Source: an uncultured Candidatus Saccharibacteria bacterium (GTDB lineage Bacteria; Patescibacteriota; Minisyncoccia; UBA6257; 1-14-0-10-44-23). Taken from it: DNA of 64,000 bases. The position numbers were made by a program, and so were the translations under genes. This document shows, in pieces, positions 1 to 64,000 of the stretch. The DNA is taken from contig CAZJVT010000001.1 of NCBI GenBank assembly GCA_964549935.1, positions 155,922-219,921 of the forward strand, written 5' to 3'. The notes beneath the pieces are model-generated. The model saw only the letters and a program-made list of their open reading frames with translations. It ran no database searches and was not told where the DNA came from. Numbering within the stretch: position 1 is the first letter of the stretch; the number at the start of each line of letters is the position of its first letter.

Positions 1-142
1 GATTGCAGCTTACGTCCGTAATATTGACGACTCTTTCGATGGCACGCTTGGTGGTAGCCCAAACGACACAGCCCCGGCGGATTATCGCTTAGTCGAATTG
101 CAGGTGAGTTGTCCGTCCTGTTATAACTTCGTAACGCAAACA

Positions 143-1477
143 ATGACGACCTGGGCCGCGCCGCAGAATCTTGAGAGCAGCACAAAGAATGGTTCGCTGT
201 TTATTAACGTATTTGATTCTAACGGGAACCCTGTTTCCGGTGCTAACGTGCTGGTAAAGAACACGAGCACAACCCCGACGATTACCATCACCGACACAAC
301 CAACAATAGCGGTACGCTCCAGCTTGTTGACATCCCAACCAGCACCAACGCCTATCAAATTACCATAACAAAACCGAATTACTCTTCGGCGAAGACATAC
401 CCACCGGGCGGAGCAGGCAATACTAATCCGGTGCAGCCGCACGCGACTATCGCCAGTCAGCAGATTACGGCGATTAGTTTTGGTATCGACAAGGTGTCCG
501 AAATTGATGTCACTACGCGTGACCAATACTGTGCCGCCGTCGGGTCAATCGATTTTACGCAAAACGGCGGGAAGCTCATCGGTGCCTCGCCGGATGTTTT
601 GAAGTATAGCCAGGCATTTACGACAAACAGCAGCGGAGTCGCGAATCGGACCGGGCTGGAGTGGGACAACTATTCGTTTAGTAACACCGACACGAGCTAT
701 GACGTCGCCGGAAGCATTCCACTGCTGCCGATTTCTTTGCCGGCCAACACGACGACCAGCTTGAGCTTCTTGATGGAGCCGAAAGCTTCATCGAGTTTGC
801 TGGTTACGGTTACCGATGCTTCTAGTACTCCGATCTTGGGGGCGACCGTTAATCTAACTAAGTCAGGTTTTAATGATACGAAGCAGACAGGGGAGAGGAC
901 TTTTGGTGAGACGACTTGGGTTGGTGGTACATATACTAATCAAGACGGAACCGTTGATGCCAATACGCCTGGGCAACTCTCTATCGTGCAAATTGGAGGT
1001 AGCACGTATCCGACAAGTACCAACAGTTGGCTCGTCTCTAATACGCTGGACTTTGGTACCGCTAACGTGACACTGCATCAGCTCTCGTTTAATCCGGCCG
1101 CGCAGCCAAATAATACAACGCTGCAGATCCAAATCGCGACAAGCAACAGTACGGCCGGGCCCTGGACCTACGTCGGTCCGAATGGTACAGCCTCGACGTA
1201 TTACACCGTGAATGCACCGATTAATGCGGTTAATAACGGACAGAGATATCTACGCTACAAGGTATTCTTAAATACTATCGACCAAACGGCGACGCCGACA
1301 CTGGCGGATATCAATATTACTTTTGAATCTGACTGCATACCGGAGGGGCAGGCATTTTGGGCAGGCATACCCACAGGAGCCTACAGCGCAACGGTCAGTA
1401 AATCCGGCTACACAACGGCGACCAGCACCATTTCCGTCGGTTCCGGCTGGCAGGAGGCGAAGGTCGTTTTACCGTAA
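143..1477 (+). CDS. Thr/Ser/Asn-rich secreted surface protein with repeated carboxypeptidase-regulatory-like beta-sandwich motifs. The reading frame is open to the window 5' end, so it may be a 3' partial of a longer gene.
   Basis: Long ORF in frame 2 with no stop from nt 2. Repeated motifs (GANVLVKNTS..TDTTNNSGTLQL..YQITITKPNY, ATVNLTKSGF..TDxxG, YSATVSKSGYTT) are typical of CarbopepD_reg-like domains. An ATG at 143 is preceded by a TATAACTTCGTAACG motif that is also found upstream of the next gene. Confidence 0.5.
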   Translation: MTTWAAPQNLESSTKNGSLFINVFDSNGNPVSGANVLVKNTSTTPTITITDTTNNSGTLQLVDIPTSTNAYQITITKPNYSSAKTYPPGGAGNTNPVQPHATIASQQITAISFGIDKVSEIDVTTRDQYCAAVGSIDFTQNGGKLIGASPDVLKYSQAFTTNSSGVANRTGLEWDNYSFSNTDTSYDVAGSIPLLPISLPANTTTSLSFLMEPKASSSLLVTVTDASSTPILGATVNLTKSGFNDTKQTGERTFGETTWVGGTYTNQDGTVDANTPGQLSIVQIGGSTYPTSTNSWLVSNTLDFGTANVTLHQLSFNPAAQPNNTTLQIQIATSNSTAGPWTYVGPNGTASTYYTVNAPINAVNNGQRYLRYKVFLNTIDQTATPTLADINITFESDCIPEGQAFWAGIPTGAYSATVSKSGYTTATSTISVGSGWQEAKVVLP

Positions 1478-1496
1478 AACGTATAACTTGTAACGT

Positions 1497-2159
1497 ATGA
1501 AAAAACAGAATCAACAAGAAAAGAACTCTCCGACGTTACACGTTGCGCGTTCTACGCTCCACGCCTCTCGGGGTTTCACGATTCTTGAGCTTGTCATTTC
1601 GATGGCGATTACTATGTTTATCGCGATTCTCTTTGTTCGTCTCGCGCGCGACACGACTGATTCGACTGTCCGGTTCAACAACCAATTATTAACGCAGCAG
1701 CAAATAGAGCAGACACTTCAGCTGATTGTGCCGGAGATCAGGAGTATCTCGCAGGGGATTGACGGAGCCTATCCCGTTGCGCAGGCGACGACAAGCACGT
1801 TTCAGTTCTATAGCGACATCGACGGCGACGGCAAGATTGAAAAAGTTCAGTATTTCATCGCGAGCAGCACCATTTTGCGTAAAGGCGTTATTCGGCCGAG
1901 CGGCAGTCCGGCGGGCTACGCAACGAGTAGCGAGGTTTTCTATGACGAGGTCTCCGGGCTCATTTCCGGTAGCCAGGTGTTTGCTTACTATGACTCCGGA
2001 GCGACAAGTTCTGCTTCGACGGCGCTGCCGAGCCCTATCGATGTTCTCAAAGTTAAGACGATCAAGATTACTATCGTTGCTGATCAGGGTACGCCGGGGC
2101 ATCCGTCGCTCGTTGGTTCCGAGACCTCCGCCACTATCCGTAACCTCCGATACAAATGA
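1497..2159 (+). CDS. Type IV pilin-like protein (minor pilin/pseudopilin) with a prepilin N-terminal cleavage/methylation motif after a 26-aa leader.
   Basis: N-terminus MKKQNQQEKNSPTLHVARSTLHASRG|FTILELVISMAITMFIAIL has the G-FT(L/I)xE class III signal plus a hydrophobic helix. Confidence 0.7.
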   Translation: MKKQNQQEKNSPTLHVARSTLHASRGFTILELVISMAITMFIAILFVRLARDTTDSTVRFNNQLLTQQQIEQTLQLIVPEIRSISQGIDGAYPVAQATTSTFQFYSDIDGDGKIEKVQYFIASSTILRKGVIRPSGSPAGYATSSEVFYDEVSGLISGSQVFAYYDSGATSSASTALPSPIDVLKVKTIKITIVADQGTPGHPSLVGSETSATIRNLRYK

Positions 2160-2197
2160 ACACAAACGTAAAATGTGTAACGTGTAACGTGCAACAT

Positions 2198-3700
2198 ATG
2201 AAAAAACAAAAAGAGAATCAAATAAGAAATGCCCCTTCTACGTTGCACGTTGCACGTTCAACGTTACGCGGACAGCGCGGGCAACTTTCGTTGCAGGTGC
2301 TCATCCTCGGTTCCATAGCAACGGTGCTCATTGCCGGGTTTGTACTCTGGGCACAGGGATTTGTAACAAACGTCGGGCGCGGGGGGATGAAAGCCCAGGC
2401 GTTTACTATCGCCGAGGCAGGTATCGAATACTATCGCTGGCACCTGGCGCATTCGCCACTTGATTTTACTGATGGTCAGAGCGCTTCTACGACGCAGCCG
2501 TACGTGCATCCATATTACGACAAAAACGGTAATCGTCTCGGACAGTTCGAGCTTGTAATTACGAAGCCGGCCACGGGCTCGACTATAGTCGTTATCCAAT
2601 CGACCGGCAAGGTAGACGCGGATTCGACGATTAAAAAAATCATTAAGATTAAAATGGGTTTGCCGTCACTCGCACGTTTTTCCGCGGCGAGTAATGCCGA
2701 TATTCGTTTTGGCTCCGGTACGGTTGTTTATGGCGAGCTGCACAGTAATGGCGGCATCCGTTTTGACGGCACCGCTTACAACAAAGTTACCAGCGCGAAG
2801 TCGACGTATGATGACCCGGACCACAGCGGCTCCAGCGAATTCGGTGTGCACACTCATGTTGCACCGGTTGACCCGATACCGCCGACGACGGTGCCGGTTC
2901 GCACCGACGTGTTCAAGGCGGGAAGACAATTCCCGGTGCCGGCGCTCGATTTTAACGGCATCACGCAGGATCTCGCCAATTTGAAGTCGCTTGCAACCTC
3001 GACGAGCGGGTATTACAAGGGCCCGTCCGGGGGTACTAACAAAGGATACGATATCGTTTTGAAAACAAACGATACCTTTGATATTTACCGCGTCAATTCC
3101 GTCGTTTCGCTTTCCAGTACCTGCGTTAGCAACAGTTCGCATGCCGATAGTTTCTGGGGTTCCTGGTCAATTAATTCTGAAACATTGCTCGCGAGCAACG
3201 TGCCTTTTCCGTCGAACGGCATCATCTTTATCGAAGATGACCTCTGGGTACGTGGACAAATTGATACAGCCCGACTGACAATCGCCGCCGCCCGATTCCC
3301 GGTCAATGCTTCAACTTATGCGAGCATCACGACTAACGCCGATCTGCGCTACACAAATTATGACGGACAAGATGTGCTTGCGCTCATTGCACAAAATCAC
3401 GTGAACGTTGGTTTTAATAGTAATAACACGCTCAATGTTGATGCTGCGCTCGTTGCGCAAAACGGGCGAGTCGGTCGCTACTATTACGCCTCTGCGTGCG
3501 GCAGCAACTACATCCGCAATGCCGTAAACCTCTATGGAATGATCGCCACTAACCAGCGCTATGGTTGGGCGTACACCGACGGGACCGGGTATCAAACCAG
3601 AACGATTACGTATGACGGTAACCTGCTCTATGGTCCGCCGCCGAGTTTCCCGATTACCGCGAGCCAGTACGATATTATTTCGTGGGAAGAGGTGCAGTAG
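2198..3700 (+). CDS. Large pilus-associated pseudopilin / PilX-like protein with a long leader and N-terminal hydrophobic helix.
   Basis: The start at 2198 (MKKQKENQ..) is chosen by parallel with the upstream gene. Leader ..PSTLHVARSTLRGQRG|QLSLQVLILGSIATVLIAGFVLWAQ is pilin-like, but the +5 residue is Q, not E. The rest is a 500-aa soluble body. Confidence 0.5.
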   Translation: MKKQKENQIRNAPSTLHVARSTLRGQRGQLSLQVLILGSIATVLIAGFVLWAQGFVTNVGRGGMKAQAFTIAEAGIEYYRWHLAHSPLDFTDGQSASTTQPYVHPYYDKNGNRLGQFELVITKPATGSTIVVIQSTGKVDADSTIKKIIKIKMGLPSLARFSAASNADIRFGSGTVVYGELHSNGGIRFDGTAYNKVTSAKSTYDDPDHSGSSEFGVHTHVAPVDPIPPTTVPVRTDVFKAGRQFPVPALDFNGITQDLANLKSLATSTSGYYKGPSGGTNKGYDIVLKTNDTFDIYRVNSVVSLSSTCVSNSSHADSFWGSWSINSETLLASNVPFPSNGIIFIEDDLWVRGQIDTARLTIAAARFPVNASTYASITTNADLRYTNYDGQDVLALIAQNHVNVGFNSNNTLNVDAALVAQNGRVGRYYYASACGSNYIRNAVNLYGMIATNQRYGWAYTDGTGYQTRTITYDGNLLYGPPPSFPITASQYDIISWEEVQ

Positions 3701-3954
3701 TCGCAGATGCCTGAAACCTATGCGGCCGGCATGGGCCCACCGCAAGCGGATGTGCCGGACAGCATAGGTTTCAGGCAGCAGCTCCCGAAAGGTGGCGCAG
3801 CGCGGGAGGTGGCCGGTTTTACCGGCTTTTTATTCACTGTAGGAGGAGCCAAGAATTGGCCTAGATAGTTATTCACACGCCTATTTTCTTCTACTTTGCT
3901 ATACTTATCTCATACAAGAAAGGTCGAGGCCTTCCTATAGTTAATTTACATTCA

Positions 3955-4401
3955 ATGAAAAACCAGAAAGGTTTCACGCTTATCGAATTGCTCGTAGTCA
4001 TCGGTATTATCGCCATTTTGGCCTCCGTGGTCATCGTTGCCTTGAACCCGGCTCGTCAGTTCGCTCAAGCTCGTAACACGCAGCGCAGCTCAAACGTCAA
4101 CGCTATCTTGAACGCTATCGGCCAGAACATGGCTGATAACCGAGGTAACTGGACGTGTGCTGCCGGTGCTTTGCCGACTTCGACGACCAACATGGCGTCG
4201 TCAGGCGGTTACAACATCTTGGCTTGCATTGTCCCGACCTACATTTCTGTAATGCCGATTGATCCTACGACCGGTACTTACACCAATGATTCGACCTACA
4301 ACACCGGTTACTCGGTGGCGCAGGACTCGCAGGGACGCGTAACGGTTTCTGCTCCGGCAACGGAACAGCCGCTTACGACCCCGATTGCAGTTACTCGCTA
4401 A
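3955..4401 (+). CDS. Type IV major pilin.
   Basis: MKNQKG|FTLIELLVVIGIIAILASVVIVALNP is a canonical prepilin leader, cleavage site and E+5. A conserved Cys pair lies in the C-terminal half. A terminator follows. Confidence 0.8.
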   Translation: MKNQKGFTLIELLVVIGIIAILASVVIVALNPARQFAQARNTQRSSNVNAILNAIGQNMADNRGNWTCAAGALPTSTTNMASSGGYNILACIVPTYISVMPIDPTTGTYTNDSTYNTGYSVAQDSQGRVTVSAPATEQPLTTPIAVTR

Positions 4402-4421
4402 TCGCAAGTATTGTTATCAAC

Positions 4422-4452
4422 ACAAAAGGCCCTTGCGGGCCTTTTGTGTTTT
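4422..4452 (+). terminator. Rho-independent terminator after the first pilin gene.
   Basis: aaaaggccc-ttgc-gggcctttt hairpin followed by gtgtttt. Confidence 0.7.
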
Positions 4453-4497
4453 GGAGTATTGGGAGTATACTGAATGCACTATTATAACTTTATATAT

Positions 4498-4950
4498 ATG
4501 AAGAAAAACAGCGGTTTCACACTCATCGAATTATTAGTCGTTATCGGTATTATCGCCATTTTGGCCTCCGTGGTCATCGTTGCCTTGAACCCGGCTCGTC
4601 AGTTCGCTCAAGCTCGTAACACGCAGCGCAGCTCAAACGTTAACGCAATTCTTAACGCTATCGGCCAGAATATGGTTGATAACCGAGGTTTGTGGACGTG
4701 TGCTGCCGGTGCTTTGCCGACTTCGACGACGGTTCTCGGAACCGGTGCAGGTAAGTACGATATCGTAGACTGTATCGTCCCGACCTATATCTCAATCTTG
4801 CCGATTGACCCGACGACCGGAACTTTCACGAGCACCTCAAGCTACAGCGCCGGTTACGCTGTCATCAAAGACGCAACGACCGGTCGCATCACGGTTTCCG
4901 CTCCAGACACCGAGCAGCCGCTTACCGAAGATATCTCGGTGACTCGTTAA
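4498..4950 (+). CDS. Type IV major pilin, a tandem paralog of 3955..4401.
   Basis: MKKNSG|FTLIELLVVIGIIAILA... The first ~58 codons are near-identical at DNA level to 3967-4130 and the C-terminal half diverges. An in-frame upstream ATG at 4474 is less likely to be the start. Confidence 0.8.
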   Translation: MKKNSGFTLIELLVVIGIIAILASVVIVALNPARQFAQARNTQRSSNVNAILNAIGQNMVDNRGLWTCAAGALPTSTTVLGTGAGKYDIVDCIVPTYISILPIDPTTGTFTSTSSYSAGYAVIKDATTGRITVSAPDTEQPLTEDISVTR

Positions 4951-4961
4951 CACGTCTTTCA

Positions 4962-4995
4962 CAAAAAAGCCCCCGTTCGGGGCTTTTTTGTTTCT
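4962..4995 (+). terminator. Rho-independent terminator after the second pilin gene.
   Basis: aaaaaagccccg-ttc-ggggctttttt hairpin plus T-run. Confidence 0.7.
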
Positions 4996-5168
4996 GAGCT
5001 CACTTTGCTATGCTATTATTTTGGTAATAAGATCTTTCATTAAACGGCATACACTCGGGAGCGAATCTCGTTAGAAATGGGGATGTTTTAGTAAGGCGCT
5101 GCCTGTGATTATTATTTAGGAGTGCTATAGTATCGAAAATAGTATTAACATTTTAGATTTCTAACAGG

Positions 5169-5813
5169 ATGAAAAATCGCAAAGACTACATATCCGACAA
5201 GAACCTCTTTACTAAGGATTTGCCGGGGCTCTCGCAAAAGATGCTCGAGCAGCACTTTAAGCTGTATGAGGGATACGTGAAGAAGAGTAATGAGATTCAG
5301 ACGAAGGTTGATTCGGCGGACAAGAGCGAGGCGAATGGTGTGTACAGCTTTATTGGTGAACTGAAGCGCCAGGAGACCTTCGCGGTTAACGGCATGAAAC
5401 TACACGAGGTGTACTTCGGCCACTTACAGGGCGACGGCGACATATCAAAGGCACCGGAGTTAGCGGCAATGATTGAGAAAGATTTCGGTTCCGTGGACGC
5501 CTGGAAGGAGGAGATGCTGGCAACCGGTATGAGCGCCCGCGGGTGGTCGATTACCGCCTTTGATTATCGCGACAATCGGCTGCACGTGTATGGCAGCGAC
5601 GGACACAACGTCGGCGCAGTCTGGGGCGCGGTACCCGTCATTGTCTTAGATGTCTACGAACACGCCTACTTTATTGATTACGGCATCAGCCGCAAGGCGT
5701 ACATAGATACCTTTTTCCAGAATTTAGACTGGAAGTTTGCGGGAGAAATCGTCGCTGAATACGGACTTACTGCTCGATACGGCAAGGAGCGTGCGCAGAA
5801 TAGCGCGCAGTAA
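5169..5813 (+). CDS. sodA: Fe/Mn superoxide dismutase family protein, possibly divergent in the N-terminal metal-ligand region.
   Basis: C-terminal signature VLDVYEHAYFIDY matches the D-x-W-E-H-A-Y-Y SOD motif. GMKLHEVYFGHL and GWSITAF resemble other SOD blocks. The N-terminal HHxKHH block is reduced to QHFKLYEGYV. Confidence 0.55.
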   Translation: MKNRKDYISDKNLFTKDLPGLSQKMLEQHFKLYEGYVKKSNEIQTKVDSADKSEANGVYSFIGELKRQETFAVNGMKLHEVYFGHLQGDGDISKAPELAAMIEKDFGSVDAWKEEMLATGMSARGWSITAFDYRDNRLHVYGSDGHNVGAVWGAVPVIVLDVYEHAYFIDYGISRKAYIDTFFQNLDWKFAGEIVAEYGLTARYGKERAQNSAQ

Positions 5814-6638
5814 TTAGAGCTGCATCGGCTTCTTGCCGTCCGGCTGGATTTCGGTGAGCACGAGCTTGCCGTCTTTAAGGTTCGCAGCAAGCAGTTTGAC
5901 TCGCTTGCCCTCAAAGCCAGGGAGATTCATAGTCCAGACAGAGGGCTCCGGGTTAAAGGCGCGGATTTTATTGTAGATAGTTTTTGGGTCGTTTTTGACC
6001 ATATCCACCTCGCCTTCAGCGGTCGTGAATTTACGAGTAAAGGTTGCCCGGGAGTGGTCCTGTTCGCGCGGCGTTATCTCGCCGGAGATAAATTTCGGCA
6101 GTGTTTCGGTGAGGAGCGCTCCGGCAGCCGCGGCGCACTTTTTTTCGAGCGAGGTGTTTGTCTCGTTATCTGCAATTTGCACTTTGCAATCCGCAATTAT
6201 TTCCCCGTGGTCCATCTTAACGTCCATCAGGTATAAGGCCACGCCGGTTTCTTTTTCGTCAGCAAGTAGCACAGACTGCATTGGGCTAGCGCCTCGGTAT
6301 TTTGGCAGGAGTGACGGGTGAACGCCGATAGTGCCTAGGCGCGGGAGGTCTAAAAGGCCTTGGCCGATAATCTGCGGGTAGCCCATAACTATAAAAAAAT
6401 CAGCATTCAGTTTTTGAAGTTCCGGTATGATATCCGAGGCTTTTTCAGGTTGCAAAATCTTGATGGGCCAGCCTTTTTCAGTAATCAGTTGCTTGACGGC
6501 CGGAGGAGTCAGTATCTTTTTGCGGCCGGCCGGGCGATCAGGGCTGCAGACAATGGCGGCGGGCATAAAGCCACTTTCAACGAGCCGATTTAAAATATCA
6601 GCCGAAACGTGGAAGCTGCCGAAGTATACAAAGTTCAT
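5814..6638 (-). CDS. fmt: Methionyl-tRNA formyltransferase.
   Basis: HPSLLPKYRGASPMQ and the N-terminal formyltransferase fold motifs; sits downstream of def on the same strand. Confidence 0.9.
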   Translation of the reverse strand: MNFVYFGSFHVSADILNRLVESGFMPAAIVCSPDRPAGRKKILTPPAVKQLITEKGWPIKILQPEKASDIIPELQKLNADFFIVMGYPQIIGQGLLDLPRLGTIGVHPSLLPKYRGASPMQSVLLADEKETGVALYLMDVKMDHGEIIADCKVQIADNETNTSLEKKCAAAAGALLTETLPKFISGEITPREQDHSRATFTRKFTTAEGEVDMVKNDPKTIYNKIRAFNPEPSVWTMNLPGFEGKRVKLLAANLKDGKLVLTEIQPDGKKPMQL

Positions 6639-6639
6639 A

Positions 6640-6700
6640 GTAGTTAGTAGTTAGTAGATAGTAGATAGGGCATGGGATTTCGAGTTGCTTACTACTGTCT
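6640..6700. repeat. Simple tandem repeats in the def-fmt intergenic region.
   Basis: tagtagt tagtagt tagtagatagtagatag, followed by two copies of ttactactgtctac. Confidence 0.5.
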
Positions 6701-7214
6701 ACTTACTACTGTCTACTTTTCCCTGGAGACGTTCGGTCACGGCTATGGCGCGAGTTTTCTTTGCTTTGTCGGCGTACAAAATGCCATTTGTGTGATCAGT
6801 CTCATGCTGGAAGATGTGCGCCAAAATGCCCCAGGCTTTTATTTTTATTTTCTTGCCATTTTTGTCCTGGCCTTCAATCACTAATTTTTCGTAACGGGGG
6901 ACGTCGCCGTACTGGCCGGGTATTGAGAGGCAGCCTTCTTCCATTAAAACTGGGTCGCCCTCTGTTTTAGTAATCTTTGGATTAAAGATGGCATAAAACT
7001 TACCACCCTCCGGCGGCTGCGCGACGAAAAATGCCTCGTTGCTGCCAATCTGTGTTGAAGCAAGCCCGATGCCGTGCCACTCGTGCATTTTGACGCGCAT
7101 CTCCTTAATCATGGCGCTGATTTCGGTTTTGGTGTGTTTCGTAAAATCAAAAGGCTTGCACTTTTTGTGCAATAACTTTTCGTGCTCCGGGTTGTGGATA
7201 GTGTGTAGTTCCAT
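6699..7214 (-). CDS. def: Peptide deformylase.
   Basis: GIGLASTQIG, EGCLSIPG and HETDH motifs. Confidence 0.9.
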   Translation of the reverse strand: MELHTIHNPEHEKLLHKKCKPFDFTKHTKTEISAMIKEMRVKMHEWHGIGLASTQIGSNEAFFVAQPPEGGKFYAIFNPKITKTEGDPVLMEEGCLSIPGQYGDVPRYEKLVIEGQDKNGKKIKIKAWGILAHIFQHETDHTNGILYADKAKKTRAIAVTERLQGKVDSSK

Positions 7215-7504
7215 TACTTTCTGATTTTAATCATTTTGTTTTCTTCGCGGAGGTTCCGGACGACGCTCATAAAGTAAGCTCCCAGATTTTGGACATCTTT
7301 GCGCTCTGCGATATCCTTGGCGATTGAAAGGATGCGGTCCGGGCCGTACTCCTTCACATATTTAATATACAATGCCTTGTGCGGTATGTCGTGTAAAATT
7401 GCGGCCACCTCCAAGCCAATTAGTTGGAATTCCTGGCTGATATTGCTCTTCGAGGCTCGCTTTTGAAGGGTTTTAAGGTACCCGCTACCGCTGACTGCTT
7501 CCAT
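7214..7504 (-). CDS. Hypothetical small protein upstream of def, possibly DNA-binding; start codon uncertain.
   Basis: The ORF stop overlaps the def start by 1 nt (translational coupling). Longer in-frame starts at 7624 and 7660 would overlap the divergent ctpA start. Confidence 0.35.
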   Translation of the reverse strand: MEAVSGSGYLKTLQKRASKSNISQEFQLIGLEVAAILHDIPHKALYIKYVKEYGPDRILSIAKDIAERKDVQNLGAYFMSVVRNLREENKMIKIRK

Positions 7505-7628
7505 GGCATCTATCTTAGAGAAATAATACCAAAACAGCAACTGTAGTAGTTTTGCGTTGCGAGACTTAGTCCGACTTCGTGACGAAAAGCAAATCGTAGA
7601 AACTACTCTGTATGGTATACTCATTCGT

Positions 7629-8891
7629 ATGCCTAAAATGAAGTCATTTTTAAGAGACAATCTCCCGGTTGCGATCAGCGCGATTTTAATTTTTGTCGCC
7701 CTTACTGTTGGTGGATATTACATTGGATATAAACGAGGGGCCGTGAGTTCTACGACAACTGCGACGACCGAAGGTGCCGCGGCGCAGGCAGATTACAGCG
7801 TGTATTGGCAAGCTTGGAAAGTTTTGAAAGATAATCACATCGATGCCGCTAAGAAAACCGACAAAGACTTTATGTATGGTTCGATCGCCGGCCTTACACA
7901 GGCCCTGGGTGACCCGCACACTGTGTTTTTCCCGCCCGAAGATGGCAAGAGCTTTGCCGAGCAGGTTAACGGTAGTTTCGGCGGCATCGGAGCTGAAATC
8001 GGCGAGAAAGACGGACTCATCAGTGTCGTTGCTCCACTTAAAGGCAGTCCAGCTGAGAAGGCCGGTATTCTTGCGGGTGACATAATCTTAAAGATCGGCG
8101 CAACGAGCACCGAAAATCTGGACGTTAATCACGCGGTCAATATGATTCGCGGCGAAATCGGAACCAAAGTCATTCTGAATGTCTTCCGCAAAGAAAAGTG
8201 GATCCAGCCGCGCGACATTACTATCGTTCGTGACCGCATTGAGCTGCCGACACTTGATACGACGTACTACGATAAGAATAAGATTGCTGATTTGCAGCTC
8301 TACGCCTTTAACGCCAACGCGCCGGTCAAGTTTTACCAGGCAGCGACTGATATGTTGCTCAAAGGTACGAAAGGGATTATTTTGGACCTACGCAACGATC
8401 CGGGAGGATTTTTGGATGTAGCACACGACATTGCCGGGTGGTTCGTTGACCGCGGCACGCTCGTTGTCTCCGAGCGCAGAAAGAATGGGCCCGACGAGAC
8501 TTTGCTCGCTACCGGCAATGGTGCGCTCAAAAAGTTACCGGTTGTTATTTTGATGAACCGAGGTTCGGCTTCGGCCTCCGAAATTCTTGCTGGTGCTTTG
8601 CGCGACACGCGTGATGCTAAAATCGTCGGCGAAAAGAGTTATGGCAAAGGAACGGTGCAAGAGGTTATGGACTTAAAGGATGGCAGCAGCTTGAAAGTCA
8701 CGATCGCGCACTGGGTGATGCCGAAGGGCAAGATTTTGGACCACAATGGTATCGACCCGGACTACGTTGTACTTCCGACAGATGATGATATAAAGAATAA
8801 GAAAGACGTGCAGCTTGAAAAGGCGCTGGAGATTCTCCGCGCGCAGATTAACGGGACTCCGCTTCCGCCTGCCGTTGCCGCGACGAAGTAA
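7629..8891 (+). CDS. ctpA: Carboxy-terminal processing protease (S41 family) with a PDZ domain and an N-terminal membrane anchor.
   Basis: PDZ block GGIGAEIG..GSPAEKAGILAGDIILKIG; S41 blocks LILDLRNDPGGFL and LMNRGSASASEILAGALRD. Confidence 0.85.
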   Translation: MPKMKSFLRDNLPVAISAILIFVALTVGGYYIGYKRGAVSSTTTATTEGAAAQADYSVYWQAWKVLKDNHIDAAKKTDKDFMYGSIAGLTQALGDPHTVFFPPEDGKSFAEQVNGSFGGIGAEIGEKDGLISVVAPLKGSPAEKAGILAGDIILKIGATSTENLDVNHAVNMIRGEIGTKVILNVFRKEKWIQPRDITIVRDRIELPTLDTTYYDKNKIADLQLYAFNANAPVKFYQAATDMLLKGTKGIILDLRNDPGGFLDVAHDIAGWFVDRGTLVVSERRKNGPDETLLATGNGALKKLPVVILMNRGSASASEILAGALRDTRDAKIVGEKSYGKGTVQEVMDLKDGSSLKVTIAHWVMPKGKILDHNGIDPDYVVLPTDDDIKNKKDVQLEKALEILRAQINGTPLPPAVAATK

Positions 8892-8979
8892 CAGGCACTA
8901 TCTTAGCAGTATCTTTTCTCCGCTTTGCTAGATAGCGGCCATTGCGATTCGAGTATCAATAAGGTAAGGTAAAAACTAT

Positions 8980-9405
8980 ATGAAGGTTATTTTGCTTGCC
9001 GACGTTAAGGGCGTTGGCCGAAAGAATGAGATCAAAGATGTAGCAGATGGCTACGCGCGTAACTTTATTATTGCGCGTAAATTAGGCGTTGCCGCGGACC
9101 AAAAGGGTATGGGGGTAAAAGCAGTTGCAGATGCCAAAGAGCAGGCCGAGCTTAATCGGTTGCAGGCTTTCGTGGCGAAGCTGGCCAGTACAACCTTTGA
9201 GTTTGAAATCAAAACTGGAGAGCACAAGGAGGTCTTCGGTTCCGTTTCTCGCCGCGACCTAGAAACTGCTTTGCGTGCGAAGGGGATTAGTGAAGGTGAA
9301 TTAGTTTTAGATCACCCAATCAAATCAACCGGTGAGCACAAAGTCGAAGTGAATTTCGGCAAAGGAGTGAAGGGAGTTGCGAAGGTTGTCGTCAAAGCTG
9401 TTTAA
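8980..9405 (+). CDS. rplI: 50S ribosomal protein L9.
   Basis: [29 protein letters not shown] matches the L9 N-terminus. Confidence 0.85.
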
Positions 9406-9407
9406 AA

Positions 9408-9440
9408 CAAAAAACCCGCCGATCGGCGGGTTTTTTGTTG
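9408..9440. terminator. Bidirectional rho-independent terminator between rplI and rpmA.
   Basis: aaaaacccgccgatcggcgggtttttt hairpin with A/T runs on both sides. Confidence 0.7.
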
Positions 9441-9441
9441 A

Positions 9442-9723
9442 TTACTTGGCTGGGATTACCGAGACGATCTTTGCGTAGCGGCGGGTGCCATCGAAGTTCG
9501 TCTTTTTCGTAGCCTTGAACTGGACGGTACCGGCGACTGCGGCGTAAAGAGTGTCATCTCCACCGCGAGTGATACCCTTACCGGTCAAAACATTGTTGCC
9601 GCGCTGGCGGACGACAATTTCACCCGGTTTAGCGAGCTGACCGTGGTTGATTTTAATACCAAGGCGCTTACTTTCGGAGTCGCGACCAAGCTTTGTAGAA
9701 CCTAGCGATTTTGTATGTGCCAT
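9442..9723 (-). CDS. rpmA: 50S ribosomal protein L27.
   Basis: MAHTKSLGSTKLGRDSESKRLGIK..VRQRG matches L27. Confidence 0.9.
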   Translation of the reverse strand: MAHTKSLGSTKLGRDSESKRLGIKINHGQLAKPGEIVVRQRGNNVLTGKGITRGGDDTLYAAVAGTVQFKATKKTNFDGTRRYAKIVSVIPAK

Positions 9724-9816
9724 ATAAGTCTAAATATTATCAGCCTGATTCCCGCCCTCGGTGAGTATTCCGTAGGCGAATTTCAGATTTAGCGATTATA
9801 CTGTAGAATAGTCTAT

Positions 9817-10536
9817 ATGTCTAGCCCTCAAAAACTTGTTATTGACATCGAGACCATCGGCCACGATTTTGACTCATTTGATAAGGCGACACAAGAAAAC
9901 TTAACCCGTTGGATCAAGCAGGAGAGTGAGAGTGACGAGGAGTACGAAATTGCACTACAAAACTTGAAGGATGGGCTAGGGTTTTCGCCGCTGACGGGCG
10001 AGATTGTCGCTATCGGCGTCTTAGATCATCACAAGCAGCAGGGCGTGGTTTACTACCAGGCGCCGGACGCGAAGCTGGAGGAGGTGACGGAGGGCAACAT
10101 TACGTATAAGCCAATGACCGAGGGCGCGATGCTGGATGCCTTTTGGAAGGGTGCACTTAAGTATCAGCATTTTATTACCTTTAACGGGCGACAGTTTGAC
10201 GCGCCGTTTTTGGCCCTGCGCAGCGCGGTTAATGGTGTACGACCGACTAAGGATTTAACGCGCGCCCGTTATTTGTATCAGCAGTCGCCGGATGCGGTGC
10301 ATATTGATTTACTTGATCAGCTTTCATATTACGGCGCGGTGCGTAAAAAGGGTACGCTGCATTTGTACACCCGAGCGTTTGGGATTAAGAGCCCGAAGGC
10401 AAGCGGTATTGAGGGCGACGATGTCGGGCGATTATTTAAAGAAAAGAAGTATCTGGACATCGCGAGGTACAACGCCGGCGATTTGTTTGCGACCAGCGAG
10501 CTGTACAAAAAGTGGGAGGAGTATTTGAGTTTTTAA
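9817..10536 (+). CDS. RNase H-like 3'-5' exonuclease (PolB-exonuclease-domain-like family, COG3298-like).
   Basis: DIETIG acidic motif near the N-terminus and FNGRQFDAPFL exo II-like motif. Confidence 0.55.
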   Translation: MSSPQKLVIDIETIGHDFDSFDKATQENLTRWIKQESESDEEYEIALQNLKDGLGFSPLTGEIVAIGVLDHHKQQGVVYYQAPDAKLEEVTEGNITYKPMTEGAMLDAFWKGALKYQHFITFNGRQFDAPFLALRSAVNGVRPTKDLTRARYLYQQSPDAVHIDLLDQLSYYGAVRKKGTLHLYTRAFGIKSPKASGIEGDDVGRLFKEKKYLDIARYNAGDLFATSELYKKWEEYLSF

Positions 10537-10539
10537 GAT

Positions 10540-10704
10540 ATGATCGCGCAGGCAAAATTATTTCTGAACGATCGGCGCAAGGAGGTGGTTATCTTTATTT
10601 TATTTTTCCTGGTCAGCACCATTAGTTTCGCGCTGGGCTACATCAGCGCAAATCAAAGCAACCGGTCGGCAATCGTGATTCAAAAAGTAGATACCGGTAA
10701 GTAA
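10540..10704 (+). CDS. Possible small single-pass membrane protein (54 aa).
   Basis: ATG 4 nt after the exonuclease stop; hydrophobic segment VVIFILFFLVSTISFALGYI. Short and unsupported otherwise. Confidence 0.25.
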   Translation: MIAQAKLFLNDRRKEVVIFILFFLVSTISFALGYISANQSNRSAIVIQKVDTGK

Positions 10705-10705
10705 T

Positions 10706-11152
10706 ATGCAAAACCTCTCTGCCGCAAAACTACTCGGGTTTGCTGCTGCAGGGGTGCTACTTGTCGGAGTGGGTGTTTTGCTCGGAAGAGTTGATTTTTC
10801 TACTTCAAAACTTGTTCAGCAGGCGAATGGTTTTCGTTTGCTCGCCGAAGTGCCGCGCCAGACAAGCAGTTCAATCGTGAGCACTGCAGACGCTGCCAAG
10901 CCTGCCACTAAAAAATCAGGATTTGTCGCCGCGGCACAGGCCGTTTTTTCTGCCCGTAGCGTCGTAGCCGCAACGACAACGCCGGCTACAACCACAACTT
11001 CGACGATAGTTTTCGCGGCCAGGACATCGGAAATTTCTTTGCCTGTTGCGGATGACTGTAAATTTCAGACGAATCAGTTCCCAAATTACGAAAATTTAGT
11101 TTTAAACGAAATCGCCTGGATGGGCACGCCGGAGGACAGCGGCAACGAATGG
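10706..11152 (+). pseudogene. 5' fragment of a secreted lamin-tail-domain (LTD) protein gene, interrupted by the integrated element.
   Basis: N-terminal TM anchor and a low-complexity linker. The fragment ends ..YENLVLNEIAWMGTPEDSGNEW, exactly at the conserved LTD start (NEIAW..NEW-IEL), then runs into element DNA and stops at 11185. Confidence 0.6.
11143..11152. repeat. Left 10-bp direct repeat (caacgaatgg) at the insertion junction of the integrated element.
   Basis: The identical 10-mer occurs at 21371-21380. It encodes the N-E-W of the LTD motif on both sides. Confidence 0.6.
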
Positions 11153-11256
11153 CCTGTCCCGCAAAAGGATTACCGATATATCTAAAGGTCGATCTTTGTA
11201 AGAAAGAGCATACTTCTGCCGTTGTCTGAATTATCTTTCTTTGACATACTGGAACA

Positions 11257-13254
11257 ATGGATAAAAAGCGCCAATCACGAATTTACGAACTATTGAAGAA
11301 AGGACTAGCTCTTATAGGGGCTGGAGAAGAATTGCCTGTTGATTGGGCTAAAGAATTTTTCCCACCTGAGAGGAGAGAGTATGAGCTTGTTTATCATGGC
11401 AAAGAGTCAGAAGAAAATATTCTTGCTGACACGATGTCGGTTCCATTGCAGCCAGTTAGCAACTTTGGGGAGGATAACGGAGAGTGGGATAACAAGTTGA
11501 TTTTTGGAGATAATCTTCAGGCTATGAAAAAGTTGGTGGAGATGAAAGAAAGAGGTGAGCTGGTTAATGCAGACGGAACTTCTGGGGTTCGTTTGATTTA
11601 TATCGATCCTCCTTTTGCGACTAAAAGAGATTTTCATGGCACTAGAGATCAAGAGGCGTATCAGGATAAGATTGTTGGTGCTGAATTTTTAGAATTTCTC
11701 AGAAAGAGATTAGTTTTTTTAAGGCAGCTCATTGCTGAAGGCGGCACAATTTATGTGCATCTCGATTCTAGAAAGGGTCATTATATCAAGACGATTATGG
11801 ATGAGATTTTTAGCGGTTTCGAGTTTGCTGAAATCGCATGGGTTTGCGGTTTAATGGGTTCAGGCAAATACTATCCGAAAGCTCATGAAAATATTTATTG
11901 CTACAAGTCACCAAGGGCACCATTTAACCCTCCTCCGAGAATCGGTCTTTCTCAAAGGATCACCAAGGCTTTGCAAAAAGACAAAAATGGATGGTTCTAT
12001 ACACGAGGCAAAGAGAGCAGCGGAGGATCAAGTTATCTTAAATCTTACATTTGCTTAGATTCGAAATTGAGCAAAGAACAAGCAATCGAATTTGCCAATG
12101 AATATAGGCCTCAACAAGCATGGAGTGTTTGGATGGGCAAAAGAGAACTCGCTTATGAATTCAATGATTATCCAGTTGGAACCTATGCATATACAGGGAC
12201 CGAGAGCGTAGGATATCCAACTCAAAAGCCAGAAGCTTTGTTGGCGAGGATTATAAATGCTTCTTCTAACAAAGGAGATATCGTGCTTGATGCCTTCGCT
12301 GGTTCGGGAACGACATGCGCCGTAGCGGAAAAGCTAGGACGGCGTTGGATTGGAATTGATTGCGGTAAGTTATCTATCTATACAATCCAAAAGCGCTTGC
12401 TGAACCTTCGTTCAGAAATTGGTAATACGGGCGATCTAATAAAACCAAAACATTTTACGCTCTATAATGCAGGATTATATGATTTTGATTCTTTACGGAA
12501 ACTGCCGTGGGAAAGTTGGAGATTTTTTGCTTTACAGCTTTTCGGCTGCAAAGACGAAACGCACAAGATTAAGGGGTTTCATCTAGATGGCAAGAAGCAA
12601 GGTTACAGCGTCTTAGTTTTCAATCATTTTCAGAATGGGGTTATTAGTAGGGAGACGATTGAAGAGCTGCATGCACACATCGGGAAACAAATCGGCAATA
12701 AATGCTTCATCATAGCTCCTCGAGGTGCCTTTTTGTTTCAAGAAGATTATTTAGAGCTAGACAGCGTGAGATATTATGCGCTTCGTATTCCTTACTCATT
12801 TATCAACGATCTTCATGCGCGACAATTCTCTGCCCTTACTCAGCCAAATGATGAGACTGCTGTTAATGAAACTGTTGAGGCAGTAGGGTTTGATTTTATC
12901 CAAGCGCCCGCCGTGGATTACCAGCTCCAGCAAGTGGGAGAATTTACTTATTTGAAAATTAAAAAATTTGAAAGTCGGGCAAGAGTCCGCGGGAGCGATC
13001 AGAGGGGTGGGCTTGAAACATTTTCGATGCTTATGATTGATTCAAATTATGATGGCAAGGTTTTTGATCTGGATCAGGTATATTTTGCCCATGACATTGA
13101 AGTTGCGAAATGGCGGATGAAGTTGCCAACTGGTCGGGGAGACATTATGGCGGTATTTCTGGACATTTATGGTAATGAAGCTAGAATTCTTTTGCGAAAG
13201 GGAATACCCTTGAGAGCGCCTCGGAAAGTAGCTGTTAGGAAAAAACATGCCTAG
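11257..13254 (+). CDS. mod: Type III restriction-modification system N6-adenine DNA methyltransferase (Mod subunit).
   Basis: [29 protein letters not shown] (motif IV DPPF) and [11 protein letters not shown] (motif I). At 665 aa its size fits Mod. Confidence 0.85.
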
Positions 13255-15775
13255 AACAAATTCAAATCAGGAGAGTTTCCAAAATGAAGACCTCGTACTC
13301 AAGGTCAGTCCTGCTGTTGATCGGAGACGATGGGATGAGGATCGGTATGAGGCTTTTTTGGATGAACTTTGTGGTTCTCGTGAATTTCAGAAAAAAGCGA
13401 TCCAGACTGCATTGAGATATTTGCTTGGACAAGAATATTCTGATCTTAAAGAATTGGCTCATTCTAATTTTGAGCAGAACGAAATGCTCCCTAAAAGATA
13501 TGGGTCATGGGCTAATATGGAGAGGAATTTGCAATTACCCAAACAGCTTTCTGCCTCGCTTGATTTAGCAACGGGCACAGGGAAAAGTTATGTGATGTAT
13601 GGAATTGCTGCGATCATGCTTGCTGAAGGTGCAGTAGATCGAGTCTTGATACTTTGTCCTTCTACTACAATCGAAACGGGGCTCGTGGAAAAATTTAAGA
13701 ATTTAGCAGCTCAGGCCGATCTAAGAAATCTTTTACCTGCCGATGTTAAATTGAAATCTCCAAAGATTATAGATGCCCGTGAAAGCATAACCAGTGGCAG
13801 TATTTGTATTGAGAATTATCATGCAATTTTAGAGCATGTGCGTTCTTCAATCAGAGAAAGCTTGGAGGGTAAAGGCGAAAGAACATTAATTCTAAATGAT
13901 GAAGCTCATCATGTAGCTAATGAGAGTACTGCTAAGGTTGGAAAGTGGAAAGAATTTTTAACTGATAAGAAATTTAATTTTAAGTATATTATCGGCGTAT
14001 CGGGCACATGCTATATCAGCAATGAATATTTTACGGATGTCATTTTCCGTTACTCATTGCGGCAAGCGATGGACGAAGGTTTTGTGAAAAAAGTGCATTA
14101 TGTGGCAGAGATGCCGACGACATCAAGTCCTGATGTTAAGTGGCAGTTGGTTTTGAACCGACATAATGAGATCGGTAAGAAATTAAAGGTACGCAAAATT
14201 CGTCCTTTGACGATTGTCGTTACTCAGACTATCGAGAGGTGCAAAGATGTTGCCGAGGAGCTAAAGGCATTTCTCATGGATCAGTCTGGGAAAACTCGTG
14301 AGCAGATTGATGAACAGGTATTGGTTGTATACAATAATGCGCCTGATGTTTTAAGGCTTTCTTCTGTAGACTCAAATAAAAGTAAAGTAGAGTGGATTCT
14401 GTCTGTCTCAATGTTGAATGAGGGGTGGGATGTAAAAAGAGTTTTCCAAATTGTTCCTCATGAGGAGAGAGCATTTAATAGTAAATTGCTTATAGCACAA
14501 GTGTTAGGTCGAGGTTTGCGCAAGCCAGAGGGCTGGCAGGGCGAGCAGCCGCAAATTACAGTTTTCAACCATGATGCATGGGCTTCGAGAATTAAGAAGT
14601 TGGTTGACGAGATAACAGAGTCAGAGAAAAGAATACCGACTTTCCCTATCAAGAATTCTTCTCTAAATTTTGAATTACTTAATATTGAGTACGATCCTAA
14701 GCCATATACTACAACTTATCCGATGGAGCGTCCTTATCGTATCTTTACCAAAGGATATATCGATTTAGCAACAGAAAAACCTGTCGAAGATGTCAGTATT
14801 GAATTTGTAGATGCTGGCTCAGGGCTAAGAACAAATTGGAAAACGAAGATTAAGCACAAGACTCATTCAGTCAAGGAGGTTGTAGAAGTGATGCATCAGC
14901 GCTTAGAGGATGCTGATCATTTGATAAATCCTAATTCCAAAGACAGTGAGCATTATACAAGTCAGTTTCCTAGATCTAAACTCGAAGAAATCATTAAGGA
15001 GTCTCTTAAGATGGCTGGCGTTAAAGATATCACAGACGGAATCAGGCAAAAGTTTCTTCAATCTTTAGGAACTTTACAGCGTAAGGAGGCTCAGGTTGTT
15101 CGTTATAAGTTCGAAGTGCAGAAGTACTTTCCTGTTGCTACTCAAGATCGATCTGACGAGAGCGTGAGTGCTGCTGATTTAAGAAGTTCGAATAAGACTT
15201 TATTCTTTACTGCCAAGACAGTCGAGACGCTTCCTGATGAGTCTAAGGAGTTCTATGGAGAAGCTACTGAGCCGGGCAGCGGATTTAAGTGTTACCCTAT
15301 TTCGAATTATCATGATTTTAGAAGTCCGTTAAATGCAGTAATCGCCGATCATGAGAATGAACGTCGTTTTATCAAGGAGTTGATTAATACCGAGAATACT
15401 CCGCATATAGTAAGCTGGATTAAGTCTACATCAATGGGGTTTTATGAAATTGATTATGCATGGAAAAAAGGCGAGCATCCGAAGAGAGGGAAGTTCAACC
15501 CAGACTTTTTTGTGTTGACTAAAAAGTTAGTCTTGGTAGCTGAAATCAAAGATGATTTAGAATTGAATGATCCGTCTGAAGAGAATCGCAAAAAAAGTGA
15601 ATATGCTCAACAGCATTTCGAGAGGATCAATGCCTTTCTTGCTAAGAAGAAAGCTTCTGTTAGGTACAAGTTTAATTTTCTGACCCCTTCTGATTTCGGC
15701 GGTTACTTTCAAAGTATCCGTGATGATAGTGTTCAGAACTTTCGTTCTAAACTAGATGTGAAATTAGCTGAATAG
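13247..15775 (+). CDS. res: Type III restriction endonuclease Res subunit (SF2 helicase-like).
   Basis: Walker [12 protein letters not shown] and DEAH box [10 protein letters not shown]. Its start overlaps the mod stop by 8 nt. 842 aa. Confidence 0.85.
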
Positions 15776-16020
15776 TTTTTGTCCCTGAATCAAGTCCTTA
15801 AATTTACAAAGGAGCATCTCTATCCTATAGTTAAGGTACAATTTAATTGACCTAACCCATTCGAGCAATCGAATGGCACGGTCTTAAAACCAATCACGGC
15901 AGAAAGCTCCTAGTCAGAGCAACCGTGATTGGTCATATCTGGAAACGGATATGGGTGGCCCGAAAGGGTTTCATCGCTGGCTGGGAGCTTTGTGATTTCT
16001 GGCTGGCTCATTAACAATTT

Positions 16021-16194
16021 ATGAAAATAAAAACTTCGTGGGGGGATAACAAGAGATCATTAATTGCTCTTGCGATCTGGATTGGCTTTCTGTTCATCAT
16101 GAACAGCATGGGCATTCAGCTCGGTTTAGTCGTTAACCTACTTATTGCCGTAGTACTCTTTTACTTAGCGCATAAAACTAAGAAACATGAATAA
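16021..16194 (+). CDS. Small two-TM membrane protein (57 aa); its start overlaps the next gene.
   Basis: MKIKTSWGDNKRSLIALAIWIGFLFIMNSMGIQLGLVVNLLIAVVLFYLAH. ATGA-type overlap with the 16187 ORF. Confidence 0.35.
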   Translation: MKIKTSWGDNKRSLIALAIWIGFLFIMNSMGIQLGLVVNLLIAVVLFYLAHKTKKHE

Positions 16195-16540
16195 TCAGTA
16201 TGCTCGTAAGATAGCTTGGTTACTTCTTGTCGTAGTGGTAGTGCTGCTATACATGGCGGGCTTCTGGTCAGCAGTATGGTCGTTGTTTAAGTCATTGCTG
16301 CTGCTAATTATTGCACCGTTCTTTCTCTTCGGAGATTTGATTGAGAAGAATTCGGCTGTATTGAATTGGGTTGTAGGTCTCGGATTTGGCTTGATGGCGA
16401 TAGGACTTGTTCTACAAAATCAGCACTTCAAGAAAATCACAGGTAAGGAGTATCCGAAGCTTGTGAAATGGATTACGAGAATTGCAACTGTGGTAGTTGC
16501 TTTCAGCGGCATATCTCTTTTGCTTTCAAAATTGTTCTAG
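16187..16540 (+). CDS. Hypothetical membrane protein (3 TM).
   Basis: Hydrophobic segments LLLVVVVVLLYMAGFW, LLLLIIAPFFLFG and VVGLGFGLMAIGLVL. Confidence 0.5.
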   Translation: MNNQYARKIAWLLLVVVVVLLYMAGFWSAVWSLFKSLLLLIIAPFFLFGDLIEKNSAVLNWVVGLGFGLMAIGLVLQNQHFKKITGKEYPKLVKWITRIATVVVAFSGISLLLSKLF

Positions 16541-16619
16541 CGCTTGGCTAACCTTTTCAACCAGCATGCTTATCTCTTAAAATTAAGAGGTAGCATTCAT
16601 GTCATCGTGTTAATCGAAC

Positions 16620-17045
16620 ATGGCATTTCAAAAAGGAAACAAGTACGGTAAAGGAGCAAAGCCATCAAATGCAACATTGGCTCAGCGGAAGATGCGCGAG
16701 TGGCTGATGAAGCACCTAGAGAAAGACATGCCAGAGTTGTATCAAGCGCAGCTGTCTCTTGCAAAGGGATATCAGATACTGCTTGCTCGTCAATTTGAAA
16801 CAGATACGAAAACAGGCAGAAAGAGCAGAACTGGCAAATGGGTCATGATTACTGATCCGGAGGAAGCACTGCAACTTTTGAATGGTAACCAGAAAGATAT
16901 TTTCAAGATGGTTACGACAGAGCCAGATCCCAAGGCATCTTCGTACTTAATGAGCCAAGCAGTTGGAGCACCAACTCAAACTGTTGAGATGCCTGCATTG
17001 GCGGATTCATTAGTTGAGATTATCAGCCGAATGGATGCGGAATAG
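16620..17045 (+). CDS. Hypothetical protein. The Lys/Gly-rich N-terminus resembles phage small-terminase or DNA-binding proteins.
   Basis: MAFQKGNKYGKGAKPSNATLAQRKMREWLMKHLE..; resemblance is by pattern memory only. Confidence 0.35.
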   Translation: MAFQKGNKYGKGAKPSNATLAQRKMREWLMKHLEKDMPELYQAQLSLAKGYQILLARQFETDTKTGRKSRTGKWVMITDPEEALQLLNGNQKDIFKMVTTEPDPKASSYLMSQAVGAPTQTVEMPALADSLVEIISRMDAE

Positions 17046-17262
17046 CCGTATTACGAGAGAGGATAAACAGCTCCGTAGCAGAGCGTAATCAGCTCAAATT
17101 GGTATCTTTGCCTGCTTGATAGCAGGTTATCATTGGTTTCAGGGTAGAGAGCGTTATGCGTCATTTTAAGCTCGTTTTTGATCAAAACAGGTATTAAGGC
17201 AGGTAATACCTGCTGTTTTTGACAGTTTCGTATTAGAGGTCTAAACTCGGTTAAAACGAAGT

Positions 17263-17661
17263 ATGAAAGTACCCTTCGATATTTGCTGTCCAAACTGTCA
17301 CTTGCTTCTTCTCGAAGACGGTGTCCTTAGTGATCATGGAGAACCTCGTTACTTTGATTGTCAAAGGTGTTCTGTGACTTTCTCTCTTAACATGAGCAGT
17401 GTCGGAAGGCCCGATGAAGGTCAGAAAGGAATCAACGGCCAATTTGAATTCGAGCTTGTAATCGGTCCAGAGAAAGAGGGTCGGCGTTGGACGCAGCTGA
17501 ATCAGAATTTGCTTCCTGTCTTGAGCTGTCCGCTGATGGGTCGTATTGAAGTCGGTCAATCCATCGGAGGGCTATCTTATCTAGGAGACGACACCCCGTT
17601 GAACTGTAATTTCTGTGGTGCGAAATTCCTGACAAGGATTTTATATCAAGAGAGCGATTGA
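17263..17661 (+). CDS. Hypothetical zinc-ribbon protein.
   Basis: Cys pairs CCPNCH..CQRC..CNFCG arranged like a double zinc ribbon. Confidence 0.45.
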   Translation: MKVPFDICCPNCHLLLLEDGVLSDHGEPRYFDCQRCSVTFSLNMSSVGRPDEGQKGINGQFEFELVIGPEKEGRRWTQLNQNLLPVLSCPLMGRIEVGQSIGGLSYLGDDTPLNCNFCGAKFLTRILYQESD

Positions 17662-18024
17662 CTTTTTAATAAATTGCGCTATCATGACACTGTCGGTAAT
17701 TAAATAAGTGCTTGAGGAGCTGTCGGGAGGTGCTAGTGATTCCACGGAGTGGAAGTACCTAGCTTGTGAACAACAAGAAGGCCTTCGGTAGATCCAAACT
17801 AACTCTTTTTGAGTTAAGGTTTGGGTTTTCCGAGGGCTATTTTGTTTCTTGAACAAGAAGCGGATAGGCAAAATTGCGGTACGCGGACTGAAGTTCAATC
17901 CTGATATCAGCCCCAGCGTTCAGTCTGAAATCATCGACCAGCTGTTGGGCGTTTTAGGCATTGCCGGATTTGGTATGGGGCGGAGGGAGACAAGTAAAGG
18001 TCGAGCACCTCCGAACAGAAAAAT

Positions 18025-18414
18025 ATGAAACTCATACCCACAGGTAATTTTCTTATGGTTCCCAGTGAGCTGATTGAGGGCTATATGAAGAAAATGGAGT
18101 ATCCAGAGTTTTGCTTTTTTATGGCGCTGTTGATGTTGGCGCATAGGTATTCTGATGAATTCTATTGCTCAGACGAAAGAATCTCAAAAAAGTTCGGAAT
18201 CAGTAAGCGAACTATCAGCAGATGCCGTAAACAATTGGAATTGAAAAAGTTGATTGAATTCAATCCGGGATATCGTAATGGTAAGGCGGCACGAGCAACA
18301 ACTTATAAGATTTTCCCAAGTAAGGCCCTGCGGATCAAGTTGCGCATCAAGCAGCATGCCAAGTCGGCTCCTACCCAGCAAGCCAAGCGGGCAAGCCAAT
18401 TAAGAAACAAGTAG
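18025..18414 (+). CDS. Helix-turn-helix protein resembling the N-terminal HTH of phage or plasmid replication initiators.
   Basis: ISKKFGISKRTISRCRKQLELKKLIEF is an HTH. It is preceded by a 360-nt noncoding region with direct repeats. Confidence 0.45.
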   Translation: MKLIPTGNFLMVPSELIEGYMKKMEYPEFCFFMALLMLAHRYSDEFYCSDERISKKFGISKRTISRCRKQLELKKLIEFNPGYRNGKAARATTYKIFPSKALRIKLRIKQHAKSAPTQQAKRASQLRNK

Positions 18415-18453
18415 TTAATTAATAAAAGTAAATAACTTATTAACTTCGTTAAT

Positions 18454-18861
18454 ATGCAAAATCGAGATTTTAAGGAGAAGCTGGATCAATTCAGGAAAGA
18501 ACATCTAAAGAAATACAAAGCTCAGTCAGATGTGCAAAAAGTCGTAGAGTTCTTTTTCCTCGTTAAGGATTTTCGAAAGACCCTTAATTGGAAGCCGCCG
18601 TTTGCCCAGAATGTCAGGGTTGCTAAACAGATCATCGAGTGGGCAAGAGGCGATTTAATAAGGGCATATGGACTCATTTATGACTGCTCACTGTATTTTG
18701 AAGAGAAGAAGTTGCACGACTGGGGCTTGAACGGTGTTTATAGGTCCATACCTGCGTATAAGGAGAATAGGATTTATCATCAGCACGAGAATCTATCTGA
18801 AGAGCAGCAGTCCGAAATTGAAGAGGCAAGAACACGAAAGCGTATTGCAGAGATGAGCTAA
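18454..18861 (+). CDS. Hypothetical protein (135 aa).
   Basis: Clean ORF with protein-like composition inside the element; no recognisable motif. Confidence 0.4.
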   Translation: MQNRDFKEKLDQFRKEHLKKYKAQSDVQKVVEFFFLVKDFRKTLNWKPPFAQNVRVAKQIIEWARGDLIRAYGLIYDCSLYFEEKKLHDWGLNGVYRSIPAYKENRIYHQHENLSEEQQSEIEEARTRKRIAEMS

Positions 18862-18921
18862 CACCGTTGTTAACAGTCGTCCTTTAGAGGTTCTTTCGTA
18901 TCTCTTATTATTAAACGAAAT

Positions 18922-19704
18922 ATGAAAAATCTCTCTCAGGAGATACAAAGGCAGGCCTACGGCTATATTCGTGTCAGCACATCAGAGCAAAGCGAGAGTG
19001 GTTTGGGCTTAGATGTTCAGCAAAGTCAGATTGAGAAATACTGCAAAGACAAAGGCATTGAGTTAATAAAGATTTTTGAAGATCCGGGCTTTTCAGGTGC
19101 CGATGCTGATCGTCCGGGTCTTCAGAGTCTGATTATTCAGGCAAAGAGCAACGGTGTAAACCTGATACTGCTGGCTCACTCAAGCCGTCTTGCAAGAGAT
19201 TCAATGCTTGCAGAAATTATCTATCGTGATTTGAGAAAAAACGGCATTACCCTTGTCTCGGTTGCACAGCCAAGCTATTACGAAGAAGACGGAGACTTTC
19301 AGAGAAAGCTCGTCAGGACGATTCTAAGTGCTTTTGACGAATACGAGAAATCACTGATTAGTTGGAGACTTAAAAACGGTAGAGCAAAAAGAGTTGAGCT
19401 AGGAGGTTGGCATGGAGGCTGGGTTTACGGTTATCGGCACGGCAAAAAAGGCAAGCTCATAATCAACCAGAAAGAGGCCGACACAGTGAAAAAAATGTTC
19501 TATCTCCGTAAAAGCAAACGAATGAGTCATACGGGGATTGCTAGGGTGCTAAACAGTGAGGGCATTCCAACTAAAAAGAAAGATGCAAAGTGGCACAGTG
19601 CCACGGTTAAGAAGATGTTGAATAATCCGATTTACAAAGGGCTGCTTAATTATCGAGGTAAGACATATCAAGGTCATCATGAAAAAATCATTAAAGACGA
19701 ATGA
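18922..19704 (+). CDS. Serine recombinase with a resolvase catalytic domain plus a partial recombinase domain, and no zinc ribbon or coiled coil.
   Basis: YGYIRVSTSEQSESGLGLDVQQSQI holds the catalytic Ser region. GGWHGGWVYGYR..PIYKGLL is recombinase-domain-like. Confidence 0.8.
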   Translation: MKNLSQEIQRQAYGYIRVSTSEQSESGLGLDVQQSQIEKYCKDKGIELIKIFEDPGFSGADADRPGLQSLIIQAKSNGVNLILLAHSSRLARDSMLAEIIYRDLRKNGITLVSVAQPSYYEEDGDFQRKLVRTILSAFDEYEKSLISWRLKNGRAKRVELGGWHGGWVYGYRHGKKGKLIINQKEADTVKKMFYLRKSKRMSHTGIARVLNSEGIPTKKKDAKWHSATVKKMLNNPIYKGLLNYRGKTYQGHHEKIIKDE

Positions 19705-21385
19705 ACGAAGTCAACAAAAACGAGCCGCAATCTATTGCCGTGTTTCTAGCGATGAGCAGGTTAGAGGATACAGTTTGTCTACTCAGCAAGATCAGATTAC
19801 TGAGGTCATTGAAAAAGACAGTCTAAGCTTAGACAGCAAAAATGTTTTCGTCGACGATGGGTATACTGGCACCACCGACAACAGGCCTGCTTTGCAGAAG
19901 ATGATTGAGCAAGCCAAGAAAAAACAGATTGATGTCATATATGTTTGGAAGATTGACCGGCTCTACAGAAATACGAAGCTTATCCTTGGCTTAGTCGACG
20001 AACTACTTAAGTACGATGTCAGCGTCAAGTCGATTTTAGAGCCACATTGTGATAACTCAGACCCGAGAAGCCGTTATGTATTTACGATGCTTGCAGCTGG
20101 AGCAGAGATGGAACACGCGACCATTAAGGAGAGGACTCAGGGAGGCAAGGTCAGGGCCATGAAAGACGGCAAATGGGCTGGCATTGCGCCTTATGGCTAT
20201 GATGTTGACGCAGAGACTAAAAAGCTCATTATCAATGAGCATGAGGCACGCTGGGTAAGGAAGTTTTTCCAGTGGTTTGTTAACGAGAGAATGACATTAC
20301 ACAGATTGCAGGTTCGCATTAATGCTTCCAGCATACCGTCGAAGCTAGACAACCTTGCTGAAAAGAAAACTAAGCACGGTCGTCGTTATCAGCAGAAAAC
20401 TAGGAATGACAAGTTTTTCTGGGCAAAGAGAACGATAGACCGAATACTGACCAGAGAGATGTATGCAGGCACTCATGTTTTCAGGCAATACGATTCTCGG
20501 AGCAAGGCCATGACGGAATCCAATATGCGACCTCAGTCAGAGTGGATTCCAGTTTCGGTGCCAGCGATTGTAAGTCGAGAGATTTTTGATGCGGCTCAAA
20601 AACTGCTTAAGCGCAATAAGCGAGATTCACCAAGACGAACTTCTAGGGTTTATCTTTTCGGTAAGAAACTTGAGTGTGGTTTTTGCCATCGTCGTCTTCA
20701 GTCTGATTACGCTAGGCCTAAAATACGGAAAGACGGGACAAGAAAAGAGGATTACAACTACTACATAGGATCTTGGCATTGTGGTGGATACACGAATAAA
20801 AGATGTGAACATTGCGTAAGATACAATGAGAACAATTTGCGAGAGCCGATTTGGAATAGCATAGTCAAGCTACTTTCAAGTCCAGAGCTTGTCATAAATC
20901 TGATTTTGGAAGGTAGGTCTCAAAAAGAGGGAACATCAAATTTAGGGGAGCTTATTGTCAGCTACGAAAAAAGAGAAGTTGGATTCAAGATGCGCGAAGA
21001 GAGACTGTTGAACCTTCATCTTAGCGGTGAGCTTGATTTAGAGATTTACAGGAAAAAGAAAGCAGAGATAAAGGAACAGCGGCAAGAATTTGATAACGAG
21101 AAAAGGCGGATAGAGAATCTAGCAATTAACGAAGCAGAGAAGCGCAATAGAGTAGTTTCCGCAAAAGCGATCTATCGTAAACTTAGAGAACGATTAGCAA
21201 CAGCGACTTATGAACAGCAGGCGAATATTATTAAGGTTCTAGTTGAAAATATCGTTCTGAATGATCAGGAGGCAGAGATTGAGGTTAATCTTCCATTGAA
21301 AGAAGTTGTTCCACAATTCGTTGCTCGAATAGAAGCTAGTGATAAAAGTCCCGAAGTTTTGTGTGACAACCAACGAATGGATTGA
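19679..21385 (+). CDS. Large serine recombinase (integrase type) with a recombinase domain, zinc ribbon and C-terminal coiled coil.
   Basis: AAIYCRVSSDEQVRGYSLSTQQDQI; zinc ribbon CGFCHRRLQ..WHCGGYTNKRCEHC; coiled coil EIYRKKKAEIKEQRQEFDNEKRRIENL. Its start overlaps the previous recombinase by 26 nt, and its 3' end abuts the right junction. Confidence 0.85.
   Translation: MKKSLKTNERSQQKRAAIYCRVSSDEQVRGYSLSTQQDQITEVIEKDSLSLDSKNVFVDDGYTGTTDNRPALQKMIEQAKKKQIDVIYVWKIDRLYRNTKLILGLVDELLKYDVSVKSILEPHCDNSDPRSRYVFTMLAAGAEMEHATIKERTQGGKVRAMKDGKWAGIAPYGYDVDAETKKLIINEHEARWVRKFFQWFVNERMTLHRLQVRINASSIPSKLDNLAEKKTKHGRRYQQKTRNDKFFWAKRTIDRILTREMYAGTHVFRQYDSRSKAMTESNMRPQSEWIPVSVPAIVSREIFDAAQKLLKRNKRDSPRRTSRVYLFGKKLECGFCHRRLQSDYARPKIRKDGTRKEDYNYYIGSWHCGGYTNKRCEHCVRYNENNLREPIWNSIVKLLSSPELVINLILEGRSQKEGTSNLGELIVSYEKREVGFKMREERLLNLHLSGELDLEIYRKKKAEIKEQRQEFDNEKRRIENLAINEAEKRNRVVSAKAIYRKLRERLATATYEQQANIIKVLVENIVLNDQEAEIEVNLPLKEVVPQFVARIEASDKSPEVLCDNQRMD
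21371..21380. repeat. Right 10-bp direct repeat (caacgaatgg).
   Basis: Identical to 11143-11152. Confidence 0.6.
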
Positions 21386-22409
21386 GCTGCGCAATGCTAG
21401 CGATACTGCAATAAATGTCGGCGGATACTGGGTGATTGATAAAGCAGAACAGATTAAGGCGCATCTGCCAGAGAAGGTGCTCGGTCCGGGTGAATTTTAT
21501 TTACTGGAACGCGGCGATGACGCGGTGCCGTCATCAACGGCTGATTTTATATATACAGGCGGGTTAAGTAATAGTAACGAGGGGGTCCGCGTGTATGATC
21601 CAACCTGCACGCTCGTTGACCAGGCGCTCGCTGAACCGAAGTGGCCTGCCGGCGCTACCTCGCAGAAACGTAGCATGGAGCGCGGGGGTGATTGGCGGTG
21701 GTACAGCTACCAGGGCGAAGCCGTGAATGCAATTTTTGGCACGCCAAAGGCAAAGAATACTGCGCCAAATACGGCCGCGGGGCAGTATTTCCCGCCGCCA
21801 GTTGTAATCTCGACCCCGGCAATCGCCGAAGCCACCTCTTCGAGTACGACAAGTACTGCAGAATTAGCGAGCGCGGCAAACGTCATCATTCCGGACGCAC
21901 CGGAGTCAGACTCCGGTACTGATACGGGTGCAGGGCAGAGCGTGACGGGCTTGGATCACATCGTGATTAGTAGCGTGCAAACGACCGGCGGTTTGGGGCA
22001 TACCACCGAAGACTTTGTCGAGCTCTACAATCCGCTGGCAACGCAATTTAATTTAAAAGGTTCTCGTTTGGTGAAGCGCACGAAGGTTGGCACGAGCGAT
22101 ACCTCGCTCAAATCCTGGACAGACGATGCTTTCATCCCAAGCGGGGGAAGATATCGCTGGGCCAATACCGGATACCCAGGGAGTGCGGACGTGCGCACAA
22201 GTGGGAGTATCGCTGATGACAACGCGGTTGCGCTCCGACAAGGCAGCGAGGATACCGGAGTCATTATCGATGCAGTTGGTTGGGGGCAGGCGAGCAATGC
22301 TTTAGTTGAGTCCTCTCCGTTTAGCACCAACCCGACTGTCGGGCAGGTCTTAGCTCGTAAGCAGTGGGTTGATACAAGTAGCAACGCTTCGGATTTTGAA
22401 ATCCGTTGA
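21381..22409 (+). pseudogene. 3' fragment of the interrupted LTD protein gene, with two lamin-tail domains.
   Basis: Continues ..(NEW)IELRNASDTAINVGGYWVIDK..GEFYLLERG..GGLSNSNEGVRVYDP, with a second LTD at ..DFVELYNP..NLKGSRL. An in-frame ATG at 21339 inside the integrase 3' end could drive a truncated product. Confidence 0.6.
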
Positions 22410-22417
22410 TTTTTCTT

Positions 22418-22470
22418 GATTGTACTATTCGCGCGAATGGTACAATCAAGTCTTTTTGGGTTTTTAAATA
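22418..22470 (+). terminator. Rho-independent terminator after the LTD gene.
   Basis: Near-perfect 34-nt palindrome ttgattgtactattcgcgcgaatggtacaatcaa followed by gtctttttgggttttt. Confidence 0.6.
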
Positions 22471-22529
22471 GCGAGCGGGCGGCGCGTGGTGTTCGCGCCG
22501 CCCGTCGAGGCTCTTCCCGAACTCGTTGC

Positions 22530-22802
22530 TCAATGCTGCTTGGAAGCAGCGCATCCGACTCGAGGGCAGAAGGAGACCGTGATGACCTCGATCCCGCCAG
22601 TTCGGGTGTTCTGCCGGAGCGTGAAGCCCATGAACTGGTGATCGTCTTGCCTCACGACTTCGGCGAGACGCATCAGGCTTCTCGCCACCACTGCCCGTTC
22701 TTCGGCCGGGATGCTGCACCGGTGCACAACGGCACCGGCAACGACTTCACGCGACTCTTCGACGACTCGGAAGGTCGCGTTCTTTCCACCGCGAGGACAC
22801 AT
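22530..22802 (-). CDS. Hypothetical small protein (90 aa) encoded in a high-GC island.
   Basis: Perfect AAGGAGG RBS 5 nt upstream of the ATG on the minus strand. GC3-rich codons unlike the neighbours. CPRGG...CPRVGC cysteine pairs. Confidence 0.4.
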   Translation of the reverse strand: MCPRGGKNATFRVVEESREVVAGAVVHRCSIPAEERAVVARSLMRLAEVVRQDDHQFMGFTLRQNTRTGGIEVITVSFCPRVGCAASKQH

Positions 22803-22910
22803 ACACACCTCCTTGTTGCGGGTATTTTTAACTTACTCCATGGCTTGTTTTTAGTCCAATTTTTTGCTATACTTACTCTAATTCCCGTTAGGAACTTTAT
22901 TTATTTTTGA

Positions 22911-24971
<2,061 letters not shown>

Positions 24972-25175
24972 CTCGCGCAGAATTCGTGCGCTGCTTTTGC
25001 TCTCGCGGGGCACAGGCATATTTTCCCGGTGGAAAATTGCCTTCGTTCTCGCGCCGTCGCGCTGCGAAAGTCCCCGCAAAAGCAAAAGCAGTGCACATTC
25101 TGGTTGAGGTAACCAAATTTTCTAAGCGCAGCGCGGATTGTAGCTGCTTCGCAGCTTTTTAGTTCTATATTTCTC

Positions 25176-25213
25176 ACGGCTCAACGGCGGGTCGTTGAGC
25201 CGTGAGATTTTTG
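25176..25213 (+). repeat. 38-nt hairpin repeat, copy 1.
   Basis: acggctcaacggcgggtcgttgagccgtgagatttttg. 13-bp stem plus T-run; a second copy lies at 26336-26373 with 1 mismatch. Confidence 0.6.
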
Positions 25214-25232
25214 TTCATAGAAAGATGAGGGA

Positions 25233-25260
25233 TTGACTTTTAATATAAATGTGCTATTAT
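25233..25260 (+). promoter_or_regulatory. Sigma70-like promoter for the island-B coiled-coil gene.
   Basis: ttgact, 16-nt spacer, tattat, about 75 nt upstream of the RBS and ATG at 25337. Confidence 0.45.
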
Positions 25261-25336
25261 ATGCCTCTGCTGAGCGGCGCCTATGGTTGGTGTCCGGCAG
25301 ATGGTTTGTTTGGGTTTCGGTTCGGAAGGAGAGGTC

Positions 25337-26230
25337 ATGGCCCAGGTTAACGTCGGGGAGCTGCTCGAGAGGGCGTTCCCATCGGTCGCTGGTTCCGAAG
25401 GCAAGGTGCTGGTCGTGGGTGGAAGGAACACGAACTTCACCTACTACGAAGAGCTCAAGGCGACCGGGCGCGTCATCTTCTGGCTCGAGGACGAGGCACG
25501 TCGCAAGGACATACTGCCGCCGGGAACGCGCGTGCTGGTGCTCACGCACTGGCGCGAGCCGACCTTCAAGCGGAAGTTCCAGCCGCAGTGCGAAGCCGCT
25601 GACGCGGTCGTGGTCGACGTCGGTTCGTCCACGGGTGTGTTCAACAAGTGGTCAGCTCGACTGCTCGAGGCCTGGAACGCGGCCGTGCCTGAGCGTCAGC
25701 CAGCTCCGGAGGAGCCCGAGGGCGACGAGGAGCTGATCTCCAGCGTCGAGCCGAAGGTCCCGCAGGACTTCAAGGAGTTGGTCAACTCGCTGCATGCCTT
25801 CCGGGGCATGCTCGATGAAACCCTCTGTGGAATTCCGGCCTCGATCCACGCCTTCGAGGAGAAGTTGCGGGCGGAGCTTCGGCCGCAAGTCCGGGCGGAG
25901 CTGCGTACCGAGGTGGAGAAGGACTTCGCGCTGCGCGTCACCACCGAAGTCGAGCGGCGGCGCGCTGAGATCCTTGCCAGTGTCACGAAGGACGCTCGGA
26001 CCCAGATCGGCGCCGCCGAGCGGCGTACCCTGGAGGTCGAGGATCTCAACAAGGCGCTGGCCGGAGCGGTGGGCGAGCGCGATTCCACGATCAAGGATCT
26101 GGAGGCGCGGCTCGCGGCCAAGGACGAGCAGATCAAGGCCAAGGACACGCAGATCGCCGAGTACAAGGTGGCACAGGAGGCGCTCGGTCGCTTCCTCTCG
26201 GTTGGCAAGACGCCACCCGGGCAGCAGTAG
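25337..26230 (+). CDS. Hypothetical protein with an N-terminal alpha/beta domain and a long C-terminal coiled coil; high-GC island gene.
   Basis: GGAGAG RBS 6 nt upstream. Very high GC3. Coiled-coil heptads in EKLRAELRPQVRAELRTEVEKDFALR...LEARLAAKDEQIKAKDTQIAEYK. Hairpin terminator at 26291-26335. Confidence 0.5.
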   Translation: MAQVNVGELLERAFPSVAGSEGKVLVVGGRNTNFTYYEELKATGRVIFWLEDEARRKDILPPGTRVLVLTHWREPTFKRKFQPQCEAADAVVVDVGSSTGVFNKWSARLLEAWNAAVPERQPAPEEPEGDEELISSVEPKVPQDFKELVNSLHAFRGMLDETLCGIPASIHAFEEKLRAELRPQVRAELRTEVEKDFALRVTTEVERRRAEILASVTKDARTQIGAAERRTLEVEDLNKALAGAVGERDSTIKDLEARLAAKDEQIKAKDTQIAEYKVAQEALGRFLSVGKTPPGQQ

Positions 26231-26335
26231 TCGGTCTGTCTAGGCGGGTGTCCTGACCACCCACAACTAAAGAAAGGAGCATTAGCAATTCAGCCGCCTC
26301 AAACACCAGTCGTGTCAGGCGGCTGTGTGTTTTTA

Positions 26336-26373
26336 ACGGCTCAACGGCGGCTCGTTGAGCCGTGAGATTTTTG
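26336..26373 (+). repeat. 38-nt hairpin repeat, copy 2.
   Basis: acggctcaacggcggctcgttgagccgtgagatttttg. Confidence 0.6.
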
Positions 26374-26446
26374 GCGCGTATTGCGTTGTTTCGCCTCCTA
26401 GGAGTAAGCTGAATTTGTTCCCAGGCTTCAACAAGGAGAACGTTCG

Positions 26447-26629
26447 ATGTGTTACCGAGACGACATCAGAACTACGCGGTACTGCAGCTTCTGCAACAAG
26501 CCCTATTACGGCGACCTCGGGCACCGCGGGTGCCAGGCCTTCAAGAAGAAGTCTCCGCCCGAAGAGGCCAAGCCTGCAGATGCCGAGAAGACGGCTCCTG
26601 AGGCAGAGAAGCCGGCCGGCACGAAGTGA
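26447..26629 (+). CDS. Small Cys-rich protein (60 aa), probably zinc-binding, with a Lys/Pro/Glu/Ala-rich tail.
   Basis: AAGGAGA RBS. YCSFCNKPYYGDLGHRGC motif. High-GC codons. Confidence 0.4.
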   Translation: MCYRDDIRTTRYCSFCNKPYYGDLGHRGCQAFKKKSPPEEAKPADAEKTAPEAEKPAGTK

Positions 26630-26699
26630 TGGCCGGCAGAGCGAAGAGGGCTCGTGCGGCGGCCCGGGAAGGGCCCACCGCCGAGCCCCTCCCACCTTT

Positions 26700-26728
26700 T
26701 TGACAATTTCTGTGACTTCCGCTATAAT
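26700..26728 (+). promoter_or_regulatory. Consensus sigma70 promoter upstream of secE-nusG-rplK.
   Basis: ttgaca, 17-nt spacer, tataat (perfect consensus), followed by the short hairpin ctgcgg-aaagggaac-ccgcag-tttttt before secE. Confidence 0.6.
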
Positions 26729-26781
26729 GTCTGTAATGGCTGCGGAAAGGGAACCCGCAGTTTTTTAAAACCTATTTTTCT

Positions 26782-26970
26782 ATGAGTAAAATCGCAGCAT
26801 ATTTTGCAGGTGCCCAGCAGGAGTTTAAGCTTATTAAGTGGCCGACGCTCATCGAGACGCGTAACTTAACGCTTGTCGTTATCGGCGTTTCAGTGCTTAT
26901 CGCCGTTTTCCTCGGTATTTTTGACTACTTGTTCACAACCGGACTTACGAGCATAATCGCACAGCAGTAA
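26782..26970 (+). CDS. secE: Preprotein translocase subunit SecE.
   Basis: 62-aa single-TM protein immediately upstream of nusG; KWPTLIETRNLTLVVIGVSVLIAVFLGIFDYLF. Confidence 0.8.
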   Translation: MSKIAAYFAGAQQEFKLIKWPTLIETRNLTLVVIGVSVLIAVFLGIFDYLFTTGLTSIIAQQ

Positions 26971-26974
26971 TACT

Positions 26975-27544
26975 ATGGAAGAGACAAACAAAGACGAAAA
27001 AGCAAAAGTTAAGCCGGCTCCGCGCCACTGGTACGCCGTCCACACCTATTCAGGTTACGAGGACGCCGTCACGCGTTACTTAAAGCAGCGCGTTGAATCT
27101 TTGGAGATGGGCGACAAAATCTTCAACGTTATCGTGCCGAAAGAAAAGAAAGTGAAAATCACTAACGGCCGCCGTAAGGAGATTGAGGAGAAGGTGTACC
27201 CGGGTTATGTGCTCGTTGATATGCTTCTGACGGATGACTCTTGGTACGTAGTGCGTAACACGCCGCGCGTTACCGGATTCGTCGGCAGTGACTCGACGAC
27301 ACCGACACCGCTTTCGCAGGCCGAGGTAGACGCCTTGATGGCCAAGATGAGCGGAGACCACAAGAAGTTCACGGTGGACCTCAAGATTGGCGATATGGTC
27401 AAGATTACCGATGGTCCGTTTAAGGACTACGATGGTAAGGTCAGCCAGGTGGATGAGAAGAGCGGCATGATCAAGGTGGTTATCGCAATCTTCGGTCGCG
27501 ACACGGTAATGGAGCTCGACTCCTTGCAAGTTCAGAAACTTTAA
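26975..27544 (+). CDS. nusG: Transcription termination/antitermination factor NusG.
   Basis: KWYAVHTYSGYEDAV (NGN domain) and KIGDMVKITDGPFKDYDGKVSQVD (KOW domain). Confidence 0.9.
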   Translation: MEETNKDEKAKVKPAPRHWYAVHTYSGYEDAVTRYLKQRVESLEMGDKIFNVIVPKEKKVKITNGRRKEIEEKVYPGYVLVDMLLTDDSWYVVRNTPRVTGFVGSDSTTPTPLSQAEVDALMAKMSGDHKKFTVDLKIGDMVKITDGPFKDYDGKVSQVDEKSGMIKVVIAIFGRDTVMELDSLQVQKL

Positions 27545-27566
27545 ACTAGTATAGAAACCTACACGT

Positions 27567-27995
27567 ATGGCAGGTAAACCAGTAAAAGCAGTTGTAAAGC
27601 TGCAAATCGAGGCAGGTAAGGCTAATCCGGCTCCGCCGATTGGTACGGCCCTTGGCCCTCAGGGTATCAACATCATGAACTTCTGTAAGGAGTTTAACGC
27701 CGCGACTGCACAGATGGCGGGTGATGTTATCCCGGCTGTTATCACGATCTACGAAGACCGCAGTTTTAGTTTCATCATGAAGACGCCGCCGGCCTCCTCG
27801 CTGCTTAAGAAGTACGCGAAGATTGAGAAGGGTGCCGCTAACCCGCTGACCACCAAGGTTGGCAAGGTTACCAAGGCTGATGTCCGCAAGATCGCTGAGC
27901 AGAAACTCGTCGACCTCAACACGACGGATATCGAGAAAGCGATGCGCACTGTTGCCGGAACCGCCCGCAACATGGGTATCGAAATCAAAGACTAA
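27567..27995 (+). CDS. rplK: 50S ribosomal protein L11.
   Basis: [34 protein letters not shown]. Confidence 0.9.
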
Positions 27996-28002
27996 GAATC
28001 AA

Positions 28003-28040
28003 AACACAAACGGCGCCTCGGGCGCCGTTTGTGTTTTGTG
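28003..28040 (+). terminator. Rho-independent terminator after rplK.
   Basis: acaaacggcgcc-tcg-ggcgccgtttgt then gttttgtg. Confidence 0.65.
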
Positions 28041-28066
28041 ATTACATTGCTAGAATAGTACGTACG

Positions 28067-28771
28067 ATGGCAAAGGGTAAATTTATCGTAATTGAGGGTA
28101 CGGACGGGAGCGGCAAGGCGACCCAGACCAAGGTGCTTGCCGACAAGTTGACCGGCGCGGGTTACCGCGTGGCGATGTTTGATTTCCCGCAGTACTTTAA
28201 GAGTTCGTCCGACTTCGTCAAAGCTTATCTGCAGGGTCGCTACGGCAGCATCTCTGAAGTAGGTCCGCAGAAGGCCTCGCTGCTTTACGCGCTGGATCGT
28301 TTTGAGGCTGCACCGGAAATTCGCGCCGCGCTCAAGGAGGGTAAGATAGTACTTGCGAATCGATACGTCGCCTCGAACCTCGGACACCAGGGGGCCAAGA
28401 TTCCTTCGGCGGACGAGCGAATGCGCTTTTACTTGTGGATTCAGGATTTGGAGTACAAGATTTTAGAAATTCCGAAGCCGGACCTCAACGTCGTGTTACA
28501 CGTCCCGGCTAAAGTCGCGCAGCAGCTGGTTGATCAAAAAACAGGTAGCGAGCGCGGCTACACAGGAGGGAAGACGCGCGACCTACACGAATCAAGCTTG
28601 AGCCACTTAAAGAAGGCTGAGCGCGTGTATCTTGAACTCGTGCGGTTATTCCCGCGGCAGTTTACGCTACTCGAGTGTTTCCGTAACGGCAAGATTTTGC
28701 CGGTCGAGGAGATTAGTGAGTCAATCTGGAAGCTGGTACAAAAGAAAGTTCACTTACGCGCTGAAGTATAG
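28067..28771 (+). CDS. tmk: Thymidylate kinase.
   Basis: FIVIEGTDGSGKATQ P-loop and dTMP kinase blocks. Confidence 0.85.
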   Translation: MAKGKFIVIEGTDGSGKATQTKVLADKLTGAGYRVAMFDFPQYFKSSSDFVKAYLQGRYGSISEVGPQKASLLYALDRFEAAPEIRAALKEGKIVLANRYVASNLGHQGAKIPSADERMRFYLWIQDLEYKILEIPKPDLNVVLHVPAKVAQQLVDQKTGSERGYTGGKTRDLHESSLSHLKKAERVYLELVRLFPRQFTLLECFRNGKILPVEEISESIWKLVQKKVHLRAEV

Positions 28772-28775
28772 AATT

Positions 28776-28889
28776 ATGGTTACTTACATTCCCGTCATAG
28801 GTTTAGAAATCCCCGCCGTCGCTAAAGCTTCCTCCGTCGCCAAGGCTATGGCGGACAAGTTGGCGGGCAAGCACGCCTTAACTTTTTGA
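28776..28889 (+). CDS. Small upstream ORF (37 aa) whose first 12 residues duplicate the GatB N-terminus; its stop overlaps the gatB start (tgatATG).
   Basis: MVTYIPVIGLEI matches gatB MTTYIPVIGLEI, but 8 of the 12 codons differ at synonymous sites. Confidence 0.3.
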   Translation: MVTYIPVIGLEIPAVAKASSVAKAMADKLAGKHALTF

Positions 28890-28890
28890 T

Positions 28891-30354
28891 ATGACAACGT
28901 ATATACCAGTAATAGGGCTTGAGATACACGCTGAATTGCGCACCAAGAGCAAGATGTTTTGTGCTTGTCTGAATGACCCCGACGAGACGCGGCCGAATGT
29001 AAATATCTGTCCGGTGTGTATGGGTCACCCGGGGACGCTGCCCGTTGCCAACAAAGCGGCCATCGAGCACATGATTAAAATCGGTATGGCGGTTGGTGGT
29101 GAGATTCCGGCGGTTTCGAAGTTTGATCGCAAAAACTATTTTTATCCGGATATCCCGAAGGGATACCAAATTTCGCAATTCGATATTCCATTTGTGTTTG
29201 GCGGGAATTTAAAGGGAGTGCGAATTACACGCGTGCACTTGGAAGAGGATACGGCCAGCTCGACGCACCAAAAGGACTCGAGCGGCAAAGAGGTTTCGCT
29301 CATCGACTTTAACCGCGCCGGTACCGCGCTGATGGAGCTCGTTACTGATCCGTGTATCCGCGAGGTTAAACAGATTGGCGAGTTTGGTCGCGAGCTGCAA
29401 CTCATGCTCCGTTACCTTGGCGCTTCAGATGCGGATATGGAAAAGGGACAGATGCGCGTGGAGGTCAACTTGTCGCTTGGTACCATCGTCGACGGGGAGT
29501 TAAAGTTTGGCACCAAGGTGGAGGTCAAAAACATTGCTTCGTTTAATATGGCCGAGCGCGCCGCGGAGTACGAGATCAAGCGCCAGCGGGAGATTTTAGA
29601 AAACGGTGGCACGATTGACCAGGAGACGCGCGGTTGGGATGACCCGCACCAAAAGACAGTTAGCCAGCGTAAGAAGGAGAGCAGCCACGACTACCGCTAC
29701 TTCCCGGAGCCGGATATCCCGCCGGTGGATTTGTCGAAGTTTGATTTAAGGCGACTGAAGGCTGAGCTGCCGGAACTGCCCGCGCAAAAGCGCGTGCGCC
29801 TGGCCGATGAGTACGGGCTGACGACAGAGCAGATTGAGGTTTTGGTGTTCGACCGTGATTTGGCGGGATTTTTTGAAAACGTCGTTTCCGAGCTCAAGGA
29901 GGAATTGCGAGAGCAGTTTAATCCGAAAAAGCATGTTCCGCTTGCCGTTAATTATCTAACCAGCGACCTTAAGGGACTGATGGTTTCCGCCGGCATTAGC
30001 GACCCGCTCAAGACCAAAGTTACGGGTGAAAACCTGGCGGATTTGGTCATTTTAGTCGCCGGAGACAAGATTACCAGCCGTGTGGCTAAGGACGTTCTTA
30101 AGACTATGTTTGTAACAGGTGGCGATCCAAACGTCATCATTAAGGAGCAGGGGCTCCTGCAGATCTCGGATGAGGGAGCTTTGCGGATTGTCTGCGAAGA
30201 GCTAATTAAGGCTAACCCCGGGCCCGCTGCGGACTACAAGGGAGGTAAGGAGGCGGCGCTGATGTTCTTCGTTGGGCGAGCGATGGGCCAGCTCAAGGGG
30301 AAAGGCAACCCCGCAGTCCTGCAGAAGTTATTTAAGGAGCTGCTCGTTAGATAG
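28891..30354 (+). CDS. gatB: Aspartyl/glutamyl-tRNA amidotransferase subunit B.
   Basis: IGLEIHAEL..SKMFCAC..PVCMGHPGTLP and the C-terminal GatB/YqeY domain. Confidence 0.9.
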   Translation: MTTYIPVIGLEIHAELRTKSKMFCACLNDPDETRPNVNICPVCMGHPGTLPVANKAAIEHMIKIGMAVGGEIPAVSKFDRKNYFYPDIPKGYQISQFDIPFVFGGNLKGVRITRVHLEEDTASSTHQKDSSGKEVSLIDFNRAGTALMELVTDPCIREVKQIGEFGRELQLMLRYLGASDADMEKGQMRVEVNLSLGTIVDGELKFGTKVEVKNIASFNMAERAAEYEIKRQREILENGGTIDQETRGWDDPHQKTVSQRKKESSHDYRYFPEPDIPPVDLSKFDLRRLKAELPELPAQKRVRLADEYGLTTEQIEVLVFDRDLAGFFENVVSELKEELREQFNPKKHVPLAVNYLTSDLKGLMVSAGISDPLKTKVTGENLADLVILVAGDKITSRVAKDVLKTMFVTGGDPNVIIKEQGLLQISDEGALRIVCEELIKANPGPAADYKGGKEAALMFFVGRAMGQLKGKGNPAVLQKLFKELLVR

Positions 30355-30411
30355 CAAGCGCTTAGGTGGACAATTCGTACGAATTGTCCAGTTATGTAAA
30401 AAATAAAAAAT

Positions 30412-30996
30412 ATGAAAAAGGGAACACCGCTAGTTATTGGTCTTGGCGTGTTAATTGTCGCCTTAGTATTAGTAGGGATTTTTTGGCCGGCTACAAAAAC
30501 AGGGACACCGCCGGCTCCGGTCGTTACCGAGCTGCAGCGATACACGAATACCGCGAATGGATTCTTGCTTGAGTATCCGAAGGGGGCGACGGTCAAAGAA
30601 GGAGACCCCGAGGGGATTTATCTTGATGCAGATACCAATAACGCGACGACGGTTGTTTCTATCGTTTTCCCGCGAGTTGATACGTTTTCAGAAAACGGCA
30701 GTCACGGTTACTACCAGGCACAGGTCCGGGTAACGGCGACGATGACGGCCAAGTTTGCTTGTGCAATTGATTCCGACACGACCCCGACTGTCACGACGGG
30801 CAGCGATGCCGGAGCAGGCAACCGTCTTAACTGGACTCGTTACGGATACTGTCACGGCGGCAAACTGTACGGCGTCTACGACTTGTTTATGTCCGGCAGC
30901 GACGGTACGCCGCTTACGCCAAAGCTCGAGGCGGATATCGCCACGATGAAAACGCAGAGCGCGGCGGTTGCGAAGAGTTTTGAGTTCGTACAGTAA
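30412..30996 (+). CDS. Hypothetical secreted or membrane-anchored protein.
   Basis: N-terminal signal/anchor MKKGTPLVIGLGVLIVALVLVGIFW and a Thr/Gly-rich body. Confidence 0.5.
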   Translation: MKKGTPLVIGLGVLIVALVLVGIFWPATKTGTPPAPVVTELQRYTNTANGFLLEYPKGATVKEGDPEGIYLDADTNNATTVVSIVFPRVDTFSENGSHGYYQAQVRVTATMTAKFACAIDSDTTPTVTTGSDAGAGNRLNWTRYGYCHGGKLYGVYDLFMSGSDGTPLTPKLEADIATMKTQSAAVAKSFEFVQ

Positions 30997-30997
30997 A

Positions 30998-31237
30998 CTA
31001 CATTCCCTGCAACTGTTTGTAGATATCGAGCGAGCTTAGGAATTGCGGGATTGCGATGAGCAGTCCGAGCAGGGGAAGGACGGTGACGATGAGGGTAATA
31101 ATGAGCGTCCACTTAAAGAACTTGCGCATCTTCTCGGAAGACTTGTAGACCGCGTCTAACTTTTGCTCCATCGCCGTAAAGCGCTGGTCGAAGTTTAGAT
31201 TTGCAGTTTGAGCCGGTGCCGGGGTTTGTTCGTCCAT
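30998..31237 (-). CDS. Hypothetical small membrane protein.
   Basis: C-terminal TM WTLIITLIVTVLPLLGLLIAIPQF. Confidence 0.4.
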   Translation of the reverse strand: MDEQTPAPAQTANLNFDQRFTAMEQKLDAVYKSSEKMRKFFKWTLIITLIVTVLPLLGLLIAIPQFLSSLDIYKQLQGM

Positions 31238-31245
31238 AATTTTGT

Positions 31246-31539
31246 TTAGCGGTTTTTATTTTCTTGTGCGAATTTCTTTTGCGCCTCTTTCGCTATTTCG
31301 ATACACTCCTGCGGGTCGTAACCCAGGTCGTCGCACCAGCGGATAGTTGAGAAGATCATATTGCCGAGCTCCTTCTTGAGGTCGGCGTCGGTGTGGGTGC
31401 GGGCGTCTTTTTCTGCGCCGCGCTCGTATCTGCAGAGATCGCCAAGGTTTTTACCCAAGCGGACGATGATTCGTGAAAGCGAGAGCTTTTCATCGCCCCA
31501 GATCTGCCGACTCTCTGCCAAGAGGCCCTTAATGTCCAT
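31246..31539 (-). CDS. MazG-like nucleotide pyrophosphohydrolase domain protein.
   Basis: Small all-alpha protein; KELGNMIFSTIRWCDDLGYDP fits the MazG/NTP-PPase EEXXE/D region. Confidence 0.5.
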   Translation of the reverse strand: MDIKGLLAESRQIWGDEKLSLSRIIVRLGKNLGDLCRYERGAEKDARTHTDADLKKELGNMIFSTIRWCDDLGYDPQECIEIAKEAQKKFAQENKNR

Positions 31540-31606
31540 GCTTTTAGTATATCAGAAATGGAGTAAGCACTTTGCATTTGTAGGAAAGCGGGGTTATAGT
31601 GTGCGT

Positions 31607-32368
31607 ATGACTACACTTTATATTTATCTAGTGATTTTCGCCTTTATATTACTTGTTATTAGTATTCGGCAGATTAACCAGTATGAACGGGGGGTGAAGT
31701 TCACGCTTGGTAAATTTACTAAATTAATGGAACCCGGATGGCGCTTAGTCATTCCGATTTTCCAGAGTTATAAGAAAGTAGATATTCGCGTCAAAGCCGT
31801 TGACGTGCCAGACCAGAAGGCGATTACGCGTGACAACGTTTCGGTTACCGTAAACGCAGTGCTTTATTACAAGGTGTTTGCGGCCGAAAAAGCGGTTATT
31901 GAGGTTGAGGATTTTCAGTATGCTATTTCGCAGTACGCCCAGACGACTATGCGCAACATTGTCGGTGAGGTAACGCTTGATGAGCTGTTAGCGAATCGTG
32001 ACAAGATCGCCGAGCGTATCCGTGAGATTGTCGACGTTGAAACTGACGCCTGGGGTCTTAAAGTAAATAACGTTGAACTCAAAGACGTTAGCTTGGCTGA
32101 AAATATGGCCCGCACGATTGCGAAGCAGGCAGAGGCAGAGCGCGAGAAGCGTGCGGTTATCATCAACTCTGAGGGTGAGGTTGCTGCCGCGGAAAATATG
32201 GCTAAGGCCGCCGGCATTCTTTCGGCGGTACCGGGCGCCCTACACTTGCGTACACTTCAGACGATTAATGATGTCTCCTCTGATGAGTCCAACACGATGA
32301 TTTTTGCGATACCGATTGAGATTTTGAAGGCGCTTTCCGGCTTCGGGAAGAATGCTAAAGGAGAGTAG
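31607..32368 (+). CDS. SPFH/band-7 (stomatin-like) membrane protein.
   Basis: N-terminal TM then the SPFH domain: ERGVKFTLGKF..AITRDNVSVTVNAVLYYKV...LKDVSL and a coiled-coil tail. Confidence 0.8.
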   Translation: MTTLYIYLVIFAFILLVISIRQINQYERGVKFTLGKFTKLMEPGWRLVIPIFQSYKKVDIRVKAVDVPDQKAITRDNVSVTVNAVLYYKVFAAEKAVIEVEDFQYAISQYAQTTMRNIVGEVTLDELLANRDKIAERIREIVDVETDAWGLKVNNVELKDVSLAENMARTIAKQAEAEREKRAVIINSEGEVAAAENMAKAAGILSAVPGALHLRTLQTINDVSSDESNTMIFAIPIEILKALSGFGKNAKGE

Positions 32369-32612
32369 TTTCTCGGGCTTTTTCTGGCCGGATTTTTTCG
32401 CTATTGAAAAAAAGCCCGCGAAATAGTAAGCTTTACGGACAATTTAATATTCTGGAGTAGTTAGTGGGTTTTGGCCACCAGGCCAAAACGGGCAACTTCC
32501 ATAAAACTACTAGAAGGAATTGGTTGCCCTGGAAGATCGCCGAGCGCGAGGCGTTCTACCAGCGGATAATAGATTTATTAGAAATATCGTGGTTTCTCAA
32601 AACTAAATACAT

Positions 32613-32892
32613 TCCGGAGTAGTTCAGTGGTAGAACGCCTCGCTGTAAAGGTATTGCAGCTTTCAGCCGAAAGGTTGATTGAAAAATCTTGGGATAACGG
32701 TGGAGTCCTACTTTTGTAGGAGAATACCGTGGGAACTGGAATATATCATATATGATATATTCTGGAGCGCCGTAGAGACTAGATACCAGGAGACCTAAAA
32801 CGCAAGTCATGGTCGTGATATAGTCCACCCCTTTCAGTAATGAGAGGACACGTGTAACGAGGATGTCGTAGGTTCGATCCCTACCTCCGGAG
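32613..32892 (+). tRNA. tRNA-Asn(GUU) gene interrupted by a group I intron between anticodon positions 35 and 36. Exons are 32613-32646 and 32855-32892; CCA is not encoded.
   Basis: The spliced sequence folds as a canonical tRNA: acceptor tccggag/ctccgga, D-arm gttc-agtggta-gaac, anticodon stem cctcg/cgagg, loop cuGUUaa, variable atgtc, T-arm gtagg-ttcgatc-cctac, discriminator G. These match the E. coli tRNA-Asn D-arm, anticodon loop, variable loop and discriminator G exactly. Confidence 0.7.
32647..32854 (+). ncRNA. Group I (IC3-like) self-splicing intron in the tRNA anticodon loop; 208 nt with no ORF.
   Basis: Internal guide sequence gcagc (32656-60) pairs with the 5' exon end gctgU, with a U.G wobble at the splice site. 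Core GCCGTAGAGACTAGATACC...CCTAAAACGCAAGTCATGG...TAGTCC matches the conserved P7/P3 region of bacterial tRNA group I introns. The intron ends in G. Confidence 0.65.
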
Positions 32893-32928
32893 CTGACATT
32901 TTTAGGAGACTTGGAGTATACTTTTTTT

Positions 32929-33411
32929 ATGAAGGTTTACTGTATTGGTGGAGGATCCGGCACTGGCAAAACAACCGTTTGTGAAGAGTTGAAGAGAAGG
33001 GGCTACCAGGTTGTGGATGCCGATGAAGAGTTGGCATTTTTTGCTGATCCAAAGACTCGTTTACCTGTAAACGAGAAGACCACGCATTGGCTGTGGGATA
33101 AAGAAGAATTTCTTGCAGCAATTCAGAAGGGTCAGAACGAACCTGTCTTTGTTTGCGGGGGAGCAACGAATCAGGACGAGTTCAAAGATCATTTTGAAAA
33201 GATGTTCACGTTGCACGTAGACGATGCCGTGCTTAAGCATCGCCTTTTAACGAGAACTAACAATGACTTTGGTAAGGATCCAAAAGACTTAGCTCAGCAG
33301 CTTGAGTGGAATAAGAATGCAATTACATATGCCAAGCAGCGGGGCACGACGCTTATCGATGCAACAAGACCGCTCAAGGAGGTGGTAGACGAGATATTGC
33401 GTTTGCTTTAA
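32929..33411 (+). CDS. P-loop NTPase, putative nucleotide or nucleoside kinase.
   Basis: Walker A CIGGGSGTGKTTV; small kinase-like size; RBS aggaga upstream. Confidence 0.5.
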   Translation: MKVYCIGGGSGTGKTTVCEELKRRGYQVVDADEELAFFADPKTRLPVNEKTTHWLWDKEEFLAAIQKGQNEPVFVCGGATNQDEFKDHFEKMFTLHVDDAVLKHRLLTRTNNDFGKDPKDLAQQLEWNKNAITYAKQRGTTLIDATRPLKEVVDEILRLL

Positions 33412-33434
33412 CCTAAGGATGTAAAAATAAATCG

Positions 33435-33839
33435 ATGAAAGAAGTAATAATCGACGGGAATAACTTTTCAAGCAGAGGTGGCTTTATGCTCGAGATCCGC
33501 AGAAAATTCGCCAAAGATTTAGGTTGGGCGGATTATAATTCCGCAGGTGAAGTCAACCTTGATGGAGTTAATGATTTTCTAAGAGGTGGATTTAATGTTT
33601 ACGACTATGAAGAAAAGGTTCGAGTATTATGGAAAAATTCGGCAAAAAGTAAAATCGACCTCGGGAAAGAAGAAACACTAAAATATCTTGAGCATATATT
33701 AAAGCGCTGTCATTCGACTAATATTGAACATGTGAAGAAAGAAATCGAGGCGGTCAAAGAAAATAGGGGTCTTTTGCTTTTTGATCGAATCCTAGGACTT
33801 TTCGCTGATAAGCCATATATTGAGCTGCGCTTGGAGTAG
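33435..33839 (+). CDS. Barstar-like ribonuclease inhibitor (immunity) family protein with a C-terminal extension.
   Basis: MKEVIIDGNNFSSRGGFMLEIRRKFA..DYNSAGEVNLDGVNDFLRGG..VRVLWKN follows the barstar pattern (VIxG..I.S...h...L...L..P.YYG.NLDAL.D.L). Confidence 0.5.
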   Translation: MKEVIIDGNNFSSRGGFMLEIRRKFAKDLGWADYNSAGEVNLDGVNDFLRGGFNVYDYEEKVRVLWKNSAKSKIDLGKEETLKYLEHILKRCHSTNIEHVKKEIEAVKENRGLLLFDRILGLFADKPYIELRLE

Positions 33840-33897
33840 AATTTAGACAAACTAAAAGAAAGTTCTAATTTCCTTAGCCAAAGGGTATACTTTTGCT

Positions 33898-34323
33898 ATG
33901 GCAACAATAAATCCTTGGATTAACTTCAACGGCAACGCCGAAGAAGCGTTTACGTTTTATAAATCAGTCTTTGGCGGAGAGTTCGCCAAGGTTATGCGTT
34001 TTAAGGACCTAGCGGGGCCTGAATTTCCGGTAGCAGAAAAGGAGGCGAATAAAATAATGCATATTGCTCTGCCAATCGGCAACAATTTTTTAATTGCCAA
34101 CGACGTTCCGGAAGTTATGGGACGCGTAAATGAGAATGAGAACAGGAGTAAGATTGCGATTAGCGCAGAAAGTAAGGAAGATGCGGATAGGTTATTCGCC
34201 GGCCTTTCGGCGGGTGGGCAGGTAGAAATGCCAATTGCTGACAGTCCTTGGGGTTCCTATTTCGCAATGTTTAGAGATAAGTACGGGATTGAGTGGACAG
34301 TTGAATTTTCTCCGGGGAAATAG
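33898..34323 (+). CDS. VOC/glyoxalase-family protein (PhnB-like).
   Basis: INPWINFNGNAEEAFTFYKSVFG..IMHIALPIGNNFLIAND..EDADRLFAGLSAGGQVEMP. Confidence 0.65.
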   Translation: MATINPWINFNGNAEEAFTFYKSVFGGEFAKVMRFKDLAGPEFPVAEKEANKIMHIALPIGNNFLIANDVPEVMGRVNENENRSKIAISAESKEDADRLFAGLSAGGQVEMPIADSPWGSYFAMFRDKYGIEWTVEFSPGK

Positions 34324-34363
34324 AGCATCTCTGACAGAGGCCAATACCTAGGGCCTCTATTAT

Positions 34364-34615
34364 TCACCTATGCGTACACCCCGCCCAGCAGCAGGGGCGG
34401 CGCATGCCGTCTTCCATTTTAGAAATTGCTTTTTCGATTCGGATATTACGGGTTTCGGCTTTTTTACCGGAGGTAACCCAACAAATCCACTCGTTGCGGG
34501 CGAGCGGGGTGATATCTTCCCATAGTGCCTTCACTGCAGGCACTCTAACGAGCTCCTTTTGCAAGTCCTCGGGTAATTTGTGTACTGTGCCGCTGGCGAT
34601 TTTTTTGCTCTTCAT
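34364..34615 (-). CDS. YdeI/OmpD-associated family small protein (PF13376-like).
   Basis: LPEDLQKEL..P.A...W..LTPLARNEWICWVTSGKKAETRNIRIEKAISKMEDGMRRPC. Confidence 0.55.
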   Translation of the reverse strand: MKSKKIASGTVHKLPEDLQKELVRVPAVKALWEDITPLARNEWICWVTSGKKAETRNIRIEKAISKMEDGMRRPCCWAGCTHR

Positions 34616-34724
34616 AATGTGATTTTATCAAGAAGTTGTCAGTGCCGTCCACCTGCTTTTTCACCACTTTATTCGTTTGTAAGCAAATGTCATCATGTCC
34701 GTCTTCAACGGTATATGACTATAT

Positions 34725-35224
34725 CACACAAAAAGCAAGCAATACTTGCTGAGGCGTATCGTGAATATGAGCCAGCACTTAAGAGATACTCATTTTTTAA
34801 GGTCGGGAACCGTCCGCTCAGCACTGATCTAGTCCAGGAGACCTTTATTAAGACATGGAATTATATAGCGCGGGGTGGGCACATTGAGATGATGAGGTCG
34901 TTTCTTTATCATGTTCTGAATAGTTTGATTGTCGACGAATATCGGAAGCGTAAAACAATTTCACTAGATACACTCCTCGAAAAAGGGTATGAGCCTTCAA
35001 TCACTGAAGAGCCGAAGCATCTTTCTAACATGATCGACGGCAAAGTGGCCTTAGAGCTGATTCCGCGTCTTCCGGAAAAATACCAAACAATATTGCATTT
35101 GCGCTACGTGCAAGGTCTTTCTCTCTCTGAGGTTGCAGCTGCAATGGGGAAGTCAAAAAATACAATCGCGGTACAAACGTATCGAGGCCTTGAAAAATTA
35201 AAAAGTATTTATGAGGAGGTATAA
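34725..35224 (+). CDS. ECF-type RNA polymerase sigma-70 factor.
   Basis: Region 2 LVQETFIKTWNYI and region 4 HTH YQTILHLRYVQGLSLSEVAAAMGKSKNTIAVQTYRGLEKLK. Start chosen at the MTISHKK ATG. Confidence 0.8.
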
Positions 35225-35282
35225 ACGTGAACCCGCCGCGATCCTCCTGGACGCGGCGGGGTTGCGTGTTGCTCTTCGCTCA

Positions 35283-35813
35283 TCATTGAGGCGAATCGAT
35301 CGAGTCGAGGTTGGATCTGGGCCTATGCTGCCGCTTTTCAAGCATCACCAGAACTTCCAGGAATCGATCGAGATGAGCATCGTTGACAGCGTTTCCTGCA
35401 GGCGTCCAGCCGGTCGGCTCCTCGAAAGGTTCGTTGATTGCCTCTTGGAGATGGCTCCATTCAGCCGGAGTCAGGATCTCGAGCGGATTCAGCTCTCGGT
35501 CCCTGATGAGCTTCCAGAGGCGAATCATCGTACTCACCCTGTCCAGATGGCAGTCTTCCAAGTGGAGATACCAGATGTAGCCGTGCATGACGACAGGACC
35601 GGTCACGATCCCGATCCCGCAGCAGGCCGGGTTAGGGTGATCTGTGCCCCAGACGCCCAGGATGATCCAAGCACCGAGCCAGGTGAAGAGCCAGGCCACC
35701 GTAAGCGCCACCCATTCGCTCCTGTCGTACCTGTAGAGCTTAAGCCGCCAGAACAGGCGGGCCTTTCTCCGGAAAGTCCATTTCGCCATTGCGACACACT
35801 CCTTTGCAGACAT
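35283..35813 (-). CDS. Hypothetical single-pass membrane protein in a high-GC island, convergent with the sigma-factor gene.
   Basis: AAGGAAG RBS before the ATG (minus strand). TM WVALTVAWLFTWLGAWIILGVWG. Very high GC3. Confidence 0.5.
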   Translation of the reverse strand: MSAKECVAMAKWTFRRKARLFWRLKLYRYDRSEWVALTVAWLFTWLGAWIILGVWGTDHPNPACCGIGIVTGPVVMHGYIWYLHLEDCHLDRVSTMIRLWKLIRDRELNPLEILTPAEWSHLQEAINEPFEEPTGWTPAGNAVNDAHLDRFLEVLVMLEKRQHRPRSNLDSIDSPQ

Positions 35814-35926
35814 CTTCCTTTCCCAATTTTATCGTAAAACGTTTTTTAAGATTTTTCAAGATCATGCTTTATCGAGTCTTACGGCTGATAATTGACGAGG
35901 TCAGCGTAACTTACTAGGCTATATAT

Positions 35927-38338
35927 ATGCCGCGAGCTAAAAAAACTCCGGAACTTTTCGAGCAAAATTTACTTAAAAGCAGCGTAGATGGTATTTTTGC
36001 TTTTGACACAGACTTGCGCTATACCGCCTGGAACCCGGCTATGGAGGGGTTCACGGGCTTGCGCCACGCCGCGGTTATCGACAAACATATTCTTGCTGTC
36101 TTTCCGCATTTTGAAAAAACTGGCGAGGCAACGCACTACAGGCAGGCGCTCGCTGGTACTAGTAGTATTTTAACTGATTGGCCGTTTGCAGTACCAACAA
36201 AAAAGAAACAAGGTTTTAGCGAAACGTATTTTTCGCCCCTTAAAGATGATACTGGTGCCATCATCGGTGGGCTTGGCATTATTCGAGATATTTCAGAGTA
36301 TAAATTAGCAAAAGAAGCCGGACTCAAAGCTGAACAGCAATTTCGAACTCTCGTACACACCTCTACGGATATTATTTGTGTCATTTCTCCAGCAGGGCAT
36401 TTTTTACTCCTTAATCCTGCGTGGGAGAAAATAACCGGCTGGAGTACTGCCGAATCACTTGGGATGCACTTTTTGGATTTCGTTCATCCAGAGGATCAAT
36501 CACTTGCCACTCAAAGTTTTGCCTCCTTTAAGGAAGGAAAATTTCTTGATCCTGTTCGTGCTCGTCTCAAGTGCAAAGATGGCCAATATCGTATTCTTGA
36601 GGCAACTGCCAGCCCTCTTATTGAAGATGGGGTTATTACCAGCCTTCTTGCTGTCGTGCGCGATGTTACCAGTCGAGAGCAAAACGAAAAAAAATTGCGC
36701 ACCTGGGCGCGAATTTTTGAAAGCATTGATATTGGCATTAAGATTTCTAATTTAGATGGGACTGTTGTAGAGGCGGTAAATCCTGGTTATATACGAATGC
36801 ATGGTTACACCTCAACTGAAGAGTTGCTGAATTTGCCAGCTATACGACATTATTCGCCAGCGGTGCAGCAGGAGTTAAAAAAGCATAATGCAATTTTAAA
36901 AAAACAAGGATATTCTGCTTACGAAAGTGAGCACGTCAAAAAAGATGGAACTGTTTTTCCAGTCTCTGTTGAGGTGACCCTTATTAAGGATGATGCTGGC
37001 AAGCCGCAGTATCGGGCAGTTATTGTTCGAGATATTACCGCGCGTCGAATTCTCGAAAGTCAGCTCCATGACTATACCAAAAGTCTCGAAAGTAAGGTCG
37101 CAGAACGTACGCGGGCTCTTGTTGATAGATTGAGCAAGGAGGCACGCGAAAAGGCAAAAGACGAAGCACTACTAAGCAGCATCGGTGAAGGCGTTATCGC
37201 GACTGACGCAGAGATGAAAATTGTTTTCATTAATAAGCAAACGGAGCTGTTGCTTGGATGGAGAGAGGGGGAGATGCTTGGCAAGAAGGTTTTTGACGTT
37301 CTCCAGGTGCACGATAAGAATCATAAACCTATTCGGTCTGAGCGGAGGCCTATCGCTATGGCAATGGCTACTGGTAAAAAAATAGCTACAAGCGACTATT
37401 CGTATGTACGTAAAAATGGTACTGAGTTGCCTGTCGTGCTAACTACTTCAGCGGTTGTGCTCGACAATACAATTTTTGGCGCTGTTACTGTTTTTCGTGA
37501 TATTACGAAAGAAAAAGAAGTTGATAGAGTCAAAAGCGAGTTCGTTTCACTAGCAAGTCATCAGTTGCGCACTCCGCTTGCAACAATTAATTGGTATGCA
37601 GAAACTTTGCTTTCGGGCAAGGTGCCTTCGGTTAGCGAAAGGCAGAAGAAGTATTTACACCAGATATATGATGCAAGTCGCAGAATGGTTAAGCTCGTGC
37701 ATGACCTCCTCAATGTTTCAAGGCTTGAGCTCGGTACTTTTAAGCTCGACCCAGGGCCGCTTCGGTTGCCAGAGCTTATCCAGGAAGTCATCGAAGAGGC
37801 GAAGCTCTCTGCGAAAAGCCAAAAAATTACCTTAGCAGTACATTTCAAAGAAAAATTACCAACACTGATGATTGATCGGCAGCTTATTCAGATTGTTTTT
37901 CAGAACCTTCTCATGAACGCTATAAAATATACTCCATCGGGAGGGTCGGTCACGATTGAAGCCTCATATTATCCTGAGGGGTATGAGACTAAGCACACGC
38001 CGCATGATTTGCCAGAGGGTCCTGTTGTTATTTGCGCCATAACAGACACCGGTTACGGCATTCCTCGAGAGGCTCGCGAGAAGGTATTTACAAAATTTTT
38101 TAGAGCCGATAATGTAAAGGATAGAGGGCAGGATGGGACAGGGCTTGGCTTATATATCGTCAAATCCCTTATTGCTCTCCTTAAGGGTTCAGTCTGGTTT
38201 GTCTCGCCGGGGCACCCGCTCTTTAGGGCTCGGCAGAGGCAGGGCACTACATTTTATGTCGCCATCCCGGTACCAAAACGTCGCGGGCTCTGGGGCTGGA
38301 ATATAAAAAAGATCATTAAGGATACCGAAGAAGACTAA
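35927..38338 (+). CDS. Multi-PAS-domain sensor histidine kinase.
   Basis: Several PAS blocks; HisKA H-box SHQLRTPLATINWYAETL; HATPase_c N, G1 and G2 boxes (NLLMNAIKYT, DTGYGIP, GTGLGLYIVKSL). Confidence 0.85.
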   Translation: MPRAKKTPELFEQNLLKSSVDGIFAFDTDLRYTAWNPAMEGFTGLRHAAVIDKHILAVFPHFEKTGEATHYRQALAGTSSILTDWPFAVPTKKKQGFSETYFSPLKDDTGAIIGGLGIIRDISEYKLAKEAGLKAEQQFRTLVHTSTDIICVISPAGHFLLLNPAWEKITGWSTAESLGMHFLDFVHPEDQSLATQSFASFKEGKFLDPVRARLKCKDGQYRILEATASPLIEDGVITSLLAVVRDVTSREQNEKKLRTWARIFESIDIGIKISNLDGTVVEAVNPGYIRMHGYTSTEELLNLPAIRHYSPAVQQELKKHNAILKKQGYSAYESEHVKKDGTVFPVSVEVTLIKDDAGKPQYRAVIVRDITARRILESQLHDYTKSLESKVAERTRALVDRLSKEAREKAKDEALLSSIGEGVIATDAEMKIVFINKQTELLLGWREGEMLGKKVFDVLQVHDKNHKPIRSERRPIAMAMATGKKIATSDYSYVRKNGTELPVVLTTSAVVLDNTIFGAVTVFRDITKEKEVDRVKSEFVSLASHQLRTPLATINWYAETLLSGKVPSVSERQKKYLHQIYDASRRMVKLVHDLLNVSRLELGTFKLDPGPLRLPELIQEVIEEAKLSAKSQKITLAVHFKEKLPTLMIDRQLIQIVFQNLLMNAIKYTPSGGSVTIEASYYPEGYETKHTPHDLPEGPVVICAITDTGYGIPREAREKVFTKFFRADNVKDRGQDGTGLGLYIVKSLIALLKGSVWFVSPGHPLFRARQRQGTTFYVAIPVPKRRGLWGWNIKKIIKDTEED

Positions 38339-38340
38339 CT

Positions 38341-38739
38341 ATGATTAATCAAAAAAAGAAAATTTTGATCGTTGAAGACGAGGCTCCGCTCCGCCAGGTT
38401 CTTAAGGATAACTTACAAGAGGAGGGGTATAAGGTTGTCGAGGCTACTAACGGCGCACAGGGGCTTCGTCAAGCCGAAAAAGAAAAGCCTGACCTTATTC
38501 TGCTTGATATTTTGATGCCGAAAATGAATGGTCTGACGATGATGGAGAAATTTCGAACTACGCCAGCCGGGGCAAACGTTCCGATTATGCTCCTCACGAA
38601 CGTTTCTGCCGATCGAAAAATCATTAAGAATCTGGTGAAGTATATGCCGGTTTATTATTTTGATAAATCAAGCAGGACGATCGCCGAACTGATTATACGC
38701 ATCAAAGCACGCTTTGATACTGACGCAGAGCTCGTTTAG
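38341..38739 (+). CDS. Single-domain response regulator (CheY-like receiver).
   Basis: KILIVEDEAPLRQVL..PDLILLDILMPKMNG..TMMEKFR; the start overlaps the kinase stop. Confidence 0.85.
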   Translation: MINQKKKILIVEDEAPLRQVLKDNLQEEGYKVVEATNGAQGLRQAEKEKPDLILLDILMPKMNGLTMMEKFRTTPAGANVPIMLLTNVSADRKIIKNLVKYMPVYYFDKSSRTIAELIIRIKARFDTDAELV

Positions 38740-38748
38740 TAAAAGTCT

Positions 38749-39135
38749 TTAGGAATTTTGTGCGGCCACAACGATTATCGTTGCTTTAAAGTCCTTATTT
38801 TGAAGCTGACAGGATCCCGCATTCTTCAAAAGAAAGCGCTGCATTTGATTTGGATACAGATCTTTGACGTCTGCTATTTTTTCCATAATTTCATCGCCCG
38901 CACATCGCAGATCTTCTGGGGAGTAGGCGTAGCGGTTAAGAACAAGACTGAAGCGGCGGCCTACTTCATACGTAAGCATCTTTCCATTATCCGCAATTGT
39001 TATTTCTTTTGGACAATTTTTAACACATGACTGCTTGCTGGCAATCGTTTTACCCGGTATGAGTACGACCATAAGCACAAGTATCGCTATGATCCCTGCG
39101 CTCATGAGTATATTTCTAATGCGAGAAGAAGGCAT
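38749..39135 (-). CDS. Hypothetical secreted or anchored protein.
   Basis: N-terminal anchor LMSAGIIAILVLMVVLI and Cys-containing soluble part. Confidence 0.45.
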   Translation of the reverse strand: MPSSRIRNILMSAGIIAILVLMVVLIPGKTIASKQSCVKNCPKEITIADNGKMLTYEVGRRFSLVLNRYAYSPEDLRCAGDEIMEKIADVKDLYPNQMQRFLLKNAGSCQLQNKDFKATIIVVAAQNS

Positions 39136-39231
39136 ACTCTTTAAGCCGAGCGAGAAAAGCTTTCATTACGAAGTATGAGTATAGCCGCGCGTAATTTCAT
39201 TCATTCTAAACCGTCGTATATACTATAAATA

Positions 39232-39444
39232 ATGAAGTACGTAAAATATCACAACGATGGCAGCGTTTGGGCGAAGGGGACTTTAGTGAAGGGTATAATG
39301 GAGGGTAAGTGGATTTGGTTCAGAAAAGATGGGAGTAAGATGCGGTCAGGTAGTTTTAAGAAAAATAAGCAGGTTGGGGAGTGGATTACATACGACAAGA
39401 AAGGAAAGGTAGTTAAGAAAACAAAATTTAACATTAATAATTAA
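39232..39444 (+). CDS. MORN-repeat-like small protein (YwqK-antitoxin-like repeat pattern).
   Basis: GxWxxxxxxG repeats: DGSVWAKGTLVKGIMEGKWIWFRKDGSKMRSGSFKKNKQVGEWITYDKKGK. Confidence 0.45.
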   Translation: MKYVKYHNDGSVWAKGTLVKGIMEGKWIWFRKDGSKMRSGSFKKNKQVGEWITYDKKGKVVKKTKFNINN

Positions 39445-39454
39445 AAATAATTTT

Positions 39455-39877
39455 ATGGATCCAGTAGTACACTTTGAGATGGGATATAACGATCGGGAGC
39501 GGATGAAGACATTTTATTCAACAGTGTTTGGGTGGAAGATGCAGCAGATGGGCCCGGAGATGGGACAGTATGTTGTCGCGCAAACGACGGAGACTGACGA
39601 GAAGGGCATGATCAAGACGCCGGGAAACATCAACGGCGGCTTCTACCAGAAGATCGCCGACCCGCTCTCGCACGCTCCGTCAGTCGTGATTGCGGTTAAG
39701 GATATCGAGGCGGTGATGAAAAATGTTGAGGCAGCCGGCGGTAAGTTGCTCGGCGCAATGGACGAAAAGGGTGAGCGAAGTATGAAGCCGATGATGATTC
39801 CGGGCGTAGGCCTCTGGATTTCAGCAATGGACACCGAAGACAACCGCTTCTCGATTTTGCAGCCCAATCAAATGTAA
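39455..39877 (+). CDS. VOC/glyoxalase-family protein.
   Basis: VVHFEMGYNDRERMKTFYSTVFGWK..VVIAVKDIEAVMKNVEAAGGKLLG. Confidence 0.6.
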   Translation: MDPVVHFEMGYNDRERMKTFYSTVFGWKMQQMGPEMGQYVVAQTTETDEKGMIKTPGNINGGFYQKIADPLSHAPSVVIAVKDIEAVMKNVEAAGGKLLGAMDEKGERSMKPMMIPGVGLWISAMDTEDNRFSILQPNQM

Positions 39878-39888
39878 GCACTGCAACT

Positions 39889-40383
39889 ATGGCACAAAAA
39901 ATTACTCCGTTTCTCTGGTTTGATAAGAACTGCGAAGAGGCTCTGAATTTTTACGTTTCGATTTTTAGGGATGCCAAGATTGTTAGCATCAAGCGTTATC
40001 CGGATAGCGGTTTGACCGGTCCGATGCAGGGGATGGAGGGCAAGGTCCTTACCGCAGTGTTTGAGATTTTCGGCCAGACATTTATGGCGTTAGACGGCGG
40101 GCCTTACTTTAAACCGACGGGTGCAGTTTCATTCTATGTTTCCTGCAAGGACCAGCTTGAGGTAGACGCTTACTGGGATAAGCTGATTGAGGGCGCTGAT
40201 CCAAAGGCGCAGCAGTGTGGATGGCTGCAGGACAAGTTTGGTTTCTCCTGGCAGATTATCCCGGAGACGCTGCCGAAGCTAATGACTGACCCGGACCAAG
40301 CAAAATCAGGCCGGGTAATGGCGGCTATGATGCAGATGAAGAAGATCGACGTTGCCGGACTCGAGAAGGCCTATCAAGGATAA
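39889..40383 (+). CDS. VOC-family protein (PhnB/YjdN-like).
   Basis: ITPFLWFDKNCEEALNFYVSIF..VFEIFGQTFMALDGG..DQLEVDAYWDKL. Confidence 0.65.
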   Translation: MAQKITPFLWFDKNCEEALNFYVSIFRDAKIVSIKRYPDSGLTGPMQGMEGKVLTAVFEIFGQTFMALDGGPYFKPTGAVSFYVSCKDQLEVDAYWDKLIEGADPKAQQCGWLQDKFGFSWQIIPETLPKLMTDPDQAKSGRVMAAMMQMKKIDVAGLEKAYQG

Positions 40384-40500
40384 CGAGGCGCTACTTTTAG
40401 TAGTACCTCCCTTGGTAGATTGACCAAAAAACACCTGTTACGACAAGCGTCGTCACGAAGACACCGAGCATAAAGATTTGCAGGTCCGTCATAGCGTTTT

Positions 40501-40662
40501 TACTTCTTCAAGAAAGCGCCAAGGCTCAAAATCGTTGGTACCCAAATGCCGACAAAAAGGCCGTTGTCTTTTTGGCCGCTGAACCAGAGGTAAATCGAGA
40601 TAACTAATGAAACGAGTGCTGCAATACCGATTAATGTTTTGGTTGGGTTTGTGAATGTCATA
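40501..40662 (-). CDS. Possible small membrane protein (~53 aa).
   Basis: Minus-strand ORF MTFTNPTKTLIGIAALVSLVISIYLWFSGQKDNGLFVGIWVPTILSLGAFLKK; short and unsupported otherwise. Confidence 0.3.
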
Positions 40663-40690
40663 GTGTATTTAGTATAATACCTTTTTAAAT

Positions 40691-41119
40691 TTATTTTTTG
40701 CGTTTTTTGTTGAAATGGTTGATAAGCACGATCGCGAAAATGACAGCTTGTGAGATCATAATCACGGAGAAGTAGGTAGTGTTGTAGACCGTCTCTTCGC
40801 TTTTTGCCTGAAAACTGATGTTCCCGCGGATGAAAGAGAGTTCGTCAATGATGAGCCCAAACGCAATAGCGGCCATCGTGAAGTAAACCGGCGAAACCGG
40901 ATTATCGAAAAGGATCAGCAGGCAGGAAATGAAGAGCAGCAGGATCCCGTAATCGAAGTGGTGCAGTTCGAAATGAAACAGTAATGGGTCCGGATCGTGC
41001 ACGAAAACAAGCAGACGAGTCAATAAAATCGTGCTAATCATAATCGCCACAAAGGCAATAATTTTGTGTTCCAGCTCCCACTTCTCGAATCTTTTGAAAA
41101 ATTCCATAAAAATAGCCAA
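40691..41119 (-). CDS. Hypothetical multi-pass membrane protein.
   Basis: Four hydrophobic helices; no recognisable motif. Confidence 0.5.
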   Translation of the reverse strand: MAIFMEFFKRFEKWELEHKIIAFVAIMISTILLTRLLVFVHDPDPLLFHFELHHFDYGILLLFISCLLILFDNPVSPVYFTMAAIAFGLIIDELSFIRGNISFQAKSEETVYNTTYFSVIMISQAVIFAIVLINHFNKKRKK

Positions 41120-41190
41120 CAGCTTAGCTTTAGTATACTATAAAGCAGCGGGCGCTATCCTTAGGTTTTGCCAGGTGCTAGAATATTTCC

Positions 41191-41952
41191 ATGAGTCAGG
41201 CGATTACGCTTTTTCATACTTTCCCGTTTTTGCCTTACAATCATGAGTTCCAATTGGGCCTTTTTGCTTTTGCGCTTAGCCTGCTTTTTTCCGCCTTCTA
41301 TTTTTGGGATTGGCTGCATTATCACAAGGGTGCGCGTAACCATGTAACGCTTTTCTGGGGAGCCGGACTTTTTTTCTCGTCGTGGTTTCAGATTCCATTT
41401 TTAATCGCGAACGCAGGGCTGCCTTTCTCCGTCCCGGATTATCATCCGCTTTTTGTCATTGTTCTTTCGATTTCATTCGCAGGCACCGTGCTTCTATATC
41501 GTTCGATTAGGATGTTGGCGAAACCGGATGCGGCAAAAATTGACGGTTACCTCGTAAGTTGGGCTGCGCTTTATGCGATTTTTCTAAGTTATAGATTTTA
41601 TAGCCTCGGGGGGACGGTAAGTTCCTCTCTGCCGATTATTGCCGCGACATTCATCTTTAATATCCCGCTTTTTGTTCTGATACTGGTGGCGTTGCTGCGT
41701 TGGTATGGAGTTATGACCTGGAAGGCATCACCGTGTACCGGTTTAGGTATTGTATTTTTCACAGGAGCCATATTGTTTCGAATCGGGGTGGCTGTTTTCT
41801 CCGTTATCACGATGCTACGTTATTCGCCGGAGCTTTGGTTTATCGCAATTATGGCTCCGACGACGCGTTTTGCAGTCCACGCTGTGAGCATTATATTGCT
41901 TATTGCGGCATTACTTTGTATTCATTGCGGTCAGCTTAAGCATAAGAAATAG
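41191..41952 (+). CDS. Hypothetical 7-TM membrane protein.
   Basis: Seven hydrophobic segments. No retinal-binding Lys in the last helix, so not called a rhodopsin. Confidence 0.55.
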   Translation: MSQAITLFHTFPFLPYNHEFQLGLFAFALSLLFSAFYFWDWLHYHKGARNHVTLFWGAGLFFSSWFQIPFLIANAGLPFSVPDYHPLFVIVLSISFAGTVLLYRSIRMLAKPDAAKIDGYLVSWAALYAIFLSYRFYSLGGTVSSSLPIIAATFIFNIPLFVLILVALLRWYGVMTWKASPCTGLGIVFFTGAILFRIGVAVFSVITMLRYSPELWFIAIMAPTTRFAVHAVSIILLIAALLCIHCGQLKHKK

Positions 41953-42019
41953 CGCAGTGTAGGGGAGAGTTCTAACGCCGCTTGACTATTTTATTTAAAA
42001 AGTATATTATGGTTACTCA

Positions 42020-43345
42020 ATGGAACACCAACCAGAGCAAAAAGCAGGCAGTTTTTATGGTCTTGGCATCGCGCCGAAGATCTTAGAAATCTTAACTTCA
42101 AAGAAGTTCACCATCCCGACGCCCATTCAGGAGCGTTCTATTCCTATTGCCTTAGAAGGTAAGGACTTAGTCGGCATCGCCCAGACGGGTACCGGTAAGA
42201 CCTTGGCCTTTGGTATCCCGCTGTTGCAGCGCCTCGCCGCAATGAAAGGCGGCCGCGGACTCGTTTTAGTGCCGACGCGTGAATTGGCTTTGCAGGCCGA
42301 CGAGACACTTAATATGCTTGGCGTGCCGCTTGGCGCTAAGACCTGTGTGGTTATCGGTGGTGCTTCTATGTATAACCAGGTAATGCAGCTTCGTCGCAAT
42401 CCGCACATTATTATCGCCACTCCGGGCCGTCTTAACGACCACATCCAGCAGGGCAGCGTAAACCTTTCGCAGTTTAAGATTGTCGTTTTAGACGAGGCGG
42501 ACCGTATGCTCGACATGGGTTTTGAGCCGCAGATCAAAACGATTTTGGCCACAGTTTCTAAGGAGCGCCAGACGATGCTTTTCTCGGCTACGATGCCGGA
42601 TCCGATTGTGAAAATTGCGCAAAAGTATATGCAGCTGCCGCTTCGCGTTGAGGTAGCCCGTGCCGGTACCGCCGCTGAAAAAGTTATTCAGGAGCTTTTC
42701 ATCATGCAGAAGTTCGCCAAGACGCAGCTGCTCTCTTCGCTTTTGACGCAGTATCGCGGAACTGTCTTGATTTTCGTCCGTACCAAGCACGGCGCCCACC
42801 GTCTTACTCGAGACCTGCACGCGCTTAGCTACACCGCCGCCGAGATTCACGGCGATCGTTCTTTGAGCCAGCGCAAAGAGGCGCTTGCCGGATTTAAAAC
42901 CGGGAAGTACCGCGTCTTAGTTGCGACTGACATTGCCGCTCGTGGTATCGACGTCAACGGCATTGAGCTGGTCATCAACTTTGATCTGCCGACCAATCCG
43001 GAGGACTACATCCACCGCATCGGCCGTACCGGCCGTGCCGGGCTTCCGGGACGCGCGATTTCGTTTGCGACGCCGGACCAGCGTGGTGAGGTTCGCAACA
43101 TCGAGCGCCTGATGCGCATCGCTCTGCCGATTTCGAAGCTTCCGGCTAATATGCCGGCGCTTCCGGTGATGCCGAAACACGAATATATTGAAACAGTTGC
43201 TCGTCCGCAGCGTCGTCCGTTTGGTGGTCAGCGCTCCCCTCGGGGATACTCGGGGCAAGCCGGAGGTGGCAGCGGCTTTGGCCGCCGTCCGTACGGAGGT
43301 GGTGGAGCTCGCGGTGGCGGTAGCCGCTACGGTGGGAATCGTTAA
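42020..43345 (+). CDS. DEAD-box ATP-dependent RNA helicase with an RGG-rich C-terminal tail.
   Basis: Motifs AQTGTGKT, DEAD, SAT and HRIGRTGR; tail GGQRSPRGYSGQAGGGSGFGRRPYGGGGARGGG. Confidence 0.9.
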   Translation: MEHQPEQKAGSFYGLGIAPKILEILTSKKFTIPTPIQERSIPIALEGKDLVGIAQTGTGKTLAFGIPLLQRLAAMKGGRGLVLVPTRELALQADETLNMLGVPLGAKTCVVIGGASMYNQVMQLRRNPHIIIATPGRLNDHIQQGSVNLSQFKIVVLDEADRMLDMGFEPQIKTILATVSKERQTMLFSATMPDPIVKIAQKYMQLPLRVEVARAGTAAEKVIQELFIMQKFAKTQLLSSLLTQYRGTVLIFVRTKHGAHRLTRDLHALSYTAAEIHGDRSLSQRKEALAGFKTGKYRVLVATDIAARGIDVNGIELVINFDLPTNPEDYIHRIGRTGRAGLPGRAISFATPDQRGEVRNIERLMRIALPISKLPANMPALPVMPKHEYIETVARPQRRPFGGQRSPRGYSGQAGGGSGFGRRPYGGGGARGGGSRYGGNR

Positions 43346-43354
43346 AAGTATCAA

Positions 43355-43384
43355 AACAAGAGGCCCGAAAGGGCCTCTTGTTGT
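43355..43384. terminator. Bidirectional terminator between the helicase and the SpoU methyltransferase.
   Basis: aacaagaggccc-gaaa-gggcctcttgtt. Confidence 0.65.
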
Positions 43385-43410
43385 ATTTAGGGTTAGCGTA
43401 AAAAGTTTGC

Positions 43411-44025
43411 TTAGCGCTTCTTAAAGTCAGCCAGCAATGCCGCCGCTTCTTTTTTTGAAAGCAGGTAACCCTGCGAATCTTTTGCCTTGCGCTGTCGGAG
43501 GATCTCATAGAGAAAAAGCGCGGCGCCGACTGAAACATTGAAGCTTTCGACGAAGCCCTGCATCGGCAGGTAGAGGAGTTGACTCGCCATTTTCTTTGCG
43601 ATTTCGGAGATGCCGCGGTGCTCGTTGCCCACGACAAGGGCAATTTTTTTACCACTCAAATCAACTGTTGTGACATCCTGCGCATTTTTATCAAGGATAG
43701 TCGCACAGATCTGGTACTTCTGTTTCTTCAGTTCAGCGAAACACTCCTTGCTGGAGGTGAAGATGCGAATAGTCATCCACTTGTTAGCCGAGGATGAGGA
43801 GACCTTACCTATGCGGCGGGGGTTATAGCGCTTCTCTTGGTCAAAGATAAAATACACCTCCTGGATCCCTAGACCGTCCGCCGTGCGCAGCATTGCTGCT
43901 GCGTTGTGCGGGTCGTGGATGTCTTCGAGGACTAAAATGAGGCCGCTTTGGCGATTTTGTGCAACCTGGGTGAGCCGGGCGAGGCGCCTCGCAGTGAGTC
44001 CGCCGAACTGTTTTTCAGTGAGCAT
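43411..44025 (-). CDS. SpoU/TrmH-family RNA 2'-O-methyltransferase.
   Basis: LILVLEDIHDPHNAAAMLRTADGLG and GNEHRGISEIAKKMASQLLYLPMQGFVESFNVSVGAALFLYE. Confidence 0.85.
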   Translation of the reverse strand: MLTEKQFGGLTARRLARLTQVAQNRQSGLILVLEDIHDPHNAAAMLRTADGLGIQEVYFIFDQEKRYNPRRIGKVSSSSANKWMTIRIFTSSKECFAELKKQKYQICATILDKNAQDVTTVDLSGKKIALVVGNEHRGISEIAKKMASQLLYLPMQGFVESFNVSVGAALFLYEILRQRKAKDSQGYLLSKKEAAALLADFKKR

Positions 44026-44070
44026 TACTCAACCCTATCACAAGAGCGCGTTTGTGGTATAGTCAGGCCA

Positions 44071-44967
44071 ATGTCCGGACCACTTCTTATTTTCATCGCC
44101 GCCGTGCTATGGGGGATCGACGGGATTTTACGCCGGAGTTTATATTCACTTCCGCCGATTACAATTGTTTTTTATGAACACGTAATTGGGGCGTTGATCA
44201 TCTTGCCATTTTTCTTACATATTTATAAAAAGGAGCGATTAACGCGCAAGGAATGGATTGCAATTGGGACTGTTGCGCTTTTTAGTGGACTGCTCGGAAC
44301 TTTATTTTTTACAACCGCTCTGGCTAAAGTTAACTTTATCCCGTTTTCGGTAGTCTTTTTGCTGCAAAAACTTCAGCCGGTATTTACCATCATCACGGCG
44401 TGGGTAGTGCTGAAAGAGAAACCGGGCAAATACTACTGGCTTTGGGCGGCAATCGCAGTTGGAGCAGCATACTTTGTAACTTTCCCTCGCGGTGTCGTGA
44501 ACGTTTCTACCGGGGCGGGTACGCTGGCCGCAGCCGGCTTTGCAGTGCTTGCGGCACTCTGCTGGGGATCAACCACGGCGTTTTCTCGCTATACGCTTCT
44601 TAATCACTCCAATACTTTTATTACCGGTCTACGATTTTTCCTCACTGTACTCTTTGCCATCCCGGCATTATTTATTCTCGGCGCGGCGCCGCAAACAACT
44701 GACGTCGGCGGTGGTGAAGTGCTTCGACTTTTCGCAGTCGCTTTTTCGAGCGGGCTTGTTGCGCTCTGGATTTATTATCGAGGCCTGAAAACGACAAAGG
44801 CCTCGGTCTCGACTATCGTCGAACTGGCGTTCCCGCTAACGGCGGTTATCATCGATTACTTTTTGTATCACAGCACGCTCGCACCGAGTCAGTACCTCGC
44901 AGCCGCCGTACTTTTGTTTGCTGTTTACAAAGTCAGCCGTCTTAAGAGCGCCGTCGTAGCCGTATAG
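44071..44967 (+). CDS. DMT-superfamily (EamA-like) transporter.
   Basis: Ten TM helices in two EamA-like halves. Confidence 0.75.
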   Translation: MSGPLLIFIAAVLWGIDGILRRSLYSLPPITIVFYEHVIGALIILPFFLHIYKKERLTRKEWIAIGTVALFSGLLGTLFFTTALAKVNFIPFSVVFLLQKLQPVFTIITAWVVLKEKPGKYYWLWAAIAVGAAYFVTFPRGVVNVSTGAGTLAAAGFAVLAALCWGSTTAFSRYTLLNHSNTFITGLRFFLTVLFAIPALFILGAAPQTTDVGGGEVLRLFAVAFSSGLVALWIYYRGLKTTKASVSTIVELAFPLTAVIIDYFLYHSTLAPSQYLAAAVLLFAVYKVSRLKSAVVAV

Positions 44968-45104
44968 AGAGCAATGCCACTTTAGTTAAGTAAAGTGCTA
45001 TTAGGGCGCAAGATTTGCTATTTCGGGATTTTTGGGTTAAAATATGCTTTCGCGAAATTTGGCTCTGTCATTTCTCGTACACGGGAGAGATCAACTTGGA
45101 GAAG

Positions 45105-45497
45105 ATGGGAGTTCTGGAGGATCGGCTGTGTCGCGCCATGAAGGTAGGAGTTCTCGAGAGAGACCCGGAGTTCATGGCCCAGATGGAAGAGATCGTCACC
45201 GAGGCGGTCAATCGGGGCATCACCCGACTTCCTCCGAGAGTCTGTTCGGGGACCTTCGCGGCGATCTTCTACGAGAAGTTTCTGCAGCCCGAGCTCAAGG
45301 CCAACGGAAGGACTCAGCTTGCGGCGCTGCAGCGTTGGCTCAAGGAGATCAATCCGCTGCTCGTGCGAGCGGCGCAGGAGGCCACGACCGGCGTCGCTGT
45401 CGCCGAGCGCACCGCGACCATGGAGCTGTCTCACGTTCGTCAGCAGGCGTTCGACGCCGAGATGGACGCGAAGATCGCGGCCTTCATGGCCGAGTAG
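45105..45497 (+). CDS. Hypothetical protein (131 aa) in a high-GC island.
   Basis: GGAGA RBS 5 nt upstream of the ATG. High GC3. A GNRA-loop hairpin follows at 45518-45548. Confidence 0.45.
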   Translation: MGVLEDRLCRAMKVGVLERDPEFMAQMEEIVTEAVNRGITRLPPRVCSGTFAAIFYEKFLQPELKANGRTQLAALQRWLKEINPLLVRAAQEATTGVAVAERTATMELSHVRQQAFDAEMDAKIAAFMAE

Positions 45498-45565
45498 TTC
45501 CGCGTTTCGCGACGCAACAAGACGGCCGGTTCCCGCGAGGGGACCGGCCGCTCAAGTTTCCAGAT

Positions 45566-45763
45566 TTATTTTGCCTGGAAGCGGACACCGGCGGCCTCTT
45601 CGGCGATCTGGGTTTCAATGAAAAAGTGATAGCTGCCCCAGACGGCAAGAATGATTAAAAGAAAGAGCGAGATCGCTTTTAAAAAATGCTTGTGTTCAAT
45701 GCTTTTTGCAAATCCGTCACCAAGTTCTGGCATACCCCCAGTATACCATTTGGGGGATGGCAA
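45566..45763 (-). CDS. Possible small membrane protein whose C-terminal ~15 codons lie in the high-GC island.
   Basis: TM FLKAISLFLLIILAVWGSYHFF; the composition breaks at 45610. Confidence 0.3.
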   Translation of the reverse strand: MPSPKWYTGGMPELGDGFAKSIEHKHFLKAISLFLLIILAVWGSYHFFIETQIAEEAAGVRFQAK

Positions 45764-45809
45764 CTAATACGCTAAGCTTAATATGTTCGCTACCTTAACG
45801 TCTTAATCT

Positions 45810-46325
45810 ATGTCGACCGTAGACTTAGCCGCACAATTTAAAGAGGCCTACGAGCTCTATAGTGATGCCATTTTTCGGCACTGCTACTTTCGGGTACGGG
45901 ATCGCCAAGTGGCGCTCGACCTGATGCAGGAGACCTTTACGAAGGCCTGGAGTCACGCGGGCACCAAAGGGGCGCAGATTGAACACCTTCGGGCTTTTTT
46001 GTATACGGTTGCCAATAATTTAATTATTGATAGGAGCAGAAAGAAGCGCGAGTCCTCACTTGAGGATATGGCTGAAGGAGGGTTCGACCCGGGCGAGCGA
46101 GACAAAGGAGTGGAGCGCGACCCAATCGCCGCCGATGCCGTGCGTGAGGCGCTGCAGGATATTAATCCTAAATATCGTGAGGCGCTCAAGCTGCGCTACT
46201 TCGACGACTTAAGTCCGAAAGAAATTGCTAAGGTGCTTGGGATAACACAAAACAACGCCTCGGTACGCATCTATTACGGTCTTCAGGAGTTACGTAAAAA
46301 ATACCCGCATGACGAAATCATTTAA
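45810..46325 (+). CDS. ECF-type RNA polymerase sigma factor.
   Basis: Region 2 DLMQETFTKAWSH and region 4 YREALKLRYFDDLSPKEIAKVLGITQNNASVRIYYGLQELRK. Confidence 0.85.
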   Translation: MSTVDLAAQFKEAYELYSDAIFRHCYFRVRDRQVALDLMQETFTKAWSHAGTKGAQIEHLRAFLYTVANNLIIDRSRKKRESSLEDMAEGGFDPGERDKGVERDPIAADAVREALQDINPKYREALKLRYFDDLSPKEIAKVLGITQNNASVRIYYGLQELRKKYPHDEII

Positions 46326-47760
46326 AGACATACTCGCACAAGCAAAAACAGTTCGCCTGACGGAGAGAGAAAAGGCAAACGGACTGCGCGTGTTAAGCGC
46401 GTTTACGGAGACGCACCCGGTGGCGCAGCAAACGGTGACGTCGCGTTTTACGTTTCAGAGTGTTTGGGTGCGTAGCCTGACCGGCGTGGTCGGCGTCGTC
46501 CTGCTTTTTGTCGGCATTGCTTCTGCATCGCAGAAAAGCTTACCGGGTGAGGCGCTTTACTCAATGAAAGTAGGAATCGTTGAACCGCTACAAGCAGTGC
46601 TGACCTTCTCGCCCGAATCAAAGGCTAGCTGGCAGGGTGAGTTGGCGGTTCGTCGTCTGACCGAATCGGAAACACTGCTGGCGCAGGGGAAGCTTGACGA
46701 GGCGCGCAAAACGGAGCTTGAAACAAGCTTTGAAAAGCATGTTGCGCTGGCGACGCAGCAGCTTGAGGTTGCCGGTGACTCCGCCAAGGCGCTTAGCGTC
46801 AGTTTCGACGTCGAGGCCAAGCTGCGTGCGCATCGCGAGTCGAGCCGACAGGTGGCTACTCTCGACGCGGCAGCTCCACAGGCGGCTTCACTGCGCACAG
46901 CTGCGCCGATGATGCTGTCGGCGCCTGCTCCATCAGCTAAAATGTTTGCAGCTGGAATCGTTGCGGGTGGCACAGAGACGCACGAGGAGCAGCCGCTTGA
47001 TAAGGCGATTAACCAGTTGGCCGAGCTTCGTGCCAAAACCACTGAACGTGCTACAAGTGCTTCGGCGGGCGAGGTCCGAGCTACCGCCGAACGCCTGCTT
47101 AAGAGCGTCGCCGAGGACATCGCTGATGCAAAAAAGCAGTTTTCAAAAAAGCAGGAAAAGCTAAGTGCTGATGAGCAGCTGCGGGTGAGCGAAAAAATCG
47201 CGTTAGCTGATTTGCAGTTCGGTTTTGGCAAAGACAAGATGGCGACAAGCACTCCGGATGAGGCGGCATCGGCGATTGGCTTTTTGCAGGAGGCTCGCAG
47301 TGCGGCGCAGGAGGCTAAGTATCTCCTAGGTATTTATCTTGAAGCCGGCGTCGGGAAAGATGACGCCGTGGGCTTTTCTCCACCTCCGTTTATGCCGAAG
47401 GCTGTGAGTTCCGGAGAAATTGACCCGAGGTTTTTAGGGGCATCAAAGTGTATCAGTAAGAAATATCCTGTTCGTCCACAGCAAGATAGTCGGATTTCAA
47501 TGGATGATTTTTTGAAGTATTCGCGTGAGTGCTACGAGCAAGCCGGTATCAGAGCAGGTATTCCGCCGGCGCCTACAAAAGATTTTTCTTCGAAGGCTGA
47601 TTGCGAGCAAAAGACTAGTAAGCAGTGTGAGCCCTGGATGTGTGATTATATTCCACCAGGTAAAACAGTTGAGGAGGTTTGTCCGAATGGGGGGCAGGGT
47701 TGGTCTCCGGTTCAGCGCTCGAAAAATAACGGAGAGGGTCCGTCGCTAATGGGTGATTAG
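46309..47760 (+). CDS. Putative anti-sigma factor / membrane-anchored Ala-rich coiled protein co-transcribed with the ECF sigma gene.
   Basis: Start overlaps the sigma stop. ~50-aa cytoplasmic N-terminus, a single TM LTGVVGVVLLFVGIASA and a long Ala/Glu/Lys-rich extracytoplasmic region with a Cys-rich end. Confidence 0.5.
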   Translation: MTKSFKDILAQAKTVRLTEREKANGLRVLSAFTETHPVAQQTVTSRFTFQSVWVRSLTGVVGVVLLFVGIASASQKSLPGEALYSMKVGIVEPLQAVLTFSPESKASWQGELAVRRLTESETLLAQGKLDEARKTELETSFEKHVALATQQLEVAGDSAKALSVSFDVEAKLRAHRESSRQVATLDAAAPQAASLRTAAPMMLSAPAPSAKMFAAGIVAGGTETHEEQPLDKAINQLAELRAKTTERATSASAGEVRATAERLLKSVAEDIADAKKQFSKKQEKLSADEQLRVSEKIALADLQFGFGKDKMATSTPDEAASAIGFLQEARSAAQEAKYLLGIYLEAGVGKDDAVGFSPPPFMPKAVSSGEIDPRFLGASKCISKKYPVRPQQDSRISMDDFLKYSRECYEQAGIRAGIPPAPTKDFSSKADCEQKTSKQCEPWMCDYIPPGKTVEEVCPNGGQGWSPVQRSKNNGEGPSLMGD

Positions 47761-48468
47761 TTGCAGCCCGGGCCTTGCCAGTGTAACCTTAAGGTAATGG
47801 TTAAGCATCGGGTAGGTAAAAAAGCTGCAAAAACTAAAGCACCTGCGAGTATTTCGATTCCGAAATGGCTTGAGTGTACCTGGCGACGGGTTCCGTGCGG
47901 CAAGGCAAGCTGCCCGGTGTGTTCAGTTTTAAACGAAGAGCAAGCCAAAATGGAGGCGCGCGGGGAAGCGGAGGAGTTTATCATCGATACGATGGATGAT
48001 TTGCGATACAGCATCGCTGAGGCGTTTTTGGTTATCGTTGATACAAAAAAAGATTTTAATCACTTGCACGCACATCGGCATCGCGATGCGGCTGTTTTTG
48101 CGCCGCGCCGTTTCCCGCTCTACAGGAAGCTTGATAATTGGCACGAGGAGCTGCATGAGCTTTTTGAAGAGGCAGATCAGGCTGAGAGCATCTGGGTAGA
48201 AAGTATAGATGCGGCAGATCTTGATTGGTATATGCACATCCTGCTTGATTACGTGCATCGGCTGCTTACGTATCAGATGGGGCGGTCCAAGAAAGAATTG
48301 AGCAGCTCCACCTCAATTTCCTATATGCGTTACGTCGTGTCGCAGGTTTGTGCCGCGATTGTCGAGCGGCTGAACCGGTTGGCGCTACTTGATTCAAACG
48401 AAAAAGTTTCTTTTATTATGCTGCTCGGGCAGTTTGCTAAACAGGCAAGAGAAGCAGCAGCTTTATGA
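47761..48468 (+). CDS. Hypothetical protein; the true start may be the internal ATG at 47797.
   Basis: Stop overlaps the next gene's start (ATGA). CGKASCPVC motif near the N-terminus. Confidence 0.45.
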   Translation: MQPGPCQCNLKVMVKHRVGKKAAKTKAPASISIPKWLECTWRRVPCGKASCPVCSVLNEEQAKMEARGEAEEFIIDTMDDLRYSIAEAFLVIVDTKKDFNHLHAHRHRDAAVFAPRRFPLYRKLDNWHEELHELFEEADQAESIWVESIDAADLDWYMHILLDYVHRLLTYQMGRSKKELSSSTSISYMRYVVSQVCAAIVERLNRLALLDSNEKVSFIMLLGQFAKQAREAAAL

Positions 48469-49172
48469 CCACCGCTATCGCCAGTCAGCACCTGCGCCGA
48501 TTTGCGAGCTCGAGTCGGGCGACGGTTTCGCGTCGATTTTTCAAGACCGGTCCGGGGCAGTATGGCGAGGGCGATGTGTTTATCGGCGTAAAGGTTCCAC
48601 GCATCCGCGAGGTGGCCAGGGAAAATCTTTTACTGCCACGAGGGGAGATTAAGCAGTTATTGCATTCGAAGGTCCACGAGGAGCGGCTGCTTGCGCTTTT
48701 GATTCTCGTTGATCAGTTTGGGCATGCAAATGAGCACGACCGCGAGGCGATTTACAATTTTTATTTGCTTAATACAAAGCATATTAATAATTGGGATTTA
48801 GTTGACTTGTCGGCCGATAAGATTGTCGGTGAGTATTTGCAAAACACCTCGAAGGCGATTTTGTTTAAATTCGCGAAGTCAAAAAATATTTGGGAGCGGC
48901 GCATCGCTATTTTGGCGACATTTGCTTTTATTAAGCGGGGGCAAAGTGAGCTAACGTTTAAAATTGCCGATATGCTTCGGCACGATGAGCACGATTTAAT
49001 TCATAAGGCGGTCGGTTGGATGCTGCGGGAGGTTGGGAAGCGCTGTTCTTTGCCGGCACTTGAGCGGTACTTAAAGCCGCGATACGCTCGAATGCCGCGG
49101 ACGATGCTTCGTTATGCAATTGAGAGGATTCCGAAGCGTCGCCGGCAGCTCTATCTGCTGGGTAAAGTGTAG
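48465..49172 (+). CDS. DNA alkylation repair protein (AlkC/AlkD-like HEAT-repeat glycosylase family).
   Basis: FFKTGPGQYGEGDVFIGVKVPRIREVARE and HINNWDLVDLSADKIVGEYL match the family. Confidence 0.8.
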   Translation: MTTAIASQHLRRFASSSRATVSRRFFKTGPGQYGEGDVFIGVKVPRIREVARENLLLPRGEIKQLLHSKVHEERLLALLILVDQFGHANEHDREAIYNFYLLNTKHINNWDLVDLSADKIVGEYLQNTSKAILFKFAKSKNIWERRIAILATFAFIKRGQSELTFKIADMLRHDEHDLIHKAVGWMLREVGKRCSLPALERYLKPRYARMPRTMLRYAIERIPKRRRQLYLLGKV

Positions 49173-49190
49173 TGGTGGTATACTGCGAGT

Positions 49191-49994
49191 ATGCAGTCGC
49201 TCATTTTGGCACTTGCGGGACTCGTCGGCGGATTTATCGGGAGCGAGGTTGGGGCGGGGGCGATGGTCACCCTGCCGATTTTGCTTTTTATTGGATTGCC
49301 ACCGGTTGCCGCTGTAGCAGCTAATTCGATTTCGGCCTGGCTGATTAATGCGATCGCTACCTACGAGTACTGGAAGAATGGCAAGATTTCAAAAGATATT
49401 GTCTGGCACCTTGCGCCACTCTCGCTGCTCGGCGCATTGATCGGCGCGCACCTCATCAGCATCATCGATCCGCAGATTGCTTCAGCAGTCATCGCAGTTT
49501 TGTTTATCGTCGTCTTTTTTGTGATGTTTATTTTATTGCGTAAGGGAGCGGCGGGACTTAAAACCGGCTCGTCGCGCTATACCGCTTCTAAAAAAGCACT
49601 GGCGGCAGTGCTTTCATTCGGACTTGGTGTCTACGGAGGATTTTTCGCAGTTGGGGTGACGACGCTATTCGTGATGCTCATCGTATTTTTACTTCATCGT
49701 GATTTTGTCCGCGCCGCCGCGGACGCGGTCGCGATTTCGGCTGTATTTTTACTCGGCTCACTGGTTGAGTTTGCGATTACCGGGCTTATTCAGTACAGCT
49801 ACGCTGTGCCACTCGCTATCGGTTCGGCGCTTGGGGCTTACCTTGGCAGCAAGACGGCGCTTAAGTTTGGTAATCGTTGGCTCAAGGGTCTCGTAATGCT
49901 GATGGTTGTTTTAGTAATTGCAAAGCTCACATATGCGGCGGTTGGTTCCGGCGCGCCACTGGCCTGTTCGACCTTGTCACTTTTTTGTAACTAG
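49191..49994 (+). CDS. TauE/SafE-family (DUF81) membrane exporter.
   Basis: ALAGLVGGFIGSEVGAGAMVTLPILLFIGLPPVAAVAANS and the duplicated half. Confidence 0.75.
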   Translation: MQSLILALAGLVGGFIGSEVGAGAMVTLPILLFIGLPPVAAVAANSISAWLINAIATYEYWKNGKISKDIVWHLAPLSLLGALIGAHLISIIDPQIASAVIAVLFIVVFFVMFILLRKGAAGLKTGSSRYTASKKALAAVLSFGLGVYGGFFAVGVTTLFVMLIVFLLHRDFVRAAADAVAISAVFLLGSLVEFAITGLIQYSYAVPLAIGSALGAYLGSKTALKFGNRWLKGLVMLMVVLVIAKLTYAAVGSGAPLACSTLSLFCN

Positions 49995-49997
49995 TCG

Positions 49998-50522
49998 ATG
50001 CGGAGGTTACGGCGTATTTTTATCATTGCAGTAGTCGCCTCGGCCGTGGCGTTTTTTAGTGGTGATGCAGTGAGGCCTGCGAAGGTCTCAGTTTCTTCGG
50101 CTTTGCAAAATACTACTGAGCTGGTCCAGCGCGTCATTGACGGCGATACCATCGAGCTTGCCTCCGGAGAACGGGTTCGGTATATCGGTATTGATACACC
50201 GGAGACCGTTGACCCGCGTAGGCCAGTGCAGTGCTTCGGCGAGGCGGCGAGCTCGGAAAATCAGAGGTTGGTCGAAAGAAAGGAGGTTAGATTAGTAAAA
50301 GATGTACGTGATAAGGATCAGTACGGGCGATTATTGCGTTATGTGTATGTCGGAGACACTTTTATCAATCTCACGCTCGTAGAAGGCGGCTTTGCGTTAG
50401 TAGAAACAGTACCGCCGGACGTTGCGCACGCCAGCGAGTTCGTCTCTGCGGCCAGAGAGGCTAAAGGGGCGCAGCGGGGATTATGGAGGTCGTGTACTGG
50501 TGTATACCCCCACACCAAATAA
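49998..50522 (+). CDS. Secreted thermonuclease / staphylococcal-nuclease-like protein.
   Basis: VIDGDTIEL..RVRYIGIDTPET..YGRLLRYVYVGDTFINLTLVEGGFA. Confidence 0.8.
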   Translation: MRRLRRIFIIAVVASAVAFFSGDAVRPAKVSVSSALQNTTELVQRVIDGDTIELASGERVRYIGIDTPETVDPRRPVQCFGEAASSENQRLVERKEVRLVKDVRDKDQYGRLLRYVYVGDTFINLTLVEGGFALVETVPPDVAHASEFVSAAREAKGAQRGLWRSCTGVYPHTK

Positions 50523-50786
50523 GCCGTTTTCTTTTGTAACCGTTAGTGGTATGCATTTTGGTGTGGGGGTATACTAAAGTTATGCATAAGCAGCTAAGGA
50601 TTCCTTCCGTCCACCGCCTCGCTGACCTTCTGGTTTACGCCGTCTTCGGCGTTATCGGTGGAGTCTTTCTTTTTATCATGATTCAGTGGGCGCGCGGCTA
50701 TTCAGTCGCTTTACCGGCGATGCCGACAACAGATGTGCTTCCAGTTGAAATTGCCGGGACGACTGCTGTGCATATTAAATAAAAAC

Positions 50787-51254
50787 ATGTCACTCCTCAA
50801 ATTTTTAGTACCGGTTGCAGTTTTTGCCGCTGCATTTATTGGAGGTCGCTTTACGTCGAGCAGTTTGGAATCTTGGTATAAGACGCTTAAGTTCCCGAGT
50901 TTTGTTCCGCCCGGTTCAGTTATCGGAATCGTTTGGACAGTTTTGTTTATTCTGCTCGCCATTGCGATGTTGCTGTATCTACAAAAGGCACCGGATGACT
51001 CAAGGCGCACCCTGGTGCTGCTGGTATTTTTCAGCAATCTTATCCTAAACGTTGGGTGGAGCTATCTTTTCTTTTATCAGCACCTTGTCGGTTTAGCCGT
51101 CTTTGAAGCAGGGATCTTGGCGCTTTCGGTTGTGCTTTTGATTCTGTTTGTATGGCCGGTCTCGGCTTTGGCTGCGTGCTTGCTAATTCCTTACGCTGCC
51201 TGGGTTAGCTTTGCGACGTTTTTGACGTATAGCATTTGGGTGCTCAATAAGTAG
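50787..51254 (+). CDS. TspO/MBR (tryptophan-rich sensory protein) family membrane protein.
   Basis: WYKTLKFPSFVPPGSVIGIVWTVLFILLAIAM..NLILNVGWSYLFF; TATACT box 12 nt upstream. Confidence 0.8.
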   Translation: MSLLKFLVPVAVFAAAFIGGRFTSSSLESWYKTLKFPSFVPPGSVIGIVWTVLFILLAIAMLLYLQKAPDDSRRTLVLLVFFSNLILNVGWSYLFFYQHLVGLAVFEAGILALSVVLLILFVWPVSALAACLLIPYAAWVSFATFLTYSIWVLNK

Positions 51255-51257
51255 CGC

Positions 51258-51761
51258 ATGGAAGTGGTGGTCGTCAATGACTCGATGCAGCGTAACTATC
51301 GTTACGAGCTTGCAGAGCCGGAGAGCAAAAATTTTAATCCGGAGTTTAAGCCGCAGCTTACGCCAAAACAGATGCTCGAACTCGGTGTTTTCGGCGGGAA
51401 GTATATGACTGATTGTCGGGATGAATTTCCGACAGATTGGTTTACGAATGCAAAACTGTCGCCGGAAGGCAAAAACCCAAAGTTGAATTTTTTTAAAGTC
51501 GACGCGAGTCTGCCACTTTTGGCATGGCGGCACAAGGGCTGGATTTATAAAGATGATCCACGCGGTTGGTTTCAGTGGTACTGCCGATATTATCGGGGCA
51601 GGCGTATCCCGGCGGAGGATGCACGTCAAATTAAGCGCTGGAAAGCTATAGCGCGACACGCAGCGGCGATTAAAAAGAACTGCATGCCGGGGGACTATAG
51701 CTGCCGGCCCAAGCAGCGACAGGCCCTTTTGCATTGGGCTTACGATAGTCGAACGATGTAA
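51258..51761 (+). CDS. Conserved hypothetical protein.
   Basis: Distinctive block KGWIYKDDPRGWFQWYCRYYRGRR..DARQIKRWKAI; family not confidently recalled. Confidence 0.45.
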   Translation: MEVVVVNDSMQRNYRYELAEPESKNFNPEFKPQLTPKQMLELGVFGGKYMTDCRDEFPTDWFTNAKLSPEGKNPKLNFFKVDASLPLLAWRHKGWIYKDDPRGWFQWYCRYYRGRRIPAEDARQIKRWKAIARHAAAIKKNCMPGDYSCRPKQRQALLHWAYDSRTM

Positions 51762-51864
51762 TGGCTCGCTTACGGCATACTACTGTGCCTCACTTGTCTA
51801 GTTGCATTTTCGGGCTCCTGGGGCATAGAATAAAGCCAATAAGCTTTATTACTATTTAATAACT

Positions 51865-52599
51865 ATGACAAATCCTAACGGTCAGCCGAGTCCTATGAAT
51901 CAGCCGAAGCCGGAGCCGACAAACGCAGGACAGCCGAATGTGCAGCAGCCTAAGCCCGTCGAGCAGCAGAAACAGCATGAAGCCCATAAGGTTTCGCACC
52001 ACAAACAGAATGACTCGCAACCGCGCCGAGTTTCGATGCTTGGTAAGTTTGTTGTCGGCGTCGTAGTTTTCGTTGCTATTGCCTGGGTTTTGAGTGCGTT
52101 GCGGACGAAGGCGCCAGAAAATTCTCTTGTTACTGAAACTGACAACGCCAGCTCAACAGAGGCCGTGTATTCAAGTTTTGCCCCAGTGACAGCTGCCGGG
52201 ACTACATATTCGCTGGGTGGTGTTTCGTTCCTTTTTGAGCCGCAGTCAGCAGAAGACGCCGGCGTTCCTTCGACCCGTGTTCGTTTAAAGTTGAACGACG
52301 TCAAACGTAATGGATCCGCTTTTGACGTTGCTTCATACCGTCTTGGCACATACCGGGGAGAGTGCAGCGCTGTTTCTGCCGATGCCTACTTGAGTAGCTC
52401 TGCCGAGAAGGGCGCGCTTGCCTTCGCCGCTTGTAACTATCAAGGATCGGGGCGCCAGCTTGCTGTTTTCCAGGAGGGACAAAAAATTGTTGTTAAGGCT
52501 CGTACGATCACTGAAGACGGCGTACAGATTGAGGCGATGACTCCGATTCTTTATATTGATCTCAACAACATCCCGACGTTGCCTGCTGCAACCCAGTAA
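51865..52599 (+). CDS. Hypothetical secreted protein with a Pro/Gln-rich N-terminus and one TM.
   Basis: TM MLGKFVVGVVVFVAIAWVLSAL then a soluble domain with Cys residues. Confidence 0.5.
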   Translation: MTNPNGQPSPMNQPKPEPTNAGQPNVQQPKPVEQQKQHEAHKVSHHKQNDSQPRRVSMLGKFVVGVVVFVAIAWVLSALRTKAPENSLVTETDNASSTEAVYSSFAPVTAAGTTYSLGGVSFLFEPQSAEDAGVPSTRVRLKLNDVKRNGSAFDVASYRLGTYRGECSAVSADAYLSSSAEKGALAFAACNYQGSGRQLAVFQEGQKIVVKARTITEDGVQIEAMTPILYIDLNNIPTLPAATQ

Positions 52600-52705
52600 G
52601 GCAGCAAGAGGTGACCCCGCTTTAGGGGGCAGGATTGATATATAATAAACAGCTGAGGTGTAGTACTGTGTAGGTAAACAATTAAGATTTCTTATTTCTA
52701 AAAGG

Positions 52706-53347
52706 ATGAAACGATATGCCCTGCCCCTTTCTATCGCCGCGGGAATTATTATTCTAATCGCTTTAATGTTTGTCGGAGGCTCCAAAACTCCGAACTATGG
52801 AGGCGGCAATGCTACTGATCAACCGCTTAGCGCTGAATGGGTGCGAGGCAATCCGAGCTCAAGCGTGCAGCTTGTTGAATACAGCGACTTTCAATGCCCT
52901 GCGTGTGCAGCGTATTATCCGCTTATTAAGCAGCTCGAAGAGAAGCTGGGTTCAAAAATAGCATTCGTGTATCGGCATTATCCGCTTTTCCAGCTCCACG
53001 CGAACGCTGACATCGCAGCTCGTGCCGCGGAGGCTGCCGGGAAGCAGGGCAAATTCTGGGAGATGCACGATAAGCTTTTCGAGAATCACTCGGCCTGGGT
53101 TGACTTGCTTGACCCGACCCAAATACTCACCCAATACGCCAAAGATCTTGGGCTTAAGGTTGACCAGTTTACGGTTGATTTGTCGGCCGCAGACGTGAAG
53201 CAGGCCGTTGCCGATGACTATCAGCGAGGACAGAAAGCCGGTATCCAGGGAACGCCATCATTCTTTGTTAATGGAGTGAAGATTGCAAACCCGACTTCCG
53301 TTGAGGGATTCTCCGCGGTTTTGGAGGCGGCGCTTGGCGGGAAATAA
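52706..53347 (+). CDS. DsbA-family thiol:disulfide oxidoreductase.
   Basis: LVEYSDFQCPACAAYYP (CPAC active site) in a thioredoxin fold; N-terminal anchor. Confidence 0.8.
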   Translation: MKRYALPLSIAAGIIILIALMFVGGSKTPNYGGGNATDQPLSAEWVRGNPSSSVQLVEYSDFQCPACAAYYPLIKQLEEKLGSKIAFVYRHYPLFQLHANADIAARAAEAAGKQGKFWEMHDKLFENHSAWVDLLDPTQILTQYAKDLGLKVDQFTVDLSAADVKQAVADDYQRGQKAGIQGTPSFFVNGVKIANPTSVEGFSAVLEAALGGK

Positions 53348-53487
53348 AGAATATACCTAAAACCAAAAGCCCCTGTGCATAACCGGGGCTTTTGGTTTTA
53401 GGAGAACGGGAGGATACTAAGAAGAAAGTGCGCGGAAGCGCAATTTCTCGTTTTTCGGAGCAAGCATTATTTATTAATTAATTATTT

Positions 53488-53934
53488 ATGGAATTCTTTA
53501 AAAAGCAGTCGTTTTGGTTGACGGTTACACGCGTAGTTATCGGGTGGCTCTTTCTATACGCCGGGTGGCACAAAATCAGCGATTCAGCCTGGTCAGCGGC
53601 CGGCTACCTTAACAACGCGAAGACATTTGCGGGATTTTACCACTGGCTTGCGAGTCCTTCGATGATCGGTATCACGAATTTCTTTAATGAGTGGGGGCTG
53701 TTTATTATCGGCATTATGCTCATTCTCGGCATCTGCGTGCGCTACGCAGCCGTTGCCGGTGCAATTATGATGGTACTCTACTACTTCCCGGTACTTGATT
53801 TCCCGTATCCTAATGCCAACTCCTTTATCGTGGATGACCACATTATCTACGCAGCCGTGCTCGCGCTCATTGCAACTGTTGCGCACGACTCAGGGTGGTG
53901 GACCAAGACTATCGGCAAGATGAAGAAAGCGTAA
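53488..53934 (+). CDS. DoxX-family membrane protein.
   Basis: LTVTRVVIGWLFLYAGWHKI and four TM helices; hairpin terminator follows at 53955-53992. Confidence 0.75.
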   Translation: MEFFKKQSFWLTVTRVVIGWLFLYAGWHKISDSAWSAAGYLNNAKTFAGFYHWLASPSMIGITNFFNEWGLFIIGIMLILGICVRYAAVAGAIMMVLYYFPVLDFPYPNANSFIVDDHIIYAAVLALIATVAHDSGWWTKTIGKMKKA

Positions 53935-54010
53935 CGATCTGTTGCCGCTTTTAACAAACAGGGTGTCCGCCTCGGCGGACACCCTGTTTGTTTTCTGCTA
54001 CTATGATTCT

Positions 54011-54592
54011 ATGGATATCGTGCGCCCGGCACCGCAGCAGAAACGTCCCGCAGATGCCAAGCTCGTTTTTAAGGGTGTCATTTTTGATGCTTATCAATGG
54101 CAGCAGAAGATGTTTGACGGTAGCGAGAAAACCTTCGAGGTCCTGACGCGTCCGGATACCGCCATTGTTATTCCTGTAACTAAAGACGGGTGCATTCTTG
54201 TTATCAACGAGCAGCAGCCCGGACAAGAGCTTCGAGTTGATTTCCCGGGAGGAAGGATAGACGTCGGTGAAAAGCCTGATCAGGCTGCATTGCGGGAGTT
54301 GCGCGAGGAGACGGGCTATACAGCCAAAGATATTGTGCTGTGGCGGGCTTGGCATCCACAGCAGAAACTAGACTGGGTTGTGTATGTTTTTATCGCGCGG
54401 GGATGCGAGAAAGAAGCCGATCAGCATCTTGATGCTGGAGAAAAGATAACTATGCAGGAGGTTGGCTTTGACAAAACATTAGAGTTGGCTCGCGAAGGCG
54501 CTTTCGCCGGCGGGTTGGCTGGCGATGCCTATCGCGCCGCTCTTGAGCCTGCGTATTATCAAGAACTCAAAAAGCTTTTTGGGCTTGCCTAA
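54011..54592 (+). CDS. NUDIX hydrolase.
   Basis: Nudix box GGRIDVGEKPDQAALRELREETGY. The in-frame ATG at 53942 is an alternative start. Confidence 0.8.
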   Translation: MDIVRPAPQQKRPADAKLVFKGVIFDAYQWQQKMFDGSEKTFEVLTRPDTAIVIPVTKDGCILVINEQQPGQELRVDFPGGRIDVGEKPDQAALRELREETGYTAKDIVLWRAWHPQQKLDWVVYVFIARGCEKEADQHLDAGEKITMQEVGFDKTLELAREGAFAGGLAGDAYRAALEPAYYQELKKLFGLA

Positions 54593-54612
54593 ATAAGGGG
54601 TATACTAACACT

Positions 54613-54777
54613 ATGGGATACCGATTGGGCGTACAAAAAGATGTAAGCATCATCATTTTCGTTATTATTCTCATTGCACTTGCGATAGTGGCCAGTCTTT
54701 TGGCTAAGCAATGTCAGTTTTTTCCGCAATGCAGTGAGACAAACTATAATCCTGCGCTGATTACCGGCGGAGAGTAA
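54613..54777 (+). CDS. Possible small membrane protein (54 aa).
   Basis: TATACT box 9 nt upstream; TM IIIFVIILIALAIVASLLA; CQFFPQC. Confidence 0.3.
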   Translation: MGYRLGVQKDVSIIIFVIILIALAIVASLLAKQCQFFPQCSETNYNPALITGGE

Positions 54778-54861
54778 GGAAGTATTTTATTTTTCGAAAA
54801 GATCTTTTATACTTAGGTAAGGTAAAGGTCGTATTTAGTTTAGGAATCTTTGAAAATATTT

Positions 54862-55014
54862 ATGGATGAACAGAAAATGGCCGAGATGAAAGCGCCGTGC
54901 ACTTGCGGAAGCGGTAAGCCGGCGGGGATGTGTTGCAAAAAGGATGAGCCCTGCCCGTGTGGTAGCGGCAAGCCAGTTGGGCAGTGCTGCATGGCGAGCC
55001 CTGAAACCCATTAG
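54862..55014 (+). CDS. Small SEC-C-motif metal-binding protein (50 aa).
   Basis: Two CxCGSGK motifs (PCTCGSGKPAGMCC..PCPCGSGKPVGQCC). Terminator aaaaccgcctttgggcggttttt follows. Confidence 0.45.
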   Translation: MDEQKMAEMKAPCTCGSGKPAGMCCKKDEPCPCGSGKPVGQCCMASPETH

Positions 55015-55121
55015 TTTCAAAATCAAAAACCGCCTTTGGGCGGTTTTTGATTGTAATAAGTTCTTTATTCTACGGCTTCTATGGTACCGGAAAGGTCTAA
55101 TTAACGTTTATTTTCTACTAT

Positions 55122-55256
55122 ATGGACCAAGCAATGACTGACAAAATGAACGCGCCGTGTTCCTGCGGAAGCGGTAAGCCGGCTAAGGAGTGTCATATGA
55201 AAACGGAGTGGGAGAAAGCCCAGGAGGCCTCGAAGCCAGCCGAACCGGCGAAGTAA
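55122..55256 (+). CDS. Small SEC-C-motif protein (44 aa), paralog of the previous one.
   Basis: PCSCGSGKPAKEC. Terminator ccgcagtctacaatacgtaggctgcggttttt follows. Confidence 0.45.
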   Translation: MDQAMTDKMNAPCSCGSGKPAKECHMKTEWEKAQEASKPAEPAK

Positions 55257-55371
55257 TCGGGGGCCGCAGTCTACAATACGTAGGCTGCGGTTTTTGATTT
55301 TTACGACTGTGAATGTTAGAATAGTTTTCAAGCACCCCCTTAGATCTAAAAGCGGGGCGCTTCTCACGTTT

Positions 55372-57198
55372 ATGAAACGCAACAAATTTAAAGTTGTTTC
55401 TGAATATACTCCCGCGGGTGATCAACCGACGGCTATTAAACAGCTCGTAGCCGGCATCGAAAAAGGTGACCACTATCAGACTCTACTGGGCGTTACCGGT
55501 TCCGGCAAGACTTTTACGATGGCCAAAGTTATCGAGCAGATTAATAAGCCGACGCTGGTCATCGCGCCCAACAAAACACTCGCCGCGCAGCTGTATCAGG
55601 AGTACCAAGCATTTTTCCCAGAGAACAAAGTCTGCTACTTCGTTTCCTATTACGACTACTATCAACCGGAGGCGTATTTGCCGGTTACTGACACCTATAT
55701 CGAAAAAGAGGCGATGATCAATGAGGAGATTGACCGATTCCGTCACGTCGCCACTTCGGCGCTGCTTACGCGCAGCGACGTCATCGTCGTTGCTTCGGTA
55801 TCCTGTATTTACAATCTCGGAGTCCCAGAGAACTATTTTGACTCAATTATTAAACTTGACGTAGGCCAGCCGATGACCCGCGGTGATTTGGTGAAGTGGC
55901 TCGTCAAAGTCGGGTTCACCCGCAACGCTGTAGCGCAAAAGCGCGGGACATTTAGGATTCGTGGTGATATTTTTGAAATCAACGCGGCTAGCGAGGAGTT
56001 GGTGTACCGCGTGGATATTACGGGTCAGAAAGTTATGGAGCTGGCGCTCGTTGACCGGATAACCCGAAAAGTCAAAGGAACACTTAACGAGTTGATTATT
56101 TTCCCGCCGAAACACTTCGTGACCACGATTCCGGAGCGAGAGCGGGCAACCAAAGACATCAAGGCAGAACTAAAGGAGCGTCTGGCGTATTTAAGCAAAA
56201 ACAAATTATTGCTTGAAGCGGAGCGTCTTGAGCGTCGCACAAAGTATGATATTGAGATGATTTCCACGCTTGGCTTTTGTCACGGGATTGAGAACTATTC
56301 ACGTCACTTGTCCGGCAAACCACCGGGTTCGCCGCCGGATTCTTTGATGTCTTATTTTCCGAAAGACAAGAATGGCAAGCCGGATTTTCTTACTATCATC
56401 GACGAAAGCCACATCGCCATTCCGCAGATCGCCGGAATGTATGCCGGAGACCAGGCGCGCAAAAAGGTGCTGGTTGAATTTGGTTGGCGTCTGCCTTCGG
56501 CGATGGATAATCGTCCGCTTAACTTTAAGGAGTTCGAGGAGCGAGTTGGGCAAACTATCTTTACCTCTGCTACGCCAGCAAAGTTCGAAAAAGAGGGCTC
56601 CGCGCAAATCGTCGAACAAATCGTGCGTCCAACTGGGCTTGTTGATCCGCCGATTGAGATTCGACCGGTTTTTAACCGTGAGAAAAATCGTAGTCAGATC
56701 GACGACGTTATCGCTGAAACAACGGCGAACATCAAGAAAGGCGAGAAGACGCTGATTATCACGCTGACGAAAAAGCAGTCCGAGGAGCTTGCGCAGTTTT
56801 TAACCGAGAAAGGCTTCCGAGCCAAGTTTATGCACTCTGATACGCTGACGATGGAGCGCACGGAGATTTTGAAGGGCCTGCGCACGAATGAATTCGACGT
56901 ACTCATCGGCGTCAACCTCCTGCGTGAAGGATTAGACTTGCCGGAGGTTTCTTTGGTTGCTATTTTGGACGCTGACCGTGAAGGATTTTTGCGTAGCGAG
57001 GTTTCGCTGATTCAAACCATGGGCCGTGCCGCTCGTAACCTCGGCGGACGCGTTATTCTCTATGCTGATACTATGACGGGTTCAATGGAGCGAGCTATTG
57101 CCGAATGTGAGCGTCGTCGTAAGATCCAGCTTGCGTACAACAAAAAGAACAACATTACCCCGAAAGGCATTACGAAAGGGGTTCGTGAGTTTGAGTAG
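55372..57198 (+). CDS. uvrB: Excinuclease ABC subunit B.
   Basis: FKVVSEYTPAGDQPTAIKQLVAGIEKGDHYQTLLGVTGSGKTFTMA and SF2 helicase motifs; 608 aa. Confidence 0.9.
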   Translation: MKRNKFKVVSEYTPAGDQPTAIKQLVAGIEKGDHYQTLLGVTGSGKTFTMAKVIEQINKPTLVIAPNKTLAAQLYQEYQAFFPENKVCYFVSYYDYYQPEAYLPVTDTYIEKEAMINEEIDRFRHVATSALLTRSDVIVVASVSCIYNLGVPENYFDSIIKLDVGQPMTRGDLVKWLVKVGFTRNAVAQKRGTFRIRGDIFEINAASEELVYRVDITGQKVMELALVDRITRKVKGTLNELIIFPPKHFVTTIPERERATKDIKAELKERLAYLSKNKLLLEAERLERRTKYDIEMISTLGFCHGIENYSRHLSGKPPGSPPDSLMSYFPKDKNGKPDFLTIIDESHIAIPQIAGMYAGDQARKKVLVEFGWRLPSAMDNRPLNFKEFEERVGQTIFTSATPAKFEKEGSAQIVEQIVRPTGLVDPPIEIRPVFNREKNRSQIDDVIAETTANIKKGEKTLIITLTKKQSEELAQFLTEKGFRAKFMHSDTLTMERTEILKGLRTNEFDVLIGVNLLREGLDLPEVSLVAILDADREGFLRSEVSLIQTMGRAARNLGGRVILYADTMTGSMERAIAECERRRKIQLAYNKKNNITPKGITKGVREFE

Positions 57199-57214
57199 CT
57201 TCGTGATATTATAG

Positions 57215-57703
57215 ATGTTAATGAAGAAAGGCTCACCCGGATTTACTACGTTCGAGGTCGTGCTCGGCGTCGTGCTCATCGTCATTCTCGGCGGTGGCAT
57301 TATTTACGCTGTTAATCCGCTGAACTACTCCAGTAAGTTTCGTAATGCGCAACGCACTGCCGACGCACAATCAATTATGAGCGCGATTCAGCAAAAGCTC
57401 GTTGATGACAGAGGTATTTTCCGCTGTTCAGCGGGACAGTTGCCGTTGGCCGCAGCGATGAAGCAACCGGGGCATGAGTCGGAGACCTACTATGATATGG
57501 CTCGTTGTTTGGTTCCTAGCTATTTACCGTTTTTGCCTTTTGACCCGGCTACAGGCCACTGGAATTCGGCTGGTGACTACGTGACGGGTTACCAGGTCGG
57601 CTACAGCTCCTCTACGGGGCAGATTGCTGTTGTTGCGCCATATGCCGAGCCGCCGCTTTTGATCGATATCTTCCGTAAACATCCTACAAGTACAAAAAAA
57701 TAG
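57215..57703 (+). CDS. Type IV pilin-like protein, a third paralog related to the major pilins at 3955 and 4498.
   Basis: MKKGSPG|FTTFEVVLGVVLIVIL. The C-terminus (RCSAGQLPL..ARCLVPSYLPFLPFDPATG..GYQVGYSSSTGQIAVVAPYAEPPL) is collinear with the major pilins. Alternative start at 57221. Confidence 0.65.
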   Translation: MLMKKGSPGFTTFEVVLGVVLIVILGGGIIYAVNPLNYSSKFRNAQRTADAQSIMSAIQQKLVDDRGIFRCSAGQLPLAAAMKQPGHESETYYDMARCLVPSYLPFLPFDPATGHWNSAGDYVTGYQVGYSSSTGQIAVVAPYAEPPLLIDIFRKHPTSTKK

Positions 57704-57795
57704 CAGGTAGCCGGTTTTTGCTTTCTTGAGTTTTCTTTTGTATACTCATCCCAGATACCCCCTTATATTCAAAAAGGCGGGCGTTCTGCTTATCT

Positions 57796-60423
57796 ATGGC
57801 CCCTAAAAAATCCAACGAATTCGTCAATAAAATTGTCATCAAGGGCGCGCGCGTTCACAATTTGAAGAACGTCAATTTAGAGTTGCCGAAAAATCAGCTC
57901 ATCGTTTTTTCCGGTCTCTCCGGCAGCGGCAAGTCATCACTCGCGTTTGATACGATTTTTGCCGAAGGGCAGCGCCGTTACGTTGAGTCGCTTTCTCCGT
58001 ACGCCCGTCAATTTTTGGGCCAGATGGAAAAGCCGGACGTCGATGAGATAACCGGACTTTCGCCGGCAATCGCTATCGATCAGAAGGCGCATTCACACAA
58101 CCCGCGTTCGACCGTCGCAACGCTCACGGAAATTTACGACTATATGCGCGTGCTTTTTGCGCGCGCCGGTGTTGCATACTGTCCGACCTGTGGTCGCGCT
58201 ATCCGCAAAATGGCGCCGGAGGAGATTGTTGACACGGTCCGGGATGAGGCGGCCAAGCGCAAAGCGGAGCACGTTGTCGTCATGGCCTCCATTGTTCGTG
58301 GGCGTAAGGGAGAATACTTCCAGCTGCTGCAGGATTTGTATCGCGATGGATTTACGCAGGTCCGCATCGACGGCAAGATGACCTCGCTCAACGAGAAGGT
58401 TGAGCTGAAGCGGTATGGCGCGCATACGATTGATTTGATTGTCGACAAAGTGATGCCGTCTGACAAAACTCGTATGTTTGAAGCAGTTGAAACGGCGCTC
58501 CAAAAAGGCAAGGGTTTAATTTCTGTTTCCTTTGGCGAACCGACAAACGTAAGGGCAAAAGGGAAGCTGGCCGAAGAGGGTACGCCGCAGTGGGAGGCCG
58601 ACCTGGCAGCTTCGAAGGCGCTCGAGGAAAACAAGAACGAGCAGATGTTTTCGGCCCACTGGAGCTGTCCGCACGACGGGTTTTCCTTCCCGGAAATAGA
58701 GCCGCGCCTGTTCTCATTCAACAGTCCATTCGGTGCCTGTGAGGAGTGTCACGGTATTGGGCACGATTTTTTCGACGATACAAAAGTCTGCGTAAAGTGT
58801 AGCGGTGCGCGTCTGCGCCCCGAGGTTTTGGCGATTCGCTTAGGTGGTAAAAATATCGACGAACTTGTTTCGATGACCATTGATGAGTCCTACGAGTTTT
58901 TTGCCGACATTGATAAGCACCTGTCCGCCAGTCAGCGTACGATCGCCAAAAATGCCTTGAAGGAAATCACCGATCGCTTGGAGTTTCTGCTCGAAGTTGG
59001 CTTGGACTATCTGACACTCAAGCGCGAGAGTGGCACGCTTAGTGGCGGCGAGGCGCAGCGTATTCGTTTGGCATCACAGATTGGCTCGAAGCTCTCCGGT
59101 ACGCTCTACGTGCTCGATGAACCGACGATTGGTCTGCATGAGCGCGATAACGAGCGCTTGATTAAGATTATGAAAGAGCTGCGCGACCTCGGTAACAGTT
59201 TGATCGTTGTCGAGCACGACGAGCGCGTTATCCGTGAGGCGGACCACTTCGTCGATATCGGTCCGGGTCCGGGCGTACACGGCGGCACGATTGTGGCCGA
59301 GGGCCCTATGCCGGAGGTGCTCAAGAAGTCGGCTAAGGAGTCGCTGACGGCCCGCTACTTAAACGGTGAGGAGGAGATCGAGATCCCAAAGACGCGCCGC
59401 GACAAGGACAAGGGCTGGCTGAAGATAATCGGCGCGACGGCCAACAACATCAAGAACTTGAATGCTGAGATTCCGCTCGGTCGGCTTGTGTGTATCACGG
59501 GAGTCTCTGGAAGCGGTAAGTCGACGTTGCTTGAAGATGTTTTGTATAAAAACACCCAGAAGATGCTGGGCGGATTCCAAAACTTACATGGTGTTTCAAA
59601 GATCATCGGCACCGAGTATCTGCGTCACGTGATTTCTATTGACCAGTCGCCGATCGGTAAAACACCGCGATCTAACCCGGCTACGTACACGGGTGTCTGG
59701 GGTCCTGTTCGTGACTTATTCTCGATGCTGCCGGAGGCCGTTGAGCGAGCTTATGGTCCTGGAAGGTTCAGTTTTAACGTCCCGGGTGGACGCTGCGAGG
59801 CCTGCGAAGGAGCGGGTGCGAAGGTTATCGAGATGCACTTCTTGCCGGACGTGCTCGTTACTTGCGATGTCTGCCGTGGTAAGCGCTTCAGTGCCGAGAC
59901 ACTCGAGGTAAAGTATAAAGGCAAAAACATTGCCCAGGTACTCGACATGACCGTCGAGGAGGCACTCCTGCACTTTGAAGGTGTGTACACGATTGCCGAC
60001 AAGCTTAAAGTTCTCAACGAGGTCGGGCTGAACTACATCAAGCTCGGCCAGAGTGCGACGACGCTCTCGGGTGGCGAGGCGCAGCGTATCAAGCTTAGTA
60101 AGGAGCTGGCTCGACCGATGGCGCGGAATGATTTGTTTATTTTAGACGAGCCGACGACGGGACTGCACTTCGAAGACGTGAAGATGCTGCTCGCTGTTTT
60201 GCAGCGTATCGTCGAAAAGGGGAACACAGTGATTCTCATCGAGCACAACATGCACGTGATTAAAGTGGCCGACTACCTTATCGACATGGGTCCGGAAGCC
60301 GGTATCCGTGGCGGCAAGATCATTGCCGAAGGCACACCAGAAGAGGTGGCGCACAATACGAAATCGATAACGGGAAAGTACCTGAAACCGTACTTGCGTA
60401 GCTCTAAAAATTCGAATAAGTAG
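57796..60423 (+). CDS. uvrA: Excinuclease ABC subunit A.
   Basis: GLSGSGKSSLAFDTIFAEGQRRYVESLS; two ABC ATPase modules and zinc-finger Cys clusters; 875 aa. Confidence 0.9.
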   Translation: MAPKKSNEFVNKIVIKGARVHNLKNVNLELPKNQLIVFSGLSGSGKSSLAFDTIFAEGQRRYVESLSPYARQFLGQMEKPDVDEITGLSPAIAIDQKAHSHNPRSTVATLTEIYDYMRVLFARAGVAYCPTCGRAIRKMAPEEIVDTVRDEAAKRKAEHVVVMASIVRGRKGEYFQLLQDLYRDGFTQVRIDGKMTSLNEKVELKRYGAHTIDLIVDKVMPSDKTRMFEAVETALQKGKGLISVSFGEPTNVRAKGKLAEEGTPQWEADLAASKALEENKNEQMFSAHWSCPHDGFSFPEIEPRLFSFNSPFGACEECHGIGHDFFDDTKVCVKCSGARLRPEVLAIRLGGKNIDELVSMTIDESYEFFADIDKHLSASQRTIAKNALKEITDRLEFLLEVGLDYLTLKRESGTLSGGEAQRIRLASQIGSKLSGTLYVLDEPTIGLHERDNERLIKIMKELRDLGNSLIVVEHDERVIREADHFVDIGPGPGVHGGTIVAEGPMPEVLKKSAKESLTARYLNGEEEIEIPKTRRDKDKGWLKIIGATANNIKNLNAEIPLGRLVCITGVSGSGKSTLLEDVLYKNTQKMLGGFQNLHGVSKIIGTEYLRHVISIDQSPIGKTPRSNPATYTGVWGPVRDLFSMLPEAVERAYGPGRFSFNVPGGRCEACEGAGAKVIEMHFLPDVLVTCDVCRGKRFSAETLEVKYKGKNIAQVLDMTVEEALLHFEGVYTIADKLKVLNEVGLNYIKLGQSATTLSGGEAQRIKLSKELARPMARNDLFILDEPTTGLHFEDVKMLLAVLQRIVEKGNTVILIEHNMHVIKVADYLIDMGPEAGIRGGKIIAEGTPEEVAHNTKSITGKYLKPYLRSSKNSNK

Positions 60424-60541
60424 TTTTGAAAGCGAAAGCATTTTTATTGACAAAAATATATTTTTGGTTTATTTTGTTTTAACGGCCAAGCGGAGAGCCC
60501 GTTTGTGCTTAGCCGGCTTTGTGCTGGCGGAAGGAGCTATC

Positions 60542-60787
60542 ATGCGAGGTGGACGGAAGGAGCGGCGGGCGCGACGCGCTCGCGCGAAGGGGATGGGGAA
60601 GACCTGGGTGGGCGATCCGGCGAGGGTCACGAAGAAGAATGGGTCGGCGATGCTCAAGGCCAACCCGAACTCGACGCGGACGGCGATCAAGCGGGTGCGA
60701 GCTGACGCGGCACAGGCCGCTCGTGCTTACGCGGACCGCAAGAGTGGGTACGGCGAACCCGACGTGCACCAGCGCCGCGGTTGGTAG
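60542..60787 (+). CDS. Small, strongly basic hypothetical protein (82 aa) in a high-GC island between uvrA and uvrC.
   Basis: TTGACA promoter-like box at 60457. AGGAG RBS 6 nt upstream. MRGGRKERRARRARAKG.. Two hairpins (a second with T-run) follow. Confidence 0.4.
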   Translation: MRGGRKERRARRARAKGMGKTWVGDPARVTKKNGSAMLKANPNSTRTAIKRVRADAAQAARAYADRKSGYGEPDVHQRRGW

Positions 60788-60880
60788 CGTCTCAGTACGG
60801 GGGCGCGTTCGGTTCGACCGGACGCGCCCCGCTGTTCATTAATTTGGCCTTATGGCCTTTTTTGTTTATACTGACCGCGC

Positions 60881-62212
60881 ATGGCGAAGATCTACGAAAA
60901 ACTAAAAGCGGTCTCCAAAAAATTCCCCAATGAACCGGGCGTCTACTTTTGGCGCGATGCGAAAGGGCATCCGCTCTATATCGGCCGGGCGGGGAGTTTA
61001 AAGAAGCGTATCGCCAGTTACTTTTTAGCAAAGCGTGATCCGCGTATTCGTGAGATGACCGAAACAGCCACATCGCTCGATTTCGAGACGACCGAGACAC
61101 TGCTTGAAGCCATTGTGCTTGAAGCGAACCTCATCAAGCAGTATTGGCCGAAGTACAACGTGCTCGAGAAGGATAATAAGTCCTTCATTTATATGGCGGT
61201 TACCGATGAGGAGTTTCCGCGACTACTGATGGTGCGCGGCCGTGAGCTGGATCGGTATGCTACTGCGCCAATCGCAAAGCGCCAATCGCAAAGCGTGATG
61301 AGGCGAGATTCTTCGGGGATACCTCAGAATGACAAACGGGAAAAAAGAATGGGCACCCTTGGGGTCTTCGGTCCTTATCAAAGTTATTATTTGCTTCGTA
61401 AGTCACTGGAGATTGTCCGCAAAATTTTCCCGTACAGTAACTGTAAGCCCGGGCAACTCAAGCCCTGCTTTCACAATCAGATCGGACTCTGCCCGGGTGT
61501 TTGCGTCGGCGCGATAGATGCAAAGACGTATCATAACAATATCCGCAACATCATCCTGTTTTTCCGCGGCGAGAAGAAGCAGCTACTGAAGAAGTTGCAA
61601 AAGGAAAATGTCGCCGCCGCAAAGCTAGGGCGACCAAGGCCTGATGCAATCTTGGCGCTCAAGCAGGTGCGAGATACGGCTCTGCTTGCCGACTCGGATG
61701 TCTTGCTGCGCGGCAATCAGTTAACCGATCGGCGCATTGAGGGTTACGACATTTCGCATCTCTCCGGACAGGAGGCGGTTGGGGCGATGGTTGTATTTGA
61801 AAACGGAGAGTCCGACCCGAGCCAGTATCGTTTATTTAATATTAAGGAGGCCGATACCCAGGACGATCTGGCGATGCTGCAGGAGGTGCTCGAGCGTCGA
61901 CTTAAACACGACGAGTGGCCGCTACCAAATATTGTTTTTGTAGACGGTGGCGCTAATCAGGTTAAGCGCGTGAATGACGTGCTAAAAAAGCACAATCTGA
62001 CACTGCCGGTCATCGGGCTTTCCAAGGCAGGGCAGCACGCCGCCTCATCGGCCGCCAGCGACAAGTTTGTTGTTGCCAACGCGGGCAAGACGGGCAAGGA
62101 ATTGATTCTCGCCTCGCGTAATTTGTTCCAGCAGGTCCGCAATGAGGCGCACAGATTTTCGATTAATGCCCGGCGTAAGCGGGCGAAGGGGAGTTTCCTG
62201 GGGAGGCGATAG
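60881..62212 (+). CDS. uvrC: Excinuclease ABC subunit C (short form, 443 aa).
   Basis: GIY-YIG N-terminus PGVYFWRDAKGHPLYIGRAGSLKKRIASYF, UvrBC-interaction region and RNase H-like endonuclease region. C-terminal HhH apparently absent. Confidence 0.8.
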   Translation: MAKIYEKLKAVSKKFPNEPGVYFWRDAKGHPLYIGRAGSLKKRIASYFLAKRDPRIREMTETATSLDFETTETLLEAIVLEANLIKQYWPKYNVLEKDNKSFIYMAVTDEEFPRLLMVRGRELDRYATAPIAKRQSQSVMRRDSSGIPQNDKREKRMGTLGVFGPYQSYYLLRKSLEIVRKIFPYSNCKPGQLKPCFHNQIGLCPGVCVGAIDAKTYHNNIRNIILFFRGEKKQLLKKLQKENVAAAKLGRPRPDAILALKQVRDTALLADSDVLLRGNQLTDRRIEGYDISHLSGQEAVGAMVVFENGESDPSQYRLFNIKEADTQDDLAMLQEVLERRLKHDEWPLPNIVFVDGGANQVKRVNDVLKKHNLTLPVIGLSKAGQHAASSAASDKFVVANAGKTGKELILASRNLFQQVRNEAHRFSINARRKRAKGSFLGRR

Positions 62213-62248
62213 CTTGCTTTCTTTTCTGTTTTATTATATAATTATTTC

Positions 62249-63253
62249 ATGGATAAAAAGCCAGTCGTAAAAGTAGTTCCGAGTCCGGTGCGAGCCAGCA
62301 CCTCAAAAGGACCAATTTCTAGCGTGACAGGGAAGTTCCCACATCCCGAACGAGCCAACGACCGCAAGCGGTCGGTCTCGGACGGGACAGGCAAATTTCC
62401 TCTTCGAGGACGTGCCGGCTATTTAGCTCGCCTTGAGCTCGCTAAAACTGCAAAGCCTATCGCTCCAAAGCCGAAAACAGAAACTGGCTGGGGTAATGTC
62501 GCCGGTTGGTATGATGCGACAGTTGAGGATTCGAGCAGCTACCAGTCAACGTTGATTTTGCCAAACGTCCTTCGTTTGCTGGATATCAAAAAAGGCGAGG
62601 CTGTTTTAGACCTTGCTTGCGGTCAGGGATTGTTTGCTCGTCGGTACGCTAAGAGCGGCGCGAAGGTTATCGGCGTTGATATTGCTAAGGAGCTTATCGA
62701 TATCGCTAAGCCGCAGTCACCGGAGATTCAGTACCACGTTTCGGGTGCGGACAACCTTGCATTCATTCCGGCGGCTTCAGTTGATAAGATTTCGATTGTG
62801 CTCGCGCTGCAGAACATCGAAAACATGAACGGCGTATTTAAAGAATGCGCTCGGGTTTTAAAGCCAAAGGGCAAGCTCATCATCGTGCTCAACCATCCGA
62901 CCTTCCGTATTCCGAAACAAAGCCAGTGGGGTTGGACCAGCGCAGTTAATGCTATTCCAGGCAGCATGCAGATCCAGTTCCGCCGTATTGATCGTTACAT
63001 GAGCGAGACGCGCGAGAAAATCGCTATGCACCCTTCGACGAGCTCAGGGCAAGCCCTGGGCGAGCAGACCGTTTCGTTCCACCGTCCGATGCAGTCGTAT
63101 ATCAAGTCATTAGGTAAAGCCGGCCTCGCTGTTACTAATATGGAGGAGTGGGTGAGTAACAAGTTGAGCCAGCCCGGACCGCGCGCTGCTGCCGAGAACT
63201 TGGCGCGCAAAGAGATCCCGCTTTTTATGTCGCTCGAGATTGTGAAGCTCTAA
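62249..63253 (+). CDS. Class I SAM-dependent methyltransferase with a basic N-terminal extension.
   Basis: VLDLACGQGLFARRYAKSGAKVIGVDIA (motif I), DKISIVLALQN and LKPKGKLIIVLNHP. Confidence 0.7.
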   Translation: MDKKPVVKVVPSPVRASTSKGPISSVTGKFPHPERANDRKRSVSDGTGKFPLRGRAGYLARLELAKTAKPIAPKPKTETGWGNVAGWYDATVEDSSSYQSTLILPNVLRLLDIKKGEAVLDLACGQGLFARRYAKSGAKVIGVDIAKELIDIAKPQSPEIQYHVSGADNLAFIPAASVDKISIVLALQNIENMNGVFKECARVLKPKGKLIIVLNHPTFRIPKQSQWGWTSAVNAIPGSMQIQFRRIDRYMSETREKIAMHPSTSSGQALGEQTVSFHRPMQSYIKSLGKAGLAVTNMEEWVSNKLSQPGPRAAAENLARKEIPLFMSLEIVKL

Positions 63254-63255
63254 AA

Positions 63256-63305
63256 AGAAATCTTTAAAACAACAATGACGCTTTACTTAAGTAAAGCGTC
63301 ATTGT
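63256..63305. terminator. Bidirectional hairpin terminator between convergent genes.
   Basis: caacaatgacgctttacttaagtaaagcgtcattgttg is a 16-bp stem. Confidence 0.6.
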
Positions 63306-63323
63306 TGTTTGTATCTTTGCCGA

Positions 63324-63836
63324 TTATCCCTTCGATTCTCCGTTTGTGGTGAGCTTCACTTTGAACTCAACCATCACGGCGTTGCCGGCGTTGTCGTTAA
63401 GCGGCTTGTCGTTTGCTTCATTGAAAATACCGTTGCCATCGTCGCCGTGGAGCATCGCTATATAGGTAACACCCGGGCGAAGCTTGTTGGAAATAACCGA
63501 GATGTTTTTATAGGTACCCGGCTGGAGGAGCTGGCCGATACCGATGATAGCGCCAGGGAGTCCGCCGTTGTCTTCGTGGATGATGACGTAACCCGTTGCA
63601 CGCAGCGAGGCTGAGGCGACAAGGACGGAGACCGAATCCGCATCCTGATCGTTTACGACGATGTTGTTGGTGTCGCCAACAACAATGCCCGGAGTTACAG
63701 CAGGTACATCGCTACCACTGCGCAGGAGCAGGAAACCGCCGATAAGAACGACAGCCGCAGTTATGCCGATAATAAGAGGCTTTTTACTTTTCGCCGGGCC
63801 GGCTACCGGCATCCCAGCATTTTGTGTTTGGTCCAT
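63324..63836 (-). CDS. Hypothetical membrane-anchored secreted protein.
   Basis: N-terminal anchor LIIGITAAVVLIGGFLLL then a beta-rich domain. Confidence 0.5.
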   Translation of the reverse strand: MDQTQNAGMPVAGPAKSKKPLIIGITAAVVLIGGFLLLRSGSDVPAVTPGIVVGDTNNIVVNDQDADSVSVLVASASLRATGYVIIHEDNGGLPGAIIGIGQLLQPGTYKNISVISNKLRPGVTYIAMLHGDDGNGIFNEANDKPLNDNAGNAVMVEFKVKLTTNGESKG

Positions 63837-64000
63837 ATGATATTTATGACGTTAAGGTTAATTTCCTATTACAGGCTAATTATAGCAGAAGTGCTACTCA
63901 AACGGGGCTTTAATGTGCGGCAAGGCTAGAAAATCGAACGAGCGTAACTGGGGTCTCCAGTTACGCTCGTCTCGCGGTTCCCGTGAGGGGACCGCTAGGT

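Follow-up and report, generated by a model that had tools for sequence, protein, structure and literature searches.

A 10-kb island, probably integrated by a large serine recombinase that it encodes, splits a lamin-tail-domain gene in a Patescibacteria chromosome

INTRODUCTION

SCCmec islands insert at the 3' end of rlmH and leave that gene undisrupted. In Patescibacteria, to our knowledge, very few mobile elements have been characterised and there are essentially no genetic tools. The LOOT RNA motif originally came from environmental sequence and, as far as we know, has been described without a known role. The catalogue of large serine recombinases (LSRs) assembled by Durrant and colleagues is reportedly drawn mainly from NCBI genomes.

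Elements mobilised by LSRs can enter genes. Even LSR clusters that are only distantly related can share one conserved target site within a coding sequence, with att sites of about 40-50 bp around a central dinucleotide (Durrant et al. 2022; PMC10083194). The phage SPbeta of Bacillus subtilis uses SprA/SprB at a site inside spsM (PMC5499854; PDB 9dxh).

Here we describe a locus in the window, the whole 64-kb stretch of DNA that was analysed, in which a gene for a lamin-tail-domain (LTD) protein is divided by about 10 kb of foreign DNA. We conclude that this DNA is very probably a mobile genetic island integrated in a Patescibacteria chromosome by its own integrase, LSR2, and a member of a family that targets an LTD motif.

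RESULTS

A lower-GC island interrupts an LTD gene in frame

The 64 kb contained two copies of the core repeat CAACGAATGG and no others, one at 11143-11152 and one at 21371-21380 on the + strand. The chance expectation was 0.13 matches, and at least two copies were present in 1 of 100 shuffles. GC content between the repeats was 41.8%, versus 50.1% in the left flank and 50.6% in the right flank. The boundaries of the element are ambiguous within the 10-bp core. We also considered the low-GC regions at 33-34 kb and 36-42 kb of the window as further islands but rejected them, as they contain ordinary host genes. A repeat search inside the element returned no meaningful terminal inverted repeats and no internal res-like arrays.

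Table 1. Positions of the island, its genes and the divided host gene in the window
Feature	Position	Strand	Remarks
5' part, disrupted LTD gene	10706..11152	+	Hydrophobic N-terminal segment (read from sequence), low-complexity linker, first half of LTD domain 1; ends ...NEW
attL	11122..11173	+	Host B arm, core CAACGAATGG (11143-11152), spacer ATGGCC, element P' arm TGTCCCGCAAA (11155-11165)
Integrated element	11153..21380	+	10,228 bp, 41.8% GC; absent from syntenic locus L001
mod	11257..13254	+	N6/N4 DNA methyltransferase, 665 aa, type III-like; Pfam N6_N4_Mtase, E 2e-41
res	13247..15775	+	SF2 helicase-nuclease restriction subunit, 842 aa; Pfam ResIII, E 1e-16
LOOT RNA	15849..15972	+	Rfam RF03000; 81.2 bits vs gathering score 46.4, full model 1-121
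117-aa ORF	16187..16540	+	Reads hydrophobic, probably a membrane protein; no family match
141-aa ORF	16620..17045	+	No family match
132-aa ORF	17263..17661	+	CxxC pairs; no family match
129-aa HTH protein	18025..18414	+	Related to the N-terminal domain of phage replication initiators and DnaD-like loaders
135-aa ORF	18454..18861	+	No family match
SR1	18922..19704	+	260-aa serine recombinase; Pfam catalytic domain and Recombinase domain, without zinc ribbon or coiled coil
LSR2	19679..21385	+	568-aa large serine recombinase, predicted integrase; Pfam Resolvase and Recombinase
attR	21350..21401	+	P arm TTTGTGTGACA (21358-21368), spacer ACCAAC, core (21371-21380), host B' arm ATGGATTGAGCTGCGCAAT
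3' part, disrupted LTD gene	21381..22409	+	Remainder of LTD domain 1, linker, LTD domain 2

On the left, the open reading frame at 10706-11185 reads ...NEIAWMGTPEDSGNEW and then runs into the foreign sequence PVPQKDYRYI before a stop; on the right, the frame at 21339-22409 reads ...TTNEWIELRNASD. Joining the two host parts produced an in-frame protein of 491 aa. Its Pfam LTD match (PF00932, E 3e-18, profile positions 4-104 of 109) covers residues 127-230 and thus spans the junction at residue 149. The joined protein aligned continuously with eight full-length orthologues, and the nearest ones were identical at the junction (NE[IV]AWMGTPEDSGNEWIELRNASDT). A second LTD motif in the host gene, EDF-VELYN at about 22011, was unoccupied.

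An uninterrupted 500-aa orthologue, P0002, was found in GCA_964641225.1 (locus L001), a genome whose GyrB is 97% identical to that of the window host. The gene order at that locus is L9, L27, an RNase H-like exonuclease, the intact LTD gene and gyrB. The two genomes were collinear from about 3958 to 31470 in window coordinates, with the 10.2 kb as a clean difference at the locus. Breakpoints from blastn and tblastn fell at window positions 11152 and 21372, with residues 28-152 of P0002 matching 10787-11152 by tblastn. The best named GyrB matches of the host were Candidatus Harrisonbacteria, Parcubacteria, and Patescibacteria, and the host is a CPR/Patescibacteria organism.

A sequence-only reading of this DNA had proposed a lower-GC element of ~10.2 kb placed precisely inside an LTD gene. 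The repeat, the GC content and the joined reading frame bear this out, and its 10-mer at both junctions is confined to those two positions. Its expectation that the halves would form one continuous LTD protein agrees with the orthologue alignment and the Pfam match across the junction, and the uninterrupted allele that it suggested seeking exists in a related genome with the same neighbourhood. The excised circular form, which it also named, was not found in exact-protein look-ups. Those look-ups yielded nothing but the integrated copy and short fragments, the latter from runs SRR14271331, SRR14271332, and SRR14271336. They gave no record of the truncated LTD product and revealed no empty site within the population of the window element. 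The other copies were short Logan contigs, in the integrated state wherever a junction was present.

LSR2 and the attachment sites

By homology and att anatomy, LSR2 is the predicted integrase of the island. Its catalytic domain (Pfam PF00239, E 4e-36, residues 16-166) contains an RVSS motif and D93/R94/R97 that the clade alignment shows as invariant or nearly so (at least 90%), and a Recombinase domain follows (PF07508, E 2e-14, residues 187-313). The zinc-ribbon family PF13408 had no Pfam match in LSR2 or its closest relatives. A candidate zinc-ribbon region is placed solely by Cys 333, 336, 376, and 379, which are invariant across the clade, and by an alignment of residues 58-529 with SPbeta SprA (PDB 9dxh; E 3e-16, low identity) that covers the region. 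The LSR2 frame crosses the right junction, so that its last codons come from the P arm and core and its TGA stop (21383-21385) lies in host DNA.

The attP rebuilt from the two junctions, TTTGTGTGACA-ACCAAC-GA-ATGGCC-TGTCCCGCAAA, is symmetric around GA (11+6+2+6+11), with arms complementary at 9/11 positions. It has the anatomy of an LSR-type site: a short imperfect inverted repeat, a non-palindromic central dinucleotide and no duplication beyond the core. The P' arm of the window attL recurs in the attL of two related elements (L004 and L012) and in the attP of a third (L010). We placed the crossover at GA, at 11147-11148 in attL and at 21375-21376, inside the core, in attR, because the cores shared by the window (CAACGAATGG), L004 (GAGTGGAT) and L012 (GAGTGGAT) intersect on GARTGG, and because identity to the expected attP stops at GA at the junction of an off-target element (L007, L013, L020). 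This GA makes up positions 1 and 2 of the codon for the invariant Glu in the LTD motif (N/D/E)-E-W-I-E-L, which the insertion divides between W and I. LSR2 would insert the element by conservative site-specific recombination between attP and an attB inside the LTD gene, a mechanism of a known kind. The enzyme may still be active, and the excised element might replicate as an episome.

Related elements share the LTD target

An attR at the LTD motif was found in the window and in 11 further elements (L003, L004, L005, L006, L008, L009, L012, L014, L015, L016, and L021), whose recombinases were 29-53% identical. Across the family, the window element included, the LTD target genes differ, being paralogues of 491, 621, and 1140 aa and others. 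For L004 and L012, both attL and attR of complete ~11-kb elements in LTD genes were recovered. Contig L010 carries the intact attP of a related element, TTTGTGGGACA-AAAGAC-GA-GTGGGT-TGCCCCACAAA, with the same geometry and arms complementary at 10/11. One element was off-target (L007, L013, L020), and a scan of genome contigs yielded this element as the sole relative, under the label Atribacteria. No terminal direct overlap indicating circularity was present among the related contigs.

Judged by these sequences, the window element is not a one-off but part of a family with a common target. The proposed backbone comprises LOOT near the left end, a Rep-like HTH protein and a right-end LSR with attP inside its 3' terminus; variable cargo, frequently restriction-modification, lies between these parts. 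A tblastn search with the five small window ORFs found no homologue in the related elements, so the shared backbone is defined by the LSR, LOOT and the domain-level likeness of the HTH proteins.

Restriction-modification cargo, LOOT and small ORFs

The mod and res genes overlap by 8 nt and have the composition of a type III operon, with a Mod and a Res that combines SF2 helicase and nuclease. In PADLOC, mod matched MTase_III (E 1e-43) and MTase_II (E 3e-53), and res matched REase_III (E 3e-9); the C-terminal RE_endonuc match of res lay at the Pfam cut-off. No curated type III model scored above its cut-off (NCBIfam PRK15483, 29.6 bits vs a cut-off of 564), and mod, res, SR1, and LSR2 all lacked an NCBIfam match strong enough to name them at cut-off. 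The type III system named in the sequence-only reading thus holds as a type III-like architecture but not at the level of a curated equivalog. Homologues of mod (31% identical) and res (33-34% identical) were found in L007, L011, L013, and L020, and cargo elsewhere in the family includes an MmeI-like enzyme (L004) and a MamI-type type II system (L012). Both window genes are predicted to be functional, and the operon would defend the host and stabilise the island.

The LOOT RNA, also present in L004, L012, and L016, is preceded by a sigma-70-like site (15803-15831). Just 3' of it, alignment with the three other copies revealed by eye a GC stem and then a T run. A degenerate LOOT pattern scan of IMG/VR returned 28 stretches, two of which were real LOOT.

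Four of the five small ORFs matched no family in Pfam, PHROGs, or PADLOC; the CxxC pairs of the 132-aa ORF make it zinc-finger-like. The 129-aa HTH protein matched Pfam HTH_36 below cut-off and PHROG 186, 678, and 270 at E 4e-9 to 1e-6, and in L012, L016, and L034 its place upstream of the LSR is taken by HTH_36 or Phage_rep_O proteins. L003 and L004 have a candidate directionality factor in the HTH_17 gene beside their LSRs. None was identified in the window element, where such a factor may lie among the small ORFs; the 141-aa ORF might be a recombination directionality factor or another accessory factor.

SR1 and LSR2 are not equivalent

The sequence-only reading had described paired serine recombinases abutting the right junction. 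Both are present and the 568-aa LSR2 does abut it, but the 260-aa SR1 does not, and SR1 represents a separate short family. This family is widespread, with full-length homologues of about 250 aa that share the same end point, for which reason we rejected SR1 as a truncated pseudogene. A recent duplication was likewise rejected since SR1 and LSR2 are merely 29% identical. SR1 may act as an accessory resolvase, for example in multimer resolution, rather than as an integrase.

Alternative explanations

It seems quite unlikely that SR1 and LSR2 are instead jointly required for integration and excision, in the manner of CcrA/CcrB, or that SR1 is a directionality factor. The two frames overlap by 26 nt in one operon, the catalytic residues of SR1 are kept (R17, S19, R89, and R92 invariant), and comparable tandems occur in L006, where an SR1 homologue (68% identical) lies directly 5' of the LSR, and in L021, where a 187-aa resolvase is directly upstream. 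However, most family members occupy the same motif without SR1: an HTH_17 excisionase-like gene takes its position in L003 and L004, and in L005, L009, and L012 no SR1 homologue besides the LSR itself was found. SR1 is also devoid of the zinc ribbon and coiled coil through which LSRs control att-site synapsis, and with its homologues it ends after the Recombinase domain, whereas an SCC-type pair consists of two full-length LSRs. The second recombinase of L012 is a tyrosine recombinase, in keeping with an accessory function, such as multimer resolution, that different recombinases could fill. An unlikely origin, too, but one with more in its favour, is a decayed prophage or phage satellite that retained the lysogeny and replication module of a CPR phage (LSR, attP, Rep-like HTH, and LOOT) and depended on a helper for transfer. 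The PHROGs matched by the HTH protein are phage replication initiators, Phage_rep_O adjoins the LSR in L016, the related LSR element L021 comes from IMG/VR, and IMG/VR contig L034 combines LOOT, an LSR and an HTH_36 protein with a gene for a large terminase. The LSR of L034, however, is no detectable close relative of LSR2. No ORF of the window element matched virion structural, packaging, or lysis genes in Pfam or PHROGs, and the same databases revealed no capsid, portal, tail, terminase, or lysis gene in L004 or L012. All three complete elements measure 10-11 kb, a uniformity that points to a stable small element and not to random decay. A conjugative apparatus was also sought, and the Pfam matches of the element included no relaxase or type IV secretion family.

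Excision at GA would rebuild the LTD reading frame exactly, and LSR2 is homologous to SprA, the recombinase of a gene-restoring switch (PMC5499854). Both points would suit a domesticated regulatory switch whose conditional excision restores the LTD gene, as with SPbeta/spsM and skin/sigK in Bacillus. We consider this very improbable, as the family enters many LTD paralogues of different sizes, the element is missing in a close relative, its cargo is selfish or defensive (restriction-modification), and nothing links excision to host physiology. An assembly artefact, with a plasmid or phage contig misjoined into the chromosome, is scarcely credible. The source is a metagenome-assembled genome and several related contigs end near the att site, but at the two junctions here one gene is divided exactly in frame and the 10-bp core is duplicated, the right junction recurs in an independent Logan assembly (L002), and the same junction type was seen in 11 other elements from other assemblies. 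For an integrated island inserted by LSR2, the insertion with its frame-exact junctions, the empty site of the relative, the symmetry of the att sites, the target common to 12 independent elements and the related unintegrated attP can all be read directly from the DNA.

DISCUSSION

A conserved domain motif is an uncommon target for site-specific serine integrases, and it offers several possible sites per genome. It is possible, if somewhat doubtful, that an old LSR lineage of CPR/Patescibacteria has specialised on the invariant E-W-I-E codons of the LTD, that its elements are small episome-like replicons and that LOOT has a function in their life cycle. If so, the landing pad would exist in many paralogous genes across many host lineages. 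LOOT would take part, for example, in the control of replication or in the decision between integration and excision, giving an orphan motif a biological home, and a phylum without genetic tools would gain its first defined integrative-element family, one whose attP and attB are both known.

The family offers sequence-defined attP and attB sites, a central dinucleotide and natural integrated, unintegrated and off-target examples, and its recombinases are candidate integration tools. Its elements repeatedly carry restriction-modification genes and are therefore vehicles for the spread of defence genes between these small genomes. LOOT, previously without context and entered in Rfam only as an sRNA, is now placed on LSR elements and a phage-like contig. 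In the literature searched, we found no description of this family or of the LTD target, the host phylum or the LOOT association for such elements, and none that combined LTD or Patescibacteria with serine recombinases.

Among known systems, staphylococcal SCCmec, with CcrA/CcrB or CcrC, resembles the window element as a non-phage, non-conjugative cargo island with two serine recombinases in tandem, and the best NCBIfam matches of SR1 and LSR2 were Ccr models, although sub-threshold. CcrA and CcrB are both full-length LSRs, however, unlike SR1 with its missing zinc ribbon and coiled coil, and most relatives of the window element have no second serine recombinase. The cargo operon is similar to EcoP15I/EcoP1I in its mod-then-res order, overlapping genes, N6_N4-class Mod and Res with SF2 helicase and C-terminal endonuclease, but res is only weakly similar to REase_III models and the NCBIfam scores fall far below cut-offs.

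SPbeta shares with the island a large serine recombinase, integration inside a protein-coding gene and an excision that would restore the reading frame exactly. It is a 134-kb functional phage, whereas the island is 10 kb without structural genes and has another target in another host phylum. The LSR-borne elements in the catalogue of Durrant et al. 2022 (PMC10083194), whose main text does not contain the word "Lamin", follow the same principle as the window family. There, the target is one orthologous gene; here, it is a domain motif in many paralogous genes, with the window and L001 hosts assigned by GyrB to CPR/Patescibacteria.

The element interrupts an LTD gene that is intact in a close relative

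The sequence-only reading had placed the same 10-mer, CAACGAATGG, at both ends of a lower-GC insert within a lamin-tail-domain (LTD) gene. The repeat is present at 11143-11152 and 21371-21380, both on the + strand and nowhere else in the window (chance expectation, 0.13), and GC content is 41.8% over the 10,228 bp of the element compared to 50.1% and 50.6% in its flanks. The ORF starting at 10706 reads ...NEIAWMGTPEDSGNEW and is thereafter unrelated sequence, while the ORF starting at 21339 reads ...TTNEWIELRNASD. Fusion of 10706-11152 to 21381-22409 produced an in-frame 491-aa protein with a Pfam LTD match (E 3e-18; residues 127-230, profile positions 4-104 of 109) that contains the junction, at residue 149.

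A search with the fused protein returned this genome's truncated product and full-length orthologues of 463-500 aa. Alignment with these orthologues showed that the two halves form one continuous protein, as had been proposed, with a junction identical to that of the nearest orthologue, NE[IV]AWMGTPEDSGNEWIELRNASDT. The best orthologue, P0002 from GCA_964641225.1, is an uninterrupted allele in the same neighborhood as the window's (L9, L27, RNase H-like exonuclease, LTD, gyrB, secE, nusG, L11), and the GyrB proteins of the two genomes are 97% identical. By blastn, window ~3958-31470 is collinear with this relative, with breakpoints at exactly 11152 and 21372, and the empty site reads gatagcggtaatGAatggattgaattacgg. 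Among named organisms, the closest matches by GyrB are Candidatus Harrisonbacteria, Parcubacteria, and Patescibacteria, which identifies the host as a CPR bacterium.

Other differences were observed between the window and the syntenic locus of the relative (L001). ARAGORN reported no tRNA in the window; at 32613-32893 (+), a tRNA-Asn(GUU) is interrupted in the anticodon loop by a group I intron of ~208 nt, with U ending the 5' exon and G ending the intron (Rfam Intron_gpI, full model, 40.7 bits, E 6e-9, below the gathering score of 50). The tRNA-Asn gene of L001 (19722-19797) has no intron and is adjoined by a different large serine recombinase (LSR; 493 aa, zinc-ribbon match) and an HTH_17 gene at 19783-21444, both absent from the window. 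The window also lacks 3 kb of inserted DNA that separates the L9 and L27 genes of the relative and encodes a reverse transcriptase (RVT_1; L001 5549-8591). Directly past gyrB, a ~60% GC patch of the window carries a 315-aa ORF (25283-26230, +) whose C-terminal half is coiled-coil-like by eye. Window 24971-26698 had no blastn match in L001, where ~460 bp lie between the flanking matches (14186-14650).

The integrase gene contains attP

LSR2, the large serine recombinase of the element, has resolvase and recombinase domains (Pfam) and four Cys that are invariant across its clade. The rebuilt attP, TTTGTGTGACA-ACCAAC-GA-ATGGCC-TGTCCCGCAAA, has a central GA and two 11-nt arms, each 6 nt away, that are complementary at 9/11 positions; its junction sequence is ...GTTTTGTGTGACAACCAACGAATGGCCTGTCCCGCAAAAGG..., and that of attB is ...GGAGGACAGCGGCAACGAATGGATTGAGCTGCGCAAT.... 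The left (P) arm codes for the recombinase's own C-terminus (LCD, LWD in relatives), and attP therefore lies within the 3' end of the gene. When integrated, the LSR2 ORF crosses attR (21371-21385) and ends ...NQRMD, with a TGA stop made by the host codons ATT-GAG; the excised form is predicted to be 24 residues longer (592 vs 568 aa). In related recombinases (561-586 aa), tail length varies with the host codons. Through this host-derived stop, the recombinase could have one form when integrated and another after excision.

Related elements share one target motif

The LSR2 clade comprises ~18 relatives at 42-53% identity, plus more distant ones. After recovering the contexts of relatives by exact look-up and by scanning contigs of metagenomes, genomes, and viruses, we identified 11 further elements at the LTD motif (L003, L004, L005, L006, L008, L009, L012, L014, L015, L016, and L021), with recombinases 29-53% identical to LSR2. 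In all 11, the recombinase 3' end is followed by a P arm and then, at this motif, by an LTD reading frame. Targets include EEW/IELKN, DEW/IELYN, NEW/MELKN, KEF/VEFYN, QEW/IELYN, EEW/IEIFN, and EEW/IEIYN (slash, junction). The interrupted LTD genes vary in length and domain make-up (491, 621, and 1140 aa with PKD domains). Complete elements of ~11 kb with both attL and attR are present in L004 and L012. An intact attP in L010, TTTGTGGGACA-AAAGAC-GA-GTGGGT-TGCCCCACAAA, from a near relative of the L004 element, represents the unintegrated form.

The second LTD domain of the split host gene (window ~22011, +) has an unoccupied motif, EDF/VELYN, similar to the KEF/VEFYN site taken by the L006 element.

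A single element found in three data sets (L007, L013, and L020) has a non-LTD insertion site, and identity to the expected attP ends directly after GA at its junction. This element, which has type III-like mod/res restriction-modification genes, either integrated off-target or follows a second specificity. The junction (L007 ~8650-8792, also in L013 and L020) reads ...GGACGA/CTGTAAATAAGC, with a downstream ORF that is helicase-like by eye. L020 (MNYY01000120.1) is labelled Candidatus Atribacteria, which may reflect mis-binning.

attL and attR share the core CAACGAATGG in the window and GAGTGGAT in both L004 and L012; the intersection of these cores is GARTGG. Because this intersection, the junction at the non-LTD site, and the symmetry center agree, we assigned the crossover to GA, which would place it at the first two bases of an invariant Glu codon (E148 in the orthologue alignment).

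Cargo, LOOT RNA, and a second recombinase

All genes of the element are on the + strand, with mod and res overlapping by 8 nt. One of the five small ORFs (18025-18414) had a match, to the HTH domain of phage replication initiators and DnaD-like loaders. Searches of the element with Pfam and PHROGs gave no virion, lysis, relaxase, or secretion genes.

Features of the element and LOOT copies on other contigs
Feature	Location	Strand	Evidence
mod, N6_N4 methyltransferase	window 11257-13254	+	profile matches
res, ResIII helicase core and C-terminal endonuclease domain	window 13247-15775	+	profile matches
LOOT RNA, promoter-like site directly upstream	window 15849-15972	+	Rfam RF03000, 81 bits
Five small ORFs	window 16187-18861	+	
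SR1, 260 aa	window 18922-19704	+	
LSR2, 568 aa	window 19679-21385	+	
LOOT RNA	L004 379-502		Rfam RF03000
LOOT RNA	L012 1594-1710		Rfam RF03000
LOOT RNA	L016 2950-3069		Rfam RF03000
LOOT RNA	L034 8399-8517		Rfam RF03000
LOOT RNA	L039 2016-2132		Rfam RF03000

Type III-like mod/res genes, 31-34% identical to those of the window, are also carried by L007, L013, L020, and L011. Cargo elsewhere includes an MmeI-like enzyme (L004); a MamI-type nuclease and its accompanying methyltransferase, plus a helicase and tyrosine recombinase (L012); an S24 peptidase, Y-family polymerase, and SRAP (L003); and a Toprim primase (L005). HTH_36 or Phage_rep_O proteins, as well as DUF5659, are found repeatedly upstream of the family's recombinases.

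In the window, L004, L012, and L016, LOOT is on the recombinase strand toward the left end. Scanning IMG/VR with a sequence pattern and checking the matches against Rfam added two copies. Contig L034 also encodes a terminase, an LSR, and an HTH_36 protein, and the copy in L039 adjoins a distant serine recombinase. This orphan small-RNA motif appears to be a component of serine-recombinase elements.

SR1, the second serine recombinase, is only 29% identical to LSR2, which rules out a recent copy. Its best relatives in a full-library phmmer search are full-length proteins of ~235-285 aa with the same end position and conserved catalytic residues. A 68% identical SR1 copy lies immediately upstream of the recombinase in L006, while SR1's position is occupied by a 187-aa resolvase in L021 (2047-2610) and by an HTH_17 gene in L003 and L004. 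L005, L009, and L012 yielded no SR1 homologue. We infer an accessory role for SR1, most simply as the multimer resolvase of an episomal stage, although it may instead act as a partner or directionality factor of LSR2. The tyrosine recombinase of L012 (2645-3559) would fill the multimer-resolution role; together with the L021 resolvase, these different second recombinases suggest that the accessory recombination function is interchangeable.

Alternative explanations and comparison with known systems

An assembly artefact can be dismissed in practice: the junctions are exact to the reading frame, the right one was reproduced in an independent Logan assembly (L002), and there are eleven parallel cases. 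The number of different target paralogues, together with cargo that is selfish or defensive, makes a developmental switch unlikely. A decayed prophage or phage satellite would fit the replication protein, which is phage-like, and contig L034. Simple decay is at odds with the lack of structural genes and with a size that stays at 10-11 kb.

In the literature searched, we found no paper tying LTD genes or Patescibacteria to serine recombinases, and the LTD target, the host phylum, and the associated LOOT RNA are not described there. Coding genes as targets of serine-integrase elements, and diverse recombinase clusters on one conserved coding site, are both established (PMC5499854; PMC10083194). 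LSR2 is at most 30% identical to the phage integrases in the phage collection and aligns with SprA of SPbeta over residues 58-529.

Follow-up and report, generated by a model that had tools for sequence, protein, structure and literature searches.

The six small open reading frames (ORFs) at 16021-18861, together with the LOOT RNA upstream of them and two serine recombinases downstream, form the backbone of an integrative element of 10.2 kb. The window is the whole stretch of DNA that was analysed (64,000 nucleotides), and the host of the island is probably a bacterium of the Patescibacteria (Candidate Phyla Radiation, CPR). The island is best explained as a satellite-like "hitcher" element, a reading to which a probability of about 0.45 is given. 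A candidate packaging gene of the phage small-terminase type (ORF3) is kept and virus-particle genes are absent, so the island probably spreads by borrowing a phage. The initial annotation had proposed a satellite-like element and not a prophage, and this is still the best fit. All genes and signals of the island, and the interrupted host gene, lie on the + strand.

The island extends from about 11153 to 21380 and is inserted precisely inside a host gene for a lamin-tail-domain (LTD) protein. Its GC content is low, passing from about 0.50 in the flanks to about 0.41 between the two copies of the att core. The attL core, CAACGAATGG, lies at 11143-11152 at the left end and the identical 10 bases are repeated at 21371-21380 as the attR core at the right end; neither core is assigned to a strand. 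The left half of the interrupted gene (10706-11152) and its right half (21381-22409, with PF00932 on the called product) give, once joined, a 491-aa protein with a single Pfam LTD match (aa 127-230, E 3e-18) that spans the junction at aa 149/150, and the host gene is restored without loss. In the reconstructed attP the top dyad symmetry is 12 of 25 positions (null 6.3, sd 2.2), with its centre inside the core. Neither the rejoined host protein nor the recombinase in its circle form was matched by exact look-up, a search of low power. The ends of the island had gone unnoticed in the initial annotation.

The right end is formed by the two serine recombinases. The large one (568 aa, 19679-21385) is intact and has the full domain set, with matches to Resolvase (4e-36), Recombinase (2e-14) and the phrog_95 integrase (9e-104), the match to the zinc ribbon being sub-threshold (E 0.03). 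Its stop codon falls 5 nt past the attR core. Since this ORF crosses attR, its C-terminus differs between the two forms of the element, being 568 aa long when integrated and a predicted 592 aa on the excised circle. The short one (260 aa, 18922-19704) contains Resolvase and Recombinase domains without zinc ribbon or coiled coil, and shares 29% identity with the large one over the N-terminal half of the latter. Resolvase, Recombinase and (sub-threshold) zinc-ribbon domains, identical short cores and a target restored on joining are the traits of an element moved by a large serine recombinase, and all were found here. With its exact ends, the attB within the LTD gene and the attP core, this candidate hitcher element thus provides a directly testable pair of recombinase and att sites.

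The left end is occupied by a type III restriction-modification (RM) pair (11257-15775), comprising Mod (11257-13254) and Res (13247-15775). Mod matches N6_N4_Mtase (2e-41), Res matches ResIII (1e-16) and RE_endonuc, and PADLOC calls them MTase_III and REase_III. The two genes overlap by 8 nt, and a Mod methylase and a Res helicase/endonuclease share one operon as in type III systems. The pair is probably accessory cargo of the island, and satellites carrying defence systems are documented (PMC10085698). The initial annotation had given the name of cargo to the six-ORF block; the block is backbone and the RM pair is the likelier cargo. It is very unlikely that the six genes are accessory and take no part in the life cycle of the element. 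ORF1 and ORF2 do fit a variable, cargo-like unit of LOOT plus membrane or secreted-protein gene, and ORF4 and ORF6 have no assignable role; however, ORF3 belongs to a packaging-type family and ORF5 to a replication-type family, the slot before the recombinase is filled by replication and excision genes in similarly laid-out elements, and RM systems are a typical accessory load of such elements (PMC10085698).

The six ORFs fill 16021-18861 exactly and every one has a coding signal. ORFs of at least 55 aa on the + strand cover 74% of 15776-18921 versus 23% (sd 11, maximum 62%) in 300 dinucleotide shuffles. Under a codon model trained on the four large genes of the island (own scores of 0.27-0.31 bits per codon), all six ORFs score positive in their own frame (0.03 to 0.28 bits per codon) and negative in the other five. 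Coordinates, coding scores and coverage confirm the six small genes of the initial annotation, and that some or all of them are chance open frames is scarcely credible. This last explanation could call on the following observations: ORF3, ORF5 and ORF6, the three queries of a word-indexed search that covered 5.8 billion proteins, matched only themselves; none of the six has relatives in the approximately 125 LOOT-bearing loci; the coding score of ORF4 (0.03, the lowest) is near zero; and Shine-Dalgarno motifs are absent. It is opposed by the frame-specific scores and the coverage, by 81 relatives of ORF3, by a profile match of ORF5 at 4e-9 and by the ordered Cys pattern of ORF4. The two outcomes named beforehand as contrary to the satellite-like reading, absence of homologs together with absence of coding signal and a helix-turn-helix (HTH) protein that is a plain regulator, did not occur. 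The same block beside other defence cargo, which the initial annotation had suggested looking for, was found neither by the word-indexed search of ORF3, ORF5 and ORF6 nor in the approximately 125 LOOT loci, and only its organisation recurs elsewhere, in locus L203.

ORF3 (16620-17045) encodes 141 aa starting with MAFQKGNKYGKGAKPSNATL and belongs to an unannotated family found in the small-terminase (TerS) slot of phage contigs. It has 81 distant relatives at E<=1e-3, 21 of them at E<=1e-10, includes every conserved block of the family and has a coding score equal to that of the large genes. In six independent phage contigs the relatives stand at the head of the packaging module, adjoining or just upstream of the large terminase (TerL). 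The relative overlaps or directly precedes TerL in L124 (Terminase_3 8e-13; phrog_2 7e-40), in L123 (phrog_2 2e-30) and in L250/251, where a TerL homologue of 485 aa is followed by portal and capsid. One small gene separates it from the downstream TerL (phrog_2 8e-30) in L129, three other genes and 1.7 kb in L258 (a 46-kb phage contig), and in L128 its proximity to TerL is weakly supported. The relatives were seen only in phage-type contexts, with TerL in 6 of 6 interpretable ones, a portal-sized gene downstream in two of the six and a capsid gene in L251. The TerL that adjoins the L123 relative shares 38% identity with that of a LOOT-bearing contig (L004), and the HTH-type TerS candidate of the LOOT-loci family (cluster C1) is absent from the phage loci that hold ORF3 relatives. 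By fold, ORF3 matches BFVD predicted structures of uncultured-phage proteins (E 2e-7 to 5e-6), one of them named terminase small subunit; it matched neither the curated TerS profiles of Pfam and PHROGs nor, by sequence profile or Foldseek, any PDB entry, solved TerS structures included. The place directly upstream of TerL is held by the relatives and not by ORF3 itself, which is present in an island without any large terminase. The initial guess of a TerS-like protein is strengthened by the six packaging modules and the BFVD matches. From the gene position of its relatives and one database name, ORF3 is a candidate small terminase, and the same label can be given to its family (81 representatives, unannotated) in uncultured phages.

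Scans with Pfam (the six ORFs, the RM pair and the two recombinases) and with PHROGs (the eight non-RM proteins) detected no large terminase, portal, capsid, tail, holin, connector or other structural phage gene in the island, which upholds the earlier statement that structural phage genes are missing. No helper phage is visible within the 64-kb window, and a second island combining an ORF3-type gene with the absence of TerL was not found. A phage-independent integrative element, plasmid-like or "LOOT-type", that is excised by its recombinase and transferred, for example, by transformation, with ORF3-ORF5 as DNA-binding regulators or partition/replication factors and not packaging proteins, is rather unlikely. 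LOOT elements are heterogeneous (rolling-circle Rep and Zot-like genes in L080; AAA_25 proteins or XerC-like recombinases in others), and the fold of ORF3 has no match among solved TerS structures. In four loci (L178, L180, L234 and L243) an HTH TerS-like gene stands beside a ParB-methylase with no TerL in view, which suggests that such small DNA-binding proteins need not imply packaging. The relatives of ORF3, however, keep to phage-type contexts with TerL in every interpretable case, and profile searches detected no relaxase, conjugation gene, partition ATPase or plasmid Rep in the island.

ORF5 (18025-18414) is a 129-aa basic winged-helix protein like the N-terminal DNA-binding domain of DnaD-like/O-like replication proteins. 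The initial annotation had compared it with replication-initiator N-termini, and it does match DnaD-like, O-like and Rep families of PHROGs (phrog_186 4e-9, phrog_678 4e-8, phrog_270 1e-6); the match to HTH_36 (E 5e-5, 23.4 bits) is under the Pfam cut-off of 25. These alignments cover only profile positions ~30-135 of 300-350. The N-terminal winged-helix region is shared with the initiators of PHROGs 186, 678, 270 and 428 (E 4e-9 to 3e-6), whereas their C-terminal 150-250 residues are lacking and a C-terminal helicase-interaction domain is not present. Pfam and PHROGs detected no primase, helicase or helicase-loader domain in the island, and 15700-19000 contains no iterons or origin repeats, just scattered two-copy repeats of 10-16 nt. 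The proposal of a replication module is therefore unsupported, ORF5 being a DNA-binding domain only. In L203 the order is LOOT, a TM protein, more genes, a 249-aa DnaD-like protein, an excisionase-like HTH protein, a large serine recombinase and the host flank; there the full-length DnaD-like protein (phrog_2514 3e-14, phrog_186 7e-11) shares the slot and the PHROG family of ORF5. In L183, L194 and L224 the equivalent slot is occupied by a rolling-circle Rep.

The short ORF5 is also compatible with a decaying remnant, derived from a larger element (temperate phage or LOOT-type) by deletion of TerL and the virion genes, with ORF3 and ORF5 as leftovers, and now kept only for its RM pair and membrane proteins; this is possible but doubtful. 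At 129 aa, ORF5 resembles an initiator cut short (250-350 aa in the family profiles and 249 aa in L203), the 260-aa recombinase is without the C-terminal domains of its 568-aa neighbour, three intergenic gaps are long (217 nt, 245 nt with the LOOT RNA inside, and 363 nt), the coding score of ORF4 is weak and a lone terS could be the residue of a deleted prophage. Many LOOT loci hold both TerS and TerL, so the loss of TerL would be a simple step. On the other hand, no gene fragments or frameshifts are recognisable in the island, its genes all run in one direction and are closely spaced, the 568-aa recombinase retains the complete set of domains, the att cores are perfect, the host gene rejoins intact, and ORF3 retains all the conserved blocks of its family with a coding score like that of the large genes.

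ORF1 (16021-16194) and ORF2 (16187-16540), the latter starting 8 nt before the end of the former, encode proteins of 57 and 117 aa with about two and about four hydrophobic spans respectively, so the earlier description of two small membrane proteins stands. ORF1 has a basic C-terminus and resembles a holin in shape only (small, two TM spans, basic tail); profile searches gave no match to holins or any other family. ORF4 (17263-17661) is a 132-aa acidic protein that had been described as a double zinc ribbon. This is correct in part: the first Cys set is a complete CxxC...CxxC (C9/C12/C33/C36), the second has three Cys only (C89, C115, C118), and all zinc-ribbon matches in Pfam are sub-threshold. 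In the ORF3-ORF4 interval a consensus scan, the sole source of both calls, gave a terminator-like hairpin (17188-17214) followed by a promoter-like site (17219-17247). ORF6 (18454-18861), directly 5' of the recombinases, is a 135-aa orphan predicted to be all-helical, with a coding score of 0.28; neither relatives nor a family were found, it has no similarity to DnaD-like/O-like replication initiators, and its AF2 model (pLDDT 57) is not usable. It is tentatively put forward as a candidate excision helper. In Pfam, PHROGs and NCBIfam none of the six ORFs matches a regulator of the AlpA, Stl or MerR type. A possible seventh small gene, overlooked in the initial annotation, lies at 17849-18028 in the 363-nt gap before ORF5 (59 aa, TTG start); its coding score is 0.18 in its own frame and negative in the others, and it has no family match.

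The LOOT RNA (RF03000, 15849-15994), a candidate sRNA with no known role, had also been missed. The Rfam match (15849-15972; 81.2 bits versus a gathering score of 46.4, E 1e-13) covers model positions 1-121 of 121 and ends 49 nt upstream of ORF1. It is continued by a 3' extension in which a pseudoknot arm (15977-15990) pairs with 15904-15917 and is followed by a U-rich tail. This 14-bp pseudoknot, between the P2 loop and a 3' tail situated past the end of the Rfam model, is not part of that model. Across 122 sequences its 14 pairs have 91-93% of cells paired, with compensatory changes at 12 of them, and covariation is found in helices P0, P1 and P3. A promoter-like site (TTTACA, 17 nt, TATAGT; 15803-15831), called by consensus scan only, lies 18 nt 5' of LOOT, and a similar TACAATTTAAT motif is found upstream of the LOOT RNA in L004. 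LOOT RNAs from Patescibacteria genomes are clustered with serine recombinases (present in 50 of approximately 125 loci) and lie a median of 28 nt 5' of genes among which those for membrane or secreted proteins are enriched, LOOT plus membrane-protein genes being a recurrent unit of these elements.

Under the satellite-like reading, the integrated island would express its RM pair together with the membrane proteins that follow LOOT. Infection by a related phage, or the induction of one, would be followed by excision of the island through the large serine recombinase, a step that would require a directionality factor (candidates are ORF6 or ORF4). ORF5 may bind an origin or operator within the island, and ORF3, as a putative small-terminase homologue, would tag the island DNA and pass it to the large terminase and capsids of the helper phage. 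By analogy, this route would be the SaPI-type strategy of phage satellites.

Patescibacteria account for a large part of bacterial diversity, yet very little has been described of their phages and mobile elements. A literature search joining Patescibacteria, prophage and serine recombinase found no papers, and no phage satellites of CPR/Patescibacteria are reported in the literature searched. For LOOT, until now an orphan structured RNA, a context (serine-recombinase elements, 5' of genes for membrane or secreted proteins) and an additional structural feature (pseudoknot plus U-rich tail) lead to concrete hypotheses, namely a leader/attenuator or an immunity RNA of the element. A wider reading, speculative and on balance improbable, is that LOOT RNAs mark serine-recombinase elements throughout the Patescibacteria, of which the island would be a TerS-only member and possibly the first CPR satellite; the pseudoknotted, terminator-ended LOOT would head a variable membrane or secreted "cargo" gene and act as a regulatory or immunity RNA, like the CI RNA of satellite P4.

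Prophages and islands moved by large serine recombinases include phiC31, Bxb1, A118 and SCCmec-type elements. Like them, the island is inserted within a protein-coding gene, has the same short core at its two junctions and ends in a recombinase gene, next to which lies a second recombinase paralogue. It differs in the absence of virion genes (from the phages) and of resistance cargo, in a recombinase ORF that crosses attR, and in that no recombination directionality factor was identified.

The other comparison is with SaPI-type phage-inducible chromosomal islands (PICIs), whose core functions were taken as listed in PMC10085698. The integrase of the island is a large serine recombinase whereas those of PICIs are usually tyrosine recombinases, serine types being treated as exchangeable (PMC10085698). 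More than 99.9% of the surveyed PICIs are in Proteobacteria or Firmicutes (PMC10085698); the host of this island is probably one of the Patescibacteria. Neither a regulation module (alpA, merR or stl homologue) nor a primase-replicase module nor a capsid-remodelling gene was detected in it, and no island protein has detectable homology to the core proteins of PICIs; a possible analogue of the PICI regulators is ORF4 or ORF5. What the island and the PICIs have in common is a size of about 10 kb, site-specific integration with the integrase at one end, no recognised virion or lysis genes (tail, holin, portal and connector included), a small-terminase gene of their own without TerL (in the island a candidate one, ORF3), a DNA-binding protein of replication type and an accessory load in the form of a defence system.

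The six small genes ORF1 to ORF6 (16021-18861, + strand) belong to an island of 10.2 kb (about 11153-21380), with a GC drop from about 0.50 to about 0.41 within approximately 11,000-21,400. The left host ORF ends in ...NEIAWMGTPEDSGNEW and is followed by foreign sequence, the right-hand ORF picks up at ...NEW / IELRNASDTAINVGGYW, and the 10-base core CAACGAATGG is present twice, at 11143-11152 and at 21371-21380. When 10706-11152 and 21381-22409 are joined, a protein of 491 aa is restored, with one Pfam lamin-tail-domain (LTD) match (aa 127-230, E 3e-18) spanning the junction. The single LTD match across the junction and the repeated core therefore indicate the precise insertion of a 10.2-kb element within an LTD gene. 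Directly 3' of this host gene there is an apparently perfect palindrome of 18 nt, with a T-run (22415-22450), probably its intrinsic terminator. The remaining window is ordinary chromosome, with genes for gyrB, nusG, secE, L11, L9 and L27 (by inspection of translations) and further stretches of lower GC (0.41-0.47) at 31000-34500 and 36000-41000. The window sequence is also present in two Logan assemblies.

All genes of the island point in the same direction, the order being type III Mod and Res, a gap of 245 nt, the six ORFs, a serine recombinase of 260 aa and a large serine recombinase of 568 aa. The short recombinase (18922-19704) has the catalytic and Recombinase domains without zinc ribbon or coiled coil, is 29% identical to the large one, overlaps its gene by 26 nt, and may serve as an accessory subunit or may be a truncated relic. 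The large recombinase (19679-21385) has 568 aa in the integrated form, with its stop codon 5 nt beyond the attR core; in the excised circle its ORF would extend to 592 aa with a different C-terminus (through 11153-11230). The best dyad symmetry of the reconstructed attP covers 12 of 25 positions and is centred within the core (null 6.3, sd 2.2). Exact look-ups with the host protein of the empty site and with the recombinase in its circle form gave no match. The integration system is that of an ordinary large-serine-recombinase element.

The six ORFs were recovered at exactly the positions of the initial annotation, all on the + strand. Together, ORFs of 55 aa or more on this strand cover 74% of 15776-18921, versus 23% in dinucleotide shuffles (sd 11, maximum 62%, n=300). 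Under a codon model trained on the island's four large genes, which themselves score 0.27-0.31 bits per codon, the own-frame score was positive for all six (0.03-0.28 bits per codon), with negative scores in the five remaining frames; the lowest value was that of ORF4, and ORF3 and ORF6 were on par with the large genes. No Shine-Dalgarno motif was found at any of the six starts. The probability that these are chance open frames and not genes is negligible.

Hydrophobic spans, about two in ORF1 and about four in ORF2, agree with the two small membrane proteins initially proposed, and neither protein matched a family. The double zinc ribbon assigned to ORF4 is complete in one four-Cys set, although the second set has three Cys only, and its zinc-ribbon family matches were all sub-threshold. 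ORF6 had no relatives, no profile match and no usable model (single-sequence AF2, pLDDT 57). The PADLOC defence models matched none of the six ORFs. No useful PDB match came from sequence searches with the ORF3 profile, ORF5 or ORF6, and among 50,697 phage records tblastn detected no counterpart of ORF5 or ORF6.

The gap of 245 nt contains, beyond the initial annotation, a LOOT RNA (Rfam RF03000) on the + strand, with a full-length Rfam match at 15849-15972 (81.2 bits; gathering score 46.4) that reaches 15994 with its 3' extension. It is a bona fide member of the family and has a promoter-like site upstream; the Rfam match ends 49 nt before ORF1. In a MAFFT alignment of 122 LOOT sequences the P2 loop (15904-15917) pairs with a tail (15977-15990) that lies 3' of the Rfam match. 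This helix of 14 pairs is paired in 91-93% of cells, on par with helix P3 (97%), and has compensatory changes in 12 of the 14 pairs, one of them being GC in 52, CG in 37, AU in 17 and UG in 10 sequences. Since it crosses P2, it is a pseudoknot. A terminator-like U-rich run (UUUGUGUUU) comes after the pseudoknot arm. The variable helices P2 (51% paired) and P4 (34%) are mis-registered in the alignment, so that good support is confined to P0, P1, P3 and the pseudoknot.

Most matches to an initial, loose LOOT DNA pattern were due to chance, and a stricter one derived from the consensus superseded it. The strict pattern identified four IMG/VR contigs (L004, L080, L121 and L125) and at least 120 loci in GTDB species representatives (L130-L249); an Rfam re-scan confirmed four of four matches (73-91 bits). 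LOOT RNAs are widespread in Patescibacteria, named in 63 of the 80 record titles listed (Saccharibacteria, Levybacteria, Gottesmanbacteria, Uhrbacteria, Paceibacterota and others). By this distribution of LOOT, the host of the island probably belongs to the same lineage. The loci, of up to 8 kb each, were collected by exact pattern, so that all counts describe a sample, among the matches listed; BLASTP clustering was applied to their ORFs, which had been called mechanically.

In 95 of 115 loci the LOOT tail is followed, at a median distance of 28 nt, by an ORF on the same strand; hydrophobic spans occur in 65% of these ORFs versus 24% of other ORFs (Fisher p 1e-15). The families in this place vary, comprising DUF4352 (Pfam), a NucS-like protein (weak Pfam match), and SHOCT/PH-like and transmembrane (TM) proteins (by inspection). 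The arrangement of LOOT and its downstream gene is explained better by a leader or "moron" unit than by an sRNA standing on its own, and ORF1 and ORF2 conform to this pattern of LOOT followed by membrane proteins. A serine recombinase was identified within 8 kb in 50 of the approximately 125 loci listed, its rarity in 8-kb windows taken at random from these genomes being an assumption; it is upstream and divergent in 39, and in 11, as in the window, it is downstream and co-directional, with only 2 in other orientations. LOOT appears to mark mobile elements of Patescibacteria. Both the association with recombinase and membrane-protein genes and the pseudoknot stand as solid computed results and give an orphan RNA a testable context.

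Other genes recur beside LOOT. Among the approximately 125 loci listed, an N6/N4 methylase, often with a ParB-like fusion, was identified in 22 and an HTH protein resembling the small terminase (TerS) in 23 (HTH_Tnp_1_2 2e-7; weak Sf6_terminase). The latter is often followed by a protein of about 500 aa that resembles the large terminase (TerL) by inspection (P-loop-type GFRGSAKST and HDDLADAF motifs); the HTH proteins and these neighbours were fused in one cluster (C1). Smaller groups are XRE regulators, DUF5659, rolling-circle Rep (PF23343), AAA_25, XerC-like and, by inspection, RadC/JAB-like proteins. A triad of ParB-like methylase, TerS-like HTH protein of about 135 aa and TerL-like protein of about 500 aa is recurrent (L171, L210, L233, L232, L125, L004 and others), with no portal or capsid gene visible within the stored 8-12 kb. 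Four loci (L178, L180, L234 and L243) have the methylase and the HTH protein with no TerL-like gene in the same span. The IMG/VR contig L004 comprises a tRNA, a large serine recombinase, TerL, HTH-TerS, ParB-methylase, LOOT, a TM protein and a type I RM system, a package of the same kind as the island, plus TerL. No sequence relatives of ORF1 to ORF6 were identified in the approximately 125 loci listed; organisation alone recurs. L080, an IMG/VR contig of 7.3 kb, presents LOOT with a Rep-like and a P-loop protein of 255 aa each and several small TM proteins, adjoining a divergent XRE-type regulator (Rep-like, Zot-like and "inovirus-like" by inspection). Because this element also carries LOOT, the RNA is not bound to a single type of mobile element.

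Word-indexed homology searches with ORF3, ORF5 and ORF6 returned only the query itself, which does not imply orphan status because an exhaustive HMMER search with ORF3 found 81 relatives at E<=1e-3, including 21 at E<=1e-10. These have 24-41% identity and mostly 100-250 aa, with a basic N-terminal motif of the G-x-G-R-P-K-G type, degenerate in ORF3 (GKGAKPS), and the common motifs AQ..LA.G, RTG.W..VTDP.EI..LLNG, YY.I.T..PD and L.DQA.GKP. In phage contig L124 the relative overlaps the start of TerL (Terminase_3 8e-13; phrog_2 7e-40); in L123 TerL directly adjoins it (phrog_2 2e-30) and is 38% identical to the TerL of L004; in L129 one gene of 67 aa separates it from TerL (8e-30). In L250/L251 the relative is followed by a 485-aa homologue of the L129 TerL, a portal-like gene and a capsid gene, and in L258, a phage contig of 46 kb, it is the first gene of a rightward module with TerL and a portal-sized gene (686 aa) 1.7 kb on. 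The gene after the relative in L128 is a weak Terminase_6N match. A metagenome scan with the family gave three loci, one being the same phage as L124. No HTH-type TerS candidate of cluster C1, the family of the LOOT loci, was identified in the phage loci with ORF3 relatives.

The AlphaFold model of ORF3 on the family alignment (pLDDT 80, pTM 0.44) comprises a long helix, a beta-hairpin and three more helices. In BFVD it matched only three uncultured-phage proteins (E 2e-7 to 5e-6), of which one carries the name terminase small subunit. The family of ORF3 is a phage family filling the small-terminase slot. The initial TerS-like reading is thereby upheld as regards position, although the family matched no annotated Pfam or PHROG family and the model had no PDB match, and ORF3 probably acts as a TerS. 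No TerL was identified in the island. The island could instead be an integrative element independent of phages, with the small proteins as regulators, as LOOT elements are heterogeneous and some have a TerS-like HTH protein with no visible TerL; however, all interpretable contexts of the ORF3 family are phage packaging modules, and this explanation is rather improbable.

ORF5 is strongly basic (K+R 28 versus D+E 10) and matched HTH_36 slightly below the cut-off (5e-5). Its PHROG matches are a DnaD-like helicase loader (4e-9), an O-like replication initiation protein (4e-8) and three more replication-initiator families (1e-6 to 4e-6), always in only the N-terminal 80-105 positions of profiles of 280-455 positions. 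ORF5 is therefore a DNA-binding domain alone, in line with the initially proposed resemblance to replication-initiator N-termini. The 363-nt gap upstream (17662-18028) has a promoter-like site (17658-17685) and a TTG-start ORF of 59 aa (17849-18028) with positive coding score and no family match, whose last 4 nt overlap ORF5. A search found neither iterons nor an origin.

The layout of the island recurs in L203:2037-6939, a LOOT locus with LOOT, a TM protein, a 267-aa protein, DUF5659, a 54-aa protein, a 249-aa DnaD-like protein (phrog_2514 3e-14; phrog_186 7e-11, the latter also matched by ORF5), a 60-aa excisionase-like HTH protein and a large serine recombinase, whose ORF also extends into the host flank, on inspection a gene for a ychF-like GTPase. 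L203 is alike in organisation and has one PHROG family in common with ORF5, with no pairwise sequence similarity to the six-gene block. A split of a full-length DnaD-like protein into ORF5 and ORF6 was rejected, neither having BLASTP similarity to the L203 protein and ORF6 lacking a profile match. In L183, L194 and L224 the gene preceding the recombinase is a rolling-circle Rep. By these four layouts, ORF5 and ORF6 occupy what is, in this class of elements, the replication/excision slot, and the initial framing of the six genes as cargo did not hold, pure cargo being very improbable. ORF5 and the short recombinase look truncated and the gaps are long, as in a decaying remnant, but the att cores are perfect, the large recombinase is intact, ORF3 is full-length and gene fragments are absent, which makes decay unlikely.

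Taken together, the island is integrated precisely and comprises an intact large serine recombinase, a packaging-type gene lacking its TerL partner, a replication-type DNA-binding protein, a membrane-protein unit led by LOOT and an RM system, and it has no virion genes, as first noted. The preferred reading is a satellite-like element using a helper phage, unproven and with a probability of roughly 0.45 for the whole mechanism. Consensus scans suggest three transcription units. The first would comprise a promoter, LOOT, the overlapping ORF1-ORF2 and ORF3, ending at a terminator-like hairpin (17188-17214); the second, a promoter-like site at 17219 and ORF4; the third, a promoter-like site at 17658, the 363-nt leader with its possible small ORF, ORF5, ORF6 and both recombinases. 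The element would remain integrated while the RM system protects the cell, and infection by or induction of a related phage would lead to its excision. Excision by large serine recombinases requires a directionality factor, for which ORF6 or ORF4 are candidates by position. ORF5 may bind the element's origin or operator, and the ORF3 protein may bring the helper's large terminase to the element DNA. SaPI-encoded TerS steers the large terminase of the helper to SaPI DNA in this manner.

In the literature searched, this combination of parts and lineage was undescribed, the types of parts themselves being known; the gene context of LOOT was undiscussed (the supplement of the LOOT paper lying outside the search), and nothing joined Patescibacteria, prophage and serine recombinase. 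PICMI satellites lack terS (PMC10803314) and were dropped as a comparison. The core set of the PICIs, phage-inducible satellites, has five functions, TerS included (PMC10085698). The PICI regulator and primase-replicase were sought in the island and not found, and capsid morphogenesis is missing from it, as likewise from SaPIs. The integrase is present, but of the serine type, and TerS is present by inference only. The island is closest in its working to the SaPI-type PICIs, without being classed as one.

Follow-up and report, generated by a model that had tools for sequence, protein, structure and literature searches.

Here we report that positions 32613-32892 of the plus strand of the window (the whole stretch of DNA that was analysed, 64,000 nucleotides long) are a real tRNA-Asn gene, which is interrupted in its anticodon loop by a group I intron. 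That a tRNA-Asn(GUU) gene is split here by a 208-nt group I intron after U35 had been proposed in a first-pass annotation, and is now supported by tRNA prediction with ARAGORN, an Rfam covariance model, RNA folding, covariation among related introns, and an intron-less orthologue. On the strength of the comparative analysis, we put the probability at about 90% that the intron is an active endonuclease-free ribozyme, which restores the anticodon loop CUGUUAA in a functional tRNA-Asn(GUU) gene.

When introns were allowed, ARAGORN identified tRNA-Asn(gtt) at 32613-32893 with the intron descriptor i(35,208), placing the intron after sequence position 34, which is U35 of the tRNA; without the intron option, it reported zero tRNAs in the whole 64-kb window. 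Exon 1 (32613-32646, plus strand, 34 nt, ending in GCTGT) provides tRNA positions 1-35, namely the 5' strand of the acceptor stem, the D-arm, the 5' strand of the anticodon stem, and residues C32, U33, G34, and U35. The intron (32647-32854, plus strand, 208 nt) starts with AAAGG and ends with CACGTG, its omega-G being located at 32854, in agreement with the terminal G assigned previously. Exon 2 (32855-32892, plus strand, 38 nt) starts with TAACGAGG and comprises U36, A37, and A38, the 3' strand of the anticodon stem, the variable loop AUGUC, the T-arm, the 3' strand of the acceptor stem, and the discriminator G73, with which it ends; CCA is not encoded after it. The insertion point lies between U35 and U36 in the anticodon loop of tRNA-Asn(GUU), and the joined exons are recognized by ARAGORN as a clean canonical 72-nt cloverleaf with the anticodon GUU. 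Comparison with an E. coli reference sequence confirmed as annotated tRNA-Asn showed identity in the D-stem, the anticodon loop CUGUUAA, the variable loop AUGUC, and G73, as had been claimed, while the description of the entire D-arm as identical was slightly overstated, since the D-loop of the window tRNA is one base shorter than that of E. coli. A distant-mode search of E. coli genomes with the spliced window tRNA returned no match.

The group I assignment was examined with the Rfam covariance model, a check suggested in the first-pass annotation. In a local scan of positions 32500-33000 (501 nt), the RF00028 (Intron_gpI) model aligned over its full length, with model positions 1-253 matching 32637-32847 at 40.7 bits (E-value 4.9e-9), short of the gathering score of 50. 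The intron was not reported in the whole-window Rfam scan at the gathering threshold and was also missed by the whole-window E-value scan, being reported only by the local 501-nt scan. None of the Intron_gpI seed sequences is bacterial, and the survey of Williams 2020 (bioRxiv 10.1101/2020.01.27.920355) used 18-20 bits in combination with tRNA context. The sub-threshold score is treated here as a limit of model sensitivity, not as evidence against group I membership. No Pfam match was obtained for two open reading frames that overlap the intron or its leader (32556-32828, minus strand, and 32464-32622, plus strand), and both are regarded as spurious; the intron itself contains no ORF and has no room for one.

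The MFE fold of positions 32640-32860 alone contains P1, P2, P3, P4, P5, P6/P6a, P8, and P9 (-72.2 kcal/mol, z = -4.55). The window coordinates of all helices, which lie on the plus strand, were checked base by base, and covariation was counted on a MAFFT alignment of nine introns of the compact type defined below. P1 (32642-32660) is formed by the exon bases GCUGU together with intron A1 (32642-32647) and by the guide strand UGCAGC (32655-32660), with U35.G at the 5' splice site, so the previously predicted pairing of the internal guide GCAGC (32656-32660) with the exon GCUGU and its wobble at the splice site stands. The P1 pair adjoining the splice site covaries (GC in six sequences, AU in two, and GU in one), and the splice-site UG is found in 9/9. 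The P2 hairpin (32663-32678) has 6 bp, all six of them with compensatory changes, and a GAAA tetraloop L2 at 32669-32672. The 5' strand of P3 (32687-32692) pairs with CCAGGA at 32786-32791, a 3' strand supported by the covariation count; compensatory changes were detected in four of the six pairs, and the MFE fold and RNAalifold agree on this helix. P4 (32697-32702 / 32725-32730, flanked by J4/5 GAG and J5/4 GAA) and P5 (32706-32710 / 32717-32721) were each recovered by the covariance model, the MFE fold, and RNAalifold. P6 (GG/CC) and a long AU-rich P6a hairpin (32736-32748 / 32753-32765) occupy 32731-32771, as supported by covariation, the inverted repeat I3, the MFE fold, and RNAalifold.

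In the catalytic core, the 5' strand of P7, GAGACUA with a bulged A (32775-32781), pairs with UAGUCC (32821-32826), a 3' strand located by the covariation count, and 6/6 of these pairs are invariant in the nine sequences. P7 crosses P3 to form the usual pseudoknot, which we take, from the established structure of group I introns, to be the guanosine-binding site. P8 (GACC/GGUC, 32792-32814) has covariation in three of its four pairs and contains an internal CCUAAA...CAUGG, presumably akin to the 11-nt tetraloop receptor of the Azoarcus intron structure. P9.0 (AC 32827-32828 / GU 32852-32853), spanning 32827-32853 and lying directly 5' of the terminal G 32854, was proposed by RNAalifold with one covarying pair (CG in seven sequences, UA in one, and GC in one), and it encloses P9 (32830-32836 / 32841-32847), also predicted by RNAalifold, with a GUAA tetraloop and five covarying pairs. 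The motifs GTAGAGACTAGA, TAGTCC, and CCTAAAACGCAAGTCATGG, quoted earlier as core signatures, are all present in the intron.

Across the nine introns, 94.5% of the helix cells of the proposed structure are paired, compared with 38-42% when the partners are slid, and 27 of the 51 pairs are changed on both sides; the observed values were reached in 0/500 shuffles. Covariation is seen in P2, P3, P5, P6a, P8, and P9, while P4 and P7 are invariant. RNAalifold, which is independent of the proposed structure, gave the same helices as well as P9.0 with its covarying pair. The window sequence was compared with its seven closest relatives among the matches listed, and of the 93 columns in which these do not vary, it matches 90. 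The three exceptions are position 32703 in J4/5, which is G in the window and A in all seven close relatives, position 32789, where the pair is kept as U.G, and position 32849; P7, J8/7, and omega-G are unchanged, and every helix is intact. A profile built from these seven relatives scores the window intron at 123.7 bits.

By Pfam, the window encodes GyrB, Tmk, GatB, an SPFH protein, a P-loop kinase, an ECF-type sigma factor, a PAS histidine kinase, UvrA, and UvrB. As the window had no match in the phage collection and these are ordinary chromosomal genes, it is a piece of bacterial chromosome and not a phage. All named near matches of GatB and GyrB belong to Candidatus Harrisonbacteria, Parcubacteria, Paceibacterota, or a 'Patescibacteria group', and these source names, rather than a tree, assign the host to the Patescibacteria. 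The GatB and GyrB searches also led to a close relative, GCA_964641225.1, whose GyrB is 97% and GatB 83% identical to those of the window. Its contig (L259) keeps the order GyrB-SecE-NusG-L11-Tmk-GatB, with a continuous tRNA-Asn(gtt) gene some 1.5 kb downstream of GatB. The predicted 72-nt ligated exons are identical to L259 9981-10052 at 72/72 positions, and the window exon 2 is 100% identical to L259 10015-10053. This verbatim uninterrupted gene fixes the splice junction of the window at 35/36. The insertion is base-precise, with no exon base duplicated or lost, and the occurrence of the same exons with and without the intron in two close relatives represents a presence/absence polymorphism.

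Based on these features, the following course of splicing is proposed. After transcription, the intron would fold into P1-P9, and the guide GCAGC would pair with the last bases of exon 1, GCUGU, thereby positioning the U35.G wobble at the active site. The first attack, on the 5' splice site, would come from a free guanosine bound in P7; P9.0 would then bring the terminal G (32854) into the same guanosine site, and the freed 3'-OH of U35 would attack the 3' splice site, joining U35 to U36. The product would be a 72-nt tRNA, to which CCA would be added later. Catalytic activity of the window intron is expected by homology with the members of its class that self-splice in vitro. We infer that the interrupted gene is the only tRNA-Asn of the cell, the part of the genome examined being 64 kb.

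The best-surviving alternative, which we nevertheless regard as improbable, is that the intron is catalytically dead and the gene a pseudogene copy, with an uninterrupted tRNA-Asn elsewhere in the genome supplying the cell. Such a copy could account for the Rfam score under the gathering threshold and the A-to-G change in J4/5 at 32703, a second tRNA-Asn could be encoded outside the 64 kb examined, an inverted repeat upstream of the gene could trap exon 1, and an intron-less allele is indeed present in the relative. Against it, 90 of the 93 family-invariant positions are kept, all helices are intact with P7, J8/7, and omega-G unchanged, and the exons are 100% identical to the intact gene of the relative, which would be unexpected for a decaying copy. 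Moreover, neither of the two genomes used for published splicing assays has a second copy besides the interrupted gene (PMC13011429).

Even less probable is an assembly artefact, in which the intron of another organism was stitched into the tRNA during metagenome assembly. The GatB of the relative was found in run SRR14271332 (L260), where the window sequence is also present at 100% identity, and the start of a Logan contig from this run coincides exactly with the first base of exon 2; no independent intron-spanning contig was retrieved. This break is explained by the co-occurring relative that shares exon 2 and has its GatB in the same run, the de Bruijn graph probably having merged the intron-plus and intron-less alleles at this point. 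In addition, the guide of the intron is complementary to the exon end of its own tRNA, and the insertion is exact to the base. Splice sites two bases upstream, at 33/34, which would yield tRNA-Thr(UGU) (GCU/GUAAAGG...GACACG/UGUAACG), are formally possible, with the intron again following a U and ending in G, and this call is made by ARAGORN and tFind for many homologues (at least 28 of the listed loci are called Thr(tgt)) and in Table 1 of PMC13011429, but it is effectively refuted by the intron-less orthologue with CTGTTAA, the anticodon GTT, and a 72/72 match to the 35/36 junction, by the P1 G.U wobble falling on U35 while U33 pairs with A, by the likeness of G73 and the tRNA body to E. coli tRNA-Asn, and by the published sequencing of spliced products, which gave 35/36 (PMC13011429).

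To place the intron among its relatives, two sequence patterns were used. The Asn-specific pattern, consisting of the Asn exon end and P1/P2, was found in 11 viral contigs and gave at least 120 matches in species-representative genomes. Among the matches listed, at least 119 loci have a clean Asn(GUU) gene with an intron of 183-334 nt at 35/36; 11 of them are viral contigs, and the rest are species genomes of many phyla. By record titles, the matches listed include Patescibacteria, Omnitrophota, Nitrospirota, Planctomycetia, Acidobacteriota, and Bacteroidota/Ignavibacteriota, together with delta- and gammaproteobacterial groups, WOR-3, and others. The core pattern GTAGAGACTAGA..ACCTAA..ATAGTCC, which covers P7-P3'-P8, was found in at least 120 IMG/VR contigs, mostly in tRNA-Leu(UAA) introns, with one tRNA-Asn(GUU) intron at 35/36 (L074) among the matches listed. 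The listed Asn loci fall into two core types. In the compact type, which includes the window, GTAGAGACTAGA is followed after 25-41 nt by GATATAGTCC, and in the majority type the P7 strands are separated by 55-89 nt. The closest compact members among the matches listed come from Harrisonbacteria, Saccharibacteria, Parcubacteria, Peregrinibacteria, and one Brevinematales MAG.

In protein-spliced (bulge-helix-bulge) tRNA introns of archaea and eukaryotes, the anticodon loop is also interrupted, mostly at 37/38, by short introns that have no ribozyme core and depend on an endonuclease and a ligase for their removal. The window intron differs from them by its full group I core and its location at 35/36. 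Classical IC3 introns, such as those of cyanobacterial and plastid tRNA-Leu(UAA) at 34/35 and of Azoarcus tRNA-Ile(CAU), are like the window intron in their length of about 200 nt and their P1-P9 organization without peripheral domains, and IC3 tRNA introns share with it the GNRA loops on P2 and P9 and the P7-P3'-P8-P7' core. In the window intron, P7 and P3' are just 4 nt apart, P8 is the only helix between P3' and P7', and P7.1/P7.2 are lacking. The GNRA loops on P2 and P9 and the CCUAA...AUGG-like segment of P8 are, by likeness to the Azoarcus intron, IC3-like. The window intron differs from classical IC3 introns in its host tRNA and insertion site, and its P1-P2-J2/3 segment is specific to the Asn family. 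A tRNA-Leu(UAA) intron profile matches positions 125-181 of the window intron at 20 bits, and a profile of the majority Asn type matches it at P1-P2 only, with 17 bits. A chimeric origin, with a 5' part from the Asn family and a 3' core from IC3, was considered but is not supported by the evidence, as the apparent mosaic can be explained if an insertion resembling P7.1 disrupts the alignment of the majority type. Against the IC3 affinity proposed in the first-pass annotation, published subgroup covariance models assigned 25 of 28 introns at 35/36 to IA and no Patescibacteria tRNA intron to IC (PMC13011429).

The first-pass annotation regarded an Asn host with insertion at 35/36 as unusual, especially in this lineage, and listed only Leu, fMet, Ile, and Arg as known bacterial hosts. 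Both statements are outdated. The tFind survey of Williams 2020 (bioRxiv 10.1101/2020.01.27.920355), which paired a low-threshold Intron_gpI match with an ARAGORN call that allowed introns, increased the number of known bacterial tRNA/intron classes from 4 to 21 cases, and the window intron was found by the same approach. One of these cases is, according to Nakagawa et al. (mSystems 2026; PMC13011429), the class 'Asn.4Ug', which resembles the window in the interruption of tRNA-Asn after the fourth base of the anticodon loop, with U-1 and omega-G. Nakagawa et al. reported that Asn/Asp introns at 35/36 are enriched in Patescibacteria and missed by standard annotation: in a set of 4,934 complete genomes, Patescibacteria account for 19 of the 28 introns of this kind, which mostly lack endonuclease genes (PMC13011429). 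Two of the Patescibacteria introns at 35/36, one in tRNA-Asn and one in tRNA-Asp, showed precise self-splicing in vitro with an omega-G-to-C control, and sequencing of the spliced products confirmed the 35/36 junction (PMC13011429). Since Asn introns at 35/36 with splicing in vitro are published for Patescibacteria, to which the window itself belongs by its protein matches, the claim of novelty fails, and the lineage of the window is one in which a tRNA-Asn intron at 35/36 is typical.

The window intron and the introns of PMC13011429 share the host tRNA-Asn with its anticodon, the 35/36 site, U-1, omega-G, the phylum, the lack of a homing endonuclease gene, and a compact architecture, and both are missed by default annotation tools. 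The compact type is also listed in Table S3 of that study, including examples in Asp and Tyr hosts, and has there the same core strings as the window, GGGATAACGGTG, GTAGAGACTAGATACC, and GATATAGTCCAC. Overall identity of the Table S3 examples to the window is about 57-65%; GCA_030583765.1 (Paceibacteria, Asn), for instance, has identical core motifs at 61% overall identity. The window intron differs from them in its long AU-rich P6a and in the G instead of A in J4/5, and its genome is not among the 95 complete genomes, nor the intron itself among the entries, in those tables of PMC13011429 that were accessible.

Parts of exon 1 recur in the region upstream of the gene. At 32449-32468, the 5' end of the tRNA is nearly repeated together with three flanking bases; a perfect 8-bp hairpin (32469-32488) follows, and 66 nt upstream of the gene, at 32546-32561, tRNA positions 16-31 are present as a perfect inverted copy of 16 nt. 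Should this inverted copy be part of the transcript, it would pair with exon 1 and could compete with folding of the tRNA and of P1. In the intron-less relative GCA_964641225.1, part of exon 1 is repeated in direct orientation at the equivalent position. Among the listed Asn-intron loci with enough upstream sequence, 12 of 115 (about 10%) carry either exon-1 copies interrupted by GC-rich hairpins or a recurring hairpin alone; a further locus, the 13th (L171), has a genuine tandem duplication of the gene. The hairpin-interrupted partial copies lie 90-350 nt upstream, in loci from several phyla, and in at least four loci the copies end exactly at the 35/36 insertion site. The recurring hairpin TCCGCC-N3-GGCGGA is found in distant phyla among the listed Asn-intron loci. 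An Rfam search of the upstream leaders of the window and of L193 found nothing meaningful. We consider it rather doubtful that these copies are more than debris. If they are, they might be the footprint of endonuclease-free acquisition, in which one-sided or illegitimate recombination would have left the exon 1 of the recipient behind without a homing endonuclease, or they might form a conserved leader that would modulate folding or splicing of the precursor; either reading, if true, would be an undescribed feature of the spread or control of this intron class.

The window intron is, by these comparisons, one more case of a published class and is probably functional. Because default tRNA finders and Rfam at the gathering threshold miss the gene, the genome would be scored as lacking tRNA-Asn and its completeness would be underestimated, a point of annotation that was also made by Nakagawa et al. 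2026 (PMC13011429). Finally, two co-occurring close relatives with identical exons, one with and one without the intron, are a clear-cut natural case in which an intron that carries no endonuclease gene was recently gained or lost.

The tRNA-Asn gene that occupies positions 32613-32892 of the window is present without its intron at positions 9981-10052 of L259, from contig CAZXKC010000001.1 of the close relative GCA_964641225.1. The GatB gene of this intron-less relative was found in SRR14271332, the same sequencing run that contains the window sequence, and the first base of L254, a Logan contig from that run, coincides with the start of exon 2 (position 32855), as expected at the point of the assembly graph where the alleles with and without the intron come together. 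On the plus strand of the window, 2.3 kb 5' of the intron-split tRNA-Asn gene, lies the gene for GatB (28891-30354), one of the subunits of the Asp-tRNA(Asn)/Glu-tRNA(Gln) amidotransferase; in the intron-less relative GatB is likewise encoded close to tRNA-Asn.

Partial copies of tRNA-Asn exon 1, split by GC-rich hairpins, are located 90-350 nt 5' of the real gene. In the window they lie at 32449-32488 and 32546-32561, as compared with 32610-32643, and the leader contains one direct near-copy of the tRNA-Asn 5' end and an inverted copy that reproduces 16 nt (tRNA positions 16-31) without mismatch. An exon-1 copy also precedes the intron-less tRNA-Asn gene of the relative (L259, 9897-9950), and such copies and hairpins were identified 5' of the respective tRNA-Asn genes in nine intron-split loci (L146, L157, L178, L188, L193, L205, L207, L236, and L245). 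Among the matches listed, the copy stops precisely at the 35/36 insertion site of the intron in at least four loci, and one hairpin, TCCGCC-N3-GGCGGA, is shared by Planctomycetia, Binatia, Omnitrophota, and the Patescibacteria relative. A scan of the leaders from the window and L193 against Rfam gave no match. A Candidatus Vecturithrix metagenome-assembled genome (L171, JAXGYF010000001.1, approximately 5001-5406) contains a tandem pair of complete tRNA-Asn(GUU) genes at a distance of 354 nt from each other, one split by a 250-nt and the other by a 251-nt intron.

Elsewhere in the window, a palindromic hairpin (27992-28046) located where the thymidylate kinase gene begins weakly matched a microRNA family on both strands, its score of 30.9 bits being far below the gathering score of 87; the likeliest reading is a fortuitous match or a hairpin resembling a terminator. 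A LOOT RNA (Rfam RF03000; 15849-15972, plus strand; 81.2 bits, gathering score 46.4) was identified directly 3' of the genes for a Type III restriction helicase (13247-15775) and a DNA methylase (11257-13254). This stretch has a reduced G+C content of about 41-43%, and its end lies close to the gene of a large serine recombinase (19679-21385); it may represent a genomic island.

The relative has a gene for a large serine recombinase with Resolvase, Recombinase, and Zn_ribbon_recom domains (L259, 10041-11522, minus strand), which terminates within the 3' end of tRNA-Asn; an HTH_17 gene comes next, and the arrangement suggests that an element has integrated at this tRNA gene. Among the matches listed, the 3' end of the tRNA is repeated in direct orientation downstream in several other loci.
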